From Spirochaetota bacterium (GTDB taxonomy: Bacteria > Spirochaetota > UBA4802 > JAKQUI01), in assembly GCA_029562645.1 (NCBI GenBank), contig JAKQUI010000033.1, positions 59,146 to 123,145 on the forward strand: a stretch of 64,000 nucleotides of DNA, written 5' to 3'. The position numbers were made by a program, and so were the translations under genes. Shown here one piece after another: positions 1 through 64,000 of the stretch. The notes beneath the pieces are model-generated. The model did not search any database, was not told where the DNA came from, and saw only the letters and a list, made by a program, of their open reading frames with translations. Positions within the stretch are counted from its first letter, which is position 1. Every line of letters starts with the position of its first letter.

Positions 1-661
1 GGATCGGGTAGAGGATGTCCATGCGCGCGGGATCGACCAGCGCGGCGAATTCACCCCGCCGTTCGGGGGGTACCGGCACCGACGCGCGCTCGCGAAACTG
101 CGCCCGCGCCCGGGCGATCTCGGCCCGCCGGAGCCGCGCGGACTCGCTCTCCTTGAGCTCCATGTTCTGGAAGGAAAACGGGAGGATCCCGCGGCCATAG
201 CGCGCCAGACCGCCGGCGAAGACCTCGTCGTTGTTCACGATCACCTTGTCGAGCATCCCCCGCATCGCCTTCGCGCCCGTCCGGGACTTGAGCGCCTTCA
301 TGACCCCGGCGTCGACCGTGACCGGCGACTCGTTGGGGAATTCGATATCGAAGGCCGTGAGCCGCGATCCCGCCGACCGCATCACATCGAGGCCCCTCGT
401 GTAGACGTTCCGCGGCCAGGGGAACTTCCCGATCTGCTCGATGCTGTTGTCCTCCATGTCCACGAAGGTGAGGTGCTCCCACTGCGGCGTCGACGGCTTG
501 ATCCGGAAACGGATATCATACAACGTGAGCTCGAGGTGCTCGTAGGGCCTCGAGAACGAGAAGGCGAACACCAGCGCGAACATCGCCAGCGCGACCCCCG
601 CCGCGCCGAGCCGGCTCTTCTCGACGGCGCTCCAGAGGGGGGCCAGTTTTTTCAGGAGCAT
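1..661 (-). CDS. CHASE2 sensor domain protein, N-terminal part; the gene continues beyond the window start
   Basis: The minus-strand frame from the ATG at 661 reads MLLKKLAPLWSAVEKSRLGAAGVALAMFALVFAFSF...IEQIGKFPWPRNVYTRGLDVMRSAGSRLTAFDIEFPNESP, the usual CHASE2 opening. It is not in the supplied ORF track because it runs off the window edge. The listed ORFs here (15..200+, 51..482-, 473..730+) are alternative frames. Confidence 0.55.
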   Translation of the reverse strand, partial: MLLKKLAPLWSAVEKSRLGAAGVALAMFALVFAFSFSRPYEHLELTLYDIRFRIKPSTPQWEHLTFVDMEDNSIEQIGKFPWPRNVYTRGLDVMRSAGSRLTAFDIEFPNESPVTVDAGVMKALKSRTGAKAMRGMLDKVIVNNDEVFAGGLARYGRGILPFSFQNMELKESESARLRRAEIARARAQFRERASVPVPPERRGEFAALVDPARMDILYPI

Positions 662-766
662 TTCACGAACGGCGGAGATGGACGATATCATATTGAAAAC
701 CCCGATGGGAAGATGGCGGCATGGCAGTGACGGCCACGCCGGACGGGCGAAACCGCATGCGCGAAA

Positions 767-2155
767 CTAGAAGATGAAGTTGCAGCCGCCCTGGATAAAC
801 TGCCGGTTCTTCTCGCCCTCCACGTAGGCCTTGCCGGGAAAGAACATGGCGTAATTCACGAAGATCGAGAGATCGTAGAAGATGCGCCAGCGGAAGCTCG
901 CGTCGGCGCCGTGGCCGACCTCGGTCTCCTCAAGCGGCGCCTCGTTGTAGTTGATGACGCCCTTCGGCTTGTCCTTCATGTAATAGGAATATTTCGCCGT
1001 GACGTTCATGCGCCGCAGGAAGCGCGACTCGGACCAGGAAAACGGCGACAGAGAGAAACCGCCGCGCGCGATATGGAGATTGGACAGAAGCGGCCGGAGG
1101 GCGTAGCCGCCGAGAAATGTCCCGAAGTAGATGAAGCCGTTGTCCTCGCCCGCCTGATTGGCCGTGGGCGATGCGCAATCGTACCGGTCCTCGTCGCCCG
1201 AACCGTAGGCGTACTGGACCATGAATACCGGCTCGAGCGGCAGCGGCAGATACCAGTTGACCCCGGCCTGCGCCGCGGCCGCGTTCACGTTCCGCTTCTC
1301 GTTTTTCCCTTTCAGATAGCTTTCGCCGCTCTCATATACGAACTCGCCGAAGTATTCGACCGAGTCGGTGATCACGCCCTTGAGGCCGATCCCGTAATAC
1401 TGCGAATTATAGCGGCTCCGGATGAATTGCTGGCGCCCGTTGTCGAGCTGCGCCATCGCGAACAGATACAGGGTCTGGTTCCACAGCGTTCGCTGGACCA
1501 TGCTTCCCGCGAAATACCGCCGGGCGCCCACCGCGATGTCCTCGTCGCTGAGACCGTAGGGATTGAAGTCCTTCTGCAGCAGTCCCGTATACATGCCGAA
1601 CACGCGCACGTCCGCCACGCTGGTATTGAGGTCGACCTGGATGCCGTCGCCGCGCCCGTTGAGCGCAAGGCCGCTCCCAAGGATGAAGAACTTCCGGCCC
1701 GCGTACACCTGCAGCATGTTGTCGTCGGTGGACACGGCGAGATAGCCCACGTCGAGGTCGACCTTGTTTTCGTTTAGTTTAATTCCGTCTGAACCGCCGG
1801 CCTCGCGGATACCGATCCCATCATGCTTGAGGATATGATAGTACTGGTCCTTCCCGCGGACATAGACATAGCTCTTACCCCAGAGCGTGCTCTTGATCCA
1901 TAGCTTTGCGGTGTTCACCGACGTCGTGAGGACCTGATCATTCCGTCGCTCGTCGATGACCATGGGCATGAGCCAACCGCCGTAGCTTATCGAGAACGGC
2001 TCGCGCGTGAACCGCTGCGCGCGCATGTCCTCGTCCGACCGGAAATCGGGATAAAACGAATCGTCACGGTCGGCGTTCTCGGACCGTTGTGCGTACGCGC
2101 CGGACGCGAGCGCCATGCACACACACCATAGTATTGCCACTCTTCGGAGGTTCAT
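767..2155 (-). CDS. outer-membrane beta-barrel protein of unknown family
   Basis: 462 aa. N-terminal signal peptide MNLRRVAILWCVCMALASGAYAQ. Alternating amphipathic pattern throughout and a C-terminal ...CNFIF (terminal Phe). Confidence 0.5.
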   Translation of the reverse strand: MNLRRVAILWCVCMALASGAYAQRSENADRDDSFYPDFRSDEDMRAQRFTREPFSISYGGWLMPMVIDERRNDQVLTTSVNTAKLWIKSTLWGKSYVYVRGKDQYYHILKHDGIGIREAGGSDGIKLNENKVDLDVGYLAVSTDDNMLQVYAGRKFFILGSGLALNGRGDGIQVDLNTSVADVRVFGMYTGLLQKDFNPYGLSDEDIAVGARRYFAGSMVQRTLWNQTLYLFAMAQLDNGRQQFIRSRYNSQYYGIGLKGVITDSVEYFGEFVYESGESYLKGKNEKRNVNAAAAQAGVNWYLPLPLEPVFMVQYAYGSGDEDRYDCASPTANQAGEDNGFIYFGTFLGGYALRPLLSNLHIARGGFSLSPFSWSESRFLRRMNVTAKYSYYMKDKPKGVINYNEAPLEETEVGHGADASFRWRIFYDLSIFVNYAMFFPGKAYVEGEKNRQFIQGGCNFIF

Positions 2156-2200
2156 GTCCCTGCGTGCTCCTTGCTGCTGTTTGCGATACGTTCGTGCTCT

Positions 2201-2701
2201 CTATTTCGATTCGGCGCGGCGCGAGACCCGGTTCATCACCTCGATGAGCTCGGCGCCGCTCATGCGGTCCCACTCGCTCCCGGCGTAGTCCATGATGCCG
2301 TTGGCGACGCAGGCCCGAAAGGCATAGCGTTTCGTCTTGAAGATCGCGTACATCGCGAGATCACCGAGCTTCAGGTACTCGGCCGCCATGAGCGCCACGT
2401 CGCCCTTTCGCACCGGATCATTCTCGCCCATCCCCAGCTCCGCATCGATGCCGGCGGTTTTGAGCGCCGCCTTGTTCTCGTCGAAGGTCCCCGGCTCGCG
2501 TCCGATGACCATAACGAAAAAATTGAGGGCGTCGCCGCAGGTGACCCGGTCGCGCGAGGACACCTGCGCGATGAACTCGATTATACCGAGCCCCTGCTCG
2601 CCGGGGTTCCTGCTTTTATAAATCTTCACCGACGCGCCGTCCTGCGCCAGGACCGGCAGCGACAGCATGATGATGCACACGGCTGCGAACAATCGTTTCA
2701 T
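2201..2701 (-). CDS. secreted hypothetical protein
   Basis: 166 aa. Signal peptide MKRLFAAVCIIMLSLPVLAQ. No recognisable catalytic motif. Confidence 0.4.
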   Translation of the reverse strand: MKRLFAAVCIIMLSLPVLAQDGASVKIYKSRNPGEQGLGIIEFIAQVSSRDRVTCGDALNFFVMVIGREPGTFDENKAALKTAGIDAELGMGENDPVRKGDVALMAAEYLKLGDLAMYAIFKTKRYAFRACVANGIMDYAGSEWDRMSGAELIEVMNRVSRRAESK

Positions 2702-2711
2702 CGCGATTCCC

Positions 2712-3449
2712 TCAGTACGGCCAGATGATCCTGATTTTGAGTGTCGCCTTCTGCTTGTTCATGATGGTCGAAAAGCGATCGGGACGATCGCCGTTGTCCA
2801 GGTAATCGTCGAAATACTCGTGCAGCTGCTTCTCCTCGTCGGTGATGTCGTCGGCGTGCACGCGGACCAGCGCGCCGTCGCGCACATCGGAGAGGATATT
2901 GTCGGGAAGCGAGCGATCGGGCCGTTGTCGGTAGTTCTTCTTTCCGCGCAGACTGCGTTCGCTCCCGTTCCGGTTCTCGGCGTCCACCGTCCCCTCGGGG
3001 ACGCGGATGGTCATGCCGGACATGCCCCCGAAGAAGACCTCCTGTTCCGTACCGCGCACGCTGGAGGTCGCGACCGGCGTCTGGATCTTGAACACCGACT
3101 TGACGGTCTTGAGCTTCGGGACCTTCGCGTTCACGCCGCCGTACTTCAGGGCGATCTTCGTATCGGACGCGTCTTTGGAGACGGCATTGCGCGAGATCTT
3201 TATCATGGTGAGCGGGCGGACGGTGAGCGTCGCGCCGTCAATGGATATCTCGGCGGTCGACCGCGCCCCGGTGCTTACCTTGGTCCCCTCGCGGAGCGTC
3301 ATCCCCCGCGTGAGCGGGCGCCACTGCCGGTCCGCCTTGAAGGCGACCGTGCCGCTTACGGAGGCCACCTTGATATCGGCGTGCGCGGCGGCTACGAACG
3401 CAAGCGCCATGCACACGGCGATACACGATATAAACGATGATTTTCTCAT
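2712..3449 (-). CDS. FecR-domain secreted protein
   Basis: Internal start MRKSSFISCIAVCMALAFVAAAHA (signal peptide) chosen over the longer ORF to 3509. FecR-like core ...GTVAFKADRQWRPLTRGMTLREGTKVSTGARSTAEISIDGATL. Confidence 0.5.
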   Translation of the reverse strand: MRKSSFISCIAVCMALAFVAAAHADIKVASVSGTVAFKADRQWRPLTRGMTLREGTKVSTGARSTAEISIDGATLTVRPLTMIKISRNAVSKDASDTKIALKYGGVNAKVPKLKTVKSVFKIQTPVATSSVRGTEQEVFFGGMSGMTIRVPEGTVDAENRNGSERSLRGKKNYRQRPDRSLPDNILSDVRDGALVRVHADDITDEEKQLHEYFDDYLDNGDRPDRFSTIMNKQKATLKIRIIWPY

Positions 3450-3565
3450 GGCGTAAACCTCCCGGAAGCAGCCGCGCCTCCATTCAACGTATGTATGATG
3501 GCTGCACAATTCAATTCTTTACAATCAAAAAAATAAAATTTCCCCATTGGGCTTTACCAAAAAAG

Positions 3566-5410
3566 TCATCGTGGGCTTTTTGTTTTCGAATATATGCCTT
3601 TATACAACAGCACCCGGGCCTGTGGCGATCGTTCGATATCGAGGCATTTCGCAAGCGTCTCTTTCACATCGGGATACCGTTCGCGGTTCTTCACCAGGTA
3701 CTGGTACATGACATGGCGCGTGCTGTCGTCGGTTTCACGAAGCGTCTGCCGGCTCATGGATTTCATCGTATCGGCCGTGGCGGGCCGATTGAGCATGCTT
3801 CCCACGACCGCCTGCTTCACCTGCGGGTTCTCCTCTTTCGAGAGCATCTTCGAGAGCGCATTGAGCGAACCCTCGTCGTCCATGTTGCGCAGCGCATATG
3901 CGGCGGCGGAACGAATCTCGGGGCTGTCGGAACCGAGATAGCCCACAACCGCATCCGAGAGCGAGCTGTCGCGCGTATTTCCGATCGCCTGGAGCGCAAG
4001 CGACGCCTCCTTCGTGTCGATCGCGTTTTTCGCCATATCGACGAGACGGGCATTTATCTCCGACGAGACCTTGTCGTCAATATCGCGCTGAACCGCCGAG
4101 AGGCCTCCCAGCGCGAGCAATGTCGTGTTCGCCAGTTCCGCGCTCTCCCGATCGCCGCGGATGGCCGCGGTGCGCCAGAGCTCGTCAATCGTTCCCGCTG
4201 CGGGATGCACGACGCTCCCCAGCTCCGAAACCGCCCGCATCCGGTTCATGGTGTCGTGTATCGGGTTGTTCATGATGCCGATGAGGGCCTGCTGCGCCTG
4301 CGGCGTTCCGGCCAGTCCAAGCGCATGTATGATCGCGGCGGATCGGCTCGAGCTTATCCCGCCCCGCTGGAGCAGGTCCGGAATCTTCAAAGCGTCATCC
4401 GGTTTCATGAGGAGATAATCGCGCAATAGTTGTATCGCGCTAAACGGTATTTTCTTTTCGCCGGCGACCCCGGCCAGCACCTTGTCAAGCGTCACACCGC
4501 CCATCTGTCGATCGAGCGCGGCAAGACGCATTTCCGTGCGCAGAGAGACTGGGTTCTTCGATCCGGCGCCAAGCGCGCGCTTCACCGAAGCAGAATCGCT
4601 CAACGACCATATGCGCGCCCCGGGGTCCGGCTCGAAGGGAACGCGGGCGACATCCAACTCTATCCCGGTGCTCACCTGCACCGACTTGGTCTGCGGCTCC
4701 GAAATCTCCAACTGCTCCCGTCCGCGCAGATAGGTGAACCAGCTCCCCTCACGGTCGACCTGGAACCGGAACGCCGAGCGCGCGACACGAATCGCGACAT
4801 CCCTCCCGTGGCGAGTGCGCGTTTTCGGTTTGCGCACGTATGCGATCTTCCGTTTCAGGATATTGGTTTTCGATTCTTTATACCGCGACTCGAAGGCCCC
4901 ATTCTCGTCCTCGCCGGACTCCTTCCATGTGCTCAAGATCGTTCCCGGAACCGCAACCTCGAGGGCGCGGACAAGGTTTGCGACCATCTTTTCGTCTTCC
5001 TCGGAGATGGAATTGTCGAACATGAGTTTTTTCATTTTCCCCGACCGATCGAACGTCACCATGAAAACCATGGAGAAAAGCCGCTCCATGTTCGGATCGT
5101 TCTTTTCGCCCATCACCACGCTCACGGGGTGCAACTGCATGACCGCGCTCACCGCACCCTCCTCGGCGGAGAGGACCTTCATGTTCAACGTCCCCGATAT
5201 GCCCTGCGAGAAGCTCCCGAACATGCCCGTGAGAAGGTTCCTGGTCACCACGTGCGTATTCATCTCGAACGAATACATGTGACGGTCGCCGGCACGCCAT
5301 TGGAATCTCGTTCGCGGCAGCGCGATAAAGACGATAATCGCCAACCCCGCGAGGACGCCGATTCCAATCAAGATCGTTGAACGCCGAACGGATGGTATTT
5401 TCATATTCAC
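3566..5410 (-). CDS. membrane-anchored HEAT / PBS-lyase repeat protein
   Basis: 614 aa. N-terminal transmembrane helix (ILIGIGVLAGLAIIVFIAL). C-terminal repeated alpha-helical units of the form SPEIRSAAAYALRNMDDEGSLNALSKMLSKEENPQVKQAVVGSML. Confidence 0.5.
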   Translation of the reverse strand: MNMKIPSVRRSTILIGIGVLAGLAIIVFIALPRTRFQWRAGDRHMYSFEMNTHVVTRNLLTGMFGSFSQGISGTLNMKVLSAEEGAVSAVMQLHPVSVVMGEKNDPNMERLFSMVFMVTFDRSGKMKKLMFDNSISEEDEKMVANLVRALEVAVPGTILSTWKESGEDENGAFESRYKESKTNILKRKIAYVRKPKTRTRHGRDVAIRVARSAFRFQVDREGSWFTYLRGREQLEISEPQTKSVQVSTGIELDVARVPFEPDPGARIWSLSDSASVKRALGAGSKNPVSLRTEMRLAALDRQMGGVTLDKVLAGVAGEKKIPFSAIQLLRDYLLMKPDDALKIPDLLQRGGISSSRSAAIIHALGLAGTPQAQQALIGIMNNPIHDTMNRMRAVSELGSVVHPAAGTIDELWRTAAIRGDRESAELANTTLLALGGLSAVQRDIDDKVSSEINARLVDMAKNAIDTKEASLALQAIGNTRDSSLSDAVVGYLGSDSPEIRSAAAYALRNMDDEGSLNALSKMLSKEENPQVKQAVVGSMLNRPATADTMKSMSRQTLRETDDSTRHVMYQYLVKNRERYPDVKETLAKCLDIERSPQARVLLYKGIYSKTKSPR

Positions 5411-5525
5411 AGCTCCTGAGGTATTCCCAAAAAAAGACAGGCCATAAACAATGTTTACAGCCTGCCTTCGATTCGTCGTTTCTACCGATTACCGATACGC
5501 GTTACATGCGGTAGTCGCGCTCAAC

Positions 5526-7829
5526 TCAGCCTTCGGAACCCTCGCCATCGCCAGGGACCTCGACCGGCGGTTCGGCATCGTCACCGTCTCCGGTTTCGGG
5601 CGGCAGCTCCGGATCGGGTTCAGGCAGCACCGGCATCGGGAACTTGCCGAGAATGATCGTCTTGCTCTGCTCGGCCGAGAAGAGCGTCTTGTCGACCACG
5701 AATGCAGGGCCGAACCGGACCAGCGGCTTGGTCGCCTTCTTGATGTCGATGCCGCACGGGAACTTGATCGTCCAACACTTCCATGCGCAAATTCTCTTTC
5801 TGCACCACTCGATGGTCGGGTACTTGGCGTACAGCGATATCACCCCGTTGGGGCCAACCAGGTGCAGTCTGATCTGCTCCTTGAATCGCGCGTCGATGAG
5901 GAGCGCAATCTGCTTCGTTTCCGCATCCTGATGCACCGTAAAGCCCGGATTGAACCAACCAAGCACCGGCATGCTCGCGGTAATGAGGTCGACCTTGCCT
6001 TCGACACCGGCGCTGAATCCCGGAACGCCCACACCGGCGCTCGCATACGCGCCGATCTTGGCGTACGGGATGACGCCCGCGCGCATGTTGTGTCCCACGA
6101 AGATGAACGTATTGACGCCGATCTCGCCATAAATGCCGGCCTCGACAGTGACCGGGACGGGACCGATCCAAACGGTCTGCTCGATCGAATACGACTTGGA
6201 GTAGCTCAACGCGCTGGGCGAGAGGTTTGTTCCGAAGGAATTGCTCGGAATGCCCGGATCGAAGTCGATCTCAGGATCGACGTCGAAGCTTATCGACGGA
6301 ATATTGATGAAGTCAGCGGGCGCCGTCGCACCGAGATCGCCCATGCCCCACTTGAACGGACCGTTCGAATTGAAGGAATACAGGGAATTCCCAAAAAATT
6401 CGAACTTGAAGTTCATGCCGGTCGTATACCGAGGCCCGTACCCTTCCAGCATCTCGAAGCCGTCGAAGAAACCGCTCGGATAAGTACCCGCGTCGAAGAA
6501 ACTATACGACGCGCGCGCTTCAGCATACATGAAATTTCCGAGGTACCGGAACACCCACACCGGAACGCTGCAGCTGGCCTTCGCGTCAATCCCCGACGGA
6601 TCGATCTGGAAGTACGAGTTCAGATGAAGGCCGGTCCCGAAGGTCCCGATATTGTCGAAAATGAAATTTTGCCCCCAGCCCCACTCGTAGCGGATCTTCG
6701 GGTCGATCATGAGGACCGAAAGGTCGGGAACGAGCGACAATCCGAGCGTCTTCGTATTGTTGTGCGTAAACGGCTCGTAGGTTTCAAGCGCGCTCGATAC
6801 GCGTGCGACAATCCGAAGATTGAACACCTCTTGCATCGACTGGGAGGTCACATAGGTCAGAAGCGCCCCGAGAGCGTCATCCGTGCACTTGAGGGCAACG
6901 TTGATGTTTTTCTTCTCGTACTTGTCGAGCGTCCCCACCGGGAGCGTCGCGGCATACTGCTGCGTGGCGCTATTGAAGGCGACCAGATCGCACAGCTTGT
7001 CGCCGCTGACCGTGGTTATCTCGAAACGCAGGGTCGCGTCGTTTGTTATCATGTTGCCGTAGGCGCTCACATCGACGCGGGCCTTGATGCTGTTTGAGAG
7101 CTGGTTCGTTTTCGCGTTATTGGCAAAAAGAACGAACACGTCGCTGCCATTGTCGAGGACGACATCATCAATGACGATGTCGAGCGAATTGAAGGCGCTG
7201 CTGTCCATGCAGGCCATCACGGTGGAGTTGTTGGCCTCGTTGGTAAGAGCGGCGGCGGCCTCCTCGTCGTCCATGGCGTCCTCGACATCGCGCTCGTGAA
7301 CGTGACCGAGTACATAGTACTCGCCATTGGCCGGGAGCTCCGGAATGTTCATCTGGACGGTGTAATCGTTCACGCCCGGCGTGACGTCCTTGATCTGGTA
7401 CAGGCCCACATAGTATTGCTCGGGCGCGGGAACGGGCGTCTCGGAATCGCCAACGCCATCGCCGTCCGTCTGCTCGATGTATTCATCGTACTGGTCTTTT
7501 TTTACGATATAGAGGCTGACCGGGAGCGATGAAATAATGTGCCGTTCTTCGGAATTGAGCGTAAGTACCACTTCGCCATAATGGCCGGTAAAGAGACAGT
7601 TCTGATCGCTCGCGCGACCACGCACGGCCATCTTTTCGACACGCACATTGTCGTATTCGATCTCATAGGCGCCGGCATTGCCGAGACTGGCGGAACCATA
7701 GGGAACTCCCGATGCGCCGCCACCGGCGCTCTCGTTATTCGCCGCCCCGGAACAACCGATGTACAGCAATGGAATAACGCACGACAGGAAAATGGACAAA
7801 AGAATGGATGTGCGCTTGATGGAGTGCAT
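5526..7829 (-). CDS. large lipoprotein of unknown function
   Basis: 767 aa. Signal plus lipobox (VIPLLYIGCSG). Acidic Pro/Glu-rich C-terminal tail. No known domain recognised by eye. Confidence 0.5.
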   Translation of the reverse strand: MHSIKRTSILLSIFLSCVIPLLYIGCSGAANNESAGGGASGVPYGSASLGNAGAYEIEYDNVRVEKMAVRGRASDQNCLFTGHYGEVVLTLNSEERHIISSLPVSLYIVKKDQYDEYIEQTDGDGVGDSETPVPAPEQYYVGLYQIKDVTPGVNDYTVQMNIPELPANGEYYVLGHVHERDVEDAMDDEEAAAALTNEANNSTVMACMDSSAFNSLDIVIDDVVLDNGSDVFVLFANNAKTNQLSNSIKARVDVSAYGNMITNDATLRFEITTVSGDKLCDLVAFNSATQQYAATLPVGTLDKYEKKNINVALKCTDDALGALLTYVTSQSMQEVFNLRIVARVSSALETYEPFTHNNTKTLGLSLVPDLSVLMIDPKIRYEWGWGQNFIFDNIGTFGTGLHLNSYFQIDPSGIDAKASCSVPVWVFRYLGNFMYAEARASYSFFDAGTYPSGFFDGFEMLEGYGPRYTTGMNFKFEFFGNSLYSFNSNGPFKWGMGDLGATAPADFINIPSISFDVDPEIDFDPGIPSNSFGTNLSPSALSYSKSYSIEQTVWIGPVPVTVEAGIYGEIGVNTFIFVGHNMRAGVIPYAKIGAYASAGVGVPGFSAGVEGKVDLITASMPVLGWFNPGFTVHQDAETKQIALLIDARFKEQIRLHLVGPNGVISLYAKYPTIEWCRKRICAWKCWTIKFPCGIDIKKATKPLVRFGPAFVVDKTLFSAEQSKTIILGKFPMPVLPEPDPELPPETGDGDDAEPPVEVPGDGEGSEG

Positions 7830-8098
7830 TCTCTATTTCCCCCTACATATCTTGAATAATGTTGTATGCTATTATATGTATATTTCCTGACCAGTTGGCC
7901 AGATAATTGCCGAAAACACTACCCGCAATAGCCATCAATGTCAATAAAAAAATTTACTTTGCCATTAAAAAAGTTCATACTTGACCAAACGATGAATATT
8001 GTAAAAAAATATTGAAAAATAGCGGGATGATATCATATCTGTTTCATAAAAACACCTACGCCATTCGACATATCAACCATATCCGGAAATGAGGGAAT
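7830..8098. promoter_or_regulatory. AT-rich divergent intergenic region, the likely promoters for 5526..7829(-) and 8099..8815(+)
   Basis: A 269-bp stretch that is clearly AT-rich in a window that is otherwise about 65% GC. It lies between two divergently oriented genes. Confidence 0.35.
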
Positions 8099-8815
8099 AT
8101 GAAACACCGTAAGTCGATGCTCATCGATAAAAGGTTCCAATTACGGACCGCGTTCACCATCATCGGGATCGTCATCCTCGCCTGCTCGATCATCATCGCC
8201 GCGATCGGCGTGATCGCCGCGATCAACAATCGCACCCTGCGGGACGTCGCGCGCAACCAGCAGGAAATCATCGCCACGCAAAGCGAAATGCTCAAGGCCC
8301 TCAACGTGTTCGCGCAGGAGAAGACCTGGCAGAACCTGCGGATCGCCACCGACAAGGTCTCCGGCGACCTGAACCGCAACGCCGGCAAGATCGAGGTGAA
8401 CAACGCCCTCATCAAAAACATCTCCGAGACCAACACCGTCCTCATTGCGGCCATCATCCTGTTCGTGATCGTGCAGGGGGTGGCGCTGTTCGTCATCATA
8501 CTCCGCAAGACGCACCGCATCTCCGGGCCGCTGTACCTGCTGTCGATGTACACGCAGAAGATCATCGACGGAGAGCATCCGCACATCAGGCCGCTGCGCG
8601 AAAACGACGAGTTCCAGGAATACTACGAGCTCTTCACCCGCATGGCGAAGGCGATCAAGGAACGCGATGAGGCGCACGGAAAGAAACATGCCGCGAAAAA
8701 ACGGACGCCGCGCAAGACGACCGCACGCGAGGAGCACGCCGGATCAGGCGAGGCGGAAGATGCGGGAACGCCGGCGCCAGAGGAACCGACGGATACGCCT
8801 AAAACAGATATCTAG
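8099..8815 (+). CDS. two-transmembrane protein with a HAMP-like linker
   Basis: 238 aa. TM1 AFTIIGIVILACSIIIAAIGVIAAI, a periplasmic loop, then TM2 VLIAAIILFVIVQGVALFVIIL followed by RKTHRISGPLYLLSMYTQKIIDG (R-x-I-x-x-P-L, HAMP-like). Lys/Glu-rich tail with no output domain. Confidence 0.45.
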   Translation: MKHRKSMLIDKRFQLRTAFTIIGIVILACSIIIAAIGVIAAINNRTLRDVARNQQEIIATQSEMLKALNVFAQEKTWQNLRIATDKVSGDLNRNAGKIEVNNALIKNISETNTVLIAAIILFVIVQGVALFVIILRKTHRISGPLYLLSMYTQKIIDGEHPHIRPLRENDEFQEYYELFTRMAKAIKERDEAHGKKHAAKKRTPRKTTAREEHAGSGEAEDAGTPAPEEPTDTPKTDI

Positions 8816-9896
8816 CGCCCAGCCCCAGGCCCAGGAACTGCCCGGCGTTCGACTTTTGCTGGAAAAAGAGGCCGCAGAAGGGGCTAATGAAAATCGCGAG
8901 ATTCTCGAGGGGGAGCACGCCGATCTCGCATCCGGCGACGAAGGCCGGATCGAAGAGATAGCGCATGCGGTATGAATACCGCCCGGCGGCGTCGGCCCCG
9001 TTGGGATCGCCGTCGATCAGGTGCAGCATGCAGCCGAAACCGGCATGCGGGATCACGAACAACGGTCCATAGGGCGTAAAGCGGTATCCCGCGCCAAGGA
9101 TTGCGGACGACAGGGCGTAGGACCGGATGCTCGCACGGTCGTCGTCCATCACGAAGTACCCGAGGGAAACCATCGCGAGCGCACGTCGTCCCGGCAGGAG
9201 GCGCGCGTTCAGGCCCACAACGGCCCCATACCCGCCGCCTGCCATGTCCGCCATGATCCCGACCGGCCGCAGGAGCGCCAGCGTCAATGAGACGCCGTCG
9301 AGCTCGATCCCGAAGGCGCGCTCGCGTGCTCGGTCGGCCAGCAGCTTGCGATACAACTCGACGATCTCGCGGGCGATCCGTTCGGTTTTCGCGCGCGCCT
9401 CGGCGAGGGTCGGGGCCGTTTCCGTTCGACTCAGGTCAGCCGCGCCGGTCTTCACATCGATCGCTTTCACCTCAACGACGAAGGACTCGCGATACTGGTC
9501 CCTGACGACATACTCGCTCACTTGCTCCTCGCCGGTCTTTTCCGTATAACGCGTGAGACGACCCACGACTATCTTCTCCGACGAAAGAAACGCCCCCTGC
9601 GCGGCGGCGCAGTCCTCCGCGTCACACGCGGCCCGCCCGAACCCGGCGGCCCGCTGGACCTCGTAGACGACCGCATCGTCGGGGACGGCGAAATCACGCT
9701 CCGCCCTGAGCGCGCGACGGACGATACTCGCAAGCTGCGCGGCGCTGCCGGCATCGACGTTGCGCGGAACGAAGTCGAGCGCGGCGATGGCGAGCCGCGC
9801 GCTTGCGGGCTTTTCCGCCGCCGAGAGCGCGCTTGTGCACGCGATAAGCGCGATACCCACGAGGGCCGATCGCAGGAACATGCGAAAAACGAGCAT
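8799..9896 (-). CDS. two-domain outer-membrane protein, paralog A (periplasmic alpha/beta domain plus C-terminal beta-barrel)
   Basis: Start set at MLVFRMFLRSALVGIALIACTSALSAAEKP (signal peptide). The longer ORF to 10034 would overlap the SBBP gene on the other strand. Ends ...GLGLGARYLF. Clear paralog of 11417..12499: ...GIELDGV..., a shared C-terminal barrel and the same terminal (Y/R)Y(L/Q)F. Confidence 0.5.
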   Translation of the reverse strand: MLVFRMFLRSALVGIALIACTSALSAAEKPASARLAIAALDFVPRNVDAGSAAQLASIVRRALRAERDFAVPDDAVVYEVQRAAGFGRAACDAEDCAAAQGAFLSSEKIVVGRLTRYTEKTGEEQVSEYVVRDQYRESFVVEVKAIDVKTGAADLSRTETAPTLAEARAKTERIAREIVELYRKLLADRARERAFGIELDGVSLTLALLRPVGIMADMAGGGYGAVVGLNARLLPGRRALAMVSLGYFVMDDDRASIRSYALSSAILGAGYRFTPYGPLFVIPHAGFGCMLHLIDGDPNGADAAGRYSYRMRYLFDPAFVAGCEIGVLPLENLAIFISPFCGLFFQQKSNAGQFLGLGLGARYLF

Positions 9897-10035
9897 ACCC
9901 CGGGATGATTTTGTCTTGACTTTATTGTTCGGAGCCATTATTGGGCAAAAATTACAAATCGCCGGAATCATTGCAATCCATTTCCTCCGGGCTTGCAATA
10001 AAAATACAGTGTGCGACCGCCATCGAGCGGGCACT

Positions 10036-11415
10036 ATGATTGGACAATTGAAAATAGGACGCCGATTTCTCTTTCGCTACGCGCTCGCACTTGCACTTGC
10101 ACTGTGCGCCATCGCCGCATGCAATAACACCCTCAACGAATACAAGGACGGATCATACTTCGTCGGGTCGCAGCGGATGATTACGTGGGCGAAGACATAC
10201 GGCGGGAGCTTCGAAGACGCCGCGATGGCCATCACCCAGACCTCCGATGGCGGATATGCCGTTGCCGGATACTCATTTTCGAACGATGGCGACGTGACCG
10301 GCAATCACGGCATGGCCGACTTCTGGGTGGTGAAGGTTGATTCCGACGGGAACCTCCAGTGGCAGCGCAATTACGGCGGCAGCGAGGATGATAGGGCTTA
10401 TGATATTAAACAAACCGCGGATGGCGGATTCATTCTCGTGGGCAACACCAAGTCAACTAACGGCGACATCACCGTGGAAAGCGCGCATCATGGTGGATAC
10501 GACATCTGGGTGCTCAAGATCGATGCGCTCGGCGATATTCAGTGGCAGCGGTGCTTCGGGGGCAGCCTCAATGATTATGGAACAAGCATACAGATTATCT
10601 CCTCCGGGTATGTCGTCGCAGGCTATGCGCTTTCCTCGAACGGCAACCTGACGGGAAACAACGGAAGCGCAGACGTGTGGGTGTTCACGATTGACAACAC
10701 CGGTACGCTCACCCGACAGGCGAATTTCGGCGGTCCGGCAACCGACAGCGCAACGTCGATCCAGCAAACCAGTGACGGAGGATACATTGTCGCCGCCCAC
10801 ACGCAATCGAACTCCGGAGACGTCTCCGGAAACAATGGCGCGATGGATGCGTGGATCATCAAACTCAACTCCTCGCTCTCAATCACCAATTCGACATGCC
10901 TCGGCGGAACCCTCGACGATCAGGCCAATGCCATCCGACAAACGGGAGACGGCGGGTATATCGTCGCCGGGTACGCCAACTCTGGAAACGGCGACGTGGT
11001 CGGGCAACACAATGCGGGCACGGCCGACCAGTGGGTCGTCAAGCTGAGCGGTTCGCTCGCTATCCAATGGCAGCGGTGCCTGGGGGGCTCGTCGAACGAT
11101 TTTGCCGAAGCGGTCCGGATCGCAAATGACGGCGGATATATCGTGGCAGGATACACGAGCTCCAGCGACGGCGACATAGCGGGCAAGCACGGGCAGGAAG
11201 ACGTGTGGATCGTCAAGCTTACCGCATCCGGCGCGATTCAGTGGGGCAAGTGTTTCGGCGGGGACGACAATGACCGCGCGAACAGCGTATATCCGGCATC
11301 CGACGGAGGATTCATCGTTGCCGGATATTCGAATTCGACAAACGGAGACGTCACCTTCAATCACGGGATCAGCGACTTCTTCCTCGTAAAAGTCAACGAC
11401 TGGGGCAACTGGTAG
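10036..11415 (+). CDS. seven-bladed SBBP-type beta-propeller lipoprotein
   Basis: Start at MIGQLKIGRRFLFRYALALALALCAIAACNN (lipobox). Seven tandem units of about 47 aa of the form (Y/F)GG...D.A..I.QTSDGGY(I/A)VAGY..S.DGD(V/I).G.HG..D.W(V/I)VKL...G..QWQ(R)C. Confidence 0.6.
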   Translation: MIGQLKIGRRFLFRYALALALALCAIAACNNTLNEYKDGSYFVGSQRMITWAKTYGGSFEDAAMAITQTSDGGYAVAGYSFSNDGDVTGNHGMADFWVVKVDSDGNLQWQRNYGGSEDDRAYDIKQTADGGFILVGNTKSTNGDITVESAHHGGYDIWVLKIDALGDIQWQRCFGGSLNDYGTSIQIISSGYVVAGYALSSNGNLTGNNGSADVWVFTIDNTGTLTRQANFGGPATDSATSIQQTSDGGYIVAAHTQSNSGDVSGNNGAMDAWIIKLNSSLSITNSTCLGGTLDDQANAIRQTGDGGYIVAGYANSGNGDVVGQHNAGTADQWVVKLSGSLAIQWQRCLGGSSNDFAEAVRIANDGGYIVAGYTSSSDGDIAGKHGQEDVWIVKLTASGAIQWGKCFGGDDNDRANSVYPASDGGFIVAGYSNSTNGDVTFNHGISDFFLVKVNDWGNW

Positions 11416-11416
11416 G

Positions 11417-12499
11417 CTAAAACTGGTAGCGCACGCCCAGCGATCCGGTCACATAGTGTCCGAAGGAGCTGCGCTCGAAGAACACGGTGTACGCCGGGAT
11501 GAACAGCACATTCAACCGCTCGCCGATCGCGACATCGAGCTCGCACCCGCCCGTGACCGTGGGATCGTAATAATAGTCCTTTTTATATTCGTACCGCCCC
11601 GACGCGTCCGGCCCGTCCTTGTCCCCGTCGATCACGTGCAACAGATACCCGACCCCGGCGAACGGCAGCACCCGCACGGACCTGCCGGGCTGGAAGGCGT
11701 ATCCCGCGTTGACTGAAATCGCCGCGAGCCAGGCCGATTGAATGCTCTCGCGATTGTCCTTGAGCGAGTAGTACGACAATGCGAGGATAGGAACGATGTT
11801 CCGGTACGGCACCACCCGTCCTGCGGCGTAGAGGGTCCCGCCGTATCCCTCGGTGATGTAATTCGCGAAATCCCCCAGCGGCTTCATGAAGCTGAACGTG
11901 AACGCGACGCCGTCGAGCTCGATGCCCTTGAACCGCTCGTCCCGCTCGATCGGTCGGCGGCGGTAGTATTCGATGATGTCCTTCGCGATGGCGCGCGTGC
12001 GCTCAATGAGCTGCGGCCTGCCGCCCGCGTCCTCCTGGAAGCGCAACTCCCCGGTCCCGGTGCCCGCGTCCACCACCTGCACCGTGATCACATACACGTC
12101 ACGAAAGAGCTCCTTGACCACATAGGGGCCGATCTGCTGCTCCCCGTACTTCTCGACCCGACGCCGTACCTCGCCGATGACGATCTTGTCGCTGGGCAGC
12201 GCCTTGCCGAGCGAAACGGCGCATGCGCTCTCGAAGCACTCCACGGAGGCGAGGCCGGCCTTCTGCGCGCCCGCCGCCACCTCCTCCCTGCTCGCGACGG
12301 CAATGAAGCCCGAGGCGCGCAGGTCCGCACGCAGCGTGTCGGCCACCTCGGCGACGACATTCGCGGGCGCATTGTCCGGCCGCGGATCGAGCACCATAAA
12401 TCTGAGCGGGGCGGACGCCTGCTCGTCACTCCCGAATGCGGACGCGGCACCGGCGAGCAATGCGAGCGCCATCATACAAAAATGAATTTTTTTGATCAT
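11417..12499 (-). CDS. two-domain outer-membrane protein, paralog B
   Basis: 360 aa. Signal peptide MIKKIHFCMMALALLAGAASAFG. Same architecture and clear similarity to 8799..9896. Ends ...SLGVRYQF. Its stop lies 1 nt from the stop of the SBBP gene (tail-to-tail). Confidence 0.55.
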   Translation of the reverse strand: MIKKIHFCMMALALLAGAASAFGSDEQASAPLRFMVLDPRPDNAPANVVAEVADTLRADLRASGFIAVASREEVAAGAQKAGLASVECFESACAVSLGKALPSDKIVIGEVRRRVEKYGEQQIGPYVVKELFRDVYVITVQVVDAGTGTGELRFQEDAGGRPQLIERTRAIAKDIIEYYRRRPIERDERFKGIELDGVAFTFSFMKPLGDFANYITEGYGGTLYAAGRVVPYRNIVPILALSYYSLKDNRESIQSAWLAAISVNAGYAFQPGRSVRVLPFAGVGYLLHVIDGDKDGPDASGRYEYKKDYYYDPTVTGGCELDVAIGERLNVLFIPAYTVFFERSSFGHYVTGSLGVRYQF

Positions 12500-12665
12500 T
12501 TAAATATCAATGTGTAATTTATAATATGTATTTCCGGATAGCCGCTTTGGCATTTTTCGCCGTTTAGAAAAAAAAGTTCAAGTAAAAAAATATACATTTG
12601 ACAGAAAATAAATATTGTTGATTAGTGTTGCACAATTTTCGATCGACCTCCGAATCGAATACAAT

Positions 12666-12851
12666 ATGAAGCCCCTATACATAGATGTCGGAAAAGACGA
12701 GAATGATCGCTTCCCGCTCTGCCCGCACTGCGGGAGCGAGCTTCGGACAATCACCGACTATCGCAGCCACTTGAAGTTCATGTCGAACATGCATGTGTTC
12801 TGCTGCTCGAAATGCAATACGGCATTAGGCGTTACGGCCGTCTCGAAATAA
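12666..12851 (+). CDS. small zinc-ribbon protein
   Basis: 61 aa from MKPLYIDVGKDENDRFPLCPHCGSELRT...VFCCSKCNTALGV, giving CxxC...CxxC. A TTGACA-17-ATTAGT promoter-like motif lies at about 12598-12626. Confidence 0.4.
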   Translation: MKPLYIDVGKDENDRFPLCPHCGSELRTITDYRSHLKFMSNMHVFCCSKCNTALGVTAVSK

Positions 12852-12885
12852 ACGGACATTCCCCCATGCCGCGAAGGCGAGGTAT

Positions 12886-15393
12886 ATGATGAAATCGATC
12901 ACGCGCTATATGAAATATTTTTCCGGAATTGGCATTGTGATACTGCTGATCGTTTCAACAGGCTGCGGGAATATGATGGACGGGTATAGTGAAGGGGATG
13001 GGCCGGGCTCCGGGGACGCGAGTGGCGCAAATCCCTCCTTCAATGCCGCACCGGAGGTCTCCTTTACCAATCTTCGCAACAGACAACTGGTAAACAGCCC
13101 CATCGTCATTACCGGAGCTTCAGACGACGACCTGAGCGTGGACACGGTGCAGCTTTTTATCGATGGCGTCCCCCATGACGCAACGACCACCACGATGTGG
13201 TCGACCTGGACCTTCGACCTGGCGGGCGTCGCGCTGTCTTCGGGCCGGCACGAGTTTCGTGCCGTTGCAACGGACGCGAGCGGCGCCGAAGGATCCACGA
13301 CCGTTATCGTATACTTCCAGGACGGCCCCGACATGCTCCCCGTCGATGTCGATGCCGCTTCACTCGTATATGACTCGCAAACTCTTGCAGTAAACGGGAC
13401 GGTTTCCGTGACCGTTCGCAATCCCAGCGCCTACGCGGTGGAAGAACCCTATCGCGTGACTCTCTTCGCCGACGCGAACGGCAACGGGACCTACGAATCC
13501 GGAACCGACAGCATTCTCGGCGGCACGACCGTGGCGGACGGGCCCGCCGCGAACAGCGAATCGACGATTTCCATACCCGTAAACGCGACTGCCCTCTTCC
13601 GCGACAATCCCGTGTATGCGTTTGTCGATTCCGACGAAGCTATCATGGAGACCGATGAAATCAACAACGTGTATAACAGCATGGCGAGCTGCACTTATAC
13701 GGCACCACCAGGGACGTTTAATCCGGTGGTGAAGTGGCAGTGGACGGGGAGTACGGTGAATCCAAGTTCAAACCAAGTCATGTGTTCTCCCGTGGTAGCG
13801 AACCTCAACGATGACAATGGAGACGGGAAAATCGACAGCAATGACATTCCTGACATTATCTTCAATACTTTTTACAGTTACTACTACCACGACAGCGGAA
13901 CTCTCCGTGCAATCAGCGGTGACGGCACAATGGAATTATTCTCCGTCACCGGATATCCAACTTCACCAGGAGGGAATCCTGCCGTTGGAGACATCGACAA
14001 TGACGGCTTTCCGGACATTCTTGCAATTGGCCAAGAATCGGAAGGGAGCAAATTATTGTGTTTTAATCATGATGGAACTCTCAAATGGATATCTACAGAA
14101 GGAACGGGGAGTTATCTCTCCTGCCCTGCAATCGCAGACATCGATCACGATGGCGTTCCAGAGATCATTGTCGGCTCAAAGGTTTACAATAACAACGGGA
14201 CACTTCGCTGGCAAGGAACTCTTGGGACTGGGAGGAACAATTCTACCGTTGCCGACATAGACATGGACGGAGACATGGAAATCATTGCCGGGAATACTGT
14301 TTATCGTTCGAATGGTGATGTTTACTGGCAAAATGATCTTGTGTATGACGGCTATACGGCGATCGGAAACTTTGATGACGATTTCCTCCCTGAAATTGTT
14401 GTCGTAATGCAAGGCAATGTGTGGCTTCTGGAACATGATGGCGCAATCAAGTGGGGCCCGATAAATCTGCCGCATGGAGCCACACCAGCGCGTGGTGGAC
14501 CGCCCACCATAGCTGACATTGATGGCGATCAAGAGCCAGAAATCGGCATCGCCTGCGCCGAGTTCTTTGTTGTTCTTGAAACTGATGGAACAATTAAATG
14601 GCAGCAGCCAATTGACGATACGACCTCTTCAATCACTGGCTCATCAGTATTCGATTTCGAAGGCGACGGTAAAGCTGAGCTCGTATATGCTGATCAATAC
14701 AAACTCCGTATTTTTAACGGCCAAACTGGCGCGATCATTTTCGAGCACACTGCGGGTTCGGGAACGCTTCTCGAAATACCGATTGTTGTCGACGTCGACA
14801 ACGACAACAAGGCCGAAATTGTTGTTGTCGCGAATAATTACTGGAATTCATCGGTCAATCAAGGAGTTTACGTCTTCGGCGATGCGAACAACACCTGGGT
14901 AAACACCCGCAAGATCTGGAACCAGCACTCGTATCACGTAACCAACGTGAACGACGATGCCACCATCCCGCGCGTAGAACAGAACAACTGGATTACGTAC
15001 AACAACTACCGCCAGAACCAGCTTGAGCGACCATCCGGATGCTTTGACGTGTCCGCGTCGTACGTCCGCGTCACGCCTGATGCAAATCCAGGCGATTATA
15101 CCATCACCGCCCGCATCGGCAACAGCGGCGCGCTCGCAATTGGAAACACTATCGATGTAGCACTCTTCGACGGCAACCCGGAGACCGGCGGAACGCTGCT
15201 TGGCGTGAGTCAGATAACCAACCGCATGGAGGTTGGCGCATGCGTGGACGTCACATTCACGTGGAGCGGACCGGCGGCCGGGACACATTCGATCTATATC
15301 GTCGCTGACAGTAATGGGACAGGATTGAGTCGGTTGCGGGAGATGAATGAGGGGAATAATACGGGGACAACGTCAATAAATATTACTCCCTAG
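12886..15393 (+). CDS. FG-GAP/VCBS repeat lipoprotein with a C-terminal CARDB-like domain
   Basis: 835 aa. Lipobox LLIVSTGCG. Repeated D-x-D/N-x-D-G Ca-binding loops (DIDNDGFPDILAIG, ADIDHDGVPEIIVGS, ADIDMDGDMEIIAGN, DFEGDGKAELVYAD, VDVDNDNKAEIVVVA). The central part of the gene is markedly lower in GC than its 5' end. Confidence 0.6.
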   Translation: MMKSITRYMKYFSGIGIVILLIVSTGCGNMMDGYSEGDGPGSGDASGANPSFNAAPEVSFTNLRNRQLVNSPIVITGASDDDLSVDTVQLFIDGVPHDATTTTMWSTWTFDLAGVALSSGRHEFRAVATDASGAEGSTTVIVYFQDGPDMLPVDVDAASLVYDSQTLAVNGTVSVTVRNPSAYAVEEPYRVTLFADANGNGTYESGTDSILGGTTVADGPAANSESTISIPVNATALFRDNPVYAFVDSDEAIMETDEINNVYNSMASCTYTAPPGTFNPVVKWQWTGSTVNPSSNQVMCSPVVANLNDDNGDGKIDSNDIPDIIFNTFYSYYYHDSGTLRAISGDGTMELFSVTGYPTSPGGNPAVGDIDNDGFPDILAIGQESEGSKLLCFNHDGTLKWISTEGTGSYLSCPAIADIDHDGVPEIIVGSKVYNNNGTLRWQGTLGTGRNNSTVADIDMDGDMEIIAGNTVYRSNGDVYWQNDLVYDGYTAIGNFDDDFLPEIVVVMQGNVWLLEHDGAIKWGPINLPHGATPARGGPPTIADIDGDQEPEIGIACAEFFVVLETDGTIKWQQPIDDTTSSITGSSVFDFEGDGKAELVYADQYKLRIFNGQTGAIIFEHTAGSGTLLEIPIVVDVDNDNKAEIVVVANNYWNSSVNQGVYVFGDANNTWVNTRKIWNQHSYHVTNVNDDATIPRVEQNNWITYNNYRQNQLERPSGCFDVSASYVRVTPDANPGDYTITARIGNSGALAIGNTIDVALFDGNPETGGTLLGVSQITNRMEVGACVDVTFTWSGPAAGTHSIYIVADSNGTGLSRLREMNEGNNTGTTSINITP

Positions 15394-15443
15394 CGAAATA
15401 TTGTGCAATTTTTTATTTCGTTCATTAATGTTTTTTTTCACAT

Positions 15444-16322
15444 TCACGAAAGAAGGTATTCATCCACCAGCTGATCAGCGCCGTTTTGCGAGAAATCAAA
15501 ATCACGATACTCCCGCATTCGGCGCTGCCCCGTCTCGAATGTACGTACCGCGGGAACAAATATCGCTTCTTTGTTAAAGTAAATCATTTCCCAGAAAAAA
15601 TTATACCCGGCCCCGCACACAACGAGATCGAAAGCATTGTAGTAATCCGCAATTGGGAACAAGCCGTTCTCGTAATTCGATGAAAATTTTAACACATAGC
15701 CCTGCTCTTGCAAATACGAATATTCTTTTACCACTTGATGATACTCGCCAGGTTCCCCATTGTAGGCGATTAAACAATTCTGTTCGTTATGCGACAAGCC
15801 GATGCGTGCACAAGCCTGCTCTCTCGAAAGCAATTCATCCCGATTGCGTACAATGATTGGGCTAATGGCCTTCATTCGCACTTTTGAGTCAAACGGTTCA
15901 ATTCTCAAGACAAAATCGAAGGCGTCAGGATTAAAATCTAACAAACCACCATTCAGTTCCATTTGGAAAAATCGATCGTTCACCTGACGACAGAGAAATA
16001 TTTTTTTACATGCGAGATCACCAATGAAGTGGTACAACGGAAACCAGAGGAGATCAACAATGAGGACATCCGGACGCAAGCGCGACAACTCATTAAACAA
16101 ATGGGAAGACTTATAATTTCTGTCTGAGAGTGCCTCCTCGTCCTCTAATGGTATTTCTCTATGTGCAAATTTTAATTCGTCGCAAAGAAACGCGAAATCG
16201 GAACTACTCAAGATGGCATACTCTGCATCAAGCCCCTTACGACGAAGGGCATTGCCGATTGCAATGCCCCTTACGATTCTACCGGAACCAGTTATTCCTG
16301 AGGTATAATAAATTATCCGCAA
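15444..16322 (-). CDS. glycosyltransferase-like protein (GT-B / MurG-like N-terminal nucleotide-sugar motif)
   Basis: 292 aa. N-terminal MRIIYYTSGITGSGRIVRGIAIGNAL resembles the G-rich loop of GT28/MurG-type transferases. The gene is about 40-45% GC, far below the window average. Confidence 0.4.
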   Translation of the reverse strand: MRIIYYTSGITGSGRIVRGIAIGNALRRKGLDAEYAILSSSDFAFLCDELKFAHREIPLEDEEALSDRNYKSSHLFNELSRLRPDVLIVDLLWFPLYHFIGDLACKKIFLCRQVNDRFFQMELNGGLLDFNPDAFDFVLRIEPFDSKVRMKAISPIIVRNRDELLSREQACARIGLSHNEQNCLIAYNGEPGEYHQVVKEYSYLQEQGYVLKFSSNYENGLFPIADYYNAFDLVVCGAGYNFFWEMIYFNKEAIFVPAVRTFETGQRRMREYRDFDFSQNGADQLVDEYLLS

Positions 16323-16325
16323 GGA

Positions 16326-17597
16326 TCAACACTCGTAGAATTTAAAGTACCCGACACCCACACCTTTCGAGCCATATGATTGCCAATTTTCACCATCAAT
16401 ATCATCAAAGGCAAGTAACTGATCATACCCAGGATCACTTTCATCAATCACAAAAATCTTTCTATTTGTTTTTGCAACAATACGTTCCGGACCATAAAAT
16501 TTGCCAGGCCCAGATGGAGAACCCCCCGGTAAAACTGAACCATACCCCCGTACAAACCTTAGATTCTTATCAAGCTCAATAAATCTATAGCCATTCGCTC
16601 CAGCATTATTTGAAACAAACACCTTGTCATCCTTAACACAAATATCCCTAGCCCCGTTGATTTGAAAAGTATACGACCCAATCAGCGTCCCACTTCCACT
16701 TGGATTAAATTTATGAATCTTCTGCGTAGTTGCTATATATAAAATTCCATCGGTGTCAACCGCAAGGCCACGGATAAACTCCACGCCGTTGAGTGTAAAG
16801 GACTGGAGATTACCCCCAGCCGTATCTCTTCTATATACAGTACTAGGATCGTTAGCATTTTGAGTATAATAAACAAGGTTACTTTTTCGGTCAATCGCGA
16901 TCGAAGGATTCGTAAGCCCAGCAGTAACAATCGTATCGCACGTGGTACTATAAATATTATCAATCCTCACCATAAGTGGGGTCGTTGAATTAGAAATTAT
17001 ATAAATCCTCCCTTGGGCATCAAAGTCAATATCATATGGCTGCATTGCTCCCCCATAACCGATCTGCGAACCATTTCGATCAATCCAATTCTTCCCAGCC
17101 ATGTTTTCTATTTGAACGATACGATAATTTCTAAAATCCGGAATCACCAACTTCGTTTCATATGTCACCATCTGCATGGCGACTTCTTTCGTCTCCCCCG
17201 GCTCGAGATCCGCGGTGAGCGTCCCGCGATAGGAGAGCACCGCGCTCGGATCGCCGTCCTTCACGTAGCCGATCACCTGTATAAAACGCGACTTGCCCGC
17301 GGGGACAGTCACGGTGATATAGGTGGGCGGCGGCGAGTAGGAATTCTCGAAGGTCTTGATGTCCTCGGCGCTCACCACGATGGACACGCTCGCGATGTTC
17401 GACGGCGCCGCATACGCCTTCGGCATGATGAAATTCATGAACCGGTCGAACCGGGTCTTTGGAGCATTGAAGGCCTGGTCGAGGCCGAGGTTGATCACCA
17501 CGGTGGAATCGCCAAGCTCTCCGTCGGATTTGATGCAGCGAACGGATAGCATGCACAATGACGCCGCCAGAACGGTAATTGTGATTTTCTTTATCAT
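16326..17597 (-). CDS. secreted NHL-repeat (six-bladed beta-propeller) protein
   Basis: Start at MIKKITITVLAASLCMLSVRC (signal peptide). Repeated units such as ...LVYYTQNANDPSTVYRRD..., ...GILYIATTQKIHKFNPSG... and ...DKVFVSNNAGANGYRFIELD... fit NHL blades. The distal two-thirds is AT-rich and the 5' third is GC-rich. Confidence 0.5.
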   Translation of the reverse strand: MIKKITITVLAASLCMLSVRCIKSDGELGDSTVVINLGLDQAFNAPKTRFDRFMNFIMPKAYAAPSNIASVSIVVSAEDIKTFENSYSPPPTYITVTVPAGKSRFIQVIGYVKDGDPSAVLSYRGTLTADLEPGETKEVAMQMVTYETKLVIPDFRNYRIVQIENMAGKNWIDRNGSQIGYGGAMQPYDIDFDAQGRIYIISNSTTPLMVRIDNIYSTTCDTIVTAGLTNPSIAIDRKSNLVYYTQNANDPSTVYRRDTAGGNLQSFTLNGVEFIRGLAVDTDGILYIATTQKIHKFNPSGSGTLIGSYTFQINGARDICVKDDKVFVSNNAGANGYRFIELDKNLRFVRGYGSVLPGGSPSGPGKFYGPERIVAKTNRKIFVIDESDPGYDQLLAFDDIDGENWQSYGSKGVGVGYFKFYEC

Positions 17598-17719
17598 ACA
17601 GAAACTCCTCACGCACATACTCTTCCGCAAAAAACACACTGGGAGCGAGTTGGACGGTCTCTTTATATTCGGTACGTTTATAAAAGTACGATTTTCCGCG
17701 GAAATGTCAACAAAAATAT

Positions 17720-18445
17720 CTAGTTCGCGGTGATGACGACCGGCGTCCCCAGGCGAACGAAGCGGTCCAGCTCCACCACGTCGTTGTTGCGCATACGCAC
17801 GCAGCCGCTCGAGGAGAGCTGGCCCACGCCGGGCGCGTCGTTGTTGCCGTGGATGGCGATCCCGAAGCCGATCCCCGCCGGCTCGTCCGGGTCCTCCGCC
17901 GAGCGCGGGATGGAGCCTTTCTTGAGCGCAGCGGCGTACCTGCGCTCGTCGGCGGCGTTCGGATAGCTGATGCGAAAGAAGCGCGGGCCGTATACGTCGG
18001 TCCCCAGGTCCTCCTTCGGACGGCCGAACTTGAAGTGGCCGTCCTTGGCGTAAAAATGGGTCTCGTTCATCATCTTGAGTTTGCGGTACGATTCGGTGTT
18101 TTTCCCGGCGTCCATGCTCAGGATCTCGGTCACCTCGTAGGTCCCCTCGGGGGTGCGCAGGTCGCCCTCGTAGAGCTTCGGCCGGCGATCGCCGTTCCGG
18201 CCGTACCCGACGCGGTAGCTGGCGACCGTCTCGAGCTTTCGATTGATGACGCGCAGCGTGAACTCGCCCTTGCTCACATGGATGGCATACGGCCCCGGGT
18301 GCTTCGCAAAGGCCTTCCGCAGCTCGCTCTTAACGTCCGCAACGCACGACGTCGAGAACGCGACCATGAGACCGAGCGCCAGGACGAGCGATCTCGCGAC
18401 ATTCAACCGAGGCTTCAGTACGTTCTCATGCGATTGTTTGTTCAT
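17720..18445 (-). CDS. L,D-transpeptidase (YkuD domain)
   Basis: Start at MNKQSHENVLKPRLNVARSLVLALGLMVAFSTSCVA. C-terminal GIGFGIAIHGNNDAPGVGQLSSSGCVRMRNNDVVEL contains the conserved His...Ser-x-Gly-Cys-x-Arg catalytic motif. Confidence 0.65.
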   Translation of the reverse strand: MNKQSHENVLKPRLNVARSLVLALGLMVAFSTSCVADVKSELRKAFAKHPGPYAIHVSKGEFTLRVINRKLETVASYRVGYGRNGDRRPKLYEGDLRTPEGTYEVTEILSMDAGKNTESYRKLKMMNETHFYAKDGHFKFGRPKEDLGTDVYGPRFFRISYPNAADERRYAAALKKGSIPRSAEDPDEPAGIGFGIAIHGNNDAPGVGQLSSSGCVRMRNNDVVELDRFVRLGTPVVITAN

Positions 18446-18470
18446 TTCGATTCCATCCAGTGCGGCATTT

Positions 18471-18565
18471 ACCCCCTCTGGCCTCCGGCCATCTCCCCCT
18501 TCGCTAGGGGGAGATGCCAACAAGAAACCTCTCGCCACCCCTCCCCTAACGAAGAGGGAGGCTCC
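18471..18565. repeat. G/C-rich palindromic repeat element (CCCCT...AGGGG family), copy A
   Basis: Perfect hairpin ATCTCCCCCT-tcgct-AGGGGGAGAT (18491-18515) plus an imperfect hairpin CCTCCCCT-aacgaag-AGGGAGG (about 18540-18561). Sits in the lpxA-ldt spacer. Confidence 0.5.
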
Positions 18566-18631
18566 CAACAGGATATTGCAGTGCCGAGCGTGGACAGGAC
18601 GTCTAATAACGCTCGGCCCGGGAGGGGGCGG

Positions 18632-19399
18632 TTACTTATTGATCCCCCGGTCCGATCGCTCGATAAACGCGAGCATCTCCTGTCCGTCGGGATCGTTGCC
18701 GTATTCGGCCTTGATGCGCTCGACCGCCTGCGTGGTGTTGAGCTTGGAACGCACCAGCAGCTTGTAGAGGTTCTTGATGGTGCGGCGGCGCTCCTCGGAG
18801 AACCCGCGGCGGCGCAGGCCCACGATGTTGATGCCCGCGATGCGCGAGGGGTTGCCCTCGTGGATCATATACGGCACGCAGTCCATGTTGATGCGCGACA
18901 TCCCGCTGATCATGCAGTACTTCCCGATCTTCACGAACTGATGGAAGCCCACCAGTCCCGAGACGAAGCAGAAGTCGTCCACCTCCACGTAGCCGGCAAG
19001 CACCGTGTTGTTCGCGATGATCACCTCGTTGCCGACCTTCGTGTTGTGCGCCAGGTGCACGCCCGCCATGAGCATGCAGTTGGAGCCCATCGTCGTCGTG
19101 GTCCCCTCCTTGGTGCCGCGGTGGATCTGCACGAACTCGCGGATGAGGTTGTCGTCGCCCACCGACACGAACGACTGCCCGCCCTTCCAGGCGACGTCCT
19201 GCGGCGGCGCGCCGAGGTAGGCGGCGTGATAGATCTTGTTCCGCTGGCCGATGCTCACGTAGCCCTCGATGTGCACGTTGGGGCCGATCTCGGTGCCGTC
19301 GCCGATGGTGACGTCGCCGTGGATGTAGGCGAAGGGCCCCACCGTGACGTTCTGTCCCAGCTTCACGTTCCCCTCAATGATGGCCGTGTTGTGTATCAT
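18632..19399 (-). CDS. lpxA: UDP-N-acetylglucosamine O-acyltransferase
   Basis: 255 aa. MIHNTAIIEGNVKLGQNVTVGPFAYIHGDVTIGDGTEIGPNVHIEG... with left-handed beta-helix hexapeptide repeats and the LpxA C-terminal helical domain. Immediately follows lpxD. Confidence 0.9.
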   Translation of the reverse strand: MIHNTAIIEGNVKLGQNVTVGPFAYIHGDVTIGDGTEIGPNVHIEGYVSIGQRNKIYHAAYLGAPPQDVAWKGGQSFVSVGDDNLIREFVQIHRGTKEGTTTTMGSNCMLMAGVHLAHNTKVGNEVIIANNTVLAGYVEVDDFCFVSGLVGFHQFVKIGKYCMISGMSRINMDCVPYMIHEGNPSRIAGINIVGLRRRGFSEERRRTIKNLYKLLVRSKLNTTQAVERIKAEYGNDPDGQEMLAFIERSDRGINK

Positions 19400-20412
19400 T
19401 TCTTCATCTCCTCGATGTCTTGTTCGATTTTTTTCACGCGCTTCAGGAGCTCCGGCAGGAACCCGAGCGCGCTGGTGATGCGGTGCTGCTCGCGCACGGG
19501 CCGCGCGGGCGTCCCGAAGAGGATCTCGGCCTTCTTGACATCATTGTAGATGCCGCTCTGCCCCATGATGACCGCGCCAGAGGCGATAGAGATATGATCG
19601 GCCAGCCCCACCTGGCCGGCGATGATCACCTTGTCGCCCACGGTGACCGTGCCGGACATGCCCACCTGCGCCACGATGTAGCAGCGCTCGCCGATCACGC
19701 AATTGTGCGCGATGTGCACCAGGTTGTCGAACTTGGTGTCGTTGCCCACGGTGGTGGAGCCCACGGTGGCGCGGTCGATGCAGGTGTTCGCGCCGATCTC
19801 CACGCGGTCGCCGATGACCACGTTCCCGATCTGCGGGATCTTGATGATCTTTCCGTCCTTCTCGTAGAACCCGTAGCCGTCGGCGCCGATCACCACGCCG
19901 GAATGCAGGATGCAGTCGGCGCCGATCACGCAACGCTCGCGGACCACCACGCCCGAGTACAGGACCGTGTTCGCGCCGATCGACGCGTCCGTCTCGACCA
20001 CGCAGTTCGGATAGATCACGCTGCCGTCGCCCACGCGCGCGCCGGCCATCACCGCCGCGCCGGCCATCACCGTGGCGTTCGCGCCGATCGCCGCGGCCGG
20101 ATCGACATGCGCGCCGGGCTGCACGCCCGCGGAACGTTTCGGTTTCGGCCCGAAGATCCCGAGGAGCGCGATGAAGGCGAGCTTGGGATCGTCAACCTCG
20201 ATATACGGACACTCGATGGCGTCGGCCGCGAAATTGCGCGGGATCACCACCGCGGCGGGTTTTTTCGCGAGCACGCCGGCAAGCGCCTTCTTCCCCTCGA
20301 TGTACATGATCGCCCCGGCGCATTCGACATCGAGCGCACCCACCCGGTCGATCTCGACGTCGGATCCGTGCAGGGTCCCGTGAAGCGTTTCGGCAATCGC
20401 GGACAGTTTCAT
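19396..20412 (-). CDS. lpxD: UDP-3-O-acylglucosamine N-acyltransferase
   Basis: 338 aa. Hexapeptide repeats throughout and an N-terminal LpxD-type domain. 4-nt overlap with lpxA. Sits in the conserved bamA-skp-lpxD context. Confidence 0.9.
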   Translation of the reverse strand: MKLSAIAETLHGTLHGSDVEIDRVGALDVECAGAIMYIEGKKALAGVLAKKPAAVVIPRNFAADAIECPYIEVDDPKLAFIALLGIFGPKPKRSAGVQPGAHVDPAAAIGANATVMAGAAVMAGARVGDGSVIYPNCVVETDASIGANTVLYSGVVVRERCVIGADCILHSGVVIGADGYGFYEKDGKIIKIPQIGNVVIGDRVEIGANTCIDRATVGSTTVGNDTKFDNLVHIAHNCVIGERCYIVAQVGMSGTVTVGDKVIIAGQVGLADHISIASGAVIMGQSGIYNDVKKAEILFGTPARPVREQHRITSALGFLPELLKRVKKIEQDIEEMKK

Positions 20413-20429
20413 GGGCCATCCTCCTTGGC

Positions 20430-20933
20430 TTACCGTGACACGGGGGCGTTCCGGTTGTGCAGGCGCACGATCTCGCGGATCACCTCGTCGGTGATGTCGT
20501 GCTCCTTCTTCGAGTAGACCAGCGCGTCCCCGACCGTCAGTATATAGTCCAGGTCCATCCGCTTCGCGACGATCGCGACGGACCGGTTGATCTCAGCGTA
20601 GAGCCTCGCCTTGACGGACTCCTCCCGCTTGCCGAGCTCCTTGAGCTCGCCCTCGTTCTTCTTCAGCCGCGCGTCGAGCTCGGCGCGCTTCTTCGGATCG
20701 CCCTCGTCGGCGCGCTGCGACGAGATCGCCGCGTCGTCGGCCGCGAGCTTCGCGCGGCGCTCCCGAAGGTCCTTCGCGTCGGCGTTCTTGGCAGCCAGAA
20801 AGTCGAAGATGAGCGAGAGGTTCACCGCCCGGACGCGCAGATCGCGCGGCTCGACGCGTTTTGGCTCAGAGGAGCACCCGGCGTTGGCGGCGATCAGCGC
20901 GGCGGCGAGAAATGACGTGAAGCGCGAAATCAT
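20430..20933 (-). CDS. skp: periplasmic chaperone Skp/OmpH
   Basis: 167 aa. Signal peptide followed by a Lys/Glu/Arg-rich coiled-coil region. Conserved position between bamA and lpxD. Confidence 0.75.
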   Translation of the reverse strand: MISRFTSFLAAALIAANAGCSSEPKRVEPRDLRVRAVNLSLIFDFLAAKNADAKDLRERRAKLAADDAAISSQRADEGDPKKRAELDARLKKNEGELKELGKREESVKARLYAEINRSVAIVAKRMDLDYILTVGDALVYSKKEHDITDEVIREIVRLHNRNAPVSR

Positions 20934-20969
20934 GGTCGAACATAGCGCGATGCGGGTAAATCTGTCCAG

Positions 20970-23501
20970 CTAAAATCGCATGTCCCCGATCGCGAACTGG
21001 AACTGGAAGTCGCTGACCTCCTTGAAATAACCCTTGAAGGTCTGCTTGTTGTCCTGCACCCACATCATGCGCCGCCCGAACCAGAAGCGAAGCGGCATCA
21101 CCGGGATCTGGATCTTGAACCCGAGGCCCCACGAATATTTCGAATACCACATCACGTCGACCTTGGTCAGCTGGTCGATGCGGTACAGCTTTTCGGCGTC
21201 GAGGTCGGCGTCAATGTCGGTTTTCGCGTACGAGTCCATGTTCGCCTCCCAGAACTCGTCGGTCCACAGCGACCCGGCGTCGAAGAAGGCGACGAACCAC
21301 AGCATCTGCGGATGGATGGGAATGCGGAACTCAAGCCCGTAGAGAATTCGATGGAACAGGCCCCATCGCCACGACTTGGGGAACTTGTCGTCGTAATAGT
21401 CCCAGCCGCGCAGCGTCTCCGGGCCGCCCATGTAGAGGCGGTCTTCCGATTCGAGCCAGCGGTTTCGCCATTGGGGCTGATAGCGCTCCAGCGCATCCGT
21501 GTTCATCGGCGGGGTAAGGAACGCGGCGTTCGCGCGAAGCTCGATCACGCAGGGATGCGTCTTCAGGAACGGAAGATTGAACGGGCTGAAGTACACGTAC
21601 AGGTCGGGAGAATACTTGATGAAGTGGTCGTGCCCGTACAGGACGGTGCCCCCGGTGAAGGCGACGTCCAGTTCGATCTTCCATCCGCGCGTGGGATTGA
21701 GATAGTTGTCGATGGAGTTGCGGATGACGAAGAAGGCGAGCGTCCGCTTCTCCTGGTCGCCGTACGATTGCTCGATGAAGATCTCGTCCGAGCTGTTGCC
21801 GGTCGGATTGAGGATGGACTTGAAGGCGTGCGTCCACCCCGAGCCGATGCCATAGTAATACCAGAAGCGATAGGTGAGGCTCACCGAGTAGCCGATCGCC
21901 TGCTTCTCGTACTGCGCGGGCTTGTTCTGCCCGTAAATGGACGCGCCGGGAACGGTGTAGAGCGAATAGAATACCGAGGTGTTCAGCGCCAGCGGATAGT
22001 CGAAGAGCCACGGCTCGCGGAAGCTCAACGTGATCGAGGTGCGCTGCGGGCCGTACTCGAAGCGCGCCCCGATGCGCTGGCCGTTCCCCATGAGGTTGTT
22101 CTCCGCGACGTCGGCGAAGATCGAGAAGCCGGAGGTGGTCCCGTAGCCGCCGCCCAGCGATATGGTGCCGGAGGGCTGCTCCTCGACGTCGACGATGAGG
22201 TTCATATACCCCTCCTTGCTGCCCGGGCGGACGTCGAAGTTCACCTCCTTGAAGTATCCGAGATTGTACACCTTCTCGCGCGATATCCGCATCTTCTCGG
22301 CGTTGAACAGCTCCCCCTCCTTCATGAGGAGCTCCCGCCGGATCACCTTGTCCTTGGTCTTCTTGTTCCCCTTGATGATGATGTTTTCGATATAGGCCTG
22401 GGTCCCCTCGGTGATCTCGAAGTCGATGCGCACGTATTTTCGGGCCACCATCACGCCGTCGTCGTCGATCTGCCGCTCCTCCACGGTGCGCTTGGGGATC
22501 ACGCGCGCGAAGATGTAGCCCATCGTGGAGTAGGAATAGCTGATCATCTGGCGGTCTTTCTGGAAGAGCGTGTCGTTGAAGATCGCGCCGCTCTTGGTCT
22601 GCTCGAACTGCTGCTCGAACACCCGGCTCTCGATCACCTTGTTGCCGGCGATGGTGTACCGGTCGAAAAAGTAGCGGTCCCCCTCGCTGAGCTTGATGGT
22701 GACGAAGATCGCCCGCTTCTCCTGCTTCTCGGGGTTCTCCCACTCGTATTCGACCTTGTCCTCGATGATCTGCGCGTCGAGGTAGCCGCGCTCGCGGTAC
22801 AGCGCCAGGATCTTCCCCTTGTCCTTCTCGTACTCGTCGCGCTTGAAGTCGCCGTCGGAGAAAAACCCGTCCTCCTTGAGCTCGAGGACGCCCATGATCT
22901 CGTCGACGGGGATGCGGCGCGCGCCCATGATGATGATCTTGGCGATCTTCACCTCCTCGCCCTCGTCGATCACGAACACCACGTTCACGCGCTCCTCGTC
23001 CTTCTCCGAGCGCTCCACCCGGTAGGTGATGACCGCGTTGAAGAGCCCCTCCTTGTCGTACTTCTCTTTCATCGCCCGGACGCTCTTCTCGACCAGGTCG
23101 ATCCGGAGCGGCTCGTCCTCCTTCTGGAGGACGATCTCGGCGAGCTCGGTGCGGTGGACCTCGTCGTTGCCCTTGATGACGATCTCCTTGACCACGGGAC
23201 GGACCTTGCAGATGATGCGCAAACGCACGCCGTCCTGGAACTCGCTCGCCGCGACGCGCACGTTCTCGAAGTTGCCCTTCTTGAAGATCGCATCCACGTC
23301 CTTGCTCAGGTCCGCGGAGACGAGCGGGTAGCCCTCCTCGGTGATCATGATGTCGAGCAGGTCGTCGGGGTCGATGTTCCGGAGGCCCTCGAACTCGATC
23401 TTCTTGACGATCTTTCCCTCAAACGGGGACGGCGCGGTCACGGCGCCATCGAGCACGAAGAAGACAGTGCCGATACAGGCGATAAGTAGGAGTTTCCTCA
23501 T
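20970..23501 (-). CDS. bamA: outer membrane protein assembly factor BamA
   Basis: 843 aa. Signal peptide, POTRA repeats (GKIVKKIEFEGLRNI..., ...VKEIVIKGNDEVHRTEL...) and a C-terminal Omp85 barrel ending ...AIGDMRF. Confidence 0.9.
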   Translation of the reverse strand: MRKLLLIACIGTVFFVLDGAVTAPSPFEGKIVKKIEFEGLRNIDPDDLLDIMITEEGYPLVSADLSKDVDAIFKKGNFENVRVAASEFQDGVRLRIICKVRPVVKEIVIKGNDEVHRTELAEIVLQKEDEPLRIDLVEKSVRAMKEKYDKEGLFNAVITYRVERSEKDEERVNVVFVIDEGEEVKIAKIIIMGARRIPVDEIMGVLELKEDGFFSDGDFKRDEYEKDKGKILALYRERGYLDAQIIEDKVEYEWENPEKQEKRAIFVTIKLSEGDRYFFDRYTIAGNKVIESRVFEQQFEQTKSGAIFNDTLFQKDRQMISYSYSTMGYIFARVIPKRTVEERQIDDDGVMVARKYVRIDFEITEGTQAYIENIIIKGNKKTKDKVIRRELLMKEGELFNAEKMRISREKVYNLGYFKEVNFDVRPGSKEGYMNLIVDVEEQPSGTISLGGGYGTTSGFSIFADVAENNLMGNGQRIGARFEYGPQRTSITLSFREPWLFDYPLALNTSVFYSLYTVPGASIYGQNKPAQYEKQAIGYSVSLTYRFWYYYGIGSGWTHAFKSILNPTGNSSDEIFIEQSYGDQEKRTLAFFVIRNSIDNYLNPTRGWKIELDVAFTGGTVLYGHDHFIKYSPDLYVYFSPFNLPFLKTHPCVIELRANAAFLTPPMNTDALERYQPQWRNRWLESEDRLYMGGPETLRGWDYYDDKFPKSWRWGLFHRILYGLEFRIPIHPQMLWFVAFFDAGSLWTDEFWEANMDSYAKTDIDADLDAEKLYRIDQLTKVDVMWYSKYSWGLGFKIQIPVMPLRFWFGRRMMWVQDNKQTFKGYFKEVSDFQFQFAIGDMRF

Positions 23502-23804
23502 TCGTACTCGGTTACCTTGTGTCTGTTCAGTCTGAACGGGCTGGCCGGCGATCGGCTGTGTCGGTGTGGCGTATCCGACATCGCACCGTCAGTGAGATGC
23601 GGGACCGGACGGTTTTGTTACAGCTTTTCCCGCATCGATGACGCCCTGAGAATTCTGGCCTTGCTATCGCGGTCGCCCCCCCATGTCAAGAAAATATGGC
23701 CGCCGGCGCGCGCCGGATCATGCGCGGATAAAAAGAATTGACAGATCCCTCGCGCCGAACCCAATCGTGCCAGACTCGCGCACTCTCGCACACGGGACGG
23801 TACC

Positions 23805-24440
23805 ATGAACATGCTCACCGACAATGTGATTGTCAAGGGCGGCTGGGTGATGATTCCCATCATCCTGGGCTCCATCATCGCGCTGGGGATCGCGATCGAG
23901 CGCGGCATCCTGCTCTGGCGCATCCGCATGGACCTCGCCCGGTTCACCGACGAGATCTACGCGCTCGTGCGCTCGGGCGAGCTGGAAACGGCGGGCGCCG
24001 TCTGCGCGCGCACCCTGCACCCCATCGCGCGCGTGTTCAAGGCGGGACTGGAGCATCACGGCGAGGAGCCGTCGGTTGTCGAGAAGGCCATGGAGCGCCA
24101 GGGCAACGCCGAGGTGGCGCGCCTCGAGAAGAACATGAACTACCTCATGGCCATCGTGGGCGTGGAGCCGATGCTGGGGTTCCTGGGGACCATCCTGGGG
24201 CTCATCGGCGCCTTCATGGCCTGGGAGGTGAGCGCGGAATCGGTCACCGTCTCGCAACTGGCCGCGGGGATCTACCAGGCCATGATCACCACCGCGAGCG
24301 GCCTCGCGGTCGCCATCACCTATTACGTCGTGTACAGCGTGTACGCGAACCGCATCGCCGCCATCACGCGCGACCTCAACAGCCACGGGGAGGAGCTCCT
24401 CGCCCTCATCACCGGCGCCGGCAAGAAAAAGAAGCGATGA
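23805..24440 (+). CDS. exbB: MotA/TolQ/ExbB-family proton channel
   Basis: 211 aa with three transmembrane segments. Conserved ...MAIVGVEPMLGFLGTILGLIGAFMAWE... and ...TTASGLAVAITYYVVY.... Confidence 0.8.
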   Translation: MNMLTDNVIVKGGWVMIPIILGSIIALGIAIERGILLWRIRMDLARFTDEIYALVRSGELETAGAVCARTLHPIARVFKAGLEHHGEEPSVVEKAMERQGNAEVARLEKNMNYLMAIVGVEPMLGFLGTILGLIGAFMAWEVSAESVTVSQLAAGIYQAMITTASGLAVAITYYVVYSVYANRIAAITRDLNSHGEELLALITGAGKKKKR

Positions 24441-24865
24441 AGATCCGCTCCGCGGGACGGCCGCAGCTCACCCTCGAATCGGTCGCGATGACCGACATCA
24501 TCATGAACATGTTCGTGTTCTTTTTTATCTCGTTTAGCCTGCTGTACACCTTCAACCCGCAGCGCGAATCGAAGATCAAGGTGAACCTGCCCAAGGGGGT
24601 CACGGACGTGAAGAGCCGGGGCGAGAAGCCGCTGGTCGTGACCGTGACCGGCAAAAACGAGATCTACATCGGCAGCACCAAGGTCTCCTCGCTCGCGCTG
24701 TCCGAGTCGCTCAAGTCGGCGGCGCCCACGGCGAAACAGCACGGCGTGATCGTGAAGGCCGACCGGCAGGCCGCGGTCGATTATTTCGTGAAGGTGCTCG
24801 ACGCCGCGAAGCAGGCGGGCATCGACAAGGTCGGCGTCTCCATCGAGCTGCAACCCCGCCAGTAG
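24437..24865 (+). CDS. exbD: ExbD/TolR biopolymer transport protein
   Basis: 142 aa. The ATG overlaps the exbB stop by 4 nt. MKIRSAGRPQL...TDIIMNMFVFFFISFSLLY (single TM) plus a periplasmic domain ...PLVVTVTGKNEIYIGSTKVS.... Confidence 0.75.
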   Translation: MKIRSAGRPQLTLESVAMTDIIMNMFVFFFISFSLLYTFNPQRESKIKVNLPKGVTDVKSRGEKPLVVTVTGKNEIYIGSTKVSSLALSESLKSAAPTAKQHGVIVKADRQAAVDYFVKVLDAAKQAGIDKVGVSIELQPRQ

Positions 24866-24875
24866 CGCCGCCCCA

Positions 24876-26501
24876 TCACAGCATGATCCGCAAACCGCCC
24901 AGCACCGTGATCCCGGGCTCGGGATAGCCGTCGCGCAGATTGTACTTGTTGTTGTAGAGGTTCTCCACGCGCAGGTTCGCGAACAGCCCGTCGAGCAGCC
25001 GAAACTGCGCCCCGAAGGAGCCGATGAGCGCGCGGTCGAGCCGGTCCGCCCGGTCGGGATCGATGAAGACCGGGTCGATGTAGCGGTTCCCCCACTGGAC
25101 CTTCCACCAGGCGCCGTTGTAGCTGAGCTTGCCGTCGAAGGCGTGATCGGGGCGGTAGGTGACGCGCCGCTCGGCGACGAAGTTCGCGTACTCGTAGCCG
25201 AAGGCGATATCGACGAGCCGCCGCAACAGGAAGATGTTCGCCTCGCAGTTGCCGCCATAGCGCGTGGCGGGCATGGTCTCGGCGCGAAGAACGTTGCCCG
25301 ACACTGGACGGAAGTTGTAGAAGGCGCTGTTCTGGTCGGCGGTGGCGCCGATCTTCATGTTCACCGCCTCGCCCACGCGCACCTCGGCCTTCATCTCCCC
25401 GCGGTGGGCGCGGCCGGGCGGCAGGTCGTAGACCGGCATCACGAACTTCTGGCTGGGATACAGCCGCTCCGGCCTGAAGGGCTCCAGGTGGTATCGGTAT
25501 TGCATCTGCACCGACGCGTAGCGGAACCCCTTGAGCGTGACCCCCACGATGGGGCCCGCCAGGGAGTCGAAATATTCGCTCCAGGCGCCGTTCACGCCGG
25601 CGGTCAGGGCGACGTGCTCGGTGAGGTTGAAATCGTCCGCCACCTCGCCGAGCACGATGCTGCGGTTGTCCAGCTCCCGATCGTGGAAATTGTAATAGCG
25701 GTACTCGATCGCGTACCGTACGCGATTGAGCGCCGACCAGACGAGCTCTCCGCCCGTTTCCGCCATTCCCATGTTCAGATAACTGCTCGCCTCCACGCCG
25801 TCGCCCGGAACGACCGGGCGGAGCCGATGCGCGAAACCGGTCGTTCCCACGGCGGCATAGGCCTCGAATGAGTCGGTGAAGCGGAACTGGCCCCGGAACG
25901 TCGCCGAGAGCAGGTCCTGCTCCTCGCGCCGGAACACCGGATTGTCGAACATGCCCCGCGAATAGTTTTCCACCGAGGCGTTGAGCTGCAATCGCAGGCG
26001 CTCGCTGGCGGCCAGCATCCCGCTGAAGCCGATTCGATTCTCGAAGTAATCCGTATTGTCGTAGATCTCGCCGCCATACCCGAAGTCATTCGACTTCTTG
26101 TACGACGAGCTCAGCCGGTACACCACGTCCTTCTGCTCCTGCGACAGGCTGATCGTCGAGAGCATGTTCTCGAACTGGCCGTACACCAGCTGCATGTCGA
26201 TGCTCAACCCCGGCCGGGCGGGACCGCCATACGCCGATGCGCCGTCGCCGGCCTCCGGATCATCCTCGCTAAAGGCGTGCCAATCGGCGGGGGTTTCGCT
26301 TCCGTCGGGTCCATGCGCCACGGCGCCGGAACCGTTCTCACGCGTTGCCGCGGCATCGCGCGTCCCCGTATCGGCGGCGGGAACGGCCGTTGGGAGCGCC
26401 CGGGCGAAAACACCGCGGACAAGCGACGGCCGCGCCTGCACGGCGATGGCGGCCGCGAGGCAAACGGCACAACACAGGGAAACGAGAGTACGCACCGGCA
26501 C
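24876..26501 (-). CDS. outer-membrane beta-barrel protein with a disordered N-terminal region
   Basis: 541 aa. Signal peptide MPVRTLVSLCCAVCLAAAIAVQA, then an Ala/Gly/Asp-rich 90-aa segment, then an alternating aromatic/amphipathic barrel-like pattern. No plug or TonB-box motif recognised by eye. Confidence 0.45.
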   Translation of the reverse strand: MPVRTLVSLCCAVCLAAAIAVQARPSLVRGVFARALPTAVPAADTGTRDAAATRENGSGAVAHGPDGSETPADWHAFSEDDPEAGDGASAYGGPARPGLSIDMQLVYGQFENMLSTISLSQEQKDVVYRLSSSYKKSNDFGYGGEIYDNTDYFENRIGFSGMLAASERLRLQLNASVENYSRGMFDNPVFRREEQDLLSATFRGQFRFTDSFEAYAAVGTTGFAHRLRPVVPGDGVEASSYLNMGMAETGGELVWSALNRVRYAIEYRYYNFHDRELDNRSIVLGEVADDFNLTEHVALTAGVNGAWSEYFDSLAGPIVGVTLKGFRYASVQMQYRYHLEPFRPERLYPSQKFVMPVYDLPPGRAHRGEMKAEVRVGEAVNMKIGATADQNSAFYNFRPVSGNVLRAETMPATRYGGNCEANIFLLRRLVDIAFGYEYANFVAERRVTYRPDHAFDGKLSYNGAWWKVQWGNRYIDPVFIDPDRADRLDRALIGSFGAQFRLLDGLFANLRVENLYNNKYNLRDGYPEPGITVLGGLRIML

Positions 26502-26525
26502 GCGTCGCTGCTGGAATCGAGCGGC

Positions 26526-26669
26526 CTAGTCGACCAGCTCCCGTGTGATCTCGCGATTGCAGGACCGGCACCGCGCCGTCTCCTGCGGCATGCCGGCGTC
26601 CAGAAACACGTTGAGGGAAAATCCGCACGAACACCGGTAGGTGAAATTTTTCATCTTATATTCAGCCAT
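26526..26669 (-). CDS. small zinc-ribbon protein (47 aa)
   Basis: Minus-strand translation MAEYKMKNFTYRCSCGFSLNVFLDAGMPQETARCRSCNREITRELVD, giving CxC...CxxC. Not in the ORF track because it is under 60 aa. Directly upstream of, and co-oriented with, the barrel gene 24876..26501. Confidence 0.4.
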   Translation of the reverse strand: MAEYKMKNFTYRCSCGFSLNVFLDAGMPQETARCRSCNREITRELVD

Positions 26670-26761
26670 GCCGTTTCTCCATGTTGATGATGGTATCGTC
26701 CATTTTCATTATCGGCCGCGTCGAGGCGCAATGCGAGCAGAATACCCTCGCGCACCAACGC

Positions 26762-26786
26762 GAAACCCCGCCATGGGCGGGGTTTC
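26762..26786. terminator. perfect GC hairpin downstream of metK (terminator-like, no U-tract)
   Basis: GAAACCCCGCC-atg-GGCGGGGTTTC, an 11-bp stem with a 3-nt loop, 28 nt past the metK stop. Confidence 0.35.
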
Positions 26787-26813
26787 ACAGGGTGCGAAGC
26801 CGAACGGATGATG

Positions 26814-27971
26814 CTATTTCTTAAGCGCCTCGGCCTTGTCGGTCTTCTCCCAGAAGAATTCCGGCAGCTCGCGGCCGAAATGGCCGTACGCCGCGGTCTT
26901 CAGGTAGATGGGGCGCAAGAGGTCCAGCGTCGTGATGATGCCGGCCGGCTTGAGATCGAAGACGGAACGGATGCGCTTCGCGATCTCATCCTCCGACAGC
27001 TTCCCCGTCCCGAAGGTGTCGACCATGACCGACACGGGCTCCGCGACGCCGATGGCATAGGCGACCTGCACCTCGCATCGGTGCGCCAGCCCCGCGGCGA
27101 CCACGTTCTTGGCGATGTAGCGTCCCATGTACGCGGCCGAGCGGTCGACCTTTGACGGGTCCTTGCCGGAGAAGGCGCCGCCGCCATGACGGCCCATTCC
27201 GCCGTAGGTGTCCACGATGATCTTGCGGCCGGTGAGGCCGGTGTCGCCGTGCGGTCCGCCGACCACGAAACGGCCGGTGGGATTGATGTAAATCTTGGTG
27301 TTCGCGTCGATGAGGCTCGCGGGAATCACCTTCTTGATGACCAGCTCGACCATCGCCTCGTAGATCTGCGTATGCTCGACGTCGGGCGCATGCTGGGTCG
27401 ATATCACCACCGCCTCCACCCGTTTCGCCTTGCCGTCGACGTACTCGACGGTCACTTGCGACTTCGAGTCGGGGCGGACGAACGTGATCTCGCCGGACTT
27501 GCGAAGGTCCGCAAGCTTTTTCACCAGCATGTTCGCATACTGGATGGGCATGGGCATGAGCTCGGGGGTTTCGTTGACGGCGTAGCCGAACATCATCCCC
27601 TGGTCGCCCGCGCCCTGCTCCTTGAACAACCCCTCTCCCGCAGTGACGCCCTGGGAGATGTCCGGGGACTGCGAGTGGACGTAGATCTCGACCTTGCAGG
27701 TCTTCGCATCGAAGCCGATGTCGGCGTGCGTATAGCCGATGTCGCCGATGGTTTTCCGGGCGACCTTCTCGTAATCGACCTTCTGGGTCGAGGTGATCTC
27801 GCCGGAGACGATGCAGCGATCCGTCGTCACGAGCGTTTCGCACGCGACGCGCGAACGCTTGTCGCCGGCCAGATGCGCATCGAGCACGGCATCGGATACC
27901 TGGTCGGCCACCTTGTCGGGATGGCCTTCGGACACCGACTCGGAGGTGAATAAATAGTCTTTGGGGCCCAT
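26814..27971 (-). CDS. metK: S-adenosylmethionine synthetase
   Basis: Start at [32 protein letters not shown]... Conserved GAGDQG and GGGAFSGKD motifs. Confidence 0.92.
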
Positions 27972-28068
27972 TGGGAACTCCTTGATAATGAAATGAGGTG
28001 CGACTGGCGCGCCCACAGGCTATGACAGCGGCACCGTCCGTTGAAATGCGATTTTTTTTGCGTGAACG

Positions 28069-28257
28069 CTATTTCCAGTGAAGGCACTCGGCCGGACAGC
28101 TGTCGATCACTTCCTGGATCTTGTCTTCGCTCGCGCCGGTGGGGTCCTTGATGCGACAGAGGCCGTCGGCATCCATCTCGAAGACCTCCGGGAGCGTGTC
28201 GGCGCACAGCTCGCAGCCGGTGCATTCATCGCGATTCACGATAACCGTTTTCGCCAT
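28069..28257 (-). CDS. small 4Fe-4S/3Fe-4S ferredoxin
   Basis: 62 aa from MAKTVIVNRDECTGCELCADTLPEVF...SCPAECLHWK, giving CxxCxxC...CP. Confidence 0.65.
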   Translation of the reverse strand: MAKTVIVNRDECTGCELCADTLPEVFEMDADGLCRIKDPTGASEDKIQEVIDSCPAECLHWK

Positions 28258-28372
28258 GGCGTATCTCCTCATCATTATTGTAGATCGCCGGGAGAGTGGC
28301 ACCGGCGTTCGCCCTGCCCCGTTCGGCATCAGCCGTGCGAGGGGGAACGGGCGTACTGGCGCAGGAATTGGA

Positions 28373-28771
28373 TTACTTGGCTGGCGCCTGCTGCACCGGT
28401 TGCGCCGGCGCCGTCTTCGGTGCGGTCGCGTCCTTTTTCGCGTCGACCGGTTCTTTTTTACCGTCCTGAACGCCCGGTCCGATAACGCCGCTCGGCTTTT
28501 TGTCGCCGACCAGATCCCGCTCAATGGCCCTATCGCGGATCGATTCCAGGATCGACAGCCCCAGGGAGCCGATCATAAACAGGGCGACCATGGCCGTCGT
28601 GATCTTGGTGATGATGTCGGCGGTCGACGATCCGAAGGTGGATTGGCTCGACCCGCCGAGAATCCCCATCCCCGAGCTCTTGTCCGATTGGAGCAGGATG
28701 ATGACGATCAACAAACCGCTCAGAATGACGAAAACGACGGTGAGGACGGAAATAAGGATGCTCATTGACAA
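28373..28771 (-). CDS. secG: preprotein translocase subunit SecG
   Basis: 132 aa with two transmembrane segments. ...GMGILGGSSQSTFGSS... is the SecG hallmark. Immediately downstream of tpiA, the conserved tpiA-secG arrangement. Confidence 0.75.
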   Translation of the reverse strand: MSMSILISVLTVVFVILSGLLIVIILLQSDKSSGMGILGGSSQSTFGSSTADIITKITTAMVALFMIGSLGLSILESIRDRAIERDLVGDKKPSGVIGPGVQDGKKEPVDAKKDATAPKTAPAQPVQQAPAK

Positions 28772-28814
28772 ATCTCCCGGGCGTTCTGCGGCGCGTCGCG
28801 CACCGTGCCATTAA

Positions 28815-29570
28815 TTATTTCACTTTTATTATGTCAAGAAAAGAATCGCTCGCAAGGCTCGCCCCGCCCACGAGACATCCATCGATGTTTTCCATGGCAT
28901 AGAGCCCGGCGATATTGTCCGGCTTGACCGACCCGCCGTAGAGAACGGGAACCATGGCCGCGGTGGCGCCATCGTAGAGCGCGCCCAGCGTTTCACGGAT
29001 AAACCGATGCATGGTCTCCGCGATCTCCGGCGTCGCCACCTTGCCGGTTCCGATCGCCCAGACGGGTTCGTAGGCGACCACCACCTTCGCCATCCGCTCT
29101 TTCGTGACGCCCTTGAGCGCCTCGACGAGTTGAGTCTTCACCACCGCCTCGGACGTGCCGGCCTCGCGCTCGGCGAGGAGCTCGCCAACGCACACCATCG
29201 GGTCGAGGCCCACGGCGAGGGCCGCAGCGACCTTCTTGTTCACCTCGACATCGGTCTCGCGAAAGACATGGCGCCGCTCCGAGTGGCCGATTAGGATGTA
29301 GCGCGCGCCGCAGTCCTTCACCATCGCCGGCGCGAGCTCGCCGGTAAAGGCGCCCTCCTTCTCGAAGTACATGTTCTGCACGCCCACGTCGATGCGGGTT
29401 CCCGTGCAGAGGGACACCATTTCGCGCACGTACAGCGCAGGCGGAAAGATGGCGACCTCGCGCGCCCCAATGTCGCCCAGGCCCCCCTTGAGGCCGTTCA
29501 CCAGCGCGACGGCGCCATTGTAATCCTTGTACATCTTCCAGTTGCCGGCAAAAATCTCGCGACGCTTCAT
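28815..29570 (-). CDS. tpiA: triosephosphate isomerase
   Basis: 251 aa. ...AGNWKMYK..., ...ILIGHSERR..., ...VAYEPVWAIGTGKVAT..., ...YGGSVKPDN.... Confidence 0.92.
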   Translation of the reverse strand: MKRREIFAGNWKMYKDYNGAVALVNGLKGGLGDIGAREVAIFPPALYVREMVSLCTGTRIDVGVQNMYFEKEGAFTGELAPAMVKDCGARYILIGHSERRHVFRETDVEVNKKVAAALAVGLDPMVCVGELLAEREAGTSEAVVKTQLVEALKGVTKERMAKVVVAYEPVWAIGTGKVATPEIAETMHRFIRETLGALYDGATAAMVPVLYGGSVKPDNIAGLYAMENIDGCLVGGASLASDSFLDIIKVK

Positions 29571-29600
29571 TGTGATGTCCTTTTACGTGCAAAGTTTCCC

Positions 29601-29623
29601 CCTCCCCCTATCGAAGGGGGAGG
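29601..29623. repeat. G/C-rich palindromic repeat element, copy B
   Basis: CCTCCCCC-tatcgaa-GGGGGAGG in the gap-tpiA spacer. Shares the TCCCCC(T)-tcg-AGGGGGA core with copy A. Confidence 0.45.
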
Positions 29624-29642
29624 TCGGGAGCGGGTCGAACCC

Positions 29643-30653
<1,011 letters not shown>

Positions 30654-30797
30654 GGTGCTGCCCCCTCTTTTCGTTGTAGATTAGTAGAATACTCGCGTTG
30701 TGATTGCCGCCGAAGACCTTCGCCCTCTGGTACGGCCGCGTTCGGCGCGCGGTGACTGATAGTGCGCTCCGCATGGCGGTATTTTTCAAGAAAAAAT

Positions 30798-31820
30798 TTA
30801 TTTTTCGTACCCGCGAAGCATGTGATAGATCGCTTTATCAAAAAAGAGCACTACACGATTGTTTACCTCGAGGCTCCGGTACAGCTCGAGAAAGGATATG
30901 TGGAATCCCTGTCCGAGAATGAACTGCCAGATCGCCTTGCGGAAGAGCGTGTAGGCGCTCATCACATCGGCCGCGGGAATGCCGCCCGCGCAATAGCCGC
31001 TCCCGAGTGACACGAACGAGTGCAGGTCGTCGGGCGCGAAACGCTTGTCGCGCATCCATCGGGTGAGGCCGGTGAGAATGAACGCGCCGTCTTCATAGAT
31101 CTTTTTCGGGGGCAGCGCGAGATAGCGTTTCGCGGTGTCCTTCGCCTTGAGGTACTCCAGCCAGAAGATGATGATCCCGTCGATCTTCTGCTCGAGCGTG
31201 CCCATCACCAGGTCGGAGAGGAGCCCCTCCACGCCAACGGCGCTGTGCATGTCGATATCGACCCGCCCGCCCTTCGGGAACATGGCGGCGAAGGAATCCT
31301 GAATCTTCCAGAGATCGCGGTAGAGCTCGCGGAATTTCTCCACCGCGCGGTCGTTCGGGGGAAACGCCAACCGGGGCACCTCGTCGATCGGGAAAAACCG
31401 CGCATCCAGCGCATCGTCCCCCGCGCGGACCTCCCCGGAAACATGCTCCACCTCGTAGCAGAGAATGGCCAGGTTGCCATAGAAGGAATCGTCGGTCGTC
31501 TCCGCATCAAGGAGCCGTATGATCCGGCCCTTCACGCTGGTCTCCTCCTCGAGTTCGCGCAGGGCCGCGTCCTGTATGTTCTCGTCGATTTCGGCGAAGC
31601 CCATCGGCAGACACCACTGGTTGCTGTACGGCTCCTTCTTGCGCAGCACCAGCAGGATCTCGCGGCGGTCATTGGGCAGGATGGAGCTCACCACCGGAAG
31701 CGGATTCACATAGACGACGGCGCCGCAGGAGGCGCATCGTTCGCGCGGGCGATCGTCGAGCATCACCCGCTCGAGCTTCGCGCCGCAGCGCGAGCAGTAT
31801 TCCGCCGGTTTGTTCGCCAT
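30798..31820 (-). CDS. zinc-ribbon plus NUDIX hydrolase (NudC-like) fused to a C-terminal domain of about 170 aa of unknown function
   Basis: Start at MANKPAEYCSRCGAKL...CASCGAV (CxxC...CxxC). Nudix box GFAEIDENIQDAALRELEEETSV. The C-terminal half (...AMFPKGGRVDIDMHSAVGVEGLLSDLVMGTLEQKIDGIIIFWLEYL...) is unrecognised. Confidence 0.6.
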   Translation of the reverse strand: MANKPAEYCSRCGAKLERVMLDDRPRERCASCGAVVYVNPLPVVSSILPNDRREILLVLRKKEPYSNQWCLPMGFAEIDENIQDAALRELEEETSVKGRIIRLLDAETTDDSFYGNLAILCYEVEHVSGEVRAGDDALDARFFPIDEVPRLAFPPNDRAVEKFRELYRDLWKIQDSFAAMFPKGGRVDIDMHSAVGVEGLLSDLVMGTLEQKIDGIIIFWLEYLKAKDTAKRYLALPPKKIYEDGAFILTGLTRWMRDKRFAPDDLHSFVSLGSGYCAGGIPAADVMSAYTLFRKAIWQFILGQGFHISFLELYRSLEVNNRVVLFFDKAIYHMLRGYEK

Positions 31821-32061
31821 GAGCACCTCCCGATATGCGCCCGGATCATCGCCACAATACACGTCGCGACCGCCACTGGCTTACAAAGTACCAACAATCG
31901 CCATCGGCGGCAAGGAAAGGAAGAAAAAAACGCGCCTGGCGGTACACTCCGATGGGTGATGTTTCACTCGAGTGAGCCGAAGGGCCATCACGAGGGGGGC
32001 AGACGCGAAACGGCCGTATCCATCGACACGGCCGTTTGCGCGCGACTGAACAGTATGGAAA

Positions 32062-32505
32062 TTACTCCGCGCCGCCGATCACCCGCTTCTTGAGTCCGGG
32101 AGCGGTGATCTCATAGACAACCTCGCACTCGTCGCCGTCGTTGTAGGTTTCCTTTTGGACCGATCCGCCGCGCACGAGCCCGCCGAATTCCTTCGCGATC
32201 GCGATGCCGGTGGAGGCGCCGTCGGCCATGCCGGACGCGCCCTCGATCCGCGCGCCCTTGAATTTCTCGAGCACGGTCTTCTGGGCGTAGAGCAGCGCCG
32301 CCTCGCGCGCGGTGAGCCGCCGCTGAGTCTTGTTCGTGAGGCCCTTCTTGGGAACGCCGGTCGCGGTGGTCCGGAAGGTGTTGTCGTCGACCCACCCCTC
32401 GGTCACGAACTTGTCGCCCTTGATCTGGCCGCCGATGGTCTGACCGCATGCGGTAAACGCGAATGCGCACGCCACGATCACGGCTACGGTAATGAAGTTC
32501 TTCAT
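32062..32505 (-). CDS. lipoprotein (possibly LPP20/FlgP-like)
   Basis: 147 aa. Lipobox VIVACAFAFTACG. Confidence 0.4.
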   Translation of the reverse strand: MKNFITVAVIVACAFAFTACGQTIGGQIKGDKFVTEGWVDDNTFRTTATGVPKKGLTNKTQRRLTAREAALLYAQKTVLEKFKGARIEGASGMADGASTGIAIAKEFGGLVRGGSVQKETYNDGDECEVVYEITAPGLKKRVIGGAE

Positions 32506-32613
32506 TTTACTCCTCCCTGATGCATGGTAACTGTAATCAGCCCGGGTGATGCTCCCGCCGGACTGTACCGTATCTGACGACGAGGGCCGTTCTTTTGGGA
32601 AAAAAAAGTGCTG

Positions 32614-33309
32614 CTAACGAGCCTTCTGCCCGCCCGCAGGCTCCATCAATCGCCTGTTGACGAGGGGCGACCAGCCCGATTCCGCGAATTCCTTGGCGGC
32701 TGCGCGATACAACCCTACCATGATTTTCGGCCCGCGATCGATGTTCTTCAGGTCGCCAAGGTAGAGGAATGGGCTGTCGGGGAATTTGACCTTGCCCAGG
32801 TAATTGGCGATCGCCATGTCGACCTTTTCGGTATTCAGAATCAGTATGGAGAGGTCCACGACGATATCGCCCATGAAGACGAACTCATTTTTGCCGACCG
32901 AAACCCGGGAGGCGCCAATAACCTTTTCCCCGAAATAAGTGCAGTAAAACTGTTCCTCCCCCGGGCTCATGTCGGGCTTGCTGAAATCCTTCTGGTGCTT
33001 GAACGCCTGCTTCCTCGTATACGCGGCGACGGCGACATACTCCCCCGGTTCGCAATCGACAAGATAGGCTCGTCCGCGCGCCACGAAGTTCGCTGGGATG
33101 ACTCGCTTCGCGGTGAGATGCGTTTCACCCTTCTCGATTTTGGCAAAATACACCGCGGTCGGATAATCGGTAAATATGGCGATTGGCGCGCGCAGGGTGA
33201 TGGCAACGCCGAGAACGGAATTTCCCGCCTTCGATGGATACTTCAGGTGTACGGGCAGCGTGACGCATCCGGCGAGAACGAACACGAGTACCGGCAGAAA
33301 TCTTTTCAT
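32614..33309 (-). CDS. lipoprotein of unknown function
   Basis: 231 aa. Lipobox VFVLAGC. Confidence 0.45.
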   Translation of the reverse strand: MKRFLPVLVFVLAGCVTLPVHLKYPSKAGNSVLGVAITLRAPIAIFTDYPTAVYFAKIEKGETHLTAKRVIPANFVARGRAYLVDCEPGEYVAVAAYTRKQAFKHQKDFSKPDMSPGEEQFYCTYFGEKVIGASRVSVGKNEFVFMGDIVVDLSILILNTEKVDMAIANYLGKVKFPDSPFLYLGDLKNIDRGPKIMVGLYRAAAKEFAESGWSPLVNRRLMEPAGGQKAR

Positions 33310-33369
33310 TTCGTTGACACCTCCATGGTCAGGTCGATCTCGGTTATTCCGTGTCGTTGTTCAAAGTCG

Positions 33370-33957
33370 TTATTTCGCCCCGGGAACCGCGTTGACTGCG
33401 GTCGCGGTCATCAAACCGGGGAATGACTCCTTCATAATCCTGTCGGTGAGTTCCTTTTTCGCCGTGATTACCGGCTTAAGATCTGAAAACGCCCACTCGC
33501 CCACATAACAGACTTTGTCGGGTTGCAGCTGTATGCTGTCGTGTTCCAGCGTTTTAAAGGCGAGATATTTATTGCCCACATATGTCCCCGTCAGCTTTTT
33601 CAACTCACTGGCGTTTTTGACCAAATAGTACGTCTGGTAGGATGCTTTTTGACCCGACGCCTGACCCACCGTAAAACTGAACAGCTCATAGGTTCCCGCC
33701 GGCAGCTCAAACGCAAACGGCAGGCTCGTCTCGGGAGCCCAATTGCTTTTTATCGCCAGTTGATACGTTGAATCATTTTTTCGGTCGTATAAATCGATGC
33801 TAAACGAGTTCCCGAATCCGGGCATCTCGATCATAAGGCCGTAGATAATCGCTCGCCCGGGTTTCGGCGCGGATTGGTTTTTTGAAATCATGAAAAAACC
33901 GACACACGAGAAAAAGACCGGCACCGAGCACAGAAGGACTATGATACTTCGTTTCAT
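33370..33957 (-). CDS. lipoprotein of unknown function
   Basis: Start at MKRSIIVLLCSVPVFFSCVG (lipobox). The upstream extension of the ORF was discarded. Confidence 0.45.
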   Translation of the reverse strand: MKRSIIVLLCSVPVFFSCVGFFMISKNQSAPKPGRAIIYGLMIEMPGFGNSFSIDLYDRKNDSTYQLAIKSNWAPETSLPFAFELPAGTYELFSFTVGQASGQKASYQTYYLVKNASELKKLTGTYVGNKYLAFKTLEHDSIQLQPDKVCYVGEWAFSDLKPVITAKKELTDRIMKESFPGLMTATAVNAVPGAK

Positions 33958-34237
33958 GAAGCCTCCGAACGGTCGTTCATTGATAGCTACAATCAAAAAA
34001 AATCGAAAAACGCTCGCCGCCTGCGAGCTCCCCGCGGGACATCGTTCACGCCACATTCCTCTCGCAGAAAGCATACGAAGCGGCACCATGAAAGGTCAAG
34101 GCTTTATCTGCCGGCAAGGGAGATTGCGCGACTCGGACATGGCGGGCGCCTCATGCCGCCGGCGACCCCATAGTGCTTGACGGACTGATTGCGCGATAGT
34201 ATCGTCGCCCTATGAATTCACGCCCATCAGGCCGCGC

Positions 34238-35212
34238 ATGAGGAGCTTCGCCCGGCCCATCATCGCCGTGAGCGCCTGCCTCGAATTCGAGGCGTGCCGC
34301 TACAATGCGCTCAGCGTCGCCTGCCCGCTGGTGCGCGACCTCATGCCCTTCGTCGATTTTCGGCCGGCCTGTCCCGAAAAGGCCATCGGCCTGGGGGTGC
34401 CGCGCGATCCCATCAGGCTTGTCCGCGACGGCGACGCCGTGGCGCTCTATCAGCCGGCGACCGGGCGCGACGTGACGGCGCTCATGGACGACTTCACGCA
34501 GCGACATCTCGCGACGCTGCGCGATGCGGACGGATTCATCCTGAAAGGACGGTCCCCGTCCTGCGGCATCAAGGACGTGAAGGTGTACCCGGACCGCGAC
34601 CCGGCGAAAACACCGATCACCGGAAAGGCGGCGGGACTGTACGGCGGAGCGGTGATTGCGGCGTTTCCCGGCCGCGCGATCGAGGACGAGGGGCGTCTCG
34701 AGAACTTCACCATCCGCGAGCACTTCCTCACGCGCATCTTCGCCCTCGCGGAATTCCGGGGCGTGTACGCATCGGGCTCGATGGCGCGCCTGGTGCAATT
34801 CCAGGCCGACAACAAGCTCCTCCTGATGGCCTACAATCAGACGGAGATGCGCGCGCTGGGGCGGATCACCGCGAACCCGGGCGGACGCCCATGGCGTGAA
34901 ACGATCGACGAGTACGAGACGCATCTGCGCGCGGCGCTGTCACGGGTCCCGCGCTTCCAGTCCAATATCAACGTCCTGCAGCACGCGATGGGGTATTTCT
35001 CGGAGGGGATGTCCGCGTCCGAGAAGCGCTTCCTTCTCGGAGAGTTCGAGACCTATCGGGCCGGCAAGATCCCCTTAAGCGCCGTGACCGGCATCATCCG
35101 CGCTCTCATCGCGCGCTTCGGGAGCGACTACCTCTCGCGACAGACCTACTTTGCGCCCTACCCGACCGAGCTCGTCTCGATTACCGACTCCGGCAAGGGC
35201 CGCGGCGCCTGA
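34238..35212 (+). CDS. DUF523/DUF1722 two-domain protein (YbbK/YbgA-like)
   Basis: 324 aa. N-terminal Cys-rich PIIAVSACLEFEACRYNA...CP..., the DUF523/TudS-like opening. The C-terminal helical half resembles DUF1722. Confidence 0.45.
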   Translation: MRSFARPIIAVSACLEFEACRYNALSVACPLVRDLMPFVDFRPACPEKAIGLGVPRDPIRLVRDGDAVALYQPATGRDVTALMDDFTQRHLATLRDADGFILKGRSPSCGIKDVKVYPDRDPAKTPITGKAAGLYGGAVIAAFPGRAIEDEGRLENFTIREHFLTRIFALAEFRGVYASGSMARLVQFQADNKLLLMAYNQTEMRALGRITANPGGRPWRETIDEYETHLRAALSRVPRFQSNINVLQHAMGYFSEGMSASEKRFLLGEFETYRAGKIPLSAVTGIIRALIARFGSDYLSRQTYFAPYPTELVSITDSGKGRGA

Positions 35213-35229
35213 CCGATTTTGCATTTCGA

Positions 35230-36087
35230 CTAACGCGGCCGGCCGCAACGGAATATCGCGTCGTTTTTATTGAGACGAAAGCCGCCGCGCTCGACCGAGA
35301 TGCGGTGCGCCATCGCAAAGAGCATCTCCACCGCGTTTTGCTCCAGCTGCGGCTTCTGGTCCATGAGCTCCTTGAGCAGCAAGTACTTCTTGTTTATGAT
35401 ATACCCATAGAGATGCTTCATGCCGTCAAGGGGGAACTCGAGGCTGTTCTCCCAGCCGATCGTCTCCACGGATCCGAAATGCGGCGCGAGGAGATCGGCG
35501 CCGTTTTCCGCACAGAACGACTCCAGCAGACGCTTGATGTGGATCCGGTCGCGCTCGATGGTCACGCCGAGGCGACGGTAACACTCCGGAATGAGATCGA
35601 TGATCTCGCGCAGGCTCTCGCGGCTGTGCGTGAGCGTTACGAAGATCCCCATGGGCCGCAGGATTCGTGCGATCGCGGGGACGAGCTCCGGAAAAAAATA
35701 CAGCGAGTAGCTCGCGGAAATGAGATCGTACGTCTGCGGCTCGAATTCCTCGATCGCCTGCGACGGGGCGCACAGAAACTCGGTCGCGAGGCCCGCCTCC
35801 GCGGTATTGTGCAGGTAGGGGTCCCGGTTCTCCTCCAGCATGTCGACACCCAGCACGAGCGCGTTGCGCGGGATCAGCCCCGAAAGCCCCATGCTGAAAA
35901 ACCCGAACCCGCACCCAAGATCAAGGACAGTGCGAACACCCGAGAGGTCGAGACCGCCTAACGCGACGGCGCGGATATCGGCCCGAGCGCGTGAAAAGCT
36001 CACGATGGTCTTGTGCACCGAGACGTGGTCCGCAGGCTTTCCGAACGTGCCCCGAATCTCCTTTTCGGAGTATTCCGCCTTATCCAT
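35230..36087 (-). CDS. class I SAM-dependent methyltransferase
   Basis: Start at MDKAEYSEKEIRG. Motif I VLDLGCGFGFFS, acidic residue after beta-2 (VLGVDM). Confidence 0.6.
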   Translation of the reverse strand: MDKAEYSEKEIRGTFGKPADHVSVHKTIVSFSRARADIRAVALGGLDLSGVRTVLDLGCGFGFFSMGLSGLIPRNALVLGVDMLEENRDPYLHNTAEAGLATEFLCAPSQAIEEFEPQTYDLISASYSLYFFPELVPAIARILRPMGIFVTLTHSRESLREIIDLIPECYRRLGVTIERDRIHIKRLLESFCAENGADLLAPHFGSVETIGWENSLEFPLDGMKHLYGYIINKKYLLLKELMDQKPQLEQNAVEMLFAMAHRISVERGGFRLNKNDAIFRCGRPR

Positions 36088-36259
36088 GCCATGCCTTTCA
36101 GAGAACAAAAATTCAACAGGATGAAGATACGGCCTGATGAAATCAATTACAAGTAAAATGCGAATTTTCAGGGACGAAATCCTGAAAAATAAAGTATTTA
36201 TTTCAAAAACGGGTCTCGCGTTGCGTATTACTGAAAAAGACTTCCGTATGGAGATCGAC

Positions 36260-36718
36260 ATGCCAATCGACACGACCCTGTACGTCCATCAAACGACTTT
36301 GCAGCTTATTGAAGCCGCATGCGTCATGACGGGAATCAGACGCGGACAGCTCGTAGTTCTGTTGCTCGCGCGGGCCATCCTGAACCGCGGGAAGGCGCTC
36401 AAATCGGGCTCTGCGACGCGATATCAAACGCGCGACCGCAGGGAGATGTGGCGGACCATTCATGTTCGCATGTTAGCGGACGATGCCGATTACTTCAGGG
36501 ACGCTCGGTGTTTTTTCAATGAATCGGTTTCGTTGATTCTGGCGCAGGCGGCGAGAGAATACCTCCGTGAGATACTTCAACGATCGAGAAGCGGCGAGAA
36601 AGTGGATAACTATCCACTTAAAAATTACATCATCTGCAGGGAGGAACGGGACGGATTGATTTTCTGGCACATCTGCTGGGGATTCCCAGAAAAACCTGAA
36701 AAATACTTCCGTCTGTAG
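36260..36718 (+). CDS. hypothetical protein, paralog 1 of a two-member family in this window
   Basis: MPIDTTLYVHQTTLQLIEAACVMTGIRRGQ...REMWRTIHVRMLADDADYFRD...AQAAREYL...ERDGLIFWHICWGFPEKPEKYFRL. Diverged paralog of 48452..48910 with a conserved GLIFWxICWGFP terminus. Confidence 0.45.
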   Translation: MPIDTTLYVHQTTLQLIEAACVMTGIRRGQLVVLLLARAILNRGKALKSGSATRYQTRDRREMWRTIHVRMLADDADYFRDARCFFNESVSLILAQAAREYLREILQRSRSGEKVDNYPLKNYIICREERDGLIFWHICWGFPEKPEKYFRL

Positions 36719-36837
36719 CTCGCGACAGACGCACCCGGAAACGAAAAAACGCCATTATACATTCGGCAATCGAGTTGTTGCGATACACGGCGTCCGGCAA
36801 CTACAGCGCGCTTCGGAAATTACCGCCGCACCCCGCA

Positions 36838-37485
36838 TCATTCCTCGGCCGCACCGGCGTCTTCTTCATCGTCGAGCGGACCAAGCTCCCGCAGCACCGC
36901 ACGAATTACCGCGGCATCGAAACCCCGGCCCTGCAGATAAAAGGCGAGCCGCGAGGCGCGGTTTTTCTTTCCGGCGCGCTGCCGAAGTTTCTTTCGCGCG
37001 CATGCGAGCGCCGCTTCCCGCTCGTCGTCTTCCGACGTTGCGCGCGAGATCGCGGTTGCGATAATGTCCCGCGAAACCCCCTTTCGCTGCAGCTCGCGCG
37101 TGACGAGGTTCCTGCCCACGCCGCCGCGGCGTTTTCGCGCACCGGCATACTCCGTCGCGAAGGCGAGATCGTCGATATAGTGTCGCTCGCACAGATCGCG
37201 AACGGTTTCCGCGATACTGTCGCCGGAATAGCCCTTGCGGCGAAGGTACGACTCCATCTCATGCGCCGAATGGGCGCGCACCGCCAGATATGAAAGCGCC
37301 GCCCGTCGGCACATGTACCGATCGCTCTCGTCCCTGAGCTGGCGATACGCCGCCGCGTCGATCTCGGTCCCGGCCGCGAGCCGATACTGCGCAAAGACCG
37401 CGGCGGAAACCATGAGCGCCTCCCCCGTATCGACGGATATCATCACCCCGTCGCCCTTGAACTTGATTTTTTCCACCAGCGGCAT
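36838..37485 (-). CDS. recX: recombination regulator RecX
   Basis: Start at MPLVEKIKFKGDG. Three-repeat helical RecX pattern (...YLAVRAHSAHEMESYLRRKGY..., ...ELQRKGVSRDII..., ...YLQGRGFDAAVI...). Confidence 0.6.
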   Translation of the reverse strand: MPLVEKIKFKGDGVMISVDTGEALMVSAAVFAQYRLAAGTEIDAAAYRQLRDESDRYMCRRAALSYLAVRAHSAHEMESYLRRKGYSGDSIAETVRDLCERHYIDDLAFATEYAGARKRRGGVGRNLVTRELQRKGVSRDIIATAISRATSEDDEREAALACARKKLRQRAGKKNRASRLAFYLQGRGFDAAVIRAVLRELGPLDDEEDAGAAEE

Positions 37486-37495
37486 GGAGACGCCC

Positions 37496-37900
37496 CTAGA
37501 GACCGCGCAGGAAACCGGCAAGACCGGGGCTGATCCGCTTCGAATGGAGCGAATCGCGGTAGACGAATTTCACGTGCAGGCAGGCGGGCGACAGGTTGAA
37601 TTCCATGGGCTCGGGGAGCAGGGCGACGCCGCGGCAGAAGAACTGGATGGAGCCGTCATAAGCGCATTTGTACAGCGGGGCGCTCTCGGATGCGACGCCG
37701 TCGACGACGAGCCGCACCGTGACGGGATCGGTGACGGCGACGACGCGCGACCCGCGGCGTATCTCGATCCGGTCCGTTTCGGCGTGAAGCCGGCGCTTCA
37801 GCTCGCTGAATCCATGGGCGCCGCAGCCGGCCATGGACAGCACGAGCGCCAGCGTCATCATCAACAACCATGTCCGAAATATGCCCTGCATAGCGCACAC
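37496..37900 (-). CDS. small lipoprotein
   Basis: Lipobox LVLSMAGCG. Confidence 0.4.
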   Translation of the reverse strand: MCAMQGIFRTWLLMMTLALVLSMAGCGAHGFSELKRRLHAETDRIEIRRGSRVVAVTDPVTVRLVVDGVASESAPLYKCAYDGSIQFFCRGVALLPEPMEFNLSPACLHVKFVYRDSLHSKRISPGLAGFLRGL

Positions 37901-37924
37901 ACCTCACCGGTTGGATGCACCGCA

Positions 37925-37957
37925 TGAAAAAAGGGTGCCGATAAAATCGACACCCTT
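37925..37957 (-). terminator. rho-independent terminator after rpsI (also terminator-like on the plus strand)
   Basis: On the minus strand AAGGGTG...CACCCTT (7-bp stem, 13-nt loop) is followed by a T-run (plus-strand A-run 37925-37930). On the plus strand it is followed by TTTTGTTT. Confidence 0.55.
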
Positions 37958-37993
37958 TTGTTTCCAAAGGCAAGTAAAAAACTGGCGTTTCGT

Positions 37994-38386
37994 TTAGCGC
38001 TTGGAGAACTGGAAGCGCTTACGGGCCTTTTTACGGCCGTACTTCTTTCGCTCCACCTGGCGCGAATCCCGCGTGAGAAAACCGGCCTCGCGGAGCGCCT
38101 TCTTGTTGCGCTCATCATGCTGGATCAGGCACCGCGCGATCCCCATGCGCACCGCACCGGCCTGGCCGGACCAGCCGCCGCCGAGCGTTGTCGCTTCAAT
38201 GTCGAATGCGCTGACGGCGCTCAGGAGCTCGAGCGGCTGCCGTACGATGAGCTCGAGGGTTTTACGGCGAAAAAACTCGGATACGTCCTGCTCATTTACG
38301 AGAATCTTCCCCGAACCGGGCTTGAGCCACACCCGCGCGACCGAGGTCTTTCTTCTACCGGTTGCATAATACCGTTCTGCTGCCAT
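37994..38386 (-). CDS. rpsI: 30S ribosomal protein S9
   Basis: 130 aa. ...[15 protein letters not shown]... and the C-terminal ...[18 protein letters not shown]. Confidence 0.92.
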
Positions 38387-38413
38387 GCGATCCTGCTCCT
38401 GTCGTATATTCGA

Positions 38414-38860
38414 TTATTTCTTGATATCGTACGTTTCGGGCTTTTGCGCCTGATGGGGGTGGGCGGTCCCCGCGTAGACCTTCAGGTTCTTGAACATCTT
38501 GCGGCCCAGCCGATTCTTGGGAAGCATCCCCTTCACGGCGTGCTCGATGATGAATTCCGGATTATCCGCCTTGTACTTCTTGATGTTGGTGAACTTCACG
38601 CCGCCGGGAAAGTGCGAATGGCTGAAATACTCCTTGTCGTCGCCCTTGCTGCCGGTGAGCACCACCTTGTCGGCGTTGATGACGATGACGTTGTCGCCAT
38701 CATCCATGTGCTGGGTGTAGGTGGTCTTGTGTTTTCCGCGAAGCAGGTGCGCGACCTCCGTCGCGAGCCGGCCGAGGACCGCCCCATCGGCGTCGACGAG
38801 GAGCCACTTCTTCTCGATTTGCGATGCCTTGATTGAAAACGTGCGCTGCGAACTATTCAT
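38414..38860 (-). CDS. rplM: 50S ribosomal protein L13
   Basis: Start at MNSSQRTFSIKASQIEKKWLLVDADGAVLGRLATEVAHLLRGKHK.... Confidence 0.92.
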   Translation of the reverse strand: MNSSQRTFSIKASQIEKKWLLVDADGAVLGRLATEVAHLLRGKHKTTYTQHMDDGDNVIVINADKVVLTGSKGDDKEYFSHSHFPGGVKFTNIKKYKADNPEFIIEHAVKGMLPKNRLGRKMFKNLKVYAGTAHPHQAQKPETYDIKK

Positions 38861-38996
38861 TGGGTGTTTCCTGAAAACCGATAAAAATTGAGCCGGTGGC
38901 ATCACGAACGAGGCCTACGGCGATGCAGTGGGCAACGCTAAATGTGAGCACCTGATACGTCAATAAAATTTTTTCATCAAAAATCCACCTTTCCGC

Positions 38997-39106
38997 TTGA
39001 CGGTACCGATAACTATCGGTATATTATGACCGAACAGTCGGTCAATATAAAAACTATCCCCGGTGGGGATTTTTAAAAGAATCTTTAATGACCGAATAGT
39101 CGGTCA
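38997..39106 (+). promoter_or_regulatory. sigma70-type promoter with two TetR operator palindromes and a 5'-UTR hairpin
   Basis: TTGACG (38997-39002), a 17-bp spacer and TATATT (39020-39025). Operator 1 TGACCGA-acag-TCGGTCA at 39027-39044. Operator 2 TGACCGA-atag-TCGGTCA at 39089-39106. An extra palindrome ACCGATA-ac-TATCGGT sits inside the spacer. The hairpin ATCCCC-ggt-GGGGAT plus TTTTT at 39056-39078 lies between the operators. Confidence 0.55.
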
Positions 39107-39119
39107 AACAGGAAAAGAG

Positions 39120-39740
39120 ATGTCTCCAAAGATTGTGGATGTTGATGAGAAAAAGAAGCAGATAACCGACGCCGCCATACGGGTCCTCGCCAGGAAGGGC
39201 CTCAAGGAAACGAAGATGGAGGACGTCGCCGAAGCAGCGGGTATCGGGAAAGGCACCCTGTATGAATACTTCAAGTCAAAAGATGAACTCTTCTTGGTCG
39301 CCTATCGTCATATTATGGAAGAATTCGAATGCCAAACCGATTTGAAGCTGCCGGAAAATGTAACCACGATAGACACCCTGAAAGCGATCATTTCGATGAT
39401 GACCTCGATGCACACTTCGGACTTCCCGCTGGATCACTTCCAGGTGCTCACCGAGTTCTGGCTCGAGGAGGTCAAATCGGCAAACCAGGGGAAAAAGCGG
39501 CAATTCGACATGCTCGCCACTTACCGCGAGTATATCGACCTCGTGAAAGCGGTGTTCGAACAGGGGATTCAAAAAGGGGAAATCCGCGACATCAACCCCG
39601 AACACGCCGCCACCATTCTCATGATGATCTTCGACGGCCTCATGCTCCTCTGGATGCTCGACAAGAACTCCTTCGACTTCAAGGGCACCGTGGACACGTT
39701 CGGTGGCATATTCATAAAAGGAATTCAAAAGCAGGGGTAG
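39120..39740 (+). CDS. TetR/AcrR-family transcriptional regulator
   Basis: Start at MSPKIVDVDEKKKQITDAAIRVLARKGLKETKMEDVAEAAGIGKGTLYEYFKSKDELF, the TetR helix-turn-helix signature. Confidence 0.8.
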   Translation: MSPKIVDVDEKKKQITDAAIRVLARKGLKETKMEDVAEAAGIGKGTLYEYFKSKDELFLVAYRHIMEEFECQTDLKLPENVTTIDTLKAIISMMTSMHTSDFPLDHFQVLTEFWLEEVKSANQGKKRQFDMLATYREYIDLVKAVFEQGIQKGEIRDINPEHAATILMMIFDGLMLLWMLDKNSFDFKGTVDTFGGIFIKGIQKQG

Positions 39741-39777
39741 GATATGGCGATCAAAACGGACGCGCCATCATGCGGCG

Positions 39778-39884
39778 CAACCTCACCCCCTACCCCTCTC
39801 CCATAGGAGAGGGGAGTGGAAAAAGCTACTTCCCACGAAGCCCCCTCCTATGGGAGAGGGCGCGCCGGAGGCGGGGTGAGGTTG
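39778..39884. repeat. MITE-like composite palindromic element (copy C of the CCCCTC family)
   Basis: A 12-bp terminal inverted repeat, CAACCTCACCCC at 39778-39789 and GGGGTGAGGTTG at 39873-39884. It encloses the perfect hairpin CCCCTCTCC-ata-GGAGAGGGG (39794-39814) and an imperfect second hairpin (about 39843-39860). Spurious ORFs read through it as ...SPLLWERG. Confidence 0.5.
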
Positions 39885-39927
39885 AACGAGCGTATGTATG
39901 AATAAATCAAGGATAAGGAGAAAACCC

Positions 39928-40683
39928 ATGAAGTCATTAATGATCATTCTCGCGCTGATCACGGCGCTCGCGTCAACGGCACTGCCGTCATACGCCCTCA
40001 CGGGCAAGGAGATCATCAGAAAGACCGAGGACGCCATGCGCGGCACCTCCGTCGTGGGCACCTACCTCATCACCGTGAAGACGAAGCTGTGGACGCGGAC
40101 GATGAAGTTGAAGGCATACGACCAGCGCGCCGGGAAGAAGTCCTTCAACGAGATCTACGAACCGAAAAAGGACGCGGGCAACCGGTTCCTCATGATCAAC
40201 AAGAACATGTGGCACTATGTCCCCAAGCTCCAGCAGACCATCAAGATTTCGCCGTCGATGATGCTCCAGTCGTGGATGGGGTCGGACTTCACCAACGACG
40301 ACATCGTGAAGGAATCCAGCATCGAGGAGGACTACACCCACACGGTCACCGGGACCGCGACGGTGGACGGGCACCCCTGCCATGTCATCCTGCTCACGCC
40401 GAAGCCCGACGCCGCCGTCGTGTGGGGCAAGATAATCTACTCCGTGCGACAAAGCGACTACCTCCCCGTGCGCGAGGAATTCTACAACGAGCATAACGTC
40501 CTCAAGCGGGTGATGACCTTCGGCCAGTTCAAGAAGATGGACGATCGCGTGATCCCCACCCTCTGGAAGATGCAAACCGTGAGCAAGCCGGAGGCGCACA
40601 CGATCCTCGAGATCGCGAGCATCCGGTTTAACACCGCGATCCCGTCACGCACCTTCACCATGCAGAACCTGACGAGGAAGTAG
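39928..40683 (+). CDS. outer-membrane lipoprotein-sorting protein (LolA-like fold), exported
   Basis: Start at MKSLMIILALITALASTALPSYA (signal peptide) with an AAGGAG RBS 8 nt upstream. About 230-aa mature protein of the type that accompanies FtsX/MacB-like ABC exporters. Confidence 0.55.
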   Translation: MKSLMIILALITALASTALPSYALTGKEIIRKTEDAMRGTSVVGTYLITVKTKLWTRTMKLKAYDQRAGKKSFNEIYEPKKDAGNRFLMINKNMWHYVPKLQQTIKISPSMMLQSWMGSDFTNDDIVKESSIEEDYTHTVTGTATVDGHPCHVILLTPKPDAAVVWGKIIYSVRQSDYLPVREEFYNEHNVLKRVMTFGQFKKMDDRVIPTLWKMQTVSKPEAHTILEIASIRFNTAIPSRTFTMQNLTRK

Positions 40684-40685
40684 CC

Positions 40686-41933
40686 ATGAACCGAGAAGCG
40701 ATCGCACAGCTCGCCTGGCGAAACGTGTGGCGCAACAAGCGCCGGACGATCCTGACGCTCGCCACCATCGTCGTCGGCTGCGGCATGATCATCCTCAACA
40801 ACGCCCTGGCCAAGGGCGGGCATGACGGGATGATCAACGACGCGGCGATCACGAGCGCCGGGCACATCCAGGTGCACCGCGCCGGCTACTGGGCGAGCCG
40901 CACCATCGACTACGCGTTCCAGGTGCCGGACGGCCTCACCGCCGCGCTCGGGCGAGACCGTCGGATCGCCGCGCACACCGAGCGCATCCATGCCGCCGGG
41001 CTCCTCGCCTTCGGCGCGAACACCTCCGGCGGGCAGATCCAGGGCGTGGATCCCGCGCGCGAGCCGGCGGTGACCAACCTGCACACGTGGGTCCTTCCCG
41101 GCGGGCGCTATCTCACCGCGGAGGATTCGACCCACGCGATCGTCGGGGAGACGCTCGCGAAGAACCTCGGCGCGAAGGTCGGCGACGTCGTCTCGATCAT
41201 CTCGCAGGGGCTCGACGGGTCCATCGCCGCCGAGAAGCTCACGGTGGTGGGCGTCTTCCGCTCGGGCAATCCCGAGTACGACCAGACGCTCCTCGTCATG
41301 CCGATCGAGCAGGCGCGCGCGACCTTCTCGATGGAGCGCTACATCCACGCCATCGTCGTCCGTCTCGCCGACATAAAGCACGATGCGGCGGTCATCGATT
41401 CGCTGCGTGCGTCCCTGCCGGAGACGGAGCGGTCCTCGATCGAGGTGCTGGGATGGGACACGCTGATGCCCGAGCTCGTCCAGTTCATCGCGCTCGACGA
41501 CATCAGCGCCTACATCTTCGATTTCATTCTGTTCCTGGTGGTCGCCTTCGGCATCCTGAATACCGTACAGATGGCGGTCTTCGAGCGCACGCGCGAGTTC
41601 GGGGTGATGCTGGCGGTGGGCACGCGGCCGGGCCAGGTGGTCCACATGGTGCTCATCGAATCCGCGATCATATCGACGTTAGGCGTCATTGCCGGCGGCA
41701 TCGCGGGGTTCCTGGCGAGCCTGTACTTCAAACTGCGGCCGCTGGATTTTTCGGACTACTCGAACGAGATGGCGACGATCGGCGTGAGCATGACAAAACT
41801 CCCGGCCGATGCGACGGCGGCGAACATCGCCGTGACCGCCGTCATCACCCTGGCGCTGACGATCGTCTTCGCCTATTTCCCGGCGCGTCGCGCGTCGAAA
41901 CTCAAGCCGGTCGAAGCGATCCGGCAACTGTAG
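40686..41933 (+). CDS. ABC transporter permease, FtsX/MacB-like
   Basis: 415 aa. N-terminal TM, a large periplasmic domain, then three C-terminal TMs containing the FtsX region ...LVVAFGILNTVQMAVFERTREFGVMLAVG.... Confidence 0.8.
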   Translation: MNREAIAQLAWRNVWRNKRRTILTLATIVVGCGMIILNNALAKGGHDGMINDAAITSAGHIQVHRAGYWASRTIDYAFQVPDGLTAALGRDRRIAAHTERIHAAGLLAFGANTSGGQIQGVDPAREPAVTNLHTWVLPGGRYLTAEDSTHAIVGETLAKNLGAKVGDVVSIISQGLDGSIAAEKLTVVGVFRSGNPEYDQTLLVMPIEQARATFSMERYIHAIVVRLADIKHDAAVIDSLRASLPETERSSIEVLGWDTLMPELVQFIALDDISAYIFDFILFLVVAFGILNTVQMAVFERTREFGVMLAVGTRPGQVVHMVLIESAIISTLGVIAGGIAGFLASLYFKLRPLDFSDYSNEMATIGVSMTKLPADATAANIAVTAVITLALTIVFAYFPARRASKLKPVEAIRQL

Positions 41934-41946
41934 CGGGAGGATACAC

Positions 41947-43182
41947 ATGCAGACCATATTCGCCATGGGCTGGCGCAACATCTGGCGACACCGCCGCCGC
42001 TCCCTGGTGGTGATCTCGTCGATCGCCCTGGGCATTTTCGCCATGATATTGTCGATGGGCATCATGAACGGCATGAACAACCAGGCGATCGAGAACACCA
42101 TCCGGACCGCGCTGGGACACATCGCCATCCACCGGAAGGGATTCCACGAGGACATGAAGATCGCGCACAACTTCAAATCGACCGATCGCATCATGCGGTC
42201 GATCGCGGCCGACCGGCGCATCGCCGCCGCCGCGCCTCGGGTGAAGCTCCCCGGCATGGTCCGCTCGAGCGAGACCTCGCAGGGCGTCCTCATCGTGGGC
42301 ATTGATCCCGAGAAAGAAATGAAGATCTCGAACCTGTACCAGTACACGTCGAAGGAAAACGGCAGCCGCTTCCTCGCCTCGCCGGACGAGAACGCGGCGC
42401 TCATCTCGCAGCAGACGGCCGATCGCCTCAAGCTCGTCGTGGGCGACAAGCTGGTGCTGATGCTCCAGGACCGCAACAACGAGATCGTGGGCGTGGGCAT
42501 GACCGTCGCCGGGACCTTCCAGACGCCCGTGGAGAGCTTCGACAAGCTGGTGGTCTTCACGGGGATCGGAAAGCTGCAGGAGATCACGGGGCTCGGGGAG
42601 AACATCTCCGAGATCTCCATCGCGATCACGGACCCCGCGGCGATCACGGACATCAAGCGGCGCCTCATCGGCGCGATCGGCGACGATTCGCTCGAGGTGC
42701 TCACCTGGATGGACATGGCGCCCTACCTGGTGAGCGCGGTGAAGTTCTTCGACACGATCATGTACATCACCTTCGTCATCATCTTCCTGGTGGTCGTCTT
42801 CTCAGTGGCCAACACCCTGGTGATGGCGATCATGGAGCGATTCCACGAGATCGGCGTCATGAAGTCGATCGGCACGCGCCCGTCGTGGATCGCAACGATG
42901 ATCGTCTTCGAGGCGGTGAACCTGGGCCTCGTGGGGCTCGTCGCCGGTGTCGCCGCGGGAACGCTCTCGGTCGCGGCGCTCTCGATCGGCGGGATCAACC
43001 TGGGGCTTTTCATGGAGTCGCTGCGCGCCTGGGGGACCGGCAGCGTCATCTTCCCGGTCATCAAGGGCATGGACATCGTCGTGGCGGCCCTGATCGTCCT
43101 CGCGACTACGGTCCTCGCGGCGGTCTACCCGGCCGTCAAGGCCGCGCGCATCAAGCCGCTCGAGGCGCTTCATTTCGTATAA
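41947..43182 (+). CDS. ABC transporter permease, FtsX/MacB-like (second copy)
   Basis: 411 aa. Same architecture. ...VVFSVANTLVMAIMERFHEIGVMKSIGTRPS.... Confidence 0.8.
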   Translation: MQTIFAMGWRNIWRHRRRSLVVISSIALGIFAMILSMGIMNGMNNQAIENTIRTALGHIAIHRKGFHEDMKIAHNFKSTDRIMRSIAADRRIAAAAPRVKLPGMVRSSETSQGVLIVGIDPEKEMKISNLYQYTSKENGSRFLASPDENAALISQQTADRLKLVVGDKLVLMLQDRNNEIVGVGMTVAGTFQTPVESFDKLVVFTGIGKLQEITGLGENISEISIAITDPAAITDIKRRLIGAIGDDSLEVLTWMDMAPYLVSAVKFFDTIMYITFVIIFLVVVFSVANTLVMAIMERFHEIGVMKSIGTRPSWIATMIVFEAVNLGLVGLVAGVAAGTLSVAALSIGGINLGLFMESLRAWGTGSVIFPVIKGMDIVVAALIVLATTVLAAVYPAVKAARIKPLEALHFV

Positions 43183-43210
43183 CGCAATAGACCATCATGT
43201 GGAGAAAACG

Positions 43211-43930
43211 ATGAATATCATAGAACTGCAATCGATCACCAAGACCTACGACACCAACGGGCTCACCGTCCCGGCGGTGCGCGGCGTCGATCTCGTCGTG
43301 GAAAAGGGCGAGTTCTCCGCCCTCGCGGGGCCCTCGGGCTCCGGCAAGACGACGCTCCTGAACCTCATCGGCGGCCTGGACAATCCGTCGGGCGGAACGG
43401 TGTCGGTGGGCGGCGAGAACATCACCGGCTATTCGCCGCGGCAGCTCTCGGACCTGCGCCTGCGGAAGATCGGCTTCATCTTCCAGGCGTACAACCTCAT
43501 CCCGGTGCTCAGCGCGATCGAGAACGTCGAGTACATCCTGCTTTTACAGGGCATGGAAAAGACCGAGCGCCGCCGCCGCTCGGCCGCGATGCTGGCCGAG
43601 GTGGGCCTGGAGGGACTGACGGACCGGCGGCCGCACCAGCTCTCCGGCGGACAGCAGCAGCGCGTGGCCGTCGCGCGCGCCATCGTCTCCGAGCCCGACA
43701 TCGTGCTGGCCGACGAGCCCACGGCCAACCTGGACCAGAAGACGGGCGCGGCGCTCCTGGACCTGATGCACGAGCTCAATCGTACAAAAGGAATCACCTT
43801 CCTCTTCTCGACCCACGACGGCATGGTGATGGAGCGCGCGGAGCGCCTCATCAGCCTGCGCGACGGCGTCGTCGAGCACGACCGCGTGAAGCGGCGGGCA
43901 AAACCTCGATCCGCGAAACGGAAGCGGTGA
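43211..43930 (+). CDS. ABC transporter ATP-binding protein (LolD/MacB-ATPase-like)
   Basis: ATG start at 43211, downstream of the GTG used by the ORF track, with a GGAGA RBS. Walker A GPSGSGKTT, signature LSGGQQQRVAVARA, Walker B ...IVLADEPT. Confidence 0.9.
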   Translation: MNIIELQSITKTYDTNGLTVPAVRGVDLVVEKGEFSALAGPSGSGKTTLLNLIGGLDNPSGGTVSVGGENITGYSPRQLSDLRLRKIGFIFQAYNLIPVLSAIENVEYILLLQGMEKTERRRRSAAMLAEVGLEGLTDRRPHQLSGGQQQRVAVARAIVSEPDIVLADEPTANLDQKTGAALLDLMHELNRTKGITFLFSTHDGMVMERAERLISLRDGVVEHDRVKRRAKPRSAKRKR

Positions 43931-43940
43931 GCGATCCTGC

Positions 43941-45350
43941 ATGAGTCTCTTGCGGTACATCAGTGCGCTGATTCTGCTCGCCGTCCTCGCGACGCCCGCG
44001 TTCGTGGGCGCACAGACGAACGGCGGTTCGAAGGCGGACATGCCGGATGGCGCGGCATCGCCGGATCGGCCCGACATAACCGAAACAAAAAAGGATGCGA
44101 ATGACGAGGAGGCGAAAGTGTTCTCGTTCAAGGCGCAGTTCAAGGAGCTGTTCACCTACACGGACACCATCGAGCGCTCCTTCGCGGTAAACACGTACAT
44201 CGACGAGTCGACCGGTGAGGTCGGCTACAGCGTGAAAGAGAAGGCGCGCAACAAGTCGCTCTTTGCGAATCTCATGCGGCTGCGCCTTTCGCCCGAGATC
44301 AAGGGCGGGGAGCGCTTTCTTCTGCACGTCGATCTCGACAACGAGATCATCAGTTCGGATTACATGAAGAGCCGCGAGTTCGACCAGTACTGGCGTCCGT
44401 CAGACTACAACGATTTCGCAGATCTCTCCTGCGAGCCGGTCTACGACGACATGAGCTACTACCGGATGAAGCTCCATCGGGCGTACGCCAAGATCCTTCT
44501 GGACAAGTTCACCGCGACCATCGGGCGGCAGCAGATCCGCTTCGGCAGCGGCCGCCTGTGGAATCCGCTGGACATCCTCAATCCGATCTCGCCCACGTAC
44601 GTCGAGGGGCCCGAGGACCAGAAGGGGACCGACGCGCTGCGTCTCGAGTACTATCCCTTTGACAAGACGGAGCTCGGGCTCATCATCGACCCGAAGCGCA
44701 TGGACAACGACGAGGACATCGGGAAGCTCAACAGCGACAACACCAACGTGCTGGCCCGCTTCAAGACGTCGTTGTACGAAACAGAAATCGCGCTCATGGG
44801 CGGGCGCGTCTCGCATCGCCTGGTGGGCGGCGCCGACGCATCGACCCACCTGCTCGACGGGCTCCTCCGCGGATCGGTGCTTTACGCCAAGCCCGATCCC
44901 GGGCGCGAGTACGCCCAGGCGAGCGCCGGCTACGAGTATAACTTCTCCTTCGGCCTGTACTTCCTGATCGAATACTTCTACAACGAGAACGGGATGAACT
45001 ACAACTCGAACCTCGCCAACGCCTACGAACGGTTCGTGATGGAGGGCATGAGCGAAGCGATCTACCGCAAGCTCGCCAATCAGCTGCTCACCTGGAACCA
45101 GCACTACGGCGGCATCGCGCTCGGGTACGACATCACCCCGCTCGTGCGCGGGGAGCTCTTCTCGATATACGACTTCCAAGGAAAGGGCCTCTATGCAGCG
45201 CCGTCGCTCAAGTACAACATCGTGCAGAACGCGGACCTCGCGATCGGGGTCATGAAGGCATACCGGATGGGGATTTCGCGCACGCCGACGGACTTCGAGA
45301 GCCTCATCAATCACCCGTATTTTTTCTTCTCGCTCGTCGCGTATTTCTGA
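43941..45350 (+). CDS. secreted beta-barrel-like protein (alginate-export/DUF1302-like), the putative outer-membrane component of the cluster
   Basis: 469 aa. Signal peptide MSLLRYISALILLAVLATPAFVGA. ...TIGRQQIRFGSGRLWNPLDILNP.... Terminal ...FFFSLVAYF. Confidence 0.45.
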   Translation: MSLLRYISALILLAVLATPAFVGAQTNGGSKADMPDGAASPDRPDITETKKDANDEEAKVFSFKAQFKELFTYTDTIERSFAVNTYIDESTGEVGYSVKEKARNKSLFANLMRLRLSPEIKGGERFLLHVDLDNEIISSDYMKSREFDQYWRPSDYNDFADLSCEPVYDDMSYYRMKLHRAYAKILLDKFTATIGRQQIRFGSGRLWNPLDILNPISPTYVEGPEDQKGTDALRLEYYPFDKTELGLIIDPKRMDNDEDIGKLNSDNTNVLARFKTSLYETEIALMGGRVSHRLVGGADASTHLLDGLLRGSVLYAKPDPGREYAQASAGYEYNFSFGLYFLIEYFYNENGMNYNSNLANAYERFVMEGMSEAIYRKLANQLLTWNQHYGGIALGYDITPLVRGELFSIYDFQGKGLYAAPSLKYNIVQNADLAIGVMKAYRMGISRTPTDFESLINHPYFFFSLVAYF

Positions 45351-45454
45351 GGGGACGCGGCGGGATCAGACCTGGAAAATGGGATTGACATATTTGCATT
45401 CGAGCCGGTTTATTTGCCATAGTGAAAGATATCTTGATTGTTCACGGCGGCACA

Positions 45455-45709
45455 ATGAAAGCCTTACGATTCGTAGAAAGAATAGCAAACGGCAGGATCG
45501 TTGTTGCGAAACTCGACAAGTACTCGGGGATGGATGCCGAGGTAATCATCATCCCGCTCATCGAAACCAAATCAAACGGAAAGAACGCAACGACGAAAAA
45601 AACGGCAAGCATGCGAGGGTGCTTGAAAAAATACGCCAATCCGCTCCTTGTGCAGGACGAGAAGGAGGCATGGGCGACGGCAGCCGGAAAAAAGCATGCG
45701 GGTTTGTGA
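45455..45709 (+). CDS. vapB: AbrB/SpoVT-type antitoxin (VapB-like)
   Basis: 84 aa. MKALRFVERIANGRIVVAKLDKYSGMDAEVIIIP is a swapped-hairpin-like motif. Overlaps the PIN gene by 14 nt. AT-rich. Confidence 0.5.
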   Translation: MKALRFVERIANGRIVVAKLDKYSGMDAEVIIIPLIETKSNGKNATTKKTASMRGCLKKYANPLLVQDEKEAWATAAGKKHAGL

Positions 45710-46106
45710 CGCAAATGTAGTACTCCGATATATACTTGATGACATTCCGGAACAGGCATCCATTGCTGCAAAAATAATCGACAACGAGAACGTATATATT
45801 CCGTTTGAGGTTGTCGCCGAGATTGTATATGTGCTCGAAAAGGTATATCGCATACCCCGAAGGGTAATATCAACAAGCATCAGAAATCTTTTACGGCACA
45901 ATACTATTCAAACCGTCGATAAGACAGTAGCCTTCCATGCTCTTGATGTATATAAAGACACGAAACTTGACATCGTTGACGCTTTTCTGTGCGGCTATCA
46001 GAAAAAACACCAGCATACAATAGTGACGTTCGATAAAAAACTCTTGAAACAGTTGTCACGAATGAAATCTTCATCGAGAAGAGAATCAAAAAAACTTAAA
46101 CCTTGA
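45696..46106 (+). CDS. vapC: PIN-domain ribonuclease toxin (VapC-like)
   Basis: Start at MRVCDANVVLRYILDD (Asp at position 5). Further acidic residues ...EIVYVLEK..., ...DIVDAF... and ...TFDKK... fit the PIN catalytic quartet. Confidence 0.65.
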   Translation: MRVCDANVVLRYILDDIPEQASIAAKIIDNENVYIPFEVVAEIVYVLEKVYRIPRRVISTSIRNLLRHNTIQTVDKTVAFHALDVYKDTKLDIVDAFLCGYQKKHQHTIVTFDKKLLKQLSRMKSSSRRESKKLKP

Positions 46107-46157
46107 AGCGACACCGATGATTAGTCCAGCAGAAAACTATGCGCGTCCCGGATCAAT

Positions 46158-47117
46158 ATGCTCCAAAAAATAATTAACGCCGTAAAAATCTACTTCTCGA
46201 TGCTCAACATGACGCCGGGCAGCGCACCGCCGATCTTTCGGAAACCGACGGTTGATGTCCCTCAGGCGAAGCCGACGCCGTTCTGGGTGCATGTGCTGCT
46301 GTTTGCGATCACGTTTGTGACGACGACGGCGTCGGGCGTGGTCATGTGCGCGCAATCCGACGATTTCATCGCCGAGATTCCGCGGGTGGGGATCCCCTAT
46401 GCGCTGGCCATCATGACGATCCTGCTCGCGCATGAGCTGGGCCATTACTATGCCGCAAAACGATTCGACGTTGCGACGACGCGGCCGTTCTTCATCCCCT
46501 TCATTCCGCCGGTGGGCACCATGGGCGCCGTGATCCGGATAAAATCGAAGATTCACGACAAGCGAACGCTCCTGTACATCGGCGCAGCGGGACCGATGAT
46601 CAGCTTTACCCTCAGCCTTGTCGCGACTGTCGTTGGATTGCTCCTTTCCGAGGTAAAGGCCTTTCCCGCCGCGCCTCCCGGCGGCGAGCTCATCGAGCTG
46701 GGCGATTCGATCATTCTTTTAGGCCTCACGCGACTTATTCACGGCGAGATTCCCCCAGGCTTTGGCATGATCATATCGCCGCTCACCTGGGCGGGCTGGA
46801 TCGGTTTCCTGGTAACCAGCCTCAATCTGATGCCCATCGGCCAGCTCGATGGCAGCCATATTCTCTATGCGCTCATCGGGCGGCGGCAGGTCTATGCGGG
46901 CTGGCTCGCATTCGCCGGTCTTGTGGCCCTTGCGGTCGTGTGGCCGGGGTGGATCGTGTGGATCGCGCTTGCGCTCATCGTGCTCATGATCGGCCATCCC
47001 CCGATTGAAGACGGAGAACCGATAACTATCGGCGAACGGATAGCCGGATGGTTCTGCATCGTCATTCTTATCATCACCTTTATCCCCCAGCCGGTTAACA
47101 TACTTCCGATTAAGTAA
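46158..47117 (+). CDS. M50 / site-2-protease family zinc metalloprotease
   Basis: 319 aa, polytopic. HELGHYYAAK (HExxH) and the downstream ...LMPIGQLDGSHIL (LDG motif). Confidence 0.75.
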   Translation: MLQKIINAVKIYFSMLNMTPGSAPPIFRKPTVDVPQAKPTPFWVHVLLFAITFVTTTASGVVMCAQSDDFIAEIPRVGIPYALAIMTILLAHELGHYYAAKRFDVATTRPFFIPFIPPVGTMGAVIRIKSKIHDKRTLLYIGAAGPMISFTLSLVATVVGLLLSEVKAFPAAPPGGELIELGDSIILLGLTRLIHGEIPPGFGMIISPLTWAGWIGFLVTSLNLMPIGQLDGSHILYALIGRRQVYAGWLAFAGLVALAVVWPGWIVWIALALIVLMIGHPPIEDGEPITIGERIAGWFCIVILIITFIPQPVNILPIK

Positions 47118-47284
47118 TTCCAGCCTCTTTCTTTTTCAACCGTCCCGAAGGTTTGGAATATTTTTTCGCATTAAGTATTGACCGTCCGTCCAAATTTTTA
47201 AGCCTGCCATCAACACGAATGAGAACGGCGTTCATGCGCCGCAACATCATTCGGATATCACTGGATACGTCAGAGGAGTTTCAC

Positions 47285-48295
47285 ATGTCACTTCGCACCG
47301 GGCTTTTCAGGCTCATTTCGATGTTCGTCATCGCCGCAAGCGCATTCATGTTCTCGTGCGACGAGCCGCAGGATTCGAATAACGTGTACGTCGCAGGCTG
47401 GTATAACAAGGGCGACATCTATTATCCCTGCTACTGGAAAAACGGCACGCGCGTCGATCTCGGATCGAGATCATCGACCTATTCTTCCATCGCGGTATCG
47501 GGCAGCGACATCTTCGTCGCCGGAAACATGAACTTCCAGCCGACCGTCTGGAAGAACACGGCATCGAACAAGACCACGCTTGAGACCTCCTTCTCCATGG
47601 CGATGGGGATCGCCCTTTCGGGCAATGACGTCTTCGTAAGCGGTAACTACTTCCTGCCCTCCGACATAATGATCGCCTGCTACTGGGTGAATGGTTCGCG
47701 CGTGGAACTCGAGAACGTCGAATCGCTGGCGCACAATATGATGATTCAGAATGGCGACATCTACATCGCCGGCGCCGTGGGACCGATCGGGTCAAGCGTC
47801 CCCTGCTACTGGGTGAACGGCTCGCGCGTCGAGCTCGCAAACGACACTCCGACCGCCTTCGCCCGCTCGGTGTTCTCGACCGGCAACGACGTATACGCCG
47901 CCGGCGGCGCCGACGACGCGAACGGCTCGCGCCGCGCGGTCATCTGGAAGAACGGCGTAAAGACCGTCCTGCACAATGGCGACTCCGAGGCCTTCTCGGT
48001 GTTCGTAAACGGAAACGACGTATACGTGGCCGGACATGCGTGGATCAACGGTATTCGGACCGCCTGCTATTGGAAGAACGGCGTGCGCACCAACCTGGGC
48101 GACGGCTCCAAGCACTCCGACGCCTACAGCGTGTATTTCTTTGGCGGGAATGTGTATGTGAGCGGCGACTACATCGACAACGGAAAGTACGCCTGCGTAT
48201 GGCGCAACGACAAGAACAACCGCTACAAGCTTTCCGACGGCGGCGTGACCTCGCACGATGCGGCCGGCACCTCGATATTCGTGACCGCGAAGTAA
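47285..48295 (+). CDS. repeat lipoprotein with about 40-aa CYW(K/V)NG repeats, probably a beta-propeller
   Basis: Start at MSLRTGLFRLISMFVIAASAFMFSC (lipobox). Units CYWKNGTRVDL / CYWVNGSRVEL / CYWVNGSRVEL / VIWKNGVKTVL / CYWKNGVRTNL / CVWRNDKNNRYKL, each followed by ...IAVSGSDIFVAG-type strands. Confidence 0.5.
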   Translation: MSLRTGLFRLISMFVIAASAFMFSCDEPQDSNNVYVAGWYNKGDIYYPCYWKNGTRVDLGSRSSTYSSIAVSGSDIFVAGNMNFQPTVWKNTASNKTTLETSFSMAMGIALSGNDVFVSGNYFLPSDIMIACYWVNGSRVELENVESLAHNMMIQNGDIYIAGAVGPIGSSVPCYWVNGSRVELANDTPTAFARSVFSTGNDVYAAGGADDANGSRRAVIWKNGVKTVLHNGDSEAFSVFVNGNDVYVAGHAWINGIRTACYWKNGVRTNLGDGSKHSDAYSVYFFGGNVYVSGDYIDNGKYACVWRNDKNNRYKLSDGGVTSHDAAGTSIFVTAK

Positions 48296-48451
48296 TCATT
48301 ACTCCGGTCCCGCAACGACGGGTCGCCTCCGTGCGGCCCGTTTTGTTTTCCGCCGTGCCGTCCCGCAATTGAACTCCCGCATGATGGACCGCGTTTCAAT
48401 TTTTTCCGATCGGCTTCGTAATACGTACAGATACGACCGGAGGATATCCAC

Positions 48452-48910
48452 ATGGCAATCGACACCACGCTCAACGTTCACGAGAGCACCCTGCGCCGCA
48501 TCGACAGGATCACATCAATAACGGGCCGCGCGCGCAATCGGGTCATCGTCGATTTGCTTACACGGGTGATGTCGGATCGGGGCAAGCAATTCGCGACGGG
48601 CTGCACGGTGCGCTATCAACGGCGCGACAACAAGGAGAAATGGCGAACGGTCCATGTTCGATTGAGCGAGGATGAGGTTGATTACTTTCGGGATCTGCGG
48701 GGGGTGTATAAGCGGTCGGAGTCGCTGCTACTGGCGGAGGCCGCCCGTGAATATCTGAGCGATATTATCAGGGAGGCGCTGCGCGGTGTGAAAAGCGATA
48801 ACCATCCGTTCCAGAACTACGTTCTGTCACGGCATGAGGCGGAAGGATTGATTTTCTGGACCATCTGCTGGGGATTCCCCCCAACCCCCCAAAACCACTT
48901 CAAGCTCTGA
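48452..48910 (+). CDS. hypothetical protein, paralog 2 of the 36260..36718 family
   Basis: MAIDTTLNVHESTLRRIDRITSITGRARN...KEKWRTVHVRLSEDEVDYFRD...AEAAREYL...EAEGLIFWTICWGFPPTPQNHFKL. Confidence 0.45.
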   Translation: MAIDTTLNVHESTLRRIDRITSITGRARNRVIVDLLTRVMSDRGKQFATGCTVRYQRRDNKEKWRTVHVRLSEDEVDYFRDLRGVYKRSESLLLAEAAREYLSDIIREALRGVKSDNHPFQNYVLSRHEAEGLIFWTICWGFPPTPQNHFKL

Positions 48911-48931
48911 CCCGTGCATCGCCGAAATGCG

Positions 48932-49420
48932 TCACTTCTTGCTCAGCTCGCCGTACAGCATCTTCGCGAGCCCCATATTCGCGGTCTTCGACATCTCCAG
49001 CGCATAGTTGTCGTACAGCATATCCTCGAAGATCTCCTCGGCGAAACCGCCGTGGAGCATCTCCCCCTTCTGGACGGTCTTGCGCATCTCCTTGAGCATC
49101 TTGGACACGAACAACGACTCCATCTCCACGCAGGCGTCCATGAGGCGCGTGTCCACGGGCTTGCGGTCCAGCGGGATCGCGTTATGCGGCGCACGGAATG
49201 TGTGGTTCGCCTCGGGCATGCGCATCCCCGCCGACTGCGACGCGCGTTTCCCGGGACCCGCAGCAAGACCCTCCACGTCGAGCACCTGGTGCATCACGCT
49301 CGCGAAATCGGCGTGTTTTCCGGATGTATCGACGCGCTTCTTCACGCCCTGCGCCGTCCCGCTCTCGAGAGCCGTGCGCCGCGCGTCCATGATCATCGAC
49401 AGGTCGTTTTGGGTAATCAT
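48932..49420 (-). CDS. flgJ: flagellar rod-binding protein (FlgJ N-terminal domain only)
   Basis: Start at MITQNDLSMIMDARRT. ...LESLFVSKMLKEMRKT...GGFAEEIFEDMLYDNYALEMSK... is the rod-binding motif. No muramidase domain. Confidence 0.6.
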   Translation of the reverse strand: MITQNDLSMIMDARRTALESGTAQGVKKRVDTSGKHADFASVMHQVLDVEGLAAGPGKRASQSAGMRMPEANHTFRAPHNAIPLDRKPVDTRLMDACVEMESLFVSKMLKEMRKTVQKGEMLHGGFAEEIFEDMLYDNYALEMSKTANMGLAKMLYGELSKK

Positions 49421-49430
49421 GCTCGCCTCA

Positions 49431-50444
49431 CTACCGTATGATAAGCTCCGCGTGGAGCGCCTTTGCCTCGTCCATGGCCTTGAGTATCGCGATAATATCA
49501 CGGGTGGACGCCCCGATGGAGCCCAGCGCGTCCACCAGGTCTTTCACCGTGGCGACATCCTTGATATGCGCAACCGACGTGGTGCCCGCACTCCCCTTGT
49601 CCTTCTTCTCGATGCGGACGGTCATCCCCTCCTTGCTCACAACCACCTCGGAGATCCGCACGGCGCCGCCCATCACGATGGTGCCGGAACGCTCGTCCAC
49701 CACGACCCGGGCGCGCGCGCTGGCCGGAACCTCGATCGCCTCGATCTTCGCGATGAACTCGTCCACGCTCGTTTCCTTGGGGACCACCAGTTTGATTTTT
49801 CCGCCTTTGGCGATCGCCGCCTTCGATTCGGGAAACGCGTCATTGAGCGCCTTCACGATGCGGCTGGCCATGGTAAAGTCCCAGTTCTCGAGCACCACCT
49901 GTATGGCGCTGTCGGCGCCGTACTCGGGCAGGCTTTCGCGCTCCACAATCCCGCCCCCGGAGATGCTCCCCACGGTCTTCACGGTCTTCGTCCGTCCGCC
50001 CGGAGCCCCCGCGCCGTCCATGGAGAGCGTCCCCTGCGCCGCCACGTACACCCGATCATCCGCGCCGCGCAGCGGGGACTGCACCAGGATCCCGCCCTCG
50101 AGCGACTTCGCATCTCCGATGGACGATACCGTGATGTCCACGCGGTCGCCCACGCGCGCGAAGGCCGGCAGCATCGCCGTGACCATCACGGCGGCGGTGT
50201 TCTTCGAGCCGATGTCGTCGCCCTCGATGCCCATGTTCTTCAGGAGATTGCGCAGCGACGTCTTCGTGAGCGCGGATCGCGTATCGCCGGTCCCCGGCAG
50301 GCCCACGACGATCCCGAAGCCCATGAGCTGGTTTTCCTTGAGGCCGTCCACATACGAGATGTCGCGAAGCTTCACCATCACCTCGGCGCGCGCGGCGAGC
50401 GCGAGCATCATCATGCACACAATGAATGCCGGTATCCGTTTCAT
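49431..50444 (-). CDS. flgI: flagellar P-ring protein
   Basis: 337 aa. Signal peptide. ...GFGIVVGLPGTGD... and ...GGILVQSPLRGADDRVYVAAQGTLS.... Confidence 0.9.
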   Translation of the reverse strand: MKRIPAFIVCMMMLALAARAEVMVKLRDISYVDGLKENQLMGFGIVVGLPGTGDTRSALTKTSLRNLLKNMGIEGDDIGSKNTAAVMVTAMLPAFARVGDRVDITVSSIGDAKSLEGGILVQSPLRGADDRVYVAAQGTLSMDGAGAPGGRTKTVKTVGSISGGGIVERESLPEYGADSAIQVVLENWDFTMASRIVKALNDAFPESKAAIAKGGKIKLVVPKETSVDEFIAKIEAIEVPASARARVVVDERSGTIVMGGAVRISEVVVSKEGMTVRIEKKDKGSAGTTSVAHIKDVATVKDLVDALGSIGASTRDIIAILKAMDEAKALHAELIIR

Positions 50445-50448
50445 GCCG

Positions 50449-51129
50449 TTAGCGGGTGATCTCCTGGAGCATTTTTTTCACGTAGTCGAGGATGATCCTC
50501 TGCTTCTCCTCCTCGGTAAGCTTGAAGGCGGCCGATTCGCCCTCCTTGAGCGGCTCGCGCTTCAGGTCCACCGGCGCGCCGGACTTGCCGCCCACGATGT
50601 CCATGCGGAAGTCGGCGATGTCGTCGGCGAGGACGGTCTTCCCCTTCACGAGCGCCGGATCGATGATGCCGCGGACGCGAAAGCTGCTGCGCACGCCATG
50701 GAAGGTGTAGTCGCGCCGGCCGTCCACCGTGAACTTGCCGTCGTCGCGCCGCCCCGTTACGCGCGCGGCGATCGACACCAGCATGTTGTTCTTTCCGGAG
50801 AAGTCCGTCTTGCCGGTGGACGCGCTCTTGCGGTCGGTGGACACCTTCGGTAAAAACGGGGTGATCCCCTGATCGGGGTTGGCGGTGATATTAAAGGTAT
50901 TGTTGTCCGCAACGGTGACGGAGAATTTCATCTGCGAGACGTCCTCGATCTTCACGATGAGGATGTCGCCCACCTTGAGGCTCGCGGCGGAGGAATAGAC
51001 ATTGCGGTCGGTCCAGAGCGATTTCGGGAACACGGCGGCCGCCGACAGGATGAACACCAGCACGAATGACACGATGAGAAACCCGACGATGGCGCCGGTC
51101 GCGTCATCGGCATATGCGTTCCGCCTCAC
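50449..51129 (-). CDS. flgH: flagellar L-ring protein
   Basis: 226 aa. ...VGDILIVKIEDVSQ..., ...NMLVSIAARVT...DGKFTVDGRRDYTFHGVRSSFRVRGII.... No cysteine anywhere in the protein. The N-terminus is a hydrophobic anchor rather than a lipobox. Confidence 0.8.
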   Translation of the reverse strand: MRRNAYADDATGAIVGFLIVSFVLVFILSAAAVFPKSLWTDRNVYSSAASLKVGDILIVKIEDVSQMKFSVTVADNNTFNITANPDQGITPFLPKVSTDRKSASTGKTDFSGKNNMLVSIAARVTGRRDDGKFTVDGRRDYTFHGVRSSFRVRGIIDPALVKGKTVLADDIADFRMDIVGGKSGAPVDLKREPLKEGESAAFKLTEEEKQRIILDYVKKMLQEITR

Positions 51130-51644
51130 AGCGTCACCTCCACCCGGCCGCCCTCGACGATCCGGCCGGTGAGCCGCGCGGCGCCCTTCAGGCGGACGGA
51201 AACAGTCTCGCCCGCGCGCCCGTCGCCCAGCGCCACGCCGGGAAGCTCAATGGCAACGCCGTTCTTGCGAACGACCACGGTGATCCGCTCGCCCGCCTTG
51301 ATCCCGACGTCCCGCGCCGGCCCCGCGGGGGCCTCGTCGCGCGCGCCGTTCGGCCGGACGATGCGCACGGCGTTACCCTCGATGAACACGAGATCATTCG
51401 TGAGCCGCGCGACAAGCGCCGCGATCTCGGTGCGGTCCAGCAATCCGTCGCGGCAGAGCTCGCCGGGAATCAGGATTGCGCCGATCGCGTCGGTGGCCGC
51501 GCCGGCCTCCACGCGGGCGACGTCCGACAACGCAAGCGGCGCGTCGCCCCGCTGCGCGGTGGGATAGAGCAGCAGCCGCACCTCGGCCGCGGCGACGCCG
51601 AGCGCCGTTATGAGAAACGCGACGATGAGGGCCGCGCGCAGCAT
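51126..51644 (-). CDS. flgA: flagellar basal-body P-ring formation protein FlgA (SAF domain)
   Basis: 172 aa. Signal peptide. C-terminal ...IKAGERITVVVRKNGVAIELPGVALGDGRAGETVSVRL.... Confidence 0.65.
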   Translation of the reverse strand: MLRAALIVAFLITALGVAAAEVRLLLYPTAQRGDAPLALSDVARVEAGAATDAIGAILIPGELCRDGLLDRTEIAALVARLTNDLVFIEGNAVRIVRPNGARDEAPAGPARDVGIKAGERITVVVRKNGVAIELPGVALGDGRAGETVSVRLKGAARLTGRIVEGGRVEVTL

Positions 51645-51645
51645 C

Positions 51646-52440
51646 TTACCGCTTGAGCCCGATCGCCGTGCCGAGCATGTTGTCGGAGGTGAGGATCGCC
51701 TTGGAGTTGAGTTCGTAGGCGCGCTGCGCCACGATCATGTTCACCATCTCCTCGACCACCTTCACGTTGGACATCTCGAGGAAGCCCTGGTGCGTCTTGG
51801 CCATACCGCCCAGGCCCGGCTGGCCCGCGATCTCGGGGCCGGATGCCGGCGTGGTCTTGTAGAGGTTCCCGCCGATGCTGGCCAGGCCCGCCGGGTTCAC
51901 GAAGCGATAGATCTCGAGCTGGCCCACGTCGATGGGATCGTCCTCGCCCACCAGCTTCACGGTGATGCGGCCGTCCTGGCTGATGGCCAGCGAATCGTGG
52001 ATGAAATTCTCCGGCAGGATGAGCGGCGGCTCGAGCAGGTAGCCGTTGGAGGTGACCACCTGGCGGTTGGAGTCGATCTTCCAGGAACCGTCGCGCGTAT
52101 AGGCGAACGTGCCATCATACAACTGCACTTTGAAGAACCCCTCGCCCTCGAGCGCGAGATCGAGCTTGTTTTCGGTGTTCTGGAGGCTGCCCTGCATGAA
52201 CATCTTCTGCGAGGCCGAGGTCTTCACGCCGTGGCCCACCTGGATGCCGGTGGGGACCTCGCTCACCTCGGTCGCGGGCGTTCCCGCCATCAACATGGTC
52301 TGATAGATCAGGTCCTCGAACTCGGCCCGGCTCTTCTTGAATCCGGTGGTATTCACATTGGAAAGGTTGTTCGATATCGTATCGATATTGAACTGCTGGC
52401 CGATCATGCCGGAAGCGGCCGTCCAGAGCGATCTCATCAT
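51646..52440 (-). CDS. flgG: flagellar basal-body rod protein FlgG
   Basis: 264 aa. MMRSLWTAASGMIGQQFNIDTISNNLSNVNTTGFKKSRAEFEDLIYQ... ...SNVKVVEEMVNMIVAQRAYELNSKAI.... Collinear with enterobacterial FlgG over its whole length. Confidence 0.9.
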   Translation of the reverse strand: MMRSLWTAASGMIGQQFNIDTISNNLSNVNTTGFKKSRAEFEDLIYQTMLMAGTPATEVSEVPTGIQVGHGVKTSASQKMFMQGSLQNTENKLDLALEGEGFFKVQLYDGTFAYTRDGSWKIDSNRQVVTSNGYLLEPPLILPENFIHDSLAISQDGRITVKLVGEDDPIDVGQLEIYRFVNPAGLASIGGNLYKTTPASGPEIAGQPGLGGMAKTHQGFLEMSNVKVVEEMVNMIVAQRAYELNSKAILTSDNMLGTAIGLKR

Positions 52441-52558
52441 GGCGCGTACCTCGCGAACCTGCGGGAATGATACATCTTCTACCGTTCCCTATCGGACAAA
52501 TCGCGCAATGCCTGAAGCAACAAAATGCGCCATTTCTGCTTGCCGAAACGCGCCGGAC

Positions 52559-54766
52559 ATGCACAATGCCGTCATGGGCACGGGCGATACAATCGGCGCA
52601 TACGGCGCCCCGGCGGGTGGCGGCGTCCCGCTCGATTTCGTGGAGCTGCTGCCGCAGGTCGTGTTCGAAACCGACGCCGCCGGGATCATCCTCTACGTAA
52701 ACCGCATCGCGTCGGAGCTGTCCGGCTACAGCATGGACGAGCTCCGATCCGGAAAAAACATCCTTTCCTTTCTAACGCCCGAATGCCGCGAAATTGCCGT
52801 TACAAACATGACCGAGGTGATGGCGGGACGTCGCCCGCGCACCGCCGAGTACACGATCATTCGCAAGGACGGAAGCACCTTCCCGGTAAACATCTACTCG
52901 ACCGCCATCATACGCGACGGAAACTTCGCGGGCCTGCGCGGCATCATCGTGGACATCACCGACCAGAAACAGACCGAGAGCGCCCTCTCGCAGAGCGAAG
53001 CGCGCTTCCAGACGCTCATCCACAACCTTCCGTACGGCATCGTCCTCATCGCACCCGACGGCTCGCCGGAATACCTCAATCCGACGTTCACCCGGCTGTT
53101 CGGCTACACGCCAGCGGACATCCCCAGCGCCCAGGCGTGGTTCGAGCGCGCATACCCGGACCCCGTCTACCGTGCGTCCATGATGGCGCTGTGGAGCGAG
53201 ACCGACGCCGAGAAGACGGCCTCAACCACTACCGATTTCGTCGTCCGCTGCAAGGACGGCTCCGACAAGAGCATCCAGTTCCACCGGGTGAACATCGACG
53301 GCGGCAGGACCATCCTCACCTGTATCGACATGACGGCGCGCGTGAAGGCCGAGGAGGCGCTCCGGGAGAGCAAACACGAGCTCGATTTCATCACCGGCAA
53401 CATGATCGACCTCATTGCCCATGCCGGGCCCGACGGGCGGTATCAGTACACCTCGCCCTCGTATCAAACGGTGCTTGGCTATAGCGAAACCGAGCTGCGC
53501 GCCATGTCCGGATTCGATATCGTCCATCCCGATGACATTCAGCGCATCTGGGCAACCTACATCGAGGCAATCATCAATCGTGAACCGCGAATCCGATACG
53601 AGACGAGGCTGCGCCGGAAGGACGGCGAGTACCTCCCTTTTGAGGTGACCGCCAAAATCCTGTACGATGACGCCGGTCGCCTCGCCGGGGGCATTCTCTC
53701 GGCGCGCAACCTTACCGAGCGCCGCGCGGCCGCTCGCGCACTCCGCGAGAGCGAGGAGAAATACCGCGCCATCTTCGCGAACAGCTCGGAGGGCATCTTC
53801 CAATCCACGCCGGCGGGGAGTTATCTCATCGCGAACCCGGCCCTCGCGCACATGTACGGCTTCAGCGGCCCGGCCGAGCTCCTGCGCGAGGTGACCGACA
53901 TCGCCGCGCAGATCTACGCGGACCCCGCGGACCGTTCGCGCTTCATTGAGCTTCTCGAGAAACACGGCGCCGTTACGAACATGGAGATGCGGATGCGGCG
54001 GCGCGACGGATCGCTCTTCTGGGTTTCGACCAATGCGCGCGCCGTCCGCGACGCCGGGGGCGCGATCGCCTACTACGAGGGCACCAGCCGGGACATCACC
54101 GAGCGCAAACAATCGCGCGAGCGCATCCAGGACGCCCTGCGCGAGAAGGAGGTGCTGCTCCGCGAGGTCCATCACCGGGTCAAGAACAACTTCCAGATCA
54201 TTTCGAGCCTCATGAACCTGCAGCGCCAGCGGATCGCGGACGAGGGGCTCCGCTCCCACTACGGCGACGCCATCAACCGCATCGCCGCCATGGCCGCGGT
54301 GCACGAGCGCCTCTACCGCTCGGCCGACCTCTCGCGCGTGGACCTCGCCGATTATATCGCGGACATCGCCGCCGAGCTCATGACCGGCTTCCGGCGTCCG
54401 GACCGCCCGGTCGCGCTTCACTGCGATACCGCGCCCATCACGGTGCCCGTCGAGATCGCCATTCCCTGCGCCCTCATCATCAACGAGGCGCTCACCAATT
54501 CGCTCAAACACGCCTTCCCGCCGGACTGGCGCGGCGATCCGGAAATTCGCATAACGCTCCGCCGCCGGGGACCCGGCGAGGTCGAGCTCGCGCTCGCGGA
54601 CAACGGCGTCGGCATCCCCGACCAACCGCCGGGACCCGCCCAATCGCTCGGCCTGCAGATCATCCCGCTCCTTGCGCGACAGATAAACGGACGCCACAGC
54701 ATCGAGCGCGGGGACGGCGCCTGCCACCGTATCGTCTTTGCGAACATCCCCGCGGCGGCCCGATGA
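52559..54766 (+). CDS. multi-PAS sensor histidine kinase, HisKA_2/HWE type, no receiver domain
   Basis: Start at MHNAVMGTGD; the longer ORF from 52337 would overlap flgG on the other strand. Several PAS/PAC units, then HRVKNNFQIISSLMNLQ (HisKA_2 H-box) and NEALTNSLKHAF...DNGVGIP (HATPase). Confidence 0.8.
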   Translation: MHNAVMGTGDTIGAYGAPAGGGVPLDFVELLPQVVFETDAAGIILYVNRIASELSGYSMDELRSGKNILSFLTPECREIAVTNMTEVMAGRRPRTAEYTIIRKDGSTFPVNIYSTAIIRDGNFAGLRGIIVDITDQKQTESALSQSEARFQTLIHNLPYGIVLIAPDGSPEYLNPTFTRLFGYTPADIPSAQAWFERAYPDPVYRASMMALWSETDAEKTASTTTDFVVRCKDGSDKSIQFHRVNIDGGRTILTCIDMTARVKAEEALRESKHELDFITGNMIDLIAHAGPDGRYQYTSPSYQTVLGYSETELRAMSGFDIVHPDDIQRIWATYIEAIINREPRIRYETRLRRKDGEYLPFEVTAKILYDDAGRLAGGILSARNLTERRAAARALRESEEKYRAIFANSSEGIFQSTPAGSYLIANPALAHMYGFSGPAELLREVTDIAAQIYADPADRSRFIELLEKHGAVTNMEMRMRRRDGSLFWVSTNARAVRDAGGAIAYYEGTSRDITERKQSRERIQDALREKEVLLREVHHRVKNNFQIISSLMNLQRQRIADEGLRSHYGDAINRIAAMAAVHERLYRSADLSRVDLADYIADIAAELMTGFRRPDRPVALHCDTAPITVPVEIAIPCALIINEALTNSLKHAFPPDWRGDPEIRITLRRRGPGEVELALADNGVGIPDQPPGPAQSLGLQIIPLLARQINGRHSIERGDGACHRIVFANIPAAAR

Positions 54767-55590
54767 ACAAGGCCGAACTCATCGCGCGCTGCGCCGACGC
54801 CGGCATCAGCCCGAACCGTCGACTGGGACAGAACTTCCTTTTCAACGAAACCATCATTGCGCGGATCGTCGCTGCCGCCGGGATACAGCCGACCGACCGC
54901 GTGCTGGAGATCGGGCCCGGCATGGGGACTCTCACCGAGGCGATCGCCGAGCGCGCGGCGTCGGTGCATGCGATCGAGATCGACGCGGGCCTCGCGCGAC
55001 ATCTCCGCGACGCCTTCGCGCACCGGGACACCGTGACCATATCGCACGCGGACTTCCTGAAGAGCGCGCCCGTCCCCGGGATCACAAAAATTATATCCAA
55101 TCTCCCCTACTATTGCGCCTCGGAGATCCTCTTCGCGATCGCGACCGGCTACGCCAACCCCGAGACCTACGTGATGCTCCAGAGGGAGATGGCCGCGCGC
55201 ATCGCTGCGCGCCCCGGGGGGAAGGACTACGGCGCGCTCACCGTGACGCTCGGGTTCTATTTCTCCATGGAGCGGCTCTTCGACATCGACAAGCAATCGT
55301 TTCATCCCGCGCCGGAGGTCACCTCCACCTTCATCCGACTCGCGCGCACAGACATCGCGGCGCACGACGCGCGCTGGATCGAGCGCTTCCACACGGTGGT
55401 CAAGTCCGCCTTCTGGGGCCGCCGCAAGCCCATTCTCGGCGCGCTCGTGGAATCGCCGCACGCCCGCTTCGTCCGTGACGGGGTCATCGCCGCGCTCGCC
55501 TCGTGCATGATCCCGCCCAACACGCGCGCCGAGCGCCTCTCCGTCGACGACTACCGGGCGCTGACCGAAGCGCTCGCAGAGCGTGAATAA
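54763..55590 (+). CDS. rsmA: 16S rRNA (adenine1518/1519-N6)-dimethyltransferase
   Basis: 275 aa. ...RRLGQNFLFNETII..., VLEIGPGMGTLTE, ...IISNLPYY.... Confidence 0.9.
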   Translation: MNKAELIARCADAGISPNRRLGQNFLFNETIIARIVAAAGIQPTDRVLEIGPGMGTLTEAIAERAASVHAIEIDAGLARHLRDAFAHRDTVTISHADFLKSAPVPGITKIISNLPYYCASEILFAIATGYANPETYVMLQREMAARIAARPGGKDYGALTVTLGFYFSMERLFDIDKQSFHPAPEVTSTFIRLARTDIAAHDARWIERFHTVVKSAFWGRRKPILGALVESPHARFVRDGVIAALASCMIPPNTRAERLSVDDYRALTEALAERE

Positions 55591-55765
55591 TTATTATTGC
55601 ATTTTTTCATTCTCTACCGGCACTGTCTCGATGTCGCATCGACAGCATACGCACCTCACCCCTGTCCCTCTCCCACACGATAGGGAGAAGCGGCGGAACG
55701 CTTCCGTAAAACGCACCTCGGAACGGAAGGTGCGGCCCGGGGAGCGGGTGAGGCAACAGAATTGT

Positions 55766-56098
55766 ATGATCATCTACAACACGCAACTTGTCCGGCTCAT
55801 TACGTTCGGCTTCGCCGCAGGGATCTGCATCTTCCCGTTCATCCTGGTGCGGGACGATGCGCGCGACGACGCCGTCGTGATCAACCACGAGCGCATCCAC
55901 TACCGCCAGCAGGCCGAGCTCCTGGTCCTGGGATTTCATCTCCTCTATCTTGTCATGCTGCTGGCGAACCTCGTCCGTCATCGCAGGCTGCTGCCGGCCT
56001 ACCGCGCGCTCTGCTTCGAGCGCGAGGCGTACGCGCACGACCGCGACGCGGACTACCTGCGCACCCGAAAGCCCTATGCGTGCTTTCGAACCATCTGA
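55766..56098 (+). CDS. small membrane protein with an HExxH-like motif
   Basis: Start at MIIYNTQLVRLITFGFAAGICIFPFIL. ...VINHERIHYRQQAELLVLGFHLLYLVMLL... The start choice is uncertain. Confidence 0.35.
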   Translation: MIIYNTQLVRLITFGFAAGICIFPFILVRDDARDDAVVINHERIHYRQQAELLVLGFHLLYLVMLLANLVRHRRLLPAYRALCFEREAYAHDRDADYLRTRKPYACFRTI

Positions 56099-56114
56099 AA
56101 CACGGAGCGACCCC

Positions 56115-56459
56115 ATGCCCTATGTGAAAATCCAAACCAATCAAACGCCCACCGACGCCGACGCGGCGCGCATCAGCGAAAAGGCCTCGGCCTTCGCCGC
56201 GGCCGAGCTCGGCAAGCCGGAGCGCTACGTGATGGTCGCGCTCGAAACGGGCGTCACCATGCGCTACGCCGGGTCCGACGCGCCCTGCGCCTATCTCGAG
56301 GTGAAGAGCATCGGCCTCGCCGAGCAGGCGATCGAGACGCTCTCCGCCTCCTTCTGCGACTTTTGCGCCGCCGAGCTTGCCGTCGCGCCCGACCGCGTAT
56401 TCATCCGGTTCGAGGCGCCGCCCGGCGCGTGGTGGGGCTGGAACCGGAGGACCTTCTAG
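56115..56459 (+). CDS. MIF / tautomerase-family protein
   Basis: Starts MPYVKIQTN with Pro immediately after Met, the catalytic Pro-1 of tautomerases. About 114 aa. Its stop is adjacent to the metH start. Confidence 0.55.
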   Translation: MPYVKIQTNQTPTDADAARISEKASAFAAAELGKPERYVMVALETGVTMRYAGSDAPCAYLEVKSIGLAEQAIETLSASFCDFCAAELAVAPDRVFIRFEAPPGAWWGWNRRTF

Positions 56460-56461
56460 CC

Positions 56462-58894
<2,433 letters not shown>

Positions 58895-59156
58895 ATTTTG
58901 CCATATTTTTGTTGACAATATCCCTTCACGCCAAAAAAGTGATGGGGACGCACATCGTGTAATCCGTTCATTTTTTCGGTTTCCCGTCGTCTTCGGCAAT
59001 GCCGGCGGGCGCCCGGTCGGGCGCGCCGAGGGGACCGGACACCAGCAATTCTACATGCCGGCGCGCGTCCGCGCGGGACCGGCTGGAGGGTAACAGGCCG
59101 TACGTCAATCCCGAGCGCCCCACACACGCGACACTAAATTAGTAAGGAGATTATTC

Positions 59157-59690
59157 GTGAAACGGACATTGATTTTAATCTTCCTGCCGTTCCTCGTCGT
59201 GCTACCGTTTTCTTACGTCATTTCCGAAAAAGCCTGCGGCTCGCTAATGAGCTTTCACGCGAAAAAACCCATCCCGTTCAACCACAAGTCCCACATCACC
59301 AAGTATGGGGCGGCCAACTGCGAAACCTGCCACGGCTATTACGAGAACGGCCGCTTCAAGGGGCTGCCCACGGTGGGCGAATGCAAGGCATGCCACACCG
59401 ACAACGACGCCGGGAAAACCCCCGAGCAGGCGCGAAGCAAGCCGTTCTTCGCGAACTACAAGGACGGCGATCGCCCCTGGGAGGCCTTCGCGAAACAGCC
59501 CGACCTGGTCTACTTTAGCCACATGGCGGTCATGAAAAACGAGAAGCAAGCGCGCTGCTCGTCCTGTCACGGGCTCAAGGAAGACTCGATGACCACCGCC
59601 AAGATCAAGGGCAAGATGCCGATGGGCCAGTGCATGGACTGCCACACCGCGCTCAAGATCAGCAATGCCTGCATGGTCTGTCACGACTGA
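59157..59690 (+). CDS. membrane-anchored pentaheme cytochrome c (ActA/QrcA-like)
   Basis: GTG start with an AAGGAGA RBS. N-terminal TM. Five CxxCH motifs (CETCH, CKACH, CSSCH, CMDCH, CMVCH). Confidence 0.8.
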   Translation: MKRTLILIFLPFLVVLPFSYVISEKACGSLMSFHAKKPIPFNHKSHITKYGAANCETCHGYYENGRFKGLPTVGECKACHTDNDAGKTPEQARSKPFFANYKDGDRPWEAFAKQPDLVYFSHMAVMKNEKQARCSSCHGLKEDSMTTAKIKGKMPMGQCMDCHTALKISNACMVCHD

Positions 59691-59738
59691 TATACCGGCT
59701 GCCATCCGGAAAATCTACGACAAGGAGTCATTACCTGT

Positions 59739-61751
59739 ATGAAAATAGACCGAAAAGATTTCCTCAAAGTTGCCGGCGGCGCCGTCGTGGGAGGCGCGGC
59801 GGGATTCGTGTTCTCCGGCGCTCCCTTCAACGCCTTTCAGTGGATCGTCGAATGGACCCAGGACCAGTACGTTCCGGGCAGCGGCGCGGAGCGCTATCTC
59901 CAGAGCATCTGCCAGGCCTGCCCCAATGCCTGCACCGTCTCGGTGCGCATGATCGGCGAACGGGCCGTGAAGATCGAGACCTCGGTTGGCGGCGGATGCC
60001 CCATCGGACAGAACCTCATACAGCAACTCTATCACCCCGACCGCGTCGCCTTCCCCATGGAGCGCGCCGGCGCGAAGGGAAAAGCGAAATTCACCGCCCA
60101 GATCGGGGACGCGGCATGGAACACCGCCGTGGAAAAAATAGCGAAAAAGATCGGCGAGCTCCGCGCGGCGAACAAGCCGTTGTCCATCGCCGCCATCAAC
60201 GGCGCGCACGCCGGCGTTTCGGGCCTCCTGCTCGACCGGCTCGTGAAGGCATGCGGCAGCCCGCACGTGTACACGGAACCCTGCGTGCACGGCGCCTCAT
60301 CGGCCGCGGTCAGGGCGCTGTACAACAAAGAAGGATCGCTCGGCTACGATTTCGCCGGCGCCGACTACATCCTCAGCTTTAGCGCGCGCCTCTTCGAGGG
60401 CTGGGGGATGATGGCCGACATGCACAAGAACCTCCTGGCCTGGAAAAAAAGCGGCACCCGGCTCGTCCAGATCGACGCCCAGTGCACGCGCACCGCGTCC
60501 CTCGCCACCGAGTGGGTCCCCCTCCCCAAGGCGGGCACCGAGGCGGTCCTGGCGATGGGCATCGCCCACCTGCTATTCAAGGCCGGCAAGCGGTCGAACG
60601 CCGCGAACGCCGCCGCCTGGACGCAGATCGTGATGAACGACTACACCCCGGACCGGGTGGCGAAGGTCACCGGCGTTCCGGAAGCCACGCTCAAGAAGAT
60701 CGCCGACGCCCTGATGCGTGCGCGCAGGCCCATCGCGGTCGCCGGGCGCGGCGCCAAAAGCGTATCATCCTCGACGCTCGAGATAGCCGCGATCGAGGGC
60801 CTCAATTCCATGCTGGGCGGCGGGACCTTCATTGAGACGCCCCCGACGCTGGGCGCGCCGCGATACGATGCGGCCGCGGCCGCCTCGATCAAGAACGCCA
60901 AGACCTTCGCCGGGCTGGACGAGTTCATCAAAAGCAAGGACGCCTTCGACGTCGTGTTCATCAACGATGCCGATCCGGTGTACCGCAGCGTCTTCGGCAA
61001 AGAGCTCGCGAAAAAGCTCGAACAAGCGTCGCTGGTGGTCGCGTTCACCACCCTGATAAACGACACCGCGGCCTATGCCGACATCGTGCTTCCCACGGTC
61101 ACCTCGCTTGAGCTGCCGTCGGTGGACAAGAAGACCGTTGTCGCGCCGCGTTACAAGGCGATGCACGCGGGGGACGCCATCATCGCCATCGCCAAGAAGA
61201 TCGCCGGCGTTGCGGACTCCTTCCCCTATGCACGCTATTCCGACGCCGTCGCGGCGGCCGGAAAGGGCGGCCGGGCGGCAGGCGGCGCACCTACGATCCC
61301 GATCGCGCTTTTCGAAAAATACTACAACACCATCAGCAAAAAGGTGGACGACACCGCCTTTCCGCTCTCGCTCATCCCCTTCGAGGTGCCCAGCATCGGC
61401 GATGGGGCCGGCCTGGCCCTGCCCTACACGCTCAAGAGCATCGACGAGAAGGTCTACTCGCGCAACAAGCTCTGGGTCCACATGAACCCGGAAACAGCGA
61501 AGAAATTCGGGAAATGCGAGGGCTCTCGCGTGGACCTCGAATCACAGCGCGGCGAGGTGGGCTCCGTTCGCGTGCACCTCACCAAGACCGTCGCCCCGGA
61601 CACGGTCGCCGTTCCGCTCGGATTCGGCCACCGGCACTATACCGCATATGGCGAGGACAAGGGCGTAAACCCCAAGGAAATCATGTGCGACGATATCGAT
61701 CCCGTATCCGGTAACGCCGACTGGTGGTTTACCAGGATCAAACTGAGCTAA
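59739..61751 (+). CDS. molybdopterin-oxidoreductase-family subunit (QrcB/ActB1-like)
   Basis: 670 aa. Degenerate twin-arginine-like leader MKIDRKDFLKVAGGAVVGGAAGF. N-terminal FeS-binding CQACPNAC...C. AAGGAG RBS. Confidence 0.8.
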   Translation: MKIDRKDFLKVAGGAVVGGAAGFVFSGAPFNAFQWIVEWTQDQYVPGSGAERYLQSICQACPNACTVSVRMIGERAVKIETSVGGGCPIGQNLIQQLYHPDRVAFPMERAGAKGKAKFTAQIGDAAWNTAVEKIAKKIGELRAANKPLSIAAINGAHAGVSGLLLDRLVKACGSPHVYTEPCVHGASSAAVRALYNKEGSLGYDFAGADYILSFSARLFEGWGMMADMHKNLLAWKKSGTRLVQIDAQCTRTASLATEWVPLPKAGTEAVLAMGIAHLLFKAGKRSNAANAAAWTQIVMNDYTPDRVAKVTGVPEATLKKIADALMRARRPIAVAGRGAKSVSSSTLEIAAIEGLNSMLGGGTFIETPPTLGAPRYDAAAAASIKNAKTFAGLDEFIKSKDAFDVVFINDADPVYRSVFGKELAKKLEQASLVVAFTTLINDTAAYADIVLPTVTSLELPSVDKKTVVAPRYKAMHAGDAIIAIAKKIAGVADSFPYARYSDAVAAAGKGGRAAGGAPTIPIALFEKYYNTISKKVDDTAFPLSLIPFEVPSIGDGAGLALPYTLKSIDEKVYSRNKLWVHMNPETAKKFGKCEGSRVDLESQRGEVGSVRVHLTKTVAPDTVAVPLGFGHRHYTAYGEDKGVNPKEIMCDDIDPVSGNADWWFTRIKLS

Positions 61752-61766
61752 GGAGCAGAACGACCA

Positions 61767-62573
61767 ATGGCAACAATGAAACGTAAGTGGGGAATGGCGA
61801 TAGATCTTGATAAATGCACCGGCTGCGGGGCATGTTCGATCGCGTGCATGCAGGAAAACAACCTGCCCATGTTCACGGACGATTCGGACTCGCCCAAGCG
61901 GGTCACCTTCCTGGACCTCATGCGCGTCACCAACGACCGCGACACGGACAAGAAGTTCGGCGACGTCGAGACCGCCTTCATCCCCAAGATGTGCCAGCAG
62001 TGCGAAGGGAACGACCCCAAGAACCCGAAGCCCCCGTGCGTGTCGGTATGCCCCGTCGTGGCCACCGACGTCGGCGACGACGGCGTGGTGAGCCAGATCT
62101 GGTCGCGCTGCATCGGTTGCCGATACTGCCAGGCGTCGTGCCCGTACGAGGCGCGCGTGTTCAACTGGTGGAAACCGGACTACGAGGGCTCCTTCAAGGA
62201 GGGACTCAGCCCCGACGTATCGGTCCCCTCGCGCGGCACCGTGATCAAGTGCACCTTCTGCAGCCACATCTGGAAGCGTGAGCGCGACCGCATGCTCGCC
62301 AAGGGCGTCAAGGACATCAACGCCGTCCTCTACACCCCGAGCTGCGCATCGGCCTGCCCCACCGGCGCCATCATCTTCGGCGACCTCAACGATCAGGCGT
62401 CCGAAGTGTCCCGCCTGGCCAAGGACAAGCGCGCGTTCCGCCTGGTGCACACCATCGACGACAAGCCCGAAGAGGAAAAGAAGCGCCTGATGGCGATCAA
62501 GCACTATCCGAATCCCAAGGTTTACTACCTTTCCAGTAAGCAGTGGATCAAGGATATGCAGAAGTTCAAATAA
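61767..62573 (+). CDS. 4Fe-4S ferredoxin-type iron-sulfur subunit (PsrB/NrfC/QrcC/ActB2-like)
   Basis: 268 aa. Four Cys clusters: CTGCGACSIAC, CQQCEGN...CVSVCP, CIGCRYCQASCP and CTFC...CASACP. Confidence 0.85.
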   Translation: MATMKRKWGMAIDLDKCTGCGACSIACMQENNLPMFTDDSDSPKRVTFLDLMRVTNDRDTDKKFGDVETAFIPKMCQQCEGNDPKNPKPPCVSVCPVVATDVGDDGVVSQIWSRCIGCRYCQASCPYEARVFNWWKPDYEGSFKEGLSPDVSVPSRGTVIKCTFCSHIWKRERDRMLAKGVKDINAVLYTPSCASACPTGAIIFGDLNDQASEVSRLAKDKRAFRLVHTIDDKPEEEKKRLMAIKHYPNPKVYYLSSKQWIKDMQKFK

Positions 62574-62596
62574 TCCTGAGACAAGGAAGGGATTCA

Positions 62597-63907
62597 ATGG
62601 AAATACTCAATCAGATCAAAGACGAATGGAACGCCGCGAAAACGGCCTGTTTAAACGGCATCACCGGCGCGATGAAATTCTGCAAAGACGAGTGGAACGG
62701 CTACACCAGAAACATCAAGATCACGCTCCTGGTCCTCTTCGGGCTTGTGGGGCTGTTCATCATCTTTGGCATCCAGATCCTCGGCTGGGGCCTCGGGTAC
62801 ACCGACATGAGCAACCTGTACCCCTTCGGCCAGTGGATCATCGGCGACCTGGGTCTCGTGGGACTGGGCGGCGGCGCGTTCACCATGGGATTTTTCCTCT
62901 ACATCCTGCGCGTGGACAAGCTGAAGCCACTCATCAACTCCACCGTGCTCATCGGGTTCATGTGCTACCTGTTCACCCTGGTGTTCCTGGTGTTCGATAT
63001 CGGCCAGCCGCTCCGCGCATGGTTCGGCTACGCCTACCCCAACTGGGGACACGGTCTCATGCCGCAATCGATGCTCACCGAAGTGGTTTGGTGTCTCACC
63101 TTCTACTTCTGCGTGCTCATCATTGAGCTGGTGCCGCTCCCGCTGGAGCATCCGGTCCTGCAAAAGTTTCCCTTTATCCATGGCCTCACGCACTACATGC
63201 ACAAGCTCATGTGGATCATGGCTGCGGCCGGCACCTTCCTTTCCTTCTTCCACCAGGGATCGCTCGGCGGCGGGATGTGGGGCGTTCTATACGGCAAGGT
63301 GGTCTGGTATCGCCCGGCATATTTCTTCACGGCGATAGTCGCCGCGACGGCCGGCGGCACGGCCTTCATGGCCTTGTGCGCCTACATCGCCGGCAAGGTC
63401 ATGAAGAAGGAAGTGGTGCCGTGGGACTCCTTCCAAACGCTTGCGCAGATTTCCGGCGTACTCACCATCTTCGCCTTCCTGTTCCAGGCGTGGCACGTCT
63501 ACATGCAGGCGACCCATTTCGTCCCCGCATTCGACCGGAGTTTCCTCGACATCTGGGGCGGCTACTATGGGATCTGGATGGTGGTTCTCATGTTCGCCGC
63601 CTATATCGGAGCGATCGTGCTGCTCAATGTCGGAGCGCTTCGCTCACAGGAGCGCTTCTTCGTGGCGGGGATATCCTGCGGAGTTGGCGCAATCTCCTTC
63701 GACAAGATGATCGTGGTGCTGCATGGATCGTCCACCCCCAACTTCCCCTGGAAGTCGTTCGCCGGGTACAACCCGACCATCCAGGAATGGGGGATCTTCC
63801 TCGGGGGGCTGGCCACCATGATACTCATCTACATGCTCTTCGCGAAGTACTTCCCGCTCTTCCCGCACCTGAACAAGCACGGGCACGGCGAGGAACACGC
63901 GCATTAG
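62597..63907 (+). CDS. NrfD/PsrC-family integral membrane quinone-interacting subunit (QrcD/ActC-like)
   Basis: Start at MEILNQIKDEWN. About 10 predicted transmembrane helices. Follows the FeS subunit gene after a 23-nt gap. Confidence 0.8.
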   Translation: MEILNQIKDEWNAAKTACLNGITGAMKFCKDEWNGYTRNIKITLLVLFGLVGLFIIFGIQILGWGLGYTDMSNLYPFGQWIIGDLGLVGLGGGAFTMGFFLYILRVDKLKPLINSTVLIGFMCYLFTLVFLVFDIGQPLRAWFGYAYPNWGHGLMPQSMLTEVVWCLTFYFCVLIIELVPLPLEHPVLQKFPFIHGLTHYMHKLMWIMAAAGTFLSFFHQGSLGGGMWGVLYGKVVWYRPAYFFTAIVAATAGGTAFMALCAYIAGKVMKKEVVPWDSFQTLAQISGVLTIFAFLFQAWHVYMQATHFVPAFDRSFLDIWGGYYGIWMVVLMFAAYIGAIVLLNVGALRSQERFFVAGISCGVGAISFDKMIVVLHGSSTPNFPWKSFAGYNPTIQEWGIFLGGLATMILIYMLFAKYFPLFPHLNKHGHGEEHAH

Positions 63908-63932
63908 AAATTCTATTTAAATAATGCACCCG

Positions 63933-63967
63933 AAACGGGAGCGAGTTATCGCTCCCGTTTTTTGTTT
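63933..63967 (+). terminator. rho-independent terminator closing the respiratory operon
   Basis: AAACGGGAGCGA-gtta-TCGCTCCCGTTT followed by TTTTGTTTG. Confidence 0.7.
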
Positions 63968-64000
63968 GATTATTGCATGCCATCAAGCAAATAATGCATA

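Follow-up and report, generated by a model that had tools for sequence, protein, structure and literature searches.

The window, a 64-kb stretch of DNA from an uncultured Spirochaetota species, contains a locus comprised of two convergent lipoprotein genes and a glycosyltransferase-like gene. It is flanked by envelope core genes, bamA-ompH-lpxD-lpxA-ykuD at one end and an OMP-like gene at the opposite end. We call the version of the locus found in the window allele A. The FG-GAP lipoprotein gene, on the forward strand, starts with a conserved 5' end (12886..13011) that encodes a signal peptide, a lipobox (...STGC), and a linker to ...GDGPGS; four SNPs are found in this part at 12938-12960. This is followed by a Big_7 domain (6.3e-6) and a first CARDB-like module at host-like GC (13012..13743; GC 0.59, GC3 0.71), a hypervariable FG-GAP beta-propeller with DxDxDG-type repeats (13744..14880; FG-GAP_3, 1.2e-22; repeat family D1; GC3 0.48), and a C-terminal CARDB module that is semi-conserved across alleles (14881..15393; CARDB, 2.1e-7). 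By ORF coordinates, a 50-nt AT-rich spacer (15394..15443, no strand) separates the stop codon of this gene from that of the glycosyltransferase-like gene (15444..16322, reverse strand), whose start lies 3 nt beyond the end of the NHL gene. The NHL-type lipoprotein gene, also on the reverse strand, has a conserved 5' segment (17136..17597) that encodes a signal peptide, Cys21, and an N-terminal beta-sandwich ending in ...YETKLVIPD, and a variable six-bladed NHL-type beta-propeller (16326..17135, stop codon included). Gene callers used on MAGs start this gene at an ATG at 17597 to give a protein 423 aa long; the listed ORF extends to a GTG at 17639.

The glycosyltransferase-like gene encodes a protein of 292 aa that matches Pfam Glyco_tran_28_C (6.5e-5) at 23.5 bits, with a cut-off of 22. 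Its predicted structure (pLDDT 93) had SsfS6, MurG, SpnP, and LanGT2 as best Foldseek matches (E 2e-8 to 1e-6). The model confirmed a predicted GT-B fold. The protein is a putative glycosyltransferase, and over 300 unannotated proteins, each about 290 aa long, belong to its family. The propeller of the 423-aa protein matches Pfam SBBP (2.6e-5), and its AlphaFold model (pLDDT 81) matches the NHL propellers of PknD, Pizza6, TRIM71, and Brat with TM(target) of 0.6-0.76, confirming, at the level of the model, a six-bladed NHL-type fold. The FG-GAP, CARDB, NHL, and glycosyltransferase-like domains named in a preliminary description of this DNA agree with these Pfam matches and modelled GT-B and NHL folds.

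Base composition of the locus

The region from 13650 to 17200 has a computed GC content of 46.1% compared to a mean of 60.0% for the window, which the preliminary description had put at about 65%; its by-eye figures for individual segments each differed by only a few points from those computed. This region is the strongest outlier of the window in both GC and tetranucleotide composition, and the lowest-GC 3.55-kb stretch of the window begins at 13601. Tetranucleotide distance to the remaining window was z = 7.3 at 16001-17000 and z = 5.0 at 13751-14750, and of the nine 1-kb windows that deviated most, eight fell within the low-GC region. A sliding analysis of this kind had been proposed as a check, and it placed the GC and codon usage of the low-GC stretch far outside the window distribution.

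The drop in GC is seen at synonymous sites: inside both the FG-GAP and NHL ORFs, GC3 declines from 0.75-0.87 to 0.23-0.50. In 60-codon windows of 29 other genes, used as the baseline, the mean is 0.86 (sd 0.09) and the 1st percentile 0.58. In the FG-GAP gene, GC3 is 0.75-0.80 to codon ~270, 0.40-0.50 in codons ~330-660, and 0.65-0.77 at the CARDB end. This end was correctly described as intermediate (GC 0.56, GC3 0.69). GC3 of the glycosyltransferase-like gene is 0.47. In the NHL gene, GC3 is 0.82-0.87 in codons 30-150, as for the 5' segment at 17136..17597, where Cys21 is conserved, and 0.23-0.43 from there to the stop codon; the propeller part has a GC of 0.41 and a GC3 of 0.34. With such shifts inside both ORFs, the flanking genes are compositional mosaics as had been suggested. 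The low GC was thought to occupy the distal halves of both genes, which holds for the NHL gene but not for the FG-GAP gene, where it occupies the central propeller.

Alternative cassettes and their breakpoints

Alignment of the window with L091, a contig from the same species, showed 99.19% identity at 22374-17085 and 99.71% at 13011-6475, with no nucleotide alignment across 13012-17135. Both flanks of L091 keep the gene order of the window and its interior is a different low-GC cassette, allele B. The breaks between A and B are sharp and in frame. The left break falls after 13011, past the FG-GAP signal peptide, lipobox, and linker (...GDGPGS), and the right break, at 17136, comes after the NHL lipoprotein's N-terminal beta-sandwich (...KLVIPD). 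Compared with allele B, the variable region begins at 13012, to the left of the GC break and of the position 13650 given earlier. Alleles C (L092) and D (L101/L102) break at 17136 in the NHL gene too. The 5' arm of this gene has 100% amino-acid identity between A and B, 97% with C, and 98-100% nucleotide identity with D, and in each case ends exactly at 17136. The expectation that the 5' gene segments would be conserved and the central cassette variable between strains was thus borne out in L091, L092, and L101/L102; the mosaic is not fixed among relatives, as alleles B-D differ. There are at least four alleles.

Comparison with allele D revealed further boundaries. Nucleotide identity in the FG-GAP gene is 98-100% to 13743, ~43-77% across 13744-14880 (52% amino-acid identity), and 72-88% per 60-nt window across 14881-15360 (81% amino-acid identity over the CARDB module, which has 88% nucleotide identity to allele C). 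A and D have a second break in common at 13743/13744; the module at 13012..13743 is present in both and missing from B. The boundaries are nested, with the left at 13012 or 13744 and the right at 17135. Because identity to allele D steps at 13744 and 14881, the divergence map mirrors the GC3 map, and these breaks within the FG-GAP gene uphold the earlier idea that exchange took place more than once.

Each of the cassettes A-D contains an NHL-type propeller and a GT-B homologue. The FG-GAP protein is present wherever the contig extends that far: A and B have the whole gene, D has most of it, and C has the CARDB end only. Accessory enzymes depend on the allele, with a GNAT in B, a GXM-like methyltransferase in C, and an MBOAT plus a 325-aa ORF in D. 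Relative to A, the glycosyltransferase homologue shows 48% identity in B, 48-49% in C, and 67% in D (between-allele range 43-67%), and the NHL propeller shows 50%, 37%, and 38% in the same order at the amino-acid level (between-allele range 33-50%). Within A, B, and C, the glycosyltransferase homologues are 42-49% identical compared to 42-52% to three orthologues from other lineages (L095, L096, L099), and identity reaches 61% among database homologues; the NHL propellers are 24-41% identical to those of other lineages. By these identities, the alleles are as far apart from each other as from other-lineage orthologues. All four cassettes are low in GC (35-45%) and GC3 is alike module by module (NHL propeller 0.31-0.34, glycosyltransferase 0.39-0.47, FG-GAP propeller 0.48). 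Alleles A and C were found together in metagenome assembly GCA_040364335.1. The FG-GAP_2 gene of allele B in L091 contains an in-frame stop, so individual cassette genes may be non-functional. Both flanks are visible only in alleles A and B, and contigs with C and D end before the far left flank, so allelism rests on the right junction for C and D and, for D only, on the 5' part of the FG-GAP gene.

The exact 292-aa protein occurs on 23 contigs, which come from many independent assemblies and show unchanged gene order and 98.8-100% nucleotide identity across the whole region. Among nine independently assembled allele A contigs, the flanks carry ~1-3% SNPs and there are almost none at 13708..17141, a near SNP-free tract, spacer included, whose ends match the low-GC boundaries. 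The last SNP on the left is at 13707 and the first on the right at 17142. Only two singletons lie inside, at 13860 in L006 and 15231 in L003, and no SNPs shared among A carriers were found from 13708 on through the FG-GAP propeller; the adjacent module at 13012..13743 has ~1.5% SNPs, the rightmost of which is the one at 13707. The flanks have 3-16 SNPs per 500 bp and at least four haplotypes, and the NHL 5' arm has at least three. Near-identical allele A is present in divergent strain backgrounds. The SNP peaks at its borders are mostly synonymous (18 synonymous to 2 nonsynonymous, and 11 to 6, in the NHL 5' arm). The interval 5465-10193 is likewise nearly SNP-free between several allele A contigs, showing that such patches are not peculiar to the cassette; the argument for the cassette comes from the coincidence of the patch ends with the GC and allele boundaries. 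Long-distance linkage and strain identity are inferences here because the data are metagenome assemblies throughout.

Probable cassette exchange and comparable loci

Based on these results, 13012-17135 very probably represents one allele (A) of a flexible genomic island of the replacement type. The sequence comparisons support the low-GC stretch as one of at least four apparently interchangeable cassettes swapped inside two convergent lipoprotein genes. Since these genes are convergent, their conserved 5' ends point outwards; these encode a signal peptide and lipobox, to which the NHL gene adds a beta-sandwich 'stalk'. The FG-GAP segment 12886..13011 acts as the left-hand homology arm in A/B exchange and the NHL segment 17136..17597 acts as the right-hand arm. 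The variable parts lie in the interior: the NHL-type propeller, the GT-B glycosyltransferase homologue, optional glycan-modifying enzymes, and the body of the FG-GAP propeller lipoprotein. We propose that strains trade this interior via homologous recombination, crossing over in the conserved segments that face outwards, so that one exchange replaces in frame the probably exposed propeller domains and the linked putative glycosyltransferase. The preliminary description had proposed exchange of a surface-protein cassette by homologous recombination at conserved 5' regions, and both the breaks in L091 and the SNP pattern support this. Breakpoints nested at domain boundaries (13011, 13743, 14880, 17136) suggest that the cassettes are mosaics of modules with differing histories. 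No tRNA was found at the locus, nor were terminal repeats, inverted or direct repeats at the junctions, integrase or transposase domains in the locus ORFs scanned, or phage or plasmid similarity of the locus.

Replacement islands have been described in aquatic prokaryotes for the O-chain, flagellar glycosylation, and the S-layer (Lopez-Perez, Martin-Cuadrado, Rodriguez-Valera 2014; PMC4033161), where an identical island in SNP-bearing cores is the 'smoking gun' of exchange by homologous recombination. Like these islands, the locus has a fixed chromosomal position, genes of equivalent function that cannot be aligned, identity between strains that carry several SNPs per 500 bp in the core, conserved borders with peaks of SNPs that are mainly synonymous, and exchange by homologous recombination without mobile-element machinery. 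Unlike them, it is small (~4 kb, 3-5 genes), its host is an uncultured Spirochaetota species, what varies is mainly propeller lipoproteins and not a polysaccharide pathway, and its crossover arms fall at domain boundaries inside the very genes that vary, which makes the encoded proteins in-frame chimeras. There are also similarities to enterobacterial rfb clusters such as the Salmonella galactose-initiated set (PMC3715488), in which segments vary in GC but are always below the genome, GC declines toward the antigen-specific centre, the genes for glycosyltransferases and for O-acetyl or other modifications depend on the type, and conserved flanks mediate exchange. The comparison with O-antigen or capsule variation loci drawn earlier holds for the swapped cassette. 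It does not extend to a strict O-antigen or capsule cluster because, unlike rfb clusters, the ORFs of the four cassettes lack wzx/wzy, an ABC transporter, an initiating transferase, and genes for sugar-nucleotide synthesis, and each cassette has one GT-B gene.

Type IV pilin alleles of Pseudomonas aeruginosa (groups I-V) have allele-specific accessory genes (tfpO and related). There too, the N-terminal part of the structural gene is conserved and its C-terminal part diverges, every allele comes with an accessory or glycosylation gene of its own downstream, and the position is fixed and flanked by conserved genes. The locus differs in that its products are propeller lipoproteins and two convergent genes are swapped jointly. 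In the Clostridioides difficile S-layer cassette (slpA and neighbours), as summarised from Dingle et al. 2013 in PMC4033161, a surface-protein gene and adjacent genes are similarly exchanged between clonal frames by homologous recombination, with glycosylation genes included in some types. The protein there is a Gram-positive S-layer protein and the entire gene is replaced; here the products are diderm lipoproteins and a domain is replaced at an internal boundary. The locus is a clear further example of known strain-variable surface loci.

Origin of the low-GC cassettes

Two accounts may explain why the cassettes are low in GC. One, which we consider unlikely, is recent import from lower-GC bacteria with a native NHL-glycosyltransferase module, recombined at the arms and unameliorated; low GC would then point to a foreign source and not to long residence. 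In other Spirochaetota lineages (L094-L096), the NHL-glycosyltransferase pair has the GC of the host genome, 46-50%, and FG-GAP orthologues of the same architecture occur in other lineages with Asn/Ile/Lys-rich N-terminal sequences. The glycosyltransferase alleles are polyphyletic within their family, the near-zero diversity of allele A fits a recent arrival, and atypical GC in O-antigen clusters is conventionally taken as transfer from a low-GC donor (PMC3715488). However, a collection of 5.8 billion proteins that covers the same habitats yielded no closer donor; the best non-allelic matches in it were 61% (glycosyltransferase), 41% (NHL propeller), and 58% (FG-GAP propeller). The cassettes are also lower in GC than the sampled candidate donor lineages, the conserved arms that a double crossover needs would be missing in a distant donor, and four alleles only 33-50% identical yet near-equal in GC3 per module fit a common long-term equilibrium better than a separate donor for each. 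An old balanced polymorphism with AT drift in situ is possible, and we put it forward tentatively. By this account, long-resident alleles too divergent to recombine with one another escape GC-biased gene conversion and efficient GC selection and decay toward an AT-biased mutational equilibrium, so that hypervariability, rather than a foreign source, would have caused the low GC. The similarity of A-D in GC3 is consistent with this, and GC3 loss follows inter-allele divergence, from the arms (>=0.8) through CARDB (0.69; ~80-88% nucleotide identity) to the propellers (0.31-0.48; ~50%). An independent high-GC lineage (L099) has a like mosaic in its NHL orthologue, with a GC3 of 0.76-0.86 over the 125 N-terminal codons against 0.08-0.40 for the propeller, and a link between recombination and GC content has been proposed for bacteria (PMC4450053). 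Against this, module GC is not below that of the host in lower-GC lineages, as would be expected if those loci are non-polymorphic, and the near-zero diversity of allele A needs an added recent sweep.

Some bacteria rewrite surface genes from silent cassettes, as in Borrelia vlsE, Treponema tprK, and Neisseria pilE/pilS. Programmed antigenic variation within the genome, by silent cassettes, an invertase, a shufflon, or a diversity-generating retroelement, is suggested by a spirochaete host, from a phylum with known silent-cassette systems, and by precise breakpoints common to several alleles. It is nonetheless very improbable: no part of the cassette occurs a second time in the window at the DNA or protein level, the junctions lack inverted or direct repeats, no recombinase or reverse-transcriptase domains occur among the locus ORFs scanned, and allele A is stably identical across nine assemblies. 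Moreover, the alleles differ in whole genes of different function (GNAT, methyltransferase, MBOAT) and, over ~4 kb, diverge by 50-67% at the amino-acid level. We give still less credence to a chimeric assembly or an old, fixed effect of propeller composition or translational selection. The sequences are metagenome-assembled and the propellers rich in Asn, Asp, Gly, and Tyr, but identical junctions occur in 23 contigs from independent assemblies, GC is lost at third codon positions, the non-propeller glycosyltransferase gene is equally GC-poor, and the locus is polymorphic rather than fixed.

With exchange of cassettes as the preferred reading, the lipoprotein products are probably surface-exposed, and the polymorphism may be kept by negative frequency-dependent selection involving phages or other surface-recognising agents. 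The alleles may represent an old pool circulating within the lineage, from which allele A would have spread recently. A neighbouring SBBP-propeller lipoprotein gene shows similar allelic replacement and reassorts independently of the cassettes.

Composition and predicted products of the three genes

The mean GC content of the window was computed as 60.0%, below the approximately 65% that the preliminary description had estimated by eye. The region from 13650 to 17200 has a GC content of 46.1%, and the 3.55-kb stretch with the minimum GC in the window begins at 13601. Tetranucleotide distance to the remaining window is maximal at 16001-17000 (z = 7.3) and 13751-14750 (z = 5.0), and eight of the nine most deviant 1-kb windows fall in the low-GC region. 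Using 60-codon windows in 29 other genes as a reference (GC3 of 0.86 ± 0.09, 1st percentile 0.58), we found that the FG-GAP lipoprotein gene (12886-15393, + strand) has a GC3 of 0.75-0.80 from its start to approximately codon 270, 0.40-0.50 over approximately codons 330-660, and 0.65-0.77 in its CARDB end. The glycosyltransferase-like (GT) gene (15444-16322, - strand) has a GC3 of 0.47 over its entire length, and the NHL lipoprotein gene (16326-17597, - strand) has 0.82-0.87 over codons 30-150 and 0.23-0.43 from codon 150 to the stop. The GC loss is located at synonymous sites. Because these values agree with it segment by segment, the compositional picture drawn earlier of two mosaic genes around a low-GC GT gene, including an intermediate CARDB end, was correct.

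Two other stretches of the window also have low GC. The 12500-12885 stretch 5' of the FG-GAP gene is non-coding and AT-rich (~40% GC) and contains several strain SNPs, and in some MAGs a 61-aa ORF is called within it. The promoter of the variable FG-GAP gene presumably lies here. A PIN-domain gene (45648-46106, + strand; PF01850, 2.1e-14) has a GC of 0.42 and a GC3 of 0.42 and lies within 45251-46250, the most deviant 1-kb tetranucleotide window outside the low-GC region. It is probably a separately acquired toxin-antitoxin module.

The domain assignments held, with Pfam supporting the FG-GAP gene and structural models supporting the GT-B and NHL propeller folds. The FG-GAP protein matches PF13517 (FG-GAP_3; 1.2e-22 over four stretches) and PF01839 (FG-GAP; 1.7e-14), as well as CARDB and Big_7, and contains DIDNDG-type repeat units (family D1) resembling the Ca-binding DxDxDG loops of FG-GAP/VCBS propellers. 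The 292-aa product of the GT gene is modelled by AlphaFold (pLDDT 93.2) as a GT-B fold with two Rossmann-like domains, and Foldseek matched this model to SsfS6 (2e-8), MurG (3.9e-8), SpnP, and LanGT2 in the PDB with a probability of 1.00. In the C-terminal region, where a GT-B enzyme is expected to bind the nucleotide sugar, Pfam PF04101 matches residues 204-263 with 23.5 bits (cut-off 22). The protein is not MurG because its match to the NCBIfam murG model is far under the cut-off (21 versus 250 bits). It has no characterised homologue, and the GT profile found nothing significant among PDB sequences. This GT-B family has more than 300 unannotated members. A GAGYN..WE segment is kept across 42 GT homologues, with Y240, W244, and E245 invariant and G237, A238, G239, and N241 each conserved in at least 90%.

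The NHL gene is called from an ATG at 17597 to give a protein of 423 aa (a longer ORF form has 437 aa) that is modelled by AlphaFold (pLDDT 81) as a beta-sandwich at the N-terminus and, after it, a six-bladed NHL-type propeller. The best PDB matches of the propeller model are Pizza6 designs, the PknD sensor domain, TRIM71, and Brat NHL (E ~1e-9, TM(target) 0.6-0.76). The Pfam NHL repeat PF01436 has no match in the window protein and is recorded for some homologues only; the sole Pfam match of the window protein is to PF06739 SBBP (2.6e-5, 24.5 bits). As read from the sequence, both propeller proteins carry lipoprotein-type signal peptides.

Alternative cassettes between conserved flanks

We found 23 contigs that encode the 292-aa protein without any change. 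These contigs derive from three NCBI MAGs with the label Spirochaetota, from Logan and several ENA assemblies, and from a JGI metagenome. Gene order is identical in all ten of the contigs that we fetched, and these have 98.8-100% nucleotide identity to the window, unbroken across the GC transitions; L002, from GCA_035401325.1, is 100% identical. We call the cassette of the window allele A. When JGI metagenome contigs were searched using the conserved N-terminal domain of the NHL protein, one locus was returned, L093, and it again contains allele A.

A contig with a different cassette (L091, allele B) was found via P0002, an NHL-protein homologue with 68% identity. Its flanks have the gene order of the window: ompH-lpxD-lpxA-ykuD lies to one side of the cassette, and the opposite flank includes an OMP-like gene and an SBBP lipoprotein gene. 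With blastn, L091 aligned to the window over 22374-17085 (99.19%, 5.3 kb) and 13011-6475 (99.71%, 6.5 kb), and no alignment was found across 13012-17135. Similarity stops abruptly at either junction, and both are in frame. On the right (17136/17135), the break follows the ...YETKLVIPD that closes the NHL N-terminal domain; on the left (13011/13012), it comes after the FG-GAP lipoprotein's signal peptide, lipobox, and ...GDGPGS linker. The interior is 4124 bp long in allele A versus 4231 bp in allele B. Allele B contains an NHL propeller with 50% amino acid identity to that of A, a GT-B homologue with 48% identity, a GNAT acetyltransferase as an accessory gene, and an FG-GAP_2-type lipoprotein gene. 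The last of these has a single in-frame stop (L091 8709-8711) between ORFs of 312 aa and 244 aa that share a frame; loss of the gene's function, an error in sequencing, or read-through could account for it.

Two further cassettes begin at the same NHL junction as the exchange between A and B. Allele C (L092) has a propeller with 37% identity, a GT homologue with 48-49% identity, and a GXM-like methyltransferase, and matches the CARDB end of the window at 88% nucleotide identity. In allele D (L101/L102), the propeller and the GT have 38% and 67% identity, respectively; an MBOAT acyltransferase and a 325-aa ORF are also present, and the FG-GAP gene is a relative of the one in allele A. An NHL propeller and a GT-B homologue are present in all four cassettes (33-67% amino acid identity); the FG-GAP protein is present in alleles A, B, and D, and only its CARDB end is present in C. 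Alleles A and C were found together in one metagenome assembly. The proposal that the cassette varies between strains is thus borne out by the matching flanks and unalignable interior of allele B and by the right junction that C and D share. Using LpxA as an anchor among contigs representing one genome per species, we found no close relative of the host; the best matches had 45-46% identity (Elusimicrobia and others).

Recombination within and around the cassette

We compared nine independently assembled allele-A contigs with the window. The flanks contain 3-16 SNPs per 500 bp and at least four haplotypes, and the 3434 bp from 13708 to 17141 contain two singleton SNPs in all. The right end of this SNP-poor tract is a few bases from the shared allele breakpoint at 17136, and the left end coincides with the drop in GC. 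Most SNPs in the arms on either side are synonymous; the NHL arm has 18 synonymous and 2 nonsynonymous, and 11 and 6. Such an arrangement, in which the same island occurs in different clonal frames with synonymous SNPs at its borders, has been regarded as a 'smoking gun' of exchange by homologous recombination (Lopez-Perez et al., PMC4033161). At 5465-10193, too, SNPs are nearly absent: over these 4.7 kb, L001, L003, L093, and L091 have 0-2 SNPs relative to the window, from which they differ by ~1% further right, so the SNP argument for the cassette rests on the coinciding boundaries. The strain genomes in this region are in any case a recombination patchwork.

Close to the left break, positions 13661, 13674, 13695, 13698, and 13707 are A/T in the window, in the allele-A contig L005, and in allele D, and G/C in most other allele-A contigs; a sixth site, 13677, differs in the opposite direction. 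These six sites, mostly synonymous, suggest that the left crossover point shifts by ~50-80 bp between strains.

Comparison of alleles A and D in 60-nt windows divides the FG-GAP gene into three segments. Nucleotide identity is 98-100% up to 13743, over Big_7 and the first CARDB-like module (100% amino acid identity over the last 71 aa), 43-77% over the FG-GAP propeller at 13744-14880 (52% amino acid identity), and 72-88% over the C-terminal CARDB at 14881-15360 (81% amino acid identity). Therefore, GC3 tracks conservation, with host-like segments conserved, the intermediate segment moderately diverged, and the low segment hyper-diverged. This three-part divergence is consistent with more than one exchange event, as had been suggested from the intermediate CARDB end. 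The sites of the breakpoints are predicted domain boundaries. Because 13012-13743 is host-like in GC yet missing from allele B, the boundary of the cassette varies with the pair of alleles compared.

The closest relatives of allele A differ by module: its NHL propeller is nearest to B, and its GT and FG-GAP genes are nearest to D. These discordant histories mark the cassettes as recombinant in their own right. A model in which propeller and GT strictly co-vary is therefore rejected, and the reassortment of modules weakens a simple matched-pair model of the two.

A second allelic propeller swap occurs 1.5 kb away from the cassette, at 10194-11366 in an SBBP-repeat lipoprotein gene (ORF 9760-11415, + strand; likely start ~10036). 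Version 1 (the window and L091) has a GC of 0.58 and version 2 (L001, L003, and L093) has a GC of 0.465. At its ends the protein is conserved, through the signal peptide and linker as far as ...GSQRMITWAK and again over roughly the final 10 residues (...VKVNDWGNW); the repeat body between these ends is strongly diverged. Cassette and SBBP alleles reassort, giving A with version 1 in the window, B with version 1 in L091, and A with version 2 in L001 and L093.

By the features tested, the locus is a replacement flexible genomic island, a known kind of strain-variable surface locus (PMC4033161). It occupies the same position between conserved syntenic flanks, has an unalignable interior with equivalent functions, and recurs almost unchanged in divergent clonal frames, where its borders show peaks of SNPs that are mostly synonymous. 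This extends the concept to uncultured Spirochaetota and to propeller lipoproteins.

Origin of the alleles and possible role of the exchange

Several other accounts of the locus were considered and rejected. An assembly chimera is ruled out by the occurrence of the same junctions in 23 contigs and by the match of the ten fetched contigs through the GC transitions. A fixed ancient mosaic or an effect of amino acid composition does not agree with the drop in GC3 or with the different interior of L091. The window contains no tRNA, no flanking direct repeats or junction repeats were found, the ORFs scanned encode no recombinase (integrase or transposase) domains, and nucleotide searches of phages and plasmids gave no match. 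Since there are no junction repeats or tRNAs, we dropped both an integrative mobile element and site-specific recombination as explanations. The in-frame position of the junctions inside ORFs also differs from the insertion between genes expected of an integrative island. A defence island was likewise dropped because the cassette proteins matched no PADLOC defence-system model. No second copy of the cassette occurs within the 64-kb window, leaving silent-cassette variation of the vls, tprK, or pilS type, with its internal copies and junction repeats, and other programmed variation without support over that length. Like O-antigen clusters, the locus has a graded reduction in GC and transferases that differ by type, but it has none of their polysaccharide export and precursor genes. 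In alleles A-D, Pfam and NCBIfam identified no Wzx/Wzy, ABC-transporter export, initiating transferase, or sugar-nucleotide synthesis genes among the cassette ORFs, which excludes the label of an O-antigen or capsule cluster.

The low GC of the cassettes could reflect foreign DNA, the classical reading of atypical GC (PMC3715488), or an old pool of alleles with its own compositional equilibrium. We tentatively consider the old pool a reasonable possibility and foreign origin somewhat less likely. For the GT, alleles A, B, and C share 42-49% identity, compared with 42-52% to three orthologues from other lineages (L095, L096, and L099) and as much as 61% among database homologues. For the NHL propeller, the alleles share 33-50%, compared with 24-41% to other lineages; the N-terminal domain of the NHL protein has 97-100% identity within the species and 20-46% outside. 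By sequence identity, then, the alleles are as distant from one another as from orthologues in distant Spirochaetota. No near-identical donor was found in a collection of 5.8 billion proteins, and GC3 per module is nearly equal in all four alleles. In three sampled lineages of 46-50% GC, the NHL-GT pair has the composition of its host. In L099 (GCA_964423905.1), from an independent lineage of ~60% GC, the GC3 of the NHL-lipoprotein orthologue (7001-8281, 32% identity) falls from 0.76-0.86 over the first ~125 codons to 0.08-0.40 in the propeller, and a GT homologue with host GC comes after an inserted GIY-YIG gene. These distances, the missing donor, the shared GC3 per module, and the L099 mosaic fit an old pool somewhat better than four recent imports. 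Under an old pool, lower recombination and hence less GC-biased conversion is one candidate cause of the low GC; that recombination and bacterial GC content are linked has been proposed (PMC4450053). The locus is a test case for the old question of whether the low GC of hypervariable surface loci reflects foreign origin or reduced recombination between divergent alleles, and the module-by-module match of inter-allele divergence and GC3 is of wider interest.

The convergent orientation of the two lipoprotein genes places their conserved 5' segments on the outside, where they most likely act as homology arms with the variable 3' parts and the GT gene between them. A double crossover would then swap, in frame, both propeller domains plus the linked enzyme or enzymes. 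Across the family there is almost no variation in the NHL break motif (T148 is invariant; K149, P153, and D154 are each conserved in at least 90% of sequences), and the motif may aid crossover even with diverged partners. The same mosaic of stalk and propeller in the independent lineage of L099 suggests that propeller swapping is a property of the NHL-lipoprotein family.

Signal peptides, folds, and analogy suggest that the products are surface-exposed. By the same kinds of evidence, the GT and the accessory acetyl-, acyl-, and methyl-transferases may decorate a surface glycan or glycoprotein, and negative frequency-dependent selection by phages or other surface-recognising agents may keep the polymorphism. 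In logic, the nearest parallels are the S-layer cassette of C. difficile and pilin alleles that each come with their own accessory genes. The locus offers a natural example, spotted by composition alone, of one species keeping several versions of what is probably an exposed surface. A further-reaching reading, which we consider speculative and quite improbable, is that the NHL lipoprotein and the small GT-B enzyme form an undescribed two-gene surface module widespread in Spirochaetota. The enzyme would make a strain-specific glycan carried or recognised by the cognate propeller, the cassette would be a determinant of strain identity (self/non-self or phage receptor), and swapping at the ...ETKLVIPD hinge would be a built-in, family-wide means of diversification, a general mechanism with which the L099 mosaic agrees.

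The conservation across the phylum of this uncharacterised and unannotated pair is itself of wider interest. Several distant lineages (L095, L096-L098, and L099/L100) encode a homologue of the 292-aa GT-B protein after the gene for an NHL-type lipoprotein, and FecR-domain and CHASE2-guanylate-cyclase genes are often close to these distant NHL-GT pairs.

Follow-up and report, generated by a model that had tools for sequence, protein, structure and literature searches.

The window, a 64-kb stretch of DNA from an uncultured spirochaete, carries G/C-rich hairpins in four intergenic spacers. Locus A lies between lpxD-lpxA and a YkuD-type L,D-transpeptidase gene, all read from the minus strand, and its doublet takes up nearly all of the 184-nt lpxA-ykuD spacer. 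Locus B sits in the 72-nt spacer between gap and tpiA, which are also minus-strand genes. Locus C lies among plus-strand genes, between tetR and a TP_0789/LolA-like gene with lolCE-like permeases. The initial annotation had described these three loci and had correctly placed each of them between two same-strand genes (lpxA/ldt, gap/tpiA and tetR/LolA-like), and both direct reading of the sequence and an exhaustive stem search show that the hairpins are real. It missed a fourth, locus D, which was recovered by a relaxed search and whose downstream neighbour is a small membrane-protein gene. The genes flanking the four loci are functionally unrelated. All four loci are intergenic in a window of which 16% is intergenic DNA (p ~7e-4). 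The gene strand switches near 39 kb; GC skew shows no change of sign there, and a replication origin at this position was rejected because the skew keeps its sign.

Three arms, each 8-9 nt long, make up a unit. Two of them, one homopyrimidine and one homopurine, pair as a Watson-Crick hairpin; the third is G-rich, measures 9 nt at every intact hairpin and mirrors the purine arm instead of complementing it. In duplex DNA such a unit is an inverted repeat and a mirror (H-DNA-type) repeat at once. Judged from its sequence, one strand of each unit can fold as a purine-motif triplex (G.G-C, A.A-T and T.A-T triads). In A1 the order is pyrimidine arm, loop, purine arm, loop 2 and mirror third arm. 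The 64 kb hold seven units in all, three of which are strict matches (Table 1).

Table 1. Hairpin units and doublets in the window, with their arms, loops and internal hairpins.
Feature	Position	Strand	Sequence and parts	Remarks
A1, intact	18471-18514	minus	Minus strand: TCTCCCCCT-agcga-AGGGGGAGA-tggccggaggcc-AGAGGGGGT; hairpin CATCTCCCCCT-tcgct-AGGGGGAGATG (plus-strand reading), 18490-18516, 11-bp perfect stem; 12-nt loop 2 with mini-hairpin GGCC-GGA-GGCC	9 triads, 0 third-arm mismatches
A2, decayed inverted partner of A1	18538-18628	plus	Imperfect hairpin CCCCTCCCCT..AGGGAGG, ~18538-18561, of the form CCTCCC(CT)...GGGAGG; loop 2 of ~57 nt with its own hairpin GCCGAGCG...CGCTCGGC at 18583-18617; third arm GGGAGGGGG at 18620-18628	Ends 3 nt from the lpxA stop codon
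B, intact singleton	29601-29635	plus	Plus strand: CCTCCCCCT-atcga-AGGGGGAGG-tcg-GGAGCGGGT; hairpin CCTCCCCCT-atcga-AGGGGGAGG, 29601-29623, 9 bp	One mismatched triad
C1, intact	39781-39814	minus	Minus strand: CCCCTCTCC-tatg-GGAGAGGGG-tag-GGGGTGAGG; hairpin CCCCTCTCC-cata-GGAGAGGGG, 39793-39814, 9 bp	
C2, decayed inverted partner of C1	39841-39881	plus	CCCCCTCC-tatg-GGAGAGGG-cgcgccggaggc-GGGGTGAGG; imperfect hairpin at 39841-39860; 12-nt loop 2 with mini-hairpin GCC-GGA-GGC; third arm GGGGTGAGG at 39873-39881	Third arm retained
Whole C doublet	39778-39884		Bounded by a perfect 12-nt inverted repeat, CAACCTCACCCC / GGGGTGAGGTTG, at 39778-39789 and 39873-39884	In the tetR to TP_0789-like spacer; third arms outermost
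Locus D, decayed doublet	55654-55753		D1 CCTCACCCC-tgt-CCCTCTCCC-acacgata-GGGAGAAG, 55654-55690; partner remnant GGGGAGCGGGTGAGG, 55739-55753	Between rsmA/ksgA (54763-55590) and a gene starting at 55766

B occurs singly, and the other three of the four loci (A, C and D) are inverted doublets, which can extrude a long hairpin or cruciform. At A and C each doublet combines one intact unit with one decayed partner. The imperfect second hairpins that had been noticed beside A1 and C1 are decayed reverse copies of the first, loop included, and in the minimum-energy fold the two units accordingly pair with each other as a single long hairpin. The intact unit of each window doublet reads on the minus, G-rich strand. 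Loops 1 and 2 measure 5 and 3 nt in B and 4 and 3 nt in C1, and loop 2 is 12 nt in both A1 and C2. The arms fall into two subtypes: CTCCCCCT-TCGNT-AGGGGGAG in A1, A2 and B, and CCTCACCCC-N3-CCCTCTCC in C and D (arms CCCTCTCC / GGAGAGGG). The near-identical cores initially attributed to all three copies are thus found in A1 and B, but C and D belong to the second subtype. The C hairpin was correctly located except that it starts at 39793, not 39794, and has the loop cata, not ata.

To a degree that chance does not account for, these units stand out from the rest of the window. The pattern CTCCCC-N3-12-GGGGAG was observed twice against 0.01 expected matches in the 64 kb, and an exhaustive search of the same 64 kb for perfect homopyrimidine/homopurine stems of at least 7 bp returned A1, B and C1 only. 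We used a triplex-motif finder built after the published ITxF rules, which asks for a perfect homopyrimidine/homopurine stem of at least 8 bp and a third arm in which no more than one position departs from the G.G, A.A or T.A rule. The finder picked out exactly A1, B and C1, with 9 triads and 0-1 mismatch each, and nothing in 40 Markov-1 simulated windows; C2, A2 and D1 satisfy the three-arm rule in decayed form only. On folding, the three loci of the initial annotation all fell below their shuffles, with energies of -99.3 kcal/mol for A (z -5.0), -30.6 for B (z -2.3) and -86 for C (z -6.2). About 16 G/C-rich matches turned up in some 2.1 Mb of loci from unrelated bacteria, to be set against the 3 strict matches, or 7 units, in the 64 kb of the window. 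This background came partly from 80 loci of an LpxD search (the best matches listed being 43-52% identical, from Phycisphaerales and other phyla) and partly from a metagenome search with a TpiA alignment (relatives at most 54% identical among the matches listed).

An inverted-repeat search with a 16-nt minimum missed the units because their arms are only 9-11 nt long, and it was replaced by our own hairpin and triplex finders. A covariance model was dropped, since the mirror arm cannot be encoded in it and MAFFT mis-registers the arms of different subtypes. At the gathering threshold, Rfam gave no matches in the whole window. A further hairpin at 14782-14830, inside an 835-aa ORF, was set aside as unrelated.

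Given a hairpin, the probability of finding the third arm by chance is p ~0.02 for each unit and ~1e-5 jointly. Across five distinct arm sequences (A1, B, C1 and two units of L106, a relative), the third arm keeps its A/T positions in step with those of the purine arm. An exact-pattern scan of IMG/VR found the hairpin with its cognate third arm in at least 120 stretches for each subtype, compared to 13 and 10 stretches in which the hairpin carried the other subtype's third arm and one stretch whose third arm had the same composition but was no mirror image; common descent inside each subfamily also adds to this excess of cognate pairs. Computationally, the IMG/VR counts and the five tracked arms are the strongest evidence for the mirror rule being a real constraint. 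The probability that these are chance G/C-rich hairpins of a GC-rich genome is negligible: the GC content of the window, 60% and not the 65% initially quoted, is all that speaks for it, and the simulation and shuffle controls together with the swapped-arm and non-mirror counts refute it.

The architecture has a precedent. The E. coli BoxC repeat, also named PIT element or TM_ECO, has the consensus CCCTCNCCC-N3-6-GGGNGAGGG-N3-GGGNGAGGG (Holder et al. 2015, PMC4666352). C1 is almost base-for-base the same as E. coli unit no. 17, CCCTCTCCC-tga-GGGAGAGGG-tta-GGGTGAGGG (Holder et al., PMC4666352). Nowhere in the window is the literal TM_ECO consensus matched, not even when each arm is allowed one substitution, because the arms are register-shifted by one base (in C1, CCCCTCTCC / GGAGAGGGG / GGGGTGAGG); the literal regular expression does match three other loci (L176, L187 and L191). 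Since the three-arm architecture is present, the literal consensus is absent and two of the second loops are 12 nt long, the units are best assigned, on sequence grounds, to the TM/BoxC class and not to TM_ECO sensu stricto. We conclude that the hairpins are probably local copies, in an uncultured spirochaete, of the BoxC / PIT / 'intrastrand triplex motif' class, which is already described and widespread.

Several properties of the E. coli elements bear on how the window units may be read. A TM_ECO oligonucleotide forms a stable purine-motif triplex in vitro, and purine-motif triplexes are not formed in RNA (PMC4666352). Triplex formation has been undetected in vivo in E. coli. TM_ECO elements are always intergenic, without strand or functional bias, and are tied to local sequence variability between strains, their inverted doublets always combine two loop types, and the ITxF finder permits loops of 1-6 nt (PMC4666352). 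They have been reported only in Proteobacteria (Holder et al. 2015, PMC4666352). Counting from the published table (PMC4666352), we found 8 E. coli singletons on the leading and 5 on the lagging strand, a bias that is not significant.

Contigs matching the window come from anaerobic-digester metagenomes. Strains ~99% identical to it have all three of loci A, B and C, with hardly any variation at A and B. A locus C haplotype found in three independent assemblies has 5 changes, all inside the doublet, and 0 changes in the rest of the ~200 nt of spacer and adjoining gene ends; it is ~1% diverged overall. Through two of the five changes, what was an A.C mismatch in the long hairpin between the units becomes a T.G pair, which would fit quasi-palindrome template switching. 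Loop 2 of C2 is interrupted after 39862 by an IS3-family element (rve + HTH_Tnp_1) in L019, L020 and 7 contigs resembling them. Four contigs end inside the repeats (L013, L021, L023 and L107), and the B hairpin of L104 contains a stretch of N. The instability of locus C agrees with the variability seen in E. coli; it concerns one locus, and assembly artefacts at hairpins may inflate it.

The closest homologues of the window TpiA are from Spirochaetota MAGs. L188, L189 and L190, whose TpiA proteins are 69, 67 and 70% identical to it, contain no triplex motif in 9-21 kb each, and their gap-tpiA spacers are unrelated sequences. L189 has kept the order lpxD-lpxA-ykuD with an lpxA-ykuD spacer of 4 nt, compared to 184 nt in the window. 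In L105 (85%), no motif was found in the 97 nt upstream of tpiA, where the contig starts. L106 (71%) carries a perfect doublet in its gap-tpiA spacer, with loops CCG and ACA. Its hairpin core, CCTCCCCC-ttgat-GGGGGAGG, is the same as that of B, with the third arm on the opposite side and a partner unit present. The elements, absent or rearranged in these relatives, are thus gained, lost and rearranged over genus-to-family distances.

These comparisons bear on an RNA-level function, in which the hairpins of polycistronic mRNAs would act as 3'-exonuclease barriers, processing sites or U-tract-less attenuators and so set the expression of the flanking genes. The REP element in malE-malF is an example of such RNA-level setting of relative expression. 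The initial annotation proposed a stabiliser or attenuator of this kind and pointed to the classical same-strand niche. All four loci are indeed flanked by co-directional genes, and the predicted RNA structures are highly stable, as the folding of A, B and C shows. The best support comes from the gap-tpiA spacer: the hairpin core of B recurs there in L106, i.e., in two genera, and in L188 and L190 the same spacer holds hairpins of unrelated sequence that are significantly stable (z -3.7 and -5.5), suggesting that a stem-loop at this position may be selected. However, the co-directional placement carries no information because gene organisation predicts it: 24 of the 31 spacers of at least 60 nt in the window are co-directional, and 4/4 would be reached by chance with p ~0.36. 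A scan of the window found no terminator-like U-tract or promoter-like site overlapping any unit. An RNA role also leaves the third arm unexplained; relative to the hairpin in the mRNA, the arm is 5' at B and 3' in unit 1 of L106. A purine-motif triplex would not form in the transcript. Sense and antisense copies are balanced in viral contigs (16 vs 22, from crude ORF calls), and neither L188-L190 nor the 97 nt preceding tpiA in L105 contain the elements. Finally, work by Maher and co-workers, as summarised in Holder et al. (PMC4666352), attributes neither promoter nor terminator activity to the E. coli PIT. The co-directional background, the lack of U-tracts, the inactivity in E. coli and the absence in relatives leave the stabiliser or attenuator role unsupported, and we regard an RNA-level function as rather unlikely.

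Outside the spirochaetes, the C1 unit has matches at 83-92% identity in phage Rctr41k, in 28 plasmids and in E. coli plasmids. The 28 are PLSDB plasmids or secondary replicons from Cyanobacteria, Proteobacteria and Bacteroidota. In the Caudoviricetes phage Rctr41k, the unit CCCCTCTCC-ttta-GGAGAGGGG-ttg-GGGGTGAGG is almost identical to C1 and lies between a capsid/protease gene and its neighbour. The iolD-iolG spacer on E. coli plasmids contains a form that is a perfect palindrome of 22 bp, flanked on either side by a third arm. Among the matches listed from IMG/VR, viral contigs with several copies carry them mostly all on one strand. One reading of this distribution is that three-arm units constitute a single pan-bacterial mobile family, borne by phages and plasmids and copied through a strand-specific ssDNA mechanism that would recognise the folded hairpin-plus-third-arm. 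Such a family would explain the near-identical sequences in Spirochaetota, Proteobacteria, Cyanobacteria, Bacteroidota and a tailed phage, and also the one-strand copies in viral contigs and the shared minus strand of the intact units. The subtype with the loop-2 mini-hairpin would then be a distinct lineage. We consider this reading doubtful, with a probability clearly below that of an RNA-level function.

The one-strand copies, again among the matches listed, are also what insertion as single-stranded DNA would produce, and three of the four loci are inverted doublets forming long hairpins. Both observations would fit doublets of REP/REPIN type whose mobility depends on a RAYT (Y1 / IS200-IS605-like) transposase acting in trans from another place in the genome. 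The REP/BIME-like label of the initial annotation is apt insofar as the units are dispersed intergenic palindromes occurring largely as inverted doublets; it fails as a family assignment, the units being of the BoxC family, with a mirror third arm and no GTAG head. Unit ends read CCTCACCCC or ACCCCCTCT and show nothing GTAG-like, the three-arm mirror architecture is foreign to REP, and the ends of A, C and D show no sign of a target-site duplication. Among the Pfam-labelled genes of the contigs looked up there is no RAYT, the only transposase-type genes being the IS3-family gene in L020 and Transposase_31 in L188. Holder et al. (PMC4666352) likewise found no link of TM_ECO to mobile-element genes. 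Mobilisation by a RAYT therefore appears very unlikely.

Locus C raises the separate idea that the units are protein-binding sites, either a TetR operator or, as in BIMEs, sites for a nucleoid protein or gyrase. Palindromes are typical operators, and locus C lies between tetR and a transporter operon that is probably regulated by TetR. However, the same motif occurs in the lpxA-ykuD and gap-tpiA spacers, in the spacer between rsmA and the next gene, and also in other phyla, where phages and plasmids carry it. A family spread over unrelated spacers, phages and plasmids is beyond what a local regulator can account for, and we hold a protein-binding role to be the least probable of the functional proposals, with hardly any weight.

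We propose that the units are most likely non-B-DNA-prone intergenic repeat DNA and not a dedicated mRNA stabiliser. They would behave as selfish or neutral repeats, tolerated only between genes and spread horizontally, with phages and plasmids as carriers. Their ability to form hairpins, triplexes and cruciforms would come into play on single-stranded or supercoiled DNA, and the main consequence would be local instability driven by non-B DNA. Such instability could arise by replication stalling or template switching and could show itself in mutation clusters, in one partner decaying and in insertions of IS elements. A transcribed unit would yield a very stable RNA hairpin, and any effect on mRNA decay would be a side effect, not the reason for the elements' existence. 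We note several points against the BoxC and repeat-DNA reading: the register-shifted arms, the opposite polarity of the doublets, the fact that triplexes went undetected in vivo in E. coli, instability seen at one locus and gap-tpiA hairpins that would fit an RNA role.

The units have practical consequences as well, as they seed spurious ORFs, break metagenome assemblies and attract IS insertions. The SPLLWERG reading reported initially exists on the minus strand of C1, within the spurious ORF 39783-40061, and the accompanying warning about spurious ORFs was justified: 17720-18568 and 55583-56098 are extended starts likewise seeded by units. Because the units disturb gene calls and assemblies, recognising them should improve both gene calls and MAG quality.

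[quoted passage not shown] This question is sharpened by the same unit occurring in a spirochaete, in bona fide phages, on plasmids and in at least four phyla, by a third arm that covaries in mirror register with the purine arm, and by the one-strand bias in viral contigs. Taken together, the cross-phylum occurrence, mirror covariation and strand bias point to horizontal spread and to a strand-specific process. The window locus itself is an ordinary member of the BoxC/TM class, and these wider leads (near-identity across phyla, carriage on phages and plasmids, mirror covariation and same-strand bias) outweigh it in interest.

Of the known systems, the REP/BIME/REPIN elements of Enterobacteria and Pseudomonas resemble the window units in being short palindromes outside genes, frequently paired in inverse orientation so as to fold into long hairpins, and in being transcribed within operons and targeted by IS insertions. 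They differ in having a conserved GTAG head and a cognate RAYT transposase, for which no counterpart was seen in the window units, and in lacking the mirror third arm and the homopurine/homopyrimidine arms.

H-DNA-forming mirror repeats are linked to replication stalling and instability. Like them, the purine arm and third arm of a unit form a mirror repeat (e.g., GGAGAGGGG-tag-GGGGTGAGG) in which G.G-C, A.A-T and T.A-T triads would be possible. Unlike them, the window units have mirror tracts of only 9 nt, each fused to an inverted repeat, so that a single strand can fold back twice.

The closest resemblance is to BoxC / PIT / TM_ECO (Bachellier et al.; Hoyne & Maher; Holder et al. 2015). The window units share with these elements the three 8-9-nt arms (with short loops in B and C1), the G/C-rich composition with one or two A/T positions in mirror register and, in the C/D subtype, a near-identical sequence. 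They are likewise strictly intergenic, with decayed or mutated copies and, at locus C, possible local variability, and they form doublets that pair two loop types (at C, TAG and a 12-nt loop). Unlike BoxC, they reside in a Spirochaetota MAG, have register-shifted arms and include a second subtype, CTCCCCCT / AGGGGGAG. Two of them have a 12-nt loop 2 with a GCC-GGA-GGC mini-hairpin, compared to the 1-6 nt of ITxF. The third arms lie on the outside of the window doublets, whereas they lie on the inside in the doublets of E. coli and L106. Host phylum, register, loop-2 mini-hairpin and doublet polarity are therefore new relative to the known class, as small variations within it.

In C2, the decayed partner in the inverted doublet C, the loop of 12 nt that separates the purine arm from the third arm (loop 2) carries an insertion sequence of the IS3 family in L019, L020, and seven similar contigs from strains of the same species. 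By analogy with some insertion sequences at REP elements, this insertion may have been targeted to the repeat. The doublet also varies by substitution. In one haplotype, seen in three independent assemblies, we found five changes, all within the C doublet (39789-39845 in the window compared to L015, L017, and L018), and zero changes elsewhere in the roughly 200 nt compared, which comprise the spacer and the adjoining gene ends. Two of the five convert an A.C mismatch of the long hairpin formed between the units into a T.G pair.

The repeat elements break or corrupt short-read assemblies. Contig ends fall within repeat units in metagenomes from several samples (the start of L013 and L107, the end of L021 and L023), and a run of N lies within the hairpin of the gap-tpiA singleton B in L104, at 2590-2600. 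Gene prediction is affected as well: longest-ORF calls at 17720-18568, 39783-40061, 39898-40683, and 55583-56098 traverse the repeats, yielding spurious or over-extended genes. The true starts are likely at about 18447 (minus strand), 39928, and 55766, and the minus-strand ORF at 39783-40061 is probably not a gene.

At about 38900-39100, the coding strand switches, with genes to the left almost all on the minus strand and genes to the right all on the plus strand. GC skew is negative throughout the window, including across this switch. With no change in the sign of the skew, we rejected a replication origin at this position, and the switch is instead a divergent operon boundary. Two further perfect hairpins in the window, both strong, fall outside the repeat family and are probably ordinary terminator-type stem-loops.

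Coordinates of repeat variants, associated features, and other hairpins
Feature	Location	Context
Expanded-loop-2 subtype	window 18480-18491, 39861-39872; L038 12892-12933; viral L243, L247, L266	
Compact symmetric unit CCCCTCACCCTACCCCTCTCCC-act-GGGAGAGGGGTAGGGTGAGGGG	L191 1490-1535, E. coli plasmid p14EC033c	iolD-iolG spacer
IS3-family element in C2	window 39862/39863; L019 about 3743 onward; L020 2143-3403	directly after GGGAGAGGGCG; ORFs rve and HTH_Tnp_1
Same-strand IMG/VR loci	L199, L203, L206, L213/L220, L249, L232/L255	5, 6, 3, 3, 3, and 3 copies, respectively
Perfect hairpin GAAACCCCGCC-atg-GGCGGGGTTTC	window 26761-26786	just downstream of metK; outside repeat family
Perfect hairpin AAACGGGAGCGA-gtta-TCGCTCCCGTTT	window 63932-63960	near window end; outside repeat family

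Most IMG/VR contigs with at least three BoxC-type units carry all of them on a single strand; only two such contigs, L267 and L269, have mixed strands. Relative to crude ORF calls, the units in this set were not consistently sense or antisense. The one-strand arrangement suggests either a strand-specific mode of insertion or a bias tied to replication.

With a third arm on each side, the compact plasmid unit in L191 makes up a perfect palindrome of 22 bp; overlap on both strands is also seen for many viral matches of the B type (e.g., L316, L318, and L331). A recurrent subtype, present in unrelated taxa, has loop 2 enlarged to 10-14 nt and folding as a mini-hairpin of the GCC-GNA-GGC type (GGCC-GGA-GGCC, GCC-GAA-GGC, or GCCC-GAA-GGGC). 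A loop of this size exceeds the limits of the published triplex-motif finder.

Relatives differ in what they hold near gap-tpiA. The locus of L188 contains no triplex-motif units and encodes a Transposase_31 protein (PD-(D/E)XK, Rpn-like; 1740-2804) a few kilobases from gap-tpiA. In L106, whose TpiA is 71% identical, the gap-tpiA spacer contains two units of 8 triads each, arranged as a perfect doublet (9850-9950), with CCG as loop 2 in one and ACA in the other. The third arms of this doublet lie inside, as in the E. coli arrangement, whereas the doublets in the window have the opposite arrangement.

What the first reader, a model, noticed from the sequence alone, without database searches (positions are those of the whole stretch)
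36260..36718. Two diverged paralogs of an unrecognised 152-aa protein family, 12 kb apart (second copy at 48452-48910)
- The two proteins are collinear over their full length.
- Conserved blocks are M-x-IDTTL-x-VH-x-(T/S)TL near the N-terminus, ...(E/K)(M/K)WRT(I/V)HVR(M/L)..D(D/E).DYFRD... in the middle, ...A(Q/E)AAREYL... and the strictly conserved C-terminal motif GLIFW-x-ICWGFP.
- Each copy is a stand-alone plus-strand gene sitting between minus-strand genes. Each is preceded by a locally AT-richer leader.
- The N-terminal block could be a small DNA-binding fold. The Trp/Cys-rich tail is unusual. I cannot assign the family.
Basis: seen in the sequence. Interest (0 to 1): 0.55.

Follow-up and report, generated by a model that had tools for sequence, protein, structure and literature searches.

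The report
Spirochaete single-chain double-RHH DNA-binding family
The two 152-aa genes are real, old paralogs of an unannotated, multi-copy protein family of uncultured spirochaetes whose members fold like a fused pair of ribbon-helix-helix DNA-binding units, and each gene has a family-specific promoter-like element upstream and, inside its coding sequence, a copy of a DNA palindrome that is very common in these genomes, which points to an undescribed regulatory network.

Summary
The ORFs at 36260-36718 and 48452-48910 encode collinear 152-aa proteins (50% identity, no gaps, E=2e-59, shuffle z=76). Pfam, NCBIfam, PADLOC and PHROGs assign no family. An exhaustive profile search finds 563 representative clusters, nearly all about 150 aa. 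Every genome hit or named homolog that carries a taxon is Spirochaetota; one genome has at least 11 copies and the window's lineage at least 3.

Paralogs keep fixed syntenic positions across genomes and are absent from viral contigs. Two cis-elements turned up:
- a family-specific bipartite promoter-like motif (A/T tract, about 17 nt, TTCGTATA) about 36-40 nt before the ATG;
- the DNA motif ACCGATAACTATC over codons 115-118, held at synonymous sites (AAC 65/67 against 30% background). The same near-palindrome is scattered through these genomes and is enriched upstream of family genes. In the window it fills a sigma70 promoter spacer at 39006-39019.

Best model: monomeric RHH regulators that bind this palindrome. 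The binding itself is inferred, not shown.

The parts
36260..36718 (+). Copy 1: 152-aa single-chain double-RHH protein. RHH unit 1 is about residues 2-42 (nt 36263-36385), RHH unit 2 about residues 64-110 (nt 36449-36589), and the C-terminal beta-hairpin residues 123-140 (nt 36626-36679).
48452..48910 (+). Copy 2: 152-aa paralog, identical to NCBI HNV47329.1, annotated 'hypothetical protein [Spirochaetota bacterium]'.
36194..36231 (+). Promoter-like bipartite element of copy 1: a T/A-rich tract followed by the core GCGTATTA (36223-36230) at -37 from the ATG. The SD GGAG is at 36250-36253.
   Evidence: PWM score 11.4 bits, third best on the + strand of the window; core position conserved at -36/-37 in w1, w2, L001, L003 and L086.
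48398..48423 (+). Promoter-like element of copy 2: AATTTTTT (48398-48405) and the core TCGTAATA (48416-48423) at -36 from the ATG. The spacing between tract and core is atypical. The SD GGAGG is at 48440-48444.
   Evidence: (only 6.1 bits in the alternative register).
36602..36616 (+). Intragenic DNA motif GTGGATAACTATCCA over codons V115-D116-N117-Y118-P119 of copy 1; it contains the exact 10-mer GATAACTATC (36605-36614).
   Evidence: synonymous-site constraint across the family.
48797..48806 (+). Degenerate version of the intragenic motif in copy 2: GATAACCATC (D-N-H), one mismatch.
38997..39025 (+). Sigma70-type promoter TTGACG (38997-39002), 17-nt spacer, TATATT (39020-39025). The spacer is filled by the exact palindrome CCGATAACTATCGG (39006-39019). 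It lies upstream of the tetR / lolA-like / macB-ftsX / ABC operon (39063-45350).
   Evidence: gene identities.
47019..47032 (.). Second exact copy of the palindrome CCGATAACTATCGG, in the 3' end of the M50-peptidase ORF, about 120 nt before the unknown 380-aa gene that precedes copy 2.

Best explanation
The two genes are old paralogs of a multi-copy family, so far found only in Spirochaetota, of small monomeric DNA-binding proteins. Each chain contains two ribbon-helix-helix units (residues ~2-42 and ~64-110) that pack as an intramolecular pseudo-dimer, as in F-plasmid TraY and the archaeal-virus regulator AvtR. A family-specific linker and C-terminal beta-hairpin (DNY...NY...W-x-x-x-WG-x-P) have no solved counterpart. 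Each paralog is a stand-alone chromosomal transcription unit, inherited vertically and held in the same syntenic slot across genomes. Each is driven from a family-specific, non-sigma70-like promoter-type element: an A/T tract, about 17 nt, then TTCGTATA, about 36-40 nt before the ATG. I propose that the proteins insert their two-stranded beta-ribbon (near-invariant T6/N8 on strand 1 and W64/H68 on strand 2) into the major groove of the 14-16-bp near-palindrome ACCGATA-AC-TATCGGT. This motif is abundant in these genomes, is enriched in front of genes and especially in front of family genes, and is embedded in nearly every family gene at codons 115-118. The family would then act as repressors or global regulators and auto- or cross-regulate itself. 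In the window one site would block the sigma70 promoter of the tetR-efflux operon. Shown: paralogy, family size and taxonomy, the fold, synteny, both cis-elements and their statistics. Inferred: that the protein binds DNA, that the palindrome is its site, and the regulatory outcome.
Against: No experiment or DNA-complex model links the protein to either motif. All analysed loci were chosen because they contain a family gene, so genome-level co-occurrence of palindrome and family is built in by ascertainment. I could not test genomes that lack the family. Predicted contact residues do not co-vary with the upstream core bases (mean z 0.28 against 0.59 for non-contact residues), so there is no co-evolution signal of the kind that often supports a TF-site assignment. 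The promoter-spacer placement seen in the window is not general. About half of the non-family palindromes lie inside ORFs. Copy 2 of the window carries a mismatched intragenic motif, and its promoter-like element scores poorly. I could not see where the C-terminal hairpin packs (no coordinates were available); if it covers the beta-ribbon, DNA binding would be altered.
Confidence: 0.55

Rival explanations
1. The proteins are autoregulators whose site is the upstream core (A)TTCGTATA, a 9-bp asymmetric element suited to one pseudo-dimeric RHH. The abundant palindrome would be the site of a different, unidentified global factor for which the family genes are simply prominent targets.
For: The core is present at a fixed position upstream of nearly all members, including the five members of the window clade. 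Its length and asymmetry fit a single asymmetric RHH2 module. RHH regulators typically repress their own promoters (AvtR; PMC5569661).
Against: The core has a fixed spacing of about 17 nt to an A/T tract and a fixed distance to the ATG, which is promoter geometry. The same element drives two unrelated HUH/Y1 genes. There is no covariation between ribbon residues and core bases. This model does not explain why the palindrome is held at synonymous sites inside every family gene.
Confidence: 0.2
2. The family proteins are accessory DNA-binding partners of HUH (Y1, IS200/RAYT-like) nucleases, following the logic of TraY with the TraI relaxase. They would mark the dispersed palindromes, which could form REP-like hairpins, for DNA processing rather than for transcription control.
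For: The best structural match, TraY, is the accessory factor of an HUH relaxase. The only two Y1/HUH genes in the 79 loci carry the two best non-family matches to the family's promoter-like element, at about 24 bits. The palindrome could form a 6-bp stem with a 4-nt loop, and it is dispersed at roughly 1 per 10 kb.
Against: There is no HUH gene in the window and none adjacent to family genes. Paralogs and their neighbourhoods are stably syntenic. The palindrome is short, has no larger conserved context, and half of the copies lie in ORFs, unlike REPs. Two genes is a very small sample.
Confidence: 0.08
3. The RHH scaffold is not used for sequence-specific DNA binding (for example, it mediates protein-protein contacts or binds a ligand through the aromatic C-terminal module). 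The intragenic DNA motif would serve an unrelated purpose, such as a binding site for another factor, gene conversion between paralogs, or a methylation target.
For: The conserved aromatic and polar cluster outside the RHH core (Y55, Q56, D116, N117, Y118, Y123, W136, W140) has no solved counterpart: only about 98 of 152 residues align to TraY. DndE and WYL1, also among the top hits, are not classical repressors.
Against: All the closest structural relatives bind nucleic acid. The strand residues are the best-conserved part of the protein. The family upstream regions are enriched for an operator-like palindrome.
Confidence: 0.12
4. They are orphan RHH antitoxins of type II toxin-antitoxin modules, or phage/plasmid-derived repressors.
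For: The profile gives weak hits to RHH antitoxins (MazE, VapB) and to one Arc-like PHROG.
Against: There is no conserved downstream partner. Neighbours differ between paralogs and are housekeeping genes. The protein is a fused double RHH rather than a dimerising single RHH. The family is absent from viral contigs and from PADLOC. No flanking repeats were found.
Confidence: 0.03

Closest known systems
TraY of the F plasmid (relaxosome accessory protein; PDB 9f0x chain E)
   Different: Sequence identity is about 10% and there is no Pfam TraY hit. TraY is plasmid-borne and works with an HUH relaxase at oriT. The window genes are chromosomal, stand-alone, multi-copy and syntenic. TraY lacks the ~45-residue linker plus C-terminal beta-hairpin module.
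AvtR of Acidianus filamentous virus 6 (PDB 4hv0)
   Different: It is an archaeal-virus protein of about 100 aa with 6% identity, without a C-terminal hairpin, without a multi-copy chromosomal family, and without an intragenic site under synonymous constraint.
CopG / Arc / MetJ-type RHH repressors (Pfam RHH_1 PF01402, RHH_5 PF07878) and single-chain Arc (PDB 1u9p)
   Different: These proteins are about 45-50 aa and must dimerise. The window proteins give no Pfam RHH hit at all, and only 6 of 125 relatives give weak ones.
DndE (DNA phosphorothioation; PDB 7x4e, 4lrv)
   Different: DndE is encoded in dndABCDE clusters. There are no dnd genes near either window copy and no PADLOC hit.
Pfam DUF6364 (PF19891)
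   Same: It is the Pfam family most often hit by relatives: 8 of 125, best E=6.6e-6.
   Different: Neither window protein matches it, and 117 of 125 relatives do not. I did not determine which part of the protein it covers.

Membership tests
Ribbon-helix-helix (RHH) superfamily | A b-a-a unit; two units pair their strands into an antiparallel ribbon that forms the DNA-reading surface. | tested here: met
Ribbon-helix-helix (RHH) superfamily | Significant sequence match to a curated RHH model (Pfam RHH_1, RHH_5 or CopG_antitoxin). | tested here: not met
   The two window proteins give no hit even at E<=10. Only 6 of 125 relatives hit RHH_1 or RHH_5 weakly. The family profile hits CopG in the PDB at E=0.0017, which is marginal.
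Ribbon-helix-helix (RHH) superfamily | Sequence-specific DNA binding through the beta-ribbon. | not testable with these tools
   This is inferred only from conservation of strand residues and from the motif statistics.
Single-chain (fused) double-RHH proteins (TraY, AvtR type) | Both RHH units lie in one polypeptide and form an intramolecular pseudo-dimer. | tested here: met
   literature definitions.
TraY family (relaxosome accessory protein) | Sequence homology to TraY. | tested here: not met
TraY family (relaxosome accessory protein) | Encoded with a relaxase, oriT and transfer genes on a conjugative element. | tested here: not met
   The neighbours are a SAM methyltransferase, recX, rpsI, rplM, an M50 peptidase and flgJ/I/H. 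The paralogs are syntenic chromosomal genes.
Type II antitoxin (RHH class) | Co-transcribed adjacent toxin gene. | tested here: not met
   No neighbour is conserved across paralogs. In the window both copies are followed by convergent genes.
Pfam DUF6364 | Score above the model's threshold. | tested here: not met
   The window proteins give no hit. Among relatives, 8 of 125 hit at E<=0.01.
The new Spirochaetota family itself (operational definition from this work) | About 150 aa, with the signature TT-x-N ... V-R-YQ ... W-x-x-x-H ... D-x-RK-x-x-K-x-S-V-S ... DNY-x-x-x-NY ... W-x-x-x-WG-x-P. | tested here: met
   Both window proteins score E=1e-51 to 7e-55 against the 125-sequence profile, end to end. 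Conservation table.
The new Spirochaetota family itself (operational definition from this work) | An upstream [T/G]CGTA core about 36-40 nt before the ATG, and the intragenic (A)CCGATAAC(T/A)ATC motif at codons 115-118. | tested here: met
   Copy 1 has both: the core at -37 and the exact 10-mer. Copy 2 has the core at -36 and the motif with one mismatch.

The most novel reading that the evidence does not exclude
The family, the dispersed 16-bp palindrome and the co-regulated HUH/Y1 genes form one chromosome-wide DNA-transaction system. Ten or more paralogous single-chain RHH proteins per genome would mark hundreds of palindrome copies, including one kept inside each paralog's own ORF, for a domesticated HUH nuclease. 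This would be a chromosomal analogue of the TraY-TraI relaxosome or of REP-RAYT systems, not a transcription network.
Probability: 0.07. Interest if true: 0.85.

Novelty: new variant of a known kind. Interest (0 to 1): 0.6.

Why it matters
Single-chain double-RHH proteins are known from only a few isolated cases (TraY, AvtR, DndE). Here the same architecture defines a large family with no annotation, expanded to many paralogs per genome in an uncultured branch of Spirochaetota. Two cis-signatures make the family directly testable. One is a promoter type used almost only by this family. The other is a palindrome that is about 30-fold to several-hundred-fold over-represented and is held at synonymous sites inside every family gene. 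If the proteins bind that palindrome, this is a previously unseen kind of global regulator or nucleoid-type system with built-in intragenic self-targeting. It would also give a name and a function to hundreds of 'hypothetical proteins'. The family merits a Pfam/NCBIfam model in any case.

Tried and rejected
1. Mobile element or recent duplication: no flanking direct or inverted repeats, DNA identity only 60% with third positions near saturation, paralogs syntenic across genomes, no viral contigs. Rejected.

2. The word-index homolog search suggested a tiny family of 4 clusters. The exhaustive profile search overturned this.

3. The first AF2 run, on 5 sequences, was unusable (pLDDT 48.5). It was repeated with 125 sequences.

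4. A genome scan with patterns from the window clade found nothing, and the broad alignment gave no usable pattern. A consensus-like subset worked.

5. The palindrome as a sigma28/FliA promoter (ACCGATAA resembles GCCGATAA): no TAAA -35 and random orientation relative to genes. Rejected.

6. The palindrome as the operator of the window's TetR: only one TetR homolog occurs in the 79 loci, with no site nearby, and the genes carrying sites are diverse. Rejected as a general explanation; it cannot be excluded for the single site at 39006.

7. The palindrome generally occupying promoter spacers: not supported.

8. Co-evolution of ribbon residues with the upstream core: no signal.

9. Sequence evidence for an internal duplication (RHH1 versus RHH2): hhalign aligns them in register but with probability only 8.7%. 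Inconclusive.

10. Defence system, phage family, known RNA leader: PADLOC none, PHROGs one weak Arc-like hit, Rfam none.

11. Literature searches on the motif and on RHH families in spirochaetes found nothing relevant.

13. The strongest window matches to the promoter-like matrix outside the family (26642 and 6393, both 14.6 bits) look like chance: one is antisense over the start of a small zinc-ribbon ORF and the other is inside a large ORF.

Full report
OBSERVATION. BLASTP aligns them end to end without gaps: 50% identity, 70% positives, E=2e-59. The Smith-Waterman score is 422 against 29 +/- 5 for 1000 shuffles, z=76. Identity at third codon positions is 45% against 68% at positions 1+2, so the duplication is old and both copies are under purifying selection. 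Both 152-aa starts have a Shine-Dalgarno, and relatives begin at the same Met. For copy 1, some gene callers use an upstream ATG and aa (P0001). A six-frame profile search finds exactly two copies in the 64 kb. One detail of the finding is wrong: the upstream neighbour of copy 2 is a plus-strand gene.

NO CURATED FAMILY, BUT A LARGE ONE. Pfam and NCBIfam give nothing significant. PADLOC gives nothing, and PHROGs gives one weak Arc-like hit in one relative. The word-index search found only 4 clusters. The exhaustive HMMER profile search of 1.84 billion representatives found 563 proteins at E<=1e-3 (370 at <=1e-10), almost all 140-160 aa and aligned over the full length. A scan of 185,579 species-representative genomes with a consensus-like subset gave 119 confirmed matches. 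The best 79 loci all come from 18 Spirochaetota MAGs or SAGs, with up to 10 loci (11 genes) per genome and 6 copies scattered on a single 4.8-Mb contig. The window itself is from a Spirochaetota MAG; copy 2 is HNV47329.1, 'hypothetical protein'. Its lineage has at least a third paralog (P0162). Every named homolog is a hypothetical protein of Spirochaetes or Spirochaetota. None was found on viral contigs, and literature searches found no description.

GENOMIC BEHAVIOUR. In the window the neighbours are housekeeping genes. Copy 1 is flanked by a SAM methyltransferase, recX, rpsI and rplM. Copy 2 is flanked by an M50 peptidase, an unknown 380-aa gene and flgJ/flgI/flgH. No flanking repeats were found. 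Across the 79 loci the upstream neighbour is divergent in 57/78 cases, with a median 158-bp gap. Individual paralogs occupy the same slot in 5-9 genomes: Dus <> gene > amino-acid permease; MFS_2 sugar symporter <> gene > GH127 > GH2; A24 prepilin peptidase <> gene. These are therefore stable, vertically inherited, stand-alone transcription units. They are not mobile genes and not toxin-antitoxin pairs.

CIS-ELEMENT 1, A FAMILY-SPECIFIC PROMOTER-LIKE MOTIF. Upstream regions share AAAAWWTTTT, about 17 nt, then (A)TTCGTATA, with the core about 36-41 nt before the ATG. The matrix was trained on the family sites, so its sensitivity is circular, but its specificity is not. At >=25 bits there are 46 sites upstream of family genes and none elsewhere in 1.83 Mb; at >=20 bits the counts are 64 and 5. 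The two best non-family hits, at about 24 bits, are correctly placed in front of the only two HUH/Y1 (IS200/RAYT-like) genes in the loci. In the GC-rich window clade the element is weaker, but the [T/G]CGTA core sits at -36/-37 in all five members examined. Its geometry is that of a promoter. Its -10-like part (TCGTATAnC) does not fit the sigma70 consensus, whereas a canonical TTGACG-N17-TATATT promoter exists in the same window. I therefore infer dependence on an alternative sigma factor or an activator. This is inference only. Ribbon residues do not co-vary with core bases.

CIS-ELEMENT 2, AN EMBEDDED PALINDROME. The 10-mer GATAACTATC occurs 136 times in 916 kb of loci, against about 1.7 expected. 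Forty-eight copies lie inside family genes at a fixed offset, over codons 115-118. Among the 67 genes that encode D-N-Y, the codons are GAT 67/67 (background 79%), AAC 65/67 (background 30%, p=1e-31) and TAT 67/67 (background 75%). The preceding codon is ACC in 46/67. The nearby pair N122-Y123 shows no such bias. Over the whole gene, synonymous constraint peaks at exactly these codons, and genes encoding D-N-N read ACCGATAACAATCGG, which keeps both arms. The loci were selected with a peptide pattern from a different part of the protein, so this result is not an ascertainment artefact. The other 88 copies have the consensus tACC-GATAACTATC-GGt. They are about 3-fold enriched in intergenic DNA and mostly lie 5-130 nt from a gene start. 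They have no -35 partner and no preferred orientation relative to the gene, which is operator-like and not promoter-like. Density per kb is 1.32 in family CDS, 0.89 in family upstream regions, 0.28 in other intergenic DNA and 0.063 in other CDS, against 0.002 for random sequence. Family upstream regions are 4.25-fold denser than other intergenic regions (p=2e-5). Genes carrying sites are diverse (M48 peptidase, Hsp20, SRAP, a radical-SAM protein, a Na:Ala symporter, RACo, Dus). TetR genes do not track the sites. The window has the exact 14-mer twice. One copy, at 39006-39019, fills the 17-nt spacer of the sigma70 promoter of the tetR / lolA-like / macB operon. That placement is not general. 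Copy 1 carries the exact 10-mer at 36605-36614. Copy 2 has one mismatch. L001, L003 and the third paralog L086 carry the exact 10-mer.

MECHANISM. The fold, the behaviour of the gene family and both motifs are shown. It is inferred that the protein binds DNA as a monomeric pseudo-dimer through its ribbon. Aligned to CopG, family positions 4, 6 and 8 correspond to CopG R4, T6 and T8, which are CopG's base-contacting residues (my own knowledge of the CopG-DNA structure). T6, H68 and W64 are nearly invariant although the family averages 34% identity. That argues for one shared DNA target rather than paralog-specific operators. The near-palindrome is the best candidate for that target. It has the size and imperfect symmetry of the AvtR site type, it is linked to the family in two ways (inside the genes and upstream of them), and it behaves like an operator. 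I put 0.55 on the overall statement. Within that, I put about 0.85 on 'single-chain RHH DNA-binding protein' and about 0.4 on 'the palindrome is its site'. The rivals are that the upstream core is the site (0.2), that the scaffold has a non-DNA or other role (0.12), that it partners an HUH nuclease (0.08), and that it is an orphan antitoxin or phage repressor (0.03).

COMPARISON AND NOVELTY. It works like TraY and AvtR in architecture, but it is not a member of either family. Sequence homology and genomic context, both defining features, were tested and not met. It belongs to the RHH superfamily by fold and matches no curated model. The lineage-specific expansion, the extra C-terminal module, the private promoter type and the operator-like palindrome maintained inside each ORF have no precedent that I could find. 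The main limit is that nothing here demonstrates binding, and that genome-level co-occurrence of motif and family could not be tested in genomes lacking the family.

Noticed in passing
L040:669-1109 (+) and L044:498-1097 (-): The only two HUH/Y1 (IS200/RAYT-like) genes in the 79 Spirochaetota loci carry the two best non-family matches (about 24 bits) to the family's promoter-like element, at the correct distance from their start codons. This suggests co-regulation with the RHH family.
   Followed up: partly
window 48932-51129 (-) and L086:5667-10244: The window genome encodes FlgH (L-ring), FlgI (P-ring) and a FlgJ-like rod-binding protein, although spirochaetes have periplasmic flagella and most are thought to lack L/P rings (my own knowledge). 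Two of the three family paralogs of this lineage lie convergent to flagellar clusters: flgJ/I/H in the window, and fliW-csrA-flagellin-flgK-flgN in L086.
   Followed up: no
window 38997-39025: There is a textbook sigma70 promoter, TTGACG-N17-TATATT, in front of a tetR / LolA-like / 2x MacB-FtsX / ABC-ATPase / unknown 469-aa operon (39063-45350). Its spacer is exactly the 14-bp palindrome. Repression by the operon's own TetR cannot be excluded for this one site.
   Followed up: partly
L034:9277-9307: Two copies of the palindrome lie 21 bp apart in opposite orientation (GATAGTTATCGGTATAGAACCGATAACTATCGG), a spacing of two helical turns that would suit cooperative binding.
   Followed up: no
family genes, codons corresponding to copy 1 residues 82-91 (window 36503-36532): There is a second, weaker region of synonymous-codon bias: R83 AGG 49/78, K84 AAG 52/76 against 31% background, V90 GTT 44/58, and S89 never AGY. 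It could be another DNA- or RNA-level constraint, or an expression-related bias.
   Followed up: no
window 36137-36259: An in-frame upstream ATG gives a 193-aa ORF, and at least one public gene call uses it (P0001). Homologs and the Shine-Dalgarno support the 152-aa start, so public annotations of this family probably contain over-extended N-termini. Several representatives of 177-214 aa appear.
   Followed up: partly
window 12886-17639: A low-GC stretch (42-48% against about 60%) encodes an FG-GAP/CARDB surface protein, a GT28-like glycosyltransferase and a beta-propeller protein. It is probably an acquired envelope or surface island.
   Followed up: partly
L022:6461 and L008:6469 (+): An orthologous 154-aa lipoprotein gene immediately downstream of one family paralog has its own moderate match (16-19 bits) to the family promoter-like element.
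   Followed up: no
window 43941-45350, 47153-48295, 32614-34089, 37496-37900: Several sizeable ORFs (469, 380, 231, 239 and 134 aa) have no significant Pfam match. The 469-aa one is conserved in related MAGs as a 'hypothetical protein'.
   Followed up: no

Follow-up and report, generated by a model that had tools for sequence, protein, structure and literature searches.

A predicted self-repressed TetR promoter with a second operator in its leader, upstream of an export operon in a Spirochaetota genome

The tetR gene at position 39,120 of the window (the whole 64-kb stretch of DNA analysed here) stands behind a promoter of sigma-70 type, with one TetR operator, O1, at the predicted transcription start and a second site of operator quality, O2, in the leader. 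We consider it likely that six genes form an operon with this region as its only promoter, repressed by the operon's own TetR protein; besides that repressor, the genes code for a LolA-like carrier, a LolCDE-like ABC transporter and an outer-membrane barrel. The functional steps of this arrangement we infer.

In the mechanism that we propose, the repressor would bind as two dimers on four GA-centred quarter-sites, by analogy with FadR of B. halodurans; at O1 it would cover the start near 39032 and block RNA polymerase. A ligand, probably hydrophobic or lipid-like, would free the repressor, whereupon tetR and the export genes would be transcribed together. For O2 the most likely role would be to stop elongating polymerase as a roadblock, to tighten repression as a second site of high affinity, or to do both.

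Layout of the control region and the operon

The features to which we refer are as follows.

Upstream, minus strand: rplM and rpsI, divergent from tetR; the rplM start lies 134 bp from the -35 hexamer
38997-39002, plus strand: -35 hexamer TTGACG of the tetR operon promoter, read directly
39003-39019, plus strand: promoter spacer of 17 nt, read directly
39004-39021, no strand assigned: palindrome P3, TACCGATA-ac-TATCGGTA, overlapping the first two bases of the -10 hexamer
39020-39025, plus strand: -10 hexamer TATATT, read directly
39027-39044, no strand assigned: operator O1, TGACCGA-acag-TCGGTCA, 1 bp after the -10 hexamer; its 20-nt unit spans 39026-39045
39056-39070, plus strand: hairpin ATCCCC-ggt-GGGGAT, followed by TTTT at 39071-39074
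39089-39106, no strand assigned: operator O2, TGACCGA-atag-TCGGTCA; its 20-nt unit spans 39088-39107
39110-39115, plus strand: Shine-Dalgarno sequence AGGAAA of tetR, ending 4 nt before the ATG (39116-39119 lie between)
39120-39740, plus strand: tetR, a FadR(YsiA)-like TetR-family repressor of 206 aa (Pfam TetR_N PF00440, 1.4e-17)
39928-40683, plus strand: LolA-like periplasmic carrier (PF17131), likely start ATG 39928 after AAGGAG
40686-41933 and 41947-43182, plus strand: two MacB/LolCE-type FtsX permeases, present in 36 of 83 related loci
43199-43930, plus strand: LolD-like ABC ATPase (profile match)
43941-45350, plus strand: 469-aa protein with no Pfam family, a predicted large outer-membrane beta-barrel (all-beta model, pLDDT 84)

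The promoter TTGACG-17-TATATT matches the consensus at 10 of 12 positions and is the sole plus-strand promoter match in a scan of 38300-39800. Its spacer falls within 16-18 nt and its hexamers are kept in position among orthologous loci; comparison with those loci shows it to be of the sigma-70 type, with a predicted start. Counting from the -10 hexamer, transcription would begin near 39032, beneath O1. O1 and O2 are direct copies, at 95% identity, of a 20-nt unit, ATGACCGAAYAGTCGGTCAA, and stand 62 bp apart from start to start. O2 occupies approximately +58 to +75 of the leader, counted from the predicted start, and ends 3 nt before the Shine-Dalgarno sequence. The start codon of tetR at 39120 is backed by the N-terminus of the family, MSPKIVD. 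We discount a possible leader reading frame of 16 codons from the ATG at 39026, since it lacks a ribosome-binding site and this ATG precedes the predicted transcription start.

An earlier note on this DNA had described the promoter, O1 at the predicted start and an equal-armed O2 62 bp downstream, and all three are found where it had put them. Some of its details required adjustment. O2 does stand just before tetR, with a gap to the ATG of 13 nt (39107-39119) and not 14; the hairpin is present as written, followed by four T (five only if the last base of the stem is counted); and the palindrome in the promoter spacer has arms one base longer than had been claimed, by which it runs into the -10 hexamer.

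Downstream of tetR, a homologue of the LolA-like gene (called with 251 aa in L169) is found on the same strand in 67 of the 83 related loci. Since this order recurs, we read the genes as one operon, in which all six would be co-transcribed from one promoter. The spacer between tetR and the LolA-like gene, which is 187 nt long, holds a GC-rich inverted-repeat element that might terminate transcription or hide another promoter. Homologues of the barrel gene occur downstream in 51 of 83 loci, and the Foldseek matches of its model are MOMP, chitoporin, OccK and AlgE (1e-9 to 1e-11); those of its closest homologues that were informative stand behind a PadR-like regulator, not a TetR. The clusters that contain the window's proteins at identities of at least 90% are labelled as Spirochaetota bacterium MAGs.

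Conservation of the promoter and operator among relatives

The earlier note had suggested a search for further copies of TGACCGA-N4-TCGGTCA. Carried out on the 64-kb window, this search returns exactly two matches, O1 and O2. When up to two mismatches are allowed, 0.42 matches are expected in the window by chance, and none of 100 shuffles reached 4. We also scored the window with a weight matrix built from 78 other loci, the window itself being left out. O1 scores 36.6 bits, where the family maximum is 36.8, and O2 scores 30.1; no other site in the window exceeds 11.9. By this comparison, the 20-bp palindrome O1 is shown to be the cognate operator of the adjacent repressor family, and O2 a second site of operator quality.

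For the comparison across genomes we fetched 80 genome loci whose TetR family members have 28-40% identity, together with 79 metagenome loci. The genome loci come from Calditrichota, KSB1, Desulfobacterota, Aminicenantes/Acidobacteriota, Zixibacteria, Leptospira, Myxococcota and other lineages, and a locus was said to carry the motif if a site with at most 3 mismatches in the 14 arm positions lay no more than 200 nt upstream of the tetR homologue. That is the case in 78 of 83 genome loci, not counting the window. Among the usable independent metagenome loci, 52 of 56 have an upstream site of at least 18 bits under a matrix derived from the genome sites. Combined, 130 of 139 related loci, which represent many phyla, have the motif in front of their tetR homologue. 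The rest of the 886 kb of these loci contains only 23 sites with two mismatches or fewer, of which about 18 fall right after the tetR stop codon.

The promoter is conserved along with the operator. A match of at least 9 of 12 precedes the operator in 68 of 79 related loci, and the same number have TTGACA, TTGACT or TTGACG in the same place as the -35 hexamer. TTGACA is the commonest -35 and TATATT the commonest -10 (29 of 68). The gap from the -10 hexamer to the operator core is 1 nt in 23 of the 68 loci, as it is in the window, and 5 nt in a further 14. For example, the nearest next TetR homologue has 44% identity, and its locus (L001) reads TTGACG-17-TATATT-ATGACCGAATAGTCGGTCAT right before the gene; two more distant loci have the same arrangement. 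Because both the motif and the promoter geometry are conserved across related loci, we conclude from these comparisons that promoter and O1 are an old conserved module, of which the window shows the modal form. Below 100% identity, the next TetR homologues stand at 44% in the protein database and at 39% in the metagenome scan, and neither source contains intermediate relatives by which the 62-bp segment might be dated.

A palindrome in a 5' leader may be read by a protein as DNA, or it may fold as RNA, and the pattern of substitutions bears on which of these applies here. Suppose that the palindromes were hairpins of the 5' UTR; the O2 stem, for example, might control translation or mRNA stability. 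Its RNA stem is indeed stable (-9.8 kcal/mol, z -4.4), and it ends just short of the Shine-Dalgarno sequence. However, a comparison of 65 distinct operators gives 72 one-sided arm changes, of which only 19 keep pairing, as against 4 two-sided ones, and the bases themselves are nearly invariant: A3, C4, C13 and G15 are the same in 78 of 78 operator sites. Moreover, since the common layout puts the start site inside the left arm, the full stem is not transcribed there. We therefore regard control by RNA hairpins as extremely improbable. Invariant bases together with one-sided changes are the signature of a DNA sequence read by a protein, and not of a helix maintained by pairing.

Thus, the core of the earlier note's reading (a sigma-70 promoter, a start under a TetR operator, a second operator in the leader, and autoregulation) is upheld by sequence comparison: a palindromic operator, 1-5 nt after the -10 hexamer at the regulator's own promoter, is co-inherited with the repressor gene, and its layout resembles that of FadR.

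The second operator, the leader hairpin and the spacer palindrome

No separate promoter serves O2. The best promoter match before it agrees at 7 of 12 positions, which equals the random background, and the plus-strand promoter scan found no second promoter either before O2 or between the hairpin and O2. A similar situation recurs in the family at a different place. In 27 loci, or about 20% of the relatives, a site of at least 18 bits lies directly after the tetR stop codon and before the next gene. The promoter matches before these 27 operators are 6-9 of 12, as in random sequence, whereas primary operators are preceded by matches of 10-12 of 12 in 86 of 127 loci. Given these 27 post-tetR sites, operators that lie inside the transcription unit without a promoter are recurrent in the family, and a role as elongation roadblocks would explain them best.

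The window contains no post-tetR operator, the spacer there being occupied by the inverted-repeat element instead. For this reason we take O2 to be the counterpart of the post-tetR operator at this locus, shifted to the upstream side of tetR. From its position and the absence of a promoter, O2 probably acts as a roadblock, and at that position it would throttle repressor and transporter together. Double full operators upstream of tetR are rare: apart from the window, with 62 bp between them, they occur in L076 (37 bp), L139 and L140 (35 bp) and L146 (82 bp). A DNA loop between O1 and O2, for which 62 bp (about 6 helical turns) would be suitable, was considered and rejected. The other spacings are out of phase, and the two dimers of FadR bind without contact; as the double operators share no helical phase, no looping is indicated.

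Alternatively, a local rearrangement might have left O2 and the hairpin behind as neutral by-products, through either a duplication of the operator over 62 bp or the movement of a post-tetR operator junction to a place upstream of tetR, so that O2 would bind the repressor and add little. The direct 20-nt repeat at 95% identity speaks for this reading. In most relatives a single upstream operator and a short leader suffice, with a median distance of 18 nt between operator and start codon; the surroundings of O2, namely a T-run, about 14 nt, the operator and a ribosome-binding site, are like those found at the post-tetR junctions in relatives, and this is a genome without a post-tetR operator. 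Against this, all 14 arm positions of O2 are intact, at 30 bits, and double upstream operators arose independently in at least three other lineages. O2 is also identical in all strain-level copies, which speaks in the same direction, although diversity among these copies is too low to prove constraint. On balance, we consider neutrality of O2 unlikely and retain the roadblock as the probable role.

The strain comparison just mentioned consists of 12 copies of the 274-bp intergenic region, from different samples and two strain lineages. Overall diversity among the copies is low; it amounts to 0.3-0.6% for tetR and for the ribosomal genes, and to 2-3% for the LolA-like gene. The sole variable position in the intergenic region is 39072 (T/C), which turns TTTTT into TTCTT in 4 of the 12 copies, all of one strain lineage. 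Since there is one polymorphism in 274 bp, the copies do not have the power to show constraint on O2 or on P3.

This polymorphism bears on the hairpin, which the earlier note had presented as a terminator-like part of the switch. If the hairpin and its T-run formed a working terminator or attenuator, most transcripts would stop after about 43 nt, and tetR and the rest of the operon would need read-through or a second start to be expressed. The stem is perfect over 6 bp, four of them G-C pairs, with A5 upstream and T5 downstream, and it is called terminator-like on the minus strand. On the plus strand, however, it fails the terminator scan. The stem is weak (-8 kcal/mol, z -1.4), and with four T after it the element has neither the stable GC stem nor the U-tract of about 6-8 that characterise an intrinsic terminator; two terminator-like sites were found where 1.3 are expected, so the hairpin does not go beyond chance. 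Folding of the entire leader is not more stable than that of shuffled sequence (z -1.15), and no antiterminator pairing was found in it. A search of Rfam gave no meaningful hit at E up to 10 in 38700-39300 and none at the gathering score in 36000-46000. There is no second copy of the hairpin in the window, and the relatives have no counterpart. The one polymorphism among the strain copies falls in the T-run, which points, weakly, away from a U-tract that is needed, and no promoter lies between hairpin and O2. We conclude that a working terminator is very unlikely here, and that the hairpin is probably specific to this species and not an essential part of the switch.

The spacer palindrome presents a different case, because its 18 nt are expected only 0.01 times by chance. 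P3 contains ACCGA/TCGGT half-sites, and cores of this kind occur in 7 of 68 promoter spacers of the family, as against 0.8 expected. Their offsets from the main operator range from -35 to -11 and none is fixed, for which reason we reject P3 as a canonical auxiliary operator. The CGA elements of P3 are 9 bp apart (G to C), and those of the operator 7, 11 and 15 bp, and P3 is absent from the relatives. P3 may be an auxiliary site of weak affinity or the remains of an operator that has decayed, or it may bind another factor; it is probably specific to this species and probably not essential to the switch. As one of the switch's parts, the place that the earlier note had given it, P3 finds no support, in view of its half-site spacing and its absence from relatives.

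Could the region control rplM-rpsI, too or instead, or could a second regulator bind it through P3? The divergent rplM gene begins close by on the other strand; the minus strand offers a promoter match, TTTATA-17-CATAAT at 39051..39023, whose spacer contains O1 and whose start falls at P3; and P3, besides being far beyond chance, has a 15-nt copy of its core at 47017-47034. The minus-strand match, however, agrees at only 9 of 12 positions in AT-rich sequence, and a more typical candidate promoter for the ribosomal proteins, with an A/T-rich upstream tract, lies at 38963..38935. The second copy of P3 falls within the coding region of a peptidase M50. Furthermore, relatives with other upstream neighbours (def and fmt in L001) keep the operator, so that the operator tracks tetR and not rplM. 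We attach only a small probability to control of rplM-rpsI or to a second regulator, and continue with O1 as the operator of tetR.

Taken together, the promoter, O1 and O2 stand, with repressor binding predicted from sequence, and the hairpin and P3 are left without support as parts; to call the switch "fully specified", as the earlier note did, was an overstatement.

The repressor, related systems and the wider regulon

FadR (YsiA) is a TetR-family repressor that responds to acyl-CoA. The window's repressor has the N-terminal helix-turn-helix and the all-helical ligand domain of the TetR/AcrR class, according to the Pfam match and to a model of 9 helices (pLDDT 89) whose top fold-search matches are TetR folds; the fold search does not separate FadR, RutR, BetI-like and MtrR folds. 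In sequence, the nearest PDB entries are FadR of B. subtilis and of B. halodurans, and the best NCBIfam match is Bacillus-type FadR (NF053878), at 78.9 bits, far below the equivalog cut-off of 200. Throughout the TetR family studied here the recognition helix keeps the sequence GIGKGT[IL]YEYF, which fits the invariant operator site.

The closest solved relative is thus Bacillus FadR (YsiA), whose complex with DNA has been solved for B. halodurans (5GPC; PMC5397183). The FadR operator is GATGAATGAAT*ACTCATTCAT. Each of two dimers sits there on a 16-bp inverted repeat; the two repeats overlap with an offset of 4 bp, and the dimers do not touch each other. Each monomer reads the repeat ATGA(A/G)T, with base contacts from Gly42 and Tyr45 (PMC5397183). 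The equivalents of these residues, Gly45 and Tyr48, are invariant in our family, so that the two systems share the Gly and Tyr through which the recognition helix of FadR contacts bases. The layout of the operator is also the same: a palindrome of 20-21 bp with 7-nt arms and a 4-nt centre, in which a GA dinucleotide recurs every 4 bp (here TGAC-CGAA), and which lies at the promoter of the regulator itself. Operator variants in the family, such as CGACCGACCGGTCGGTCG, fit four quarter-sites. By this analogy, binding of a dimer of dimers to four GA-centred quarter-sites, 4 bp apart, would be a reasonable expectation.

The two systems differ in other respects. FadR has ATGAATGA-ATAC-TCATTCAT where we find ATGACCGA-AYAG-TCGGTCAA; that is, the site departs from the FadR box (ATGAATGA-N4-TCATTCAT) by CC for AT in each arm. 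The recognition helix is GIGKGTLYEYF here and GVADGTIYLYF in B. subtilis FadR, and the neighbouring genes are for envelope export (LolA-like, ABC or MMPL transporter, and barrel genes, in 67 of 83 loci) rather than for fatty-acid degradation. The repressor is not a FadR equivalog, since site sequence, score and regulon all differ. A search for mutual information between helix-turn-helix residues and operator variants gave a signal dominated by phylogeny. From the relationship to FadR and the Lol-like route of the cargo, one might guess that the inducer is hydrophobic or lipid-like.

Other well-known TetR-family systems provide further points of comparison. In QacR (IR1) and Tn10 TetR (tetO1/tetO2), the palindromes overlap or follow the -10 hexamer and the start, and QacR binds as two dimers per site. 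Tn10 likewise has two operators in one control region. Its tetO operators control two divergent promoters, whereas here both operators would serve one promoter, O2 lies about 60 nt into the leader, and there is no sequence similarity. RutR, which is among both the fold matches and the NCBIfam matches of the repressor, has the box TTGACCAnnTGGTCAA in E. coli. This box has the outer half-site TTGACC in common with our operator, and a few relatives (L006 and L089) have a short form of 14-16 bp, TGACC-N4-GGTCA, with RutR-like spacing; the site here is 4 bp longer, with an extra inner CGA quarter-site in each half. As regards the operon, its parts list of a MacB/LolCE-type ABC transporter, a LolA-like carrier and a barrel is shared with Borrelia BBJ23-29 (PMC13078400) and with E. 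coli LolCDE-LolA. The Borrelia locus has no TetR regulator and its barrel is Omp85-like, where the barrel here is porin/AlgE-like. We found neither the operator sequence (as 16-mers, or as TGACCGA together with TetR) in open-access literature text nor, in the open-access literature on LolA, MMPL and TetR, any description of this regulator.

Set beside these systems, the region is an ordinary self-repressing TetR promoter with a family-wide motif, and with a hairpin and a P3 for whose function there is no support. Our understanding of TetR regulators in general is unchanged; what the analysis adds is a family-wide operator model and a class of promoter-less operators. What had been a guess from the sequence is now a well-founded prediction, with a promoter, two operators and a weight matrix that are ready to synthesise.

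We also put forward, tentatively and as a possibility that we hold to be somewhat less than probable, a broader reading in which the window belongs to a very widespread and hitherto undescribed regulon. A FadR-like TetR with the invariant helix GIGKGTIYEYF would read YGACCGA-N4-TCGGTCR and control an export module composed of a LolA-like carrier, a LolCDE-like ABC or MMPL transporter, and outer-membrane barrels without a Pfam family. Such a regulon would extend over Calditrichota, KSB1, Desulfobacterota, Acidobacteriota/Aminicenantes, Zixibacteria, Spirochaetota, Myxococcota and others. In about one-fifth of the loci, a promoter-less roadblock operator would separate expression of the repressor from that of the transporter, and the window would be the variant with its roadblock upstream.

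The promoter-less TetR operators of this family form a natural set in which repression by roadblock can be tested. In well over a hundred uncultured genomes, the 20-bp motif marks the control site of an uncharacterised module of LolA-like, ABC (or MMPL) and barrel proteins, and it offers a handle for finding the inducer, and so the cargo, of that module.

Operators and a GC-rich element behind tetR

In 27 of the loci that carry a relative of this repressor, a second operator lies directly 3' of the tetR stop codon, some +600 to +640 counted from the tetR start. No recognisable promoter stands ahead of any of these 27 sites; a run of 6-8 T residues often precedes them. Examples from these related loci are as follows.

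L015 1503-1520: operator after tetR
L028 6627-6644: operator after tetR
L004 7625-7642: operator after tetR

These sites are candidate transcription roadblocks, separating the repressor gene from the transporter genes. In the window, their place is occupied by a different kind of sequence.

39778-39884: GC-rich element of 107 bp, after the tetR stop codon and before the start of the LolA-like gene

The element is bounded by perfect terminal inverted repeats of 12 nt (CAACCTCACCCC / GGGGTGAGGTTG), and contains a further inverted repeat of 20 nt (CCCTCTCCCATAGGAGAGGG / CCCCCTCCTATGGGAGAGGG). It has no match in Rfam, and its second copy, at 55666, is only partial. The element could be a MITE- or REP-like insertion, or else a structured RNA.

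A few relatives carry an operator of reduced length, TGACC-N4-GGTCA (14-16 bp; L006 118-133, and L089). Because this short form has the spacing expected for one dimer and is similar to the RutR box, the family of this repressor may alternate between one-dimer and two-dimer sites.

Sequences related to the tetR promoter

The core of the palindrome that lies between the -35 and -10 elements of the tetR promoter recurs as an exact 15-nt copy, AACCGATAACTATCGGCG, at 47017-47034. This copy, which is improbable by chance, falls within a peptidase M50 ORF (46158-47117).

For the divergent rplM-rpsI operon we find two candidate promoters, the first of them placed back to back with that of tetR.

38935-38963, minus strand: TTGACG-17-TAGCGT, with an A/T-rich tract upstream
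39023-39051, minus strand: TTTATA-17-CATAAT, with O1, the first predicted tetR operator, as its spacer

Variation within the operon and its downstream neighbours

In L171, one of the strain-level copies of the locus, an IS element with an rve-family transposase (1974-3021) lies directly 3' of tetR, at the position expected for the LolA-like gene, and the export operon appears to be disrupted in that strain. Among the strains, the LolA-like gene (39928-40683, compared with L169 and L176-L178) differs by 1.7-3.2%, as against at most 0.6% for tetR, rplM and rpsI; the higher divergence may stem from recombination, or from a faster rate of evolution in the carrier.

Two overlapping ORFs directly past the operon look like a VapBC-type toxin-antitoxin pair (45379-46106).

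45379-45720: small ORF
45648-46106: PIN-domain ORF

The predicted barrel protein and the regulator of the export module

43941-45350: last gene of the operon, 469 aa, predicted outer-membrane beta-barrel

The protein belongs to no Pfam family, and its homologues number in the hundreds, every one of them labelled hypothetical in annotation. By prediction the protein forms a large beta-barrel in the outer membrane, resembling porins, OccK and AlgE. Its gene occurs together with the LolA-like gene in ABC-type and MMPL-type versions of the cluster alike. The closest homologue (57% identity) belongs to the same kind of operon of LolA-like, FtsX and ABC genes (L167 1773-8326), upstream of which a PadR-like regulator and DUF6713 stand in place of TetR. 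The export module has thus exchanged its regulator between lineages.
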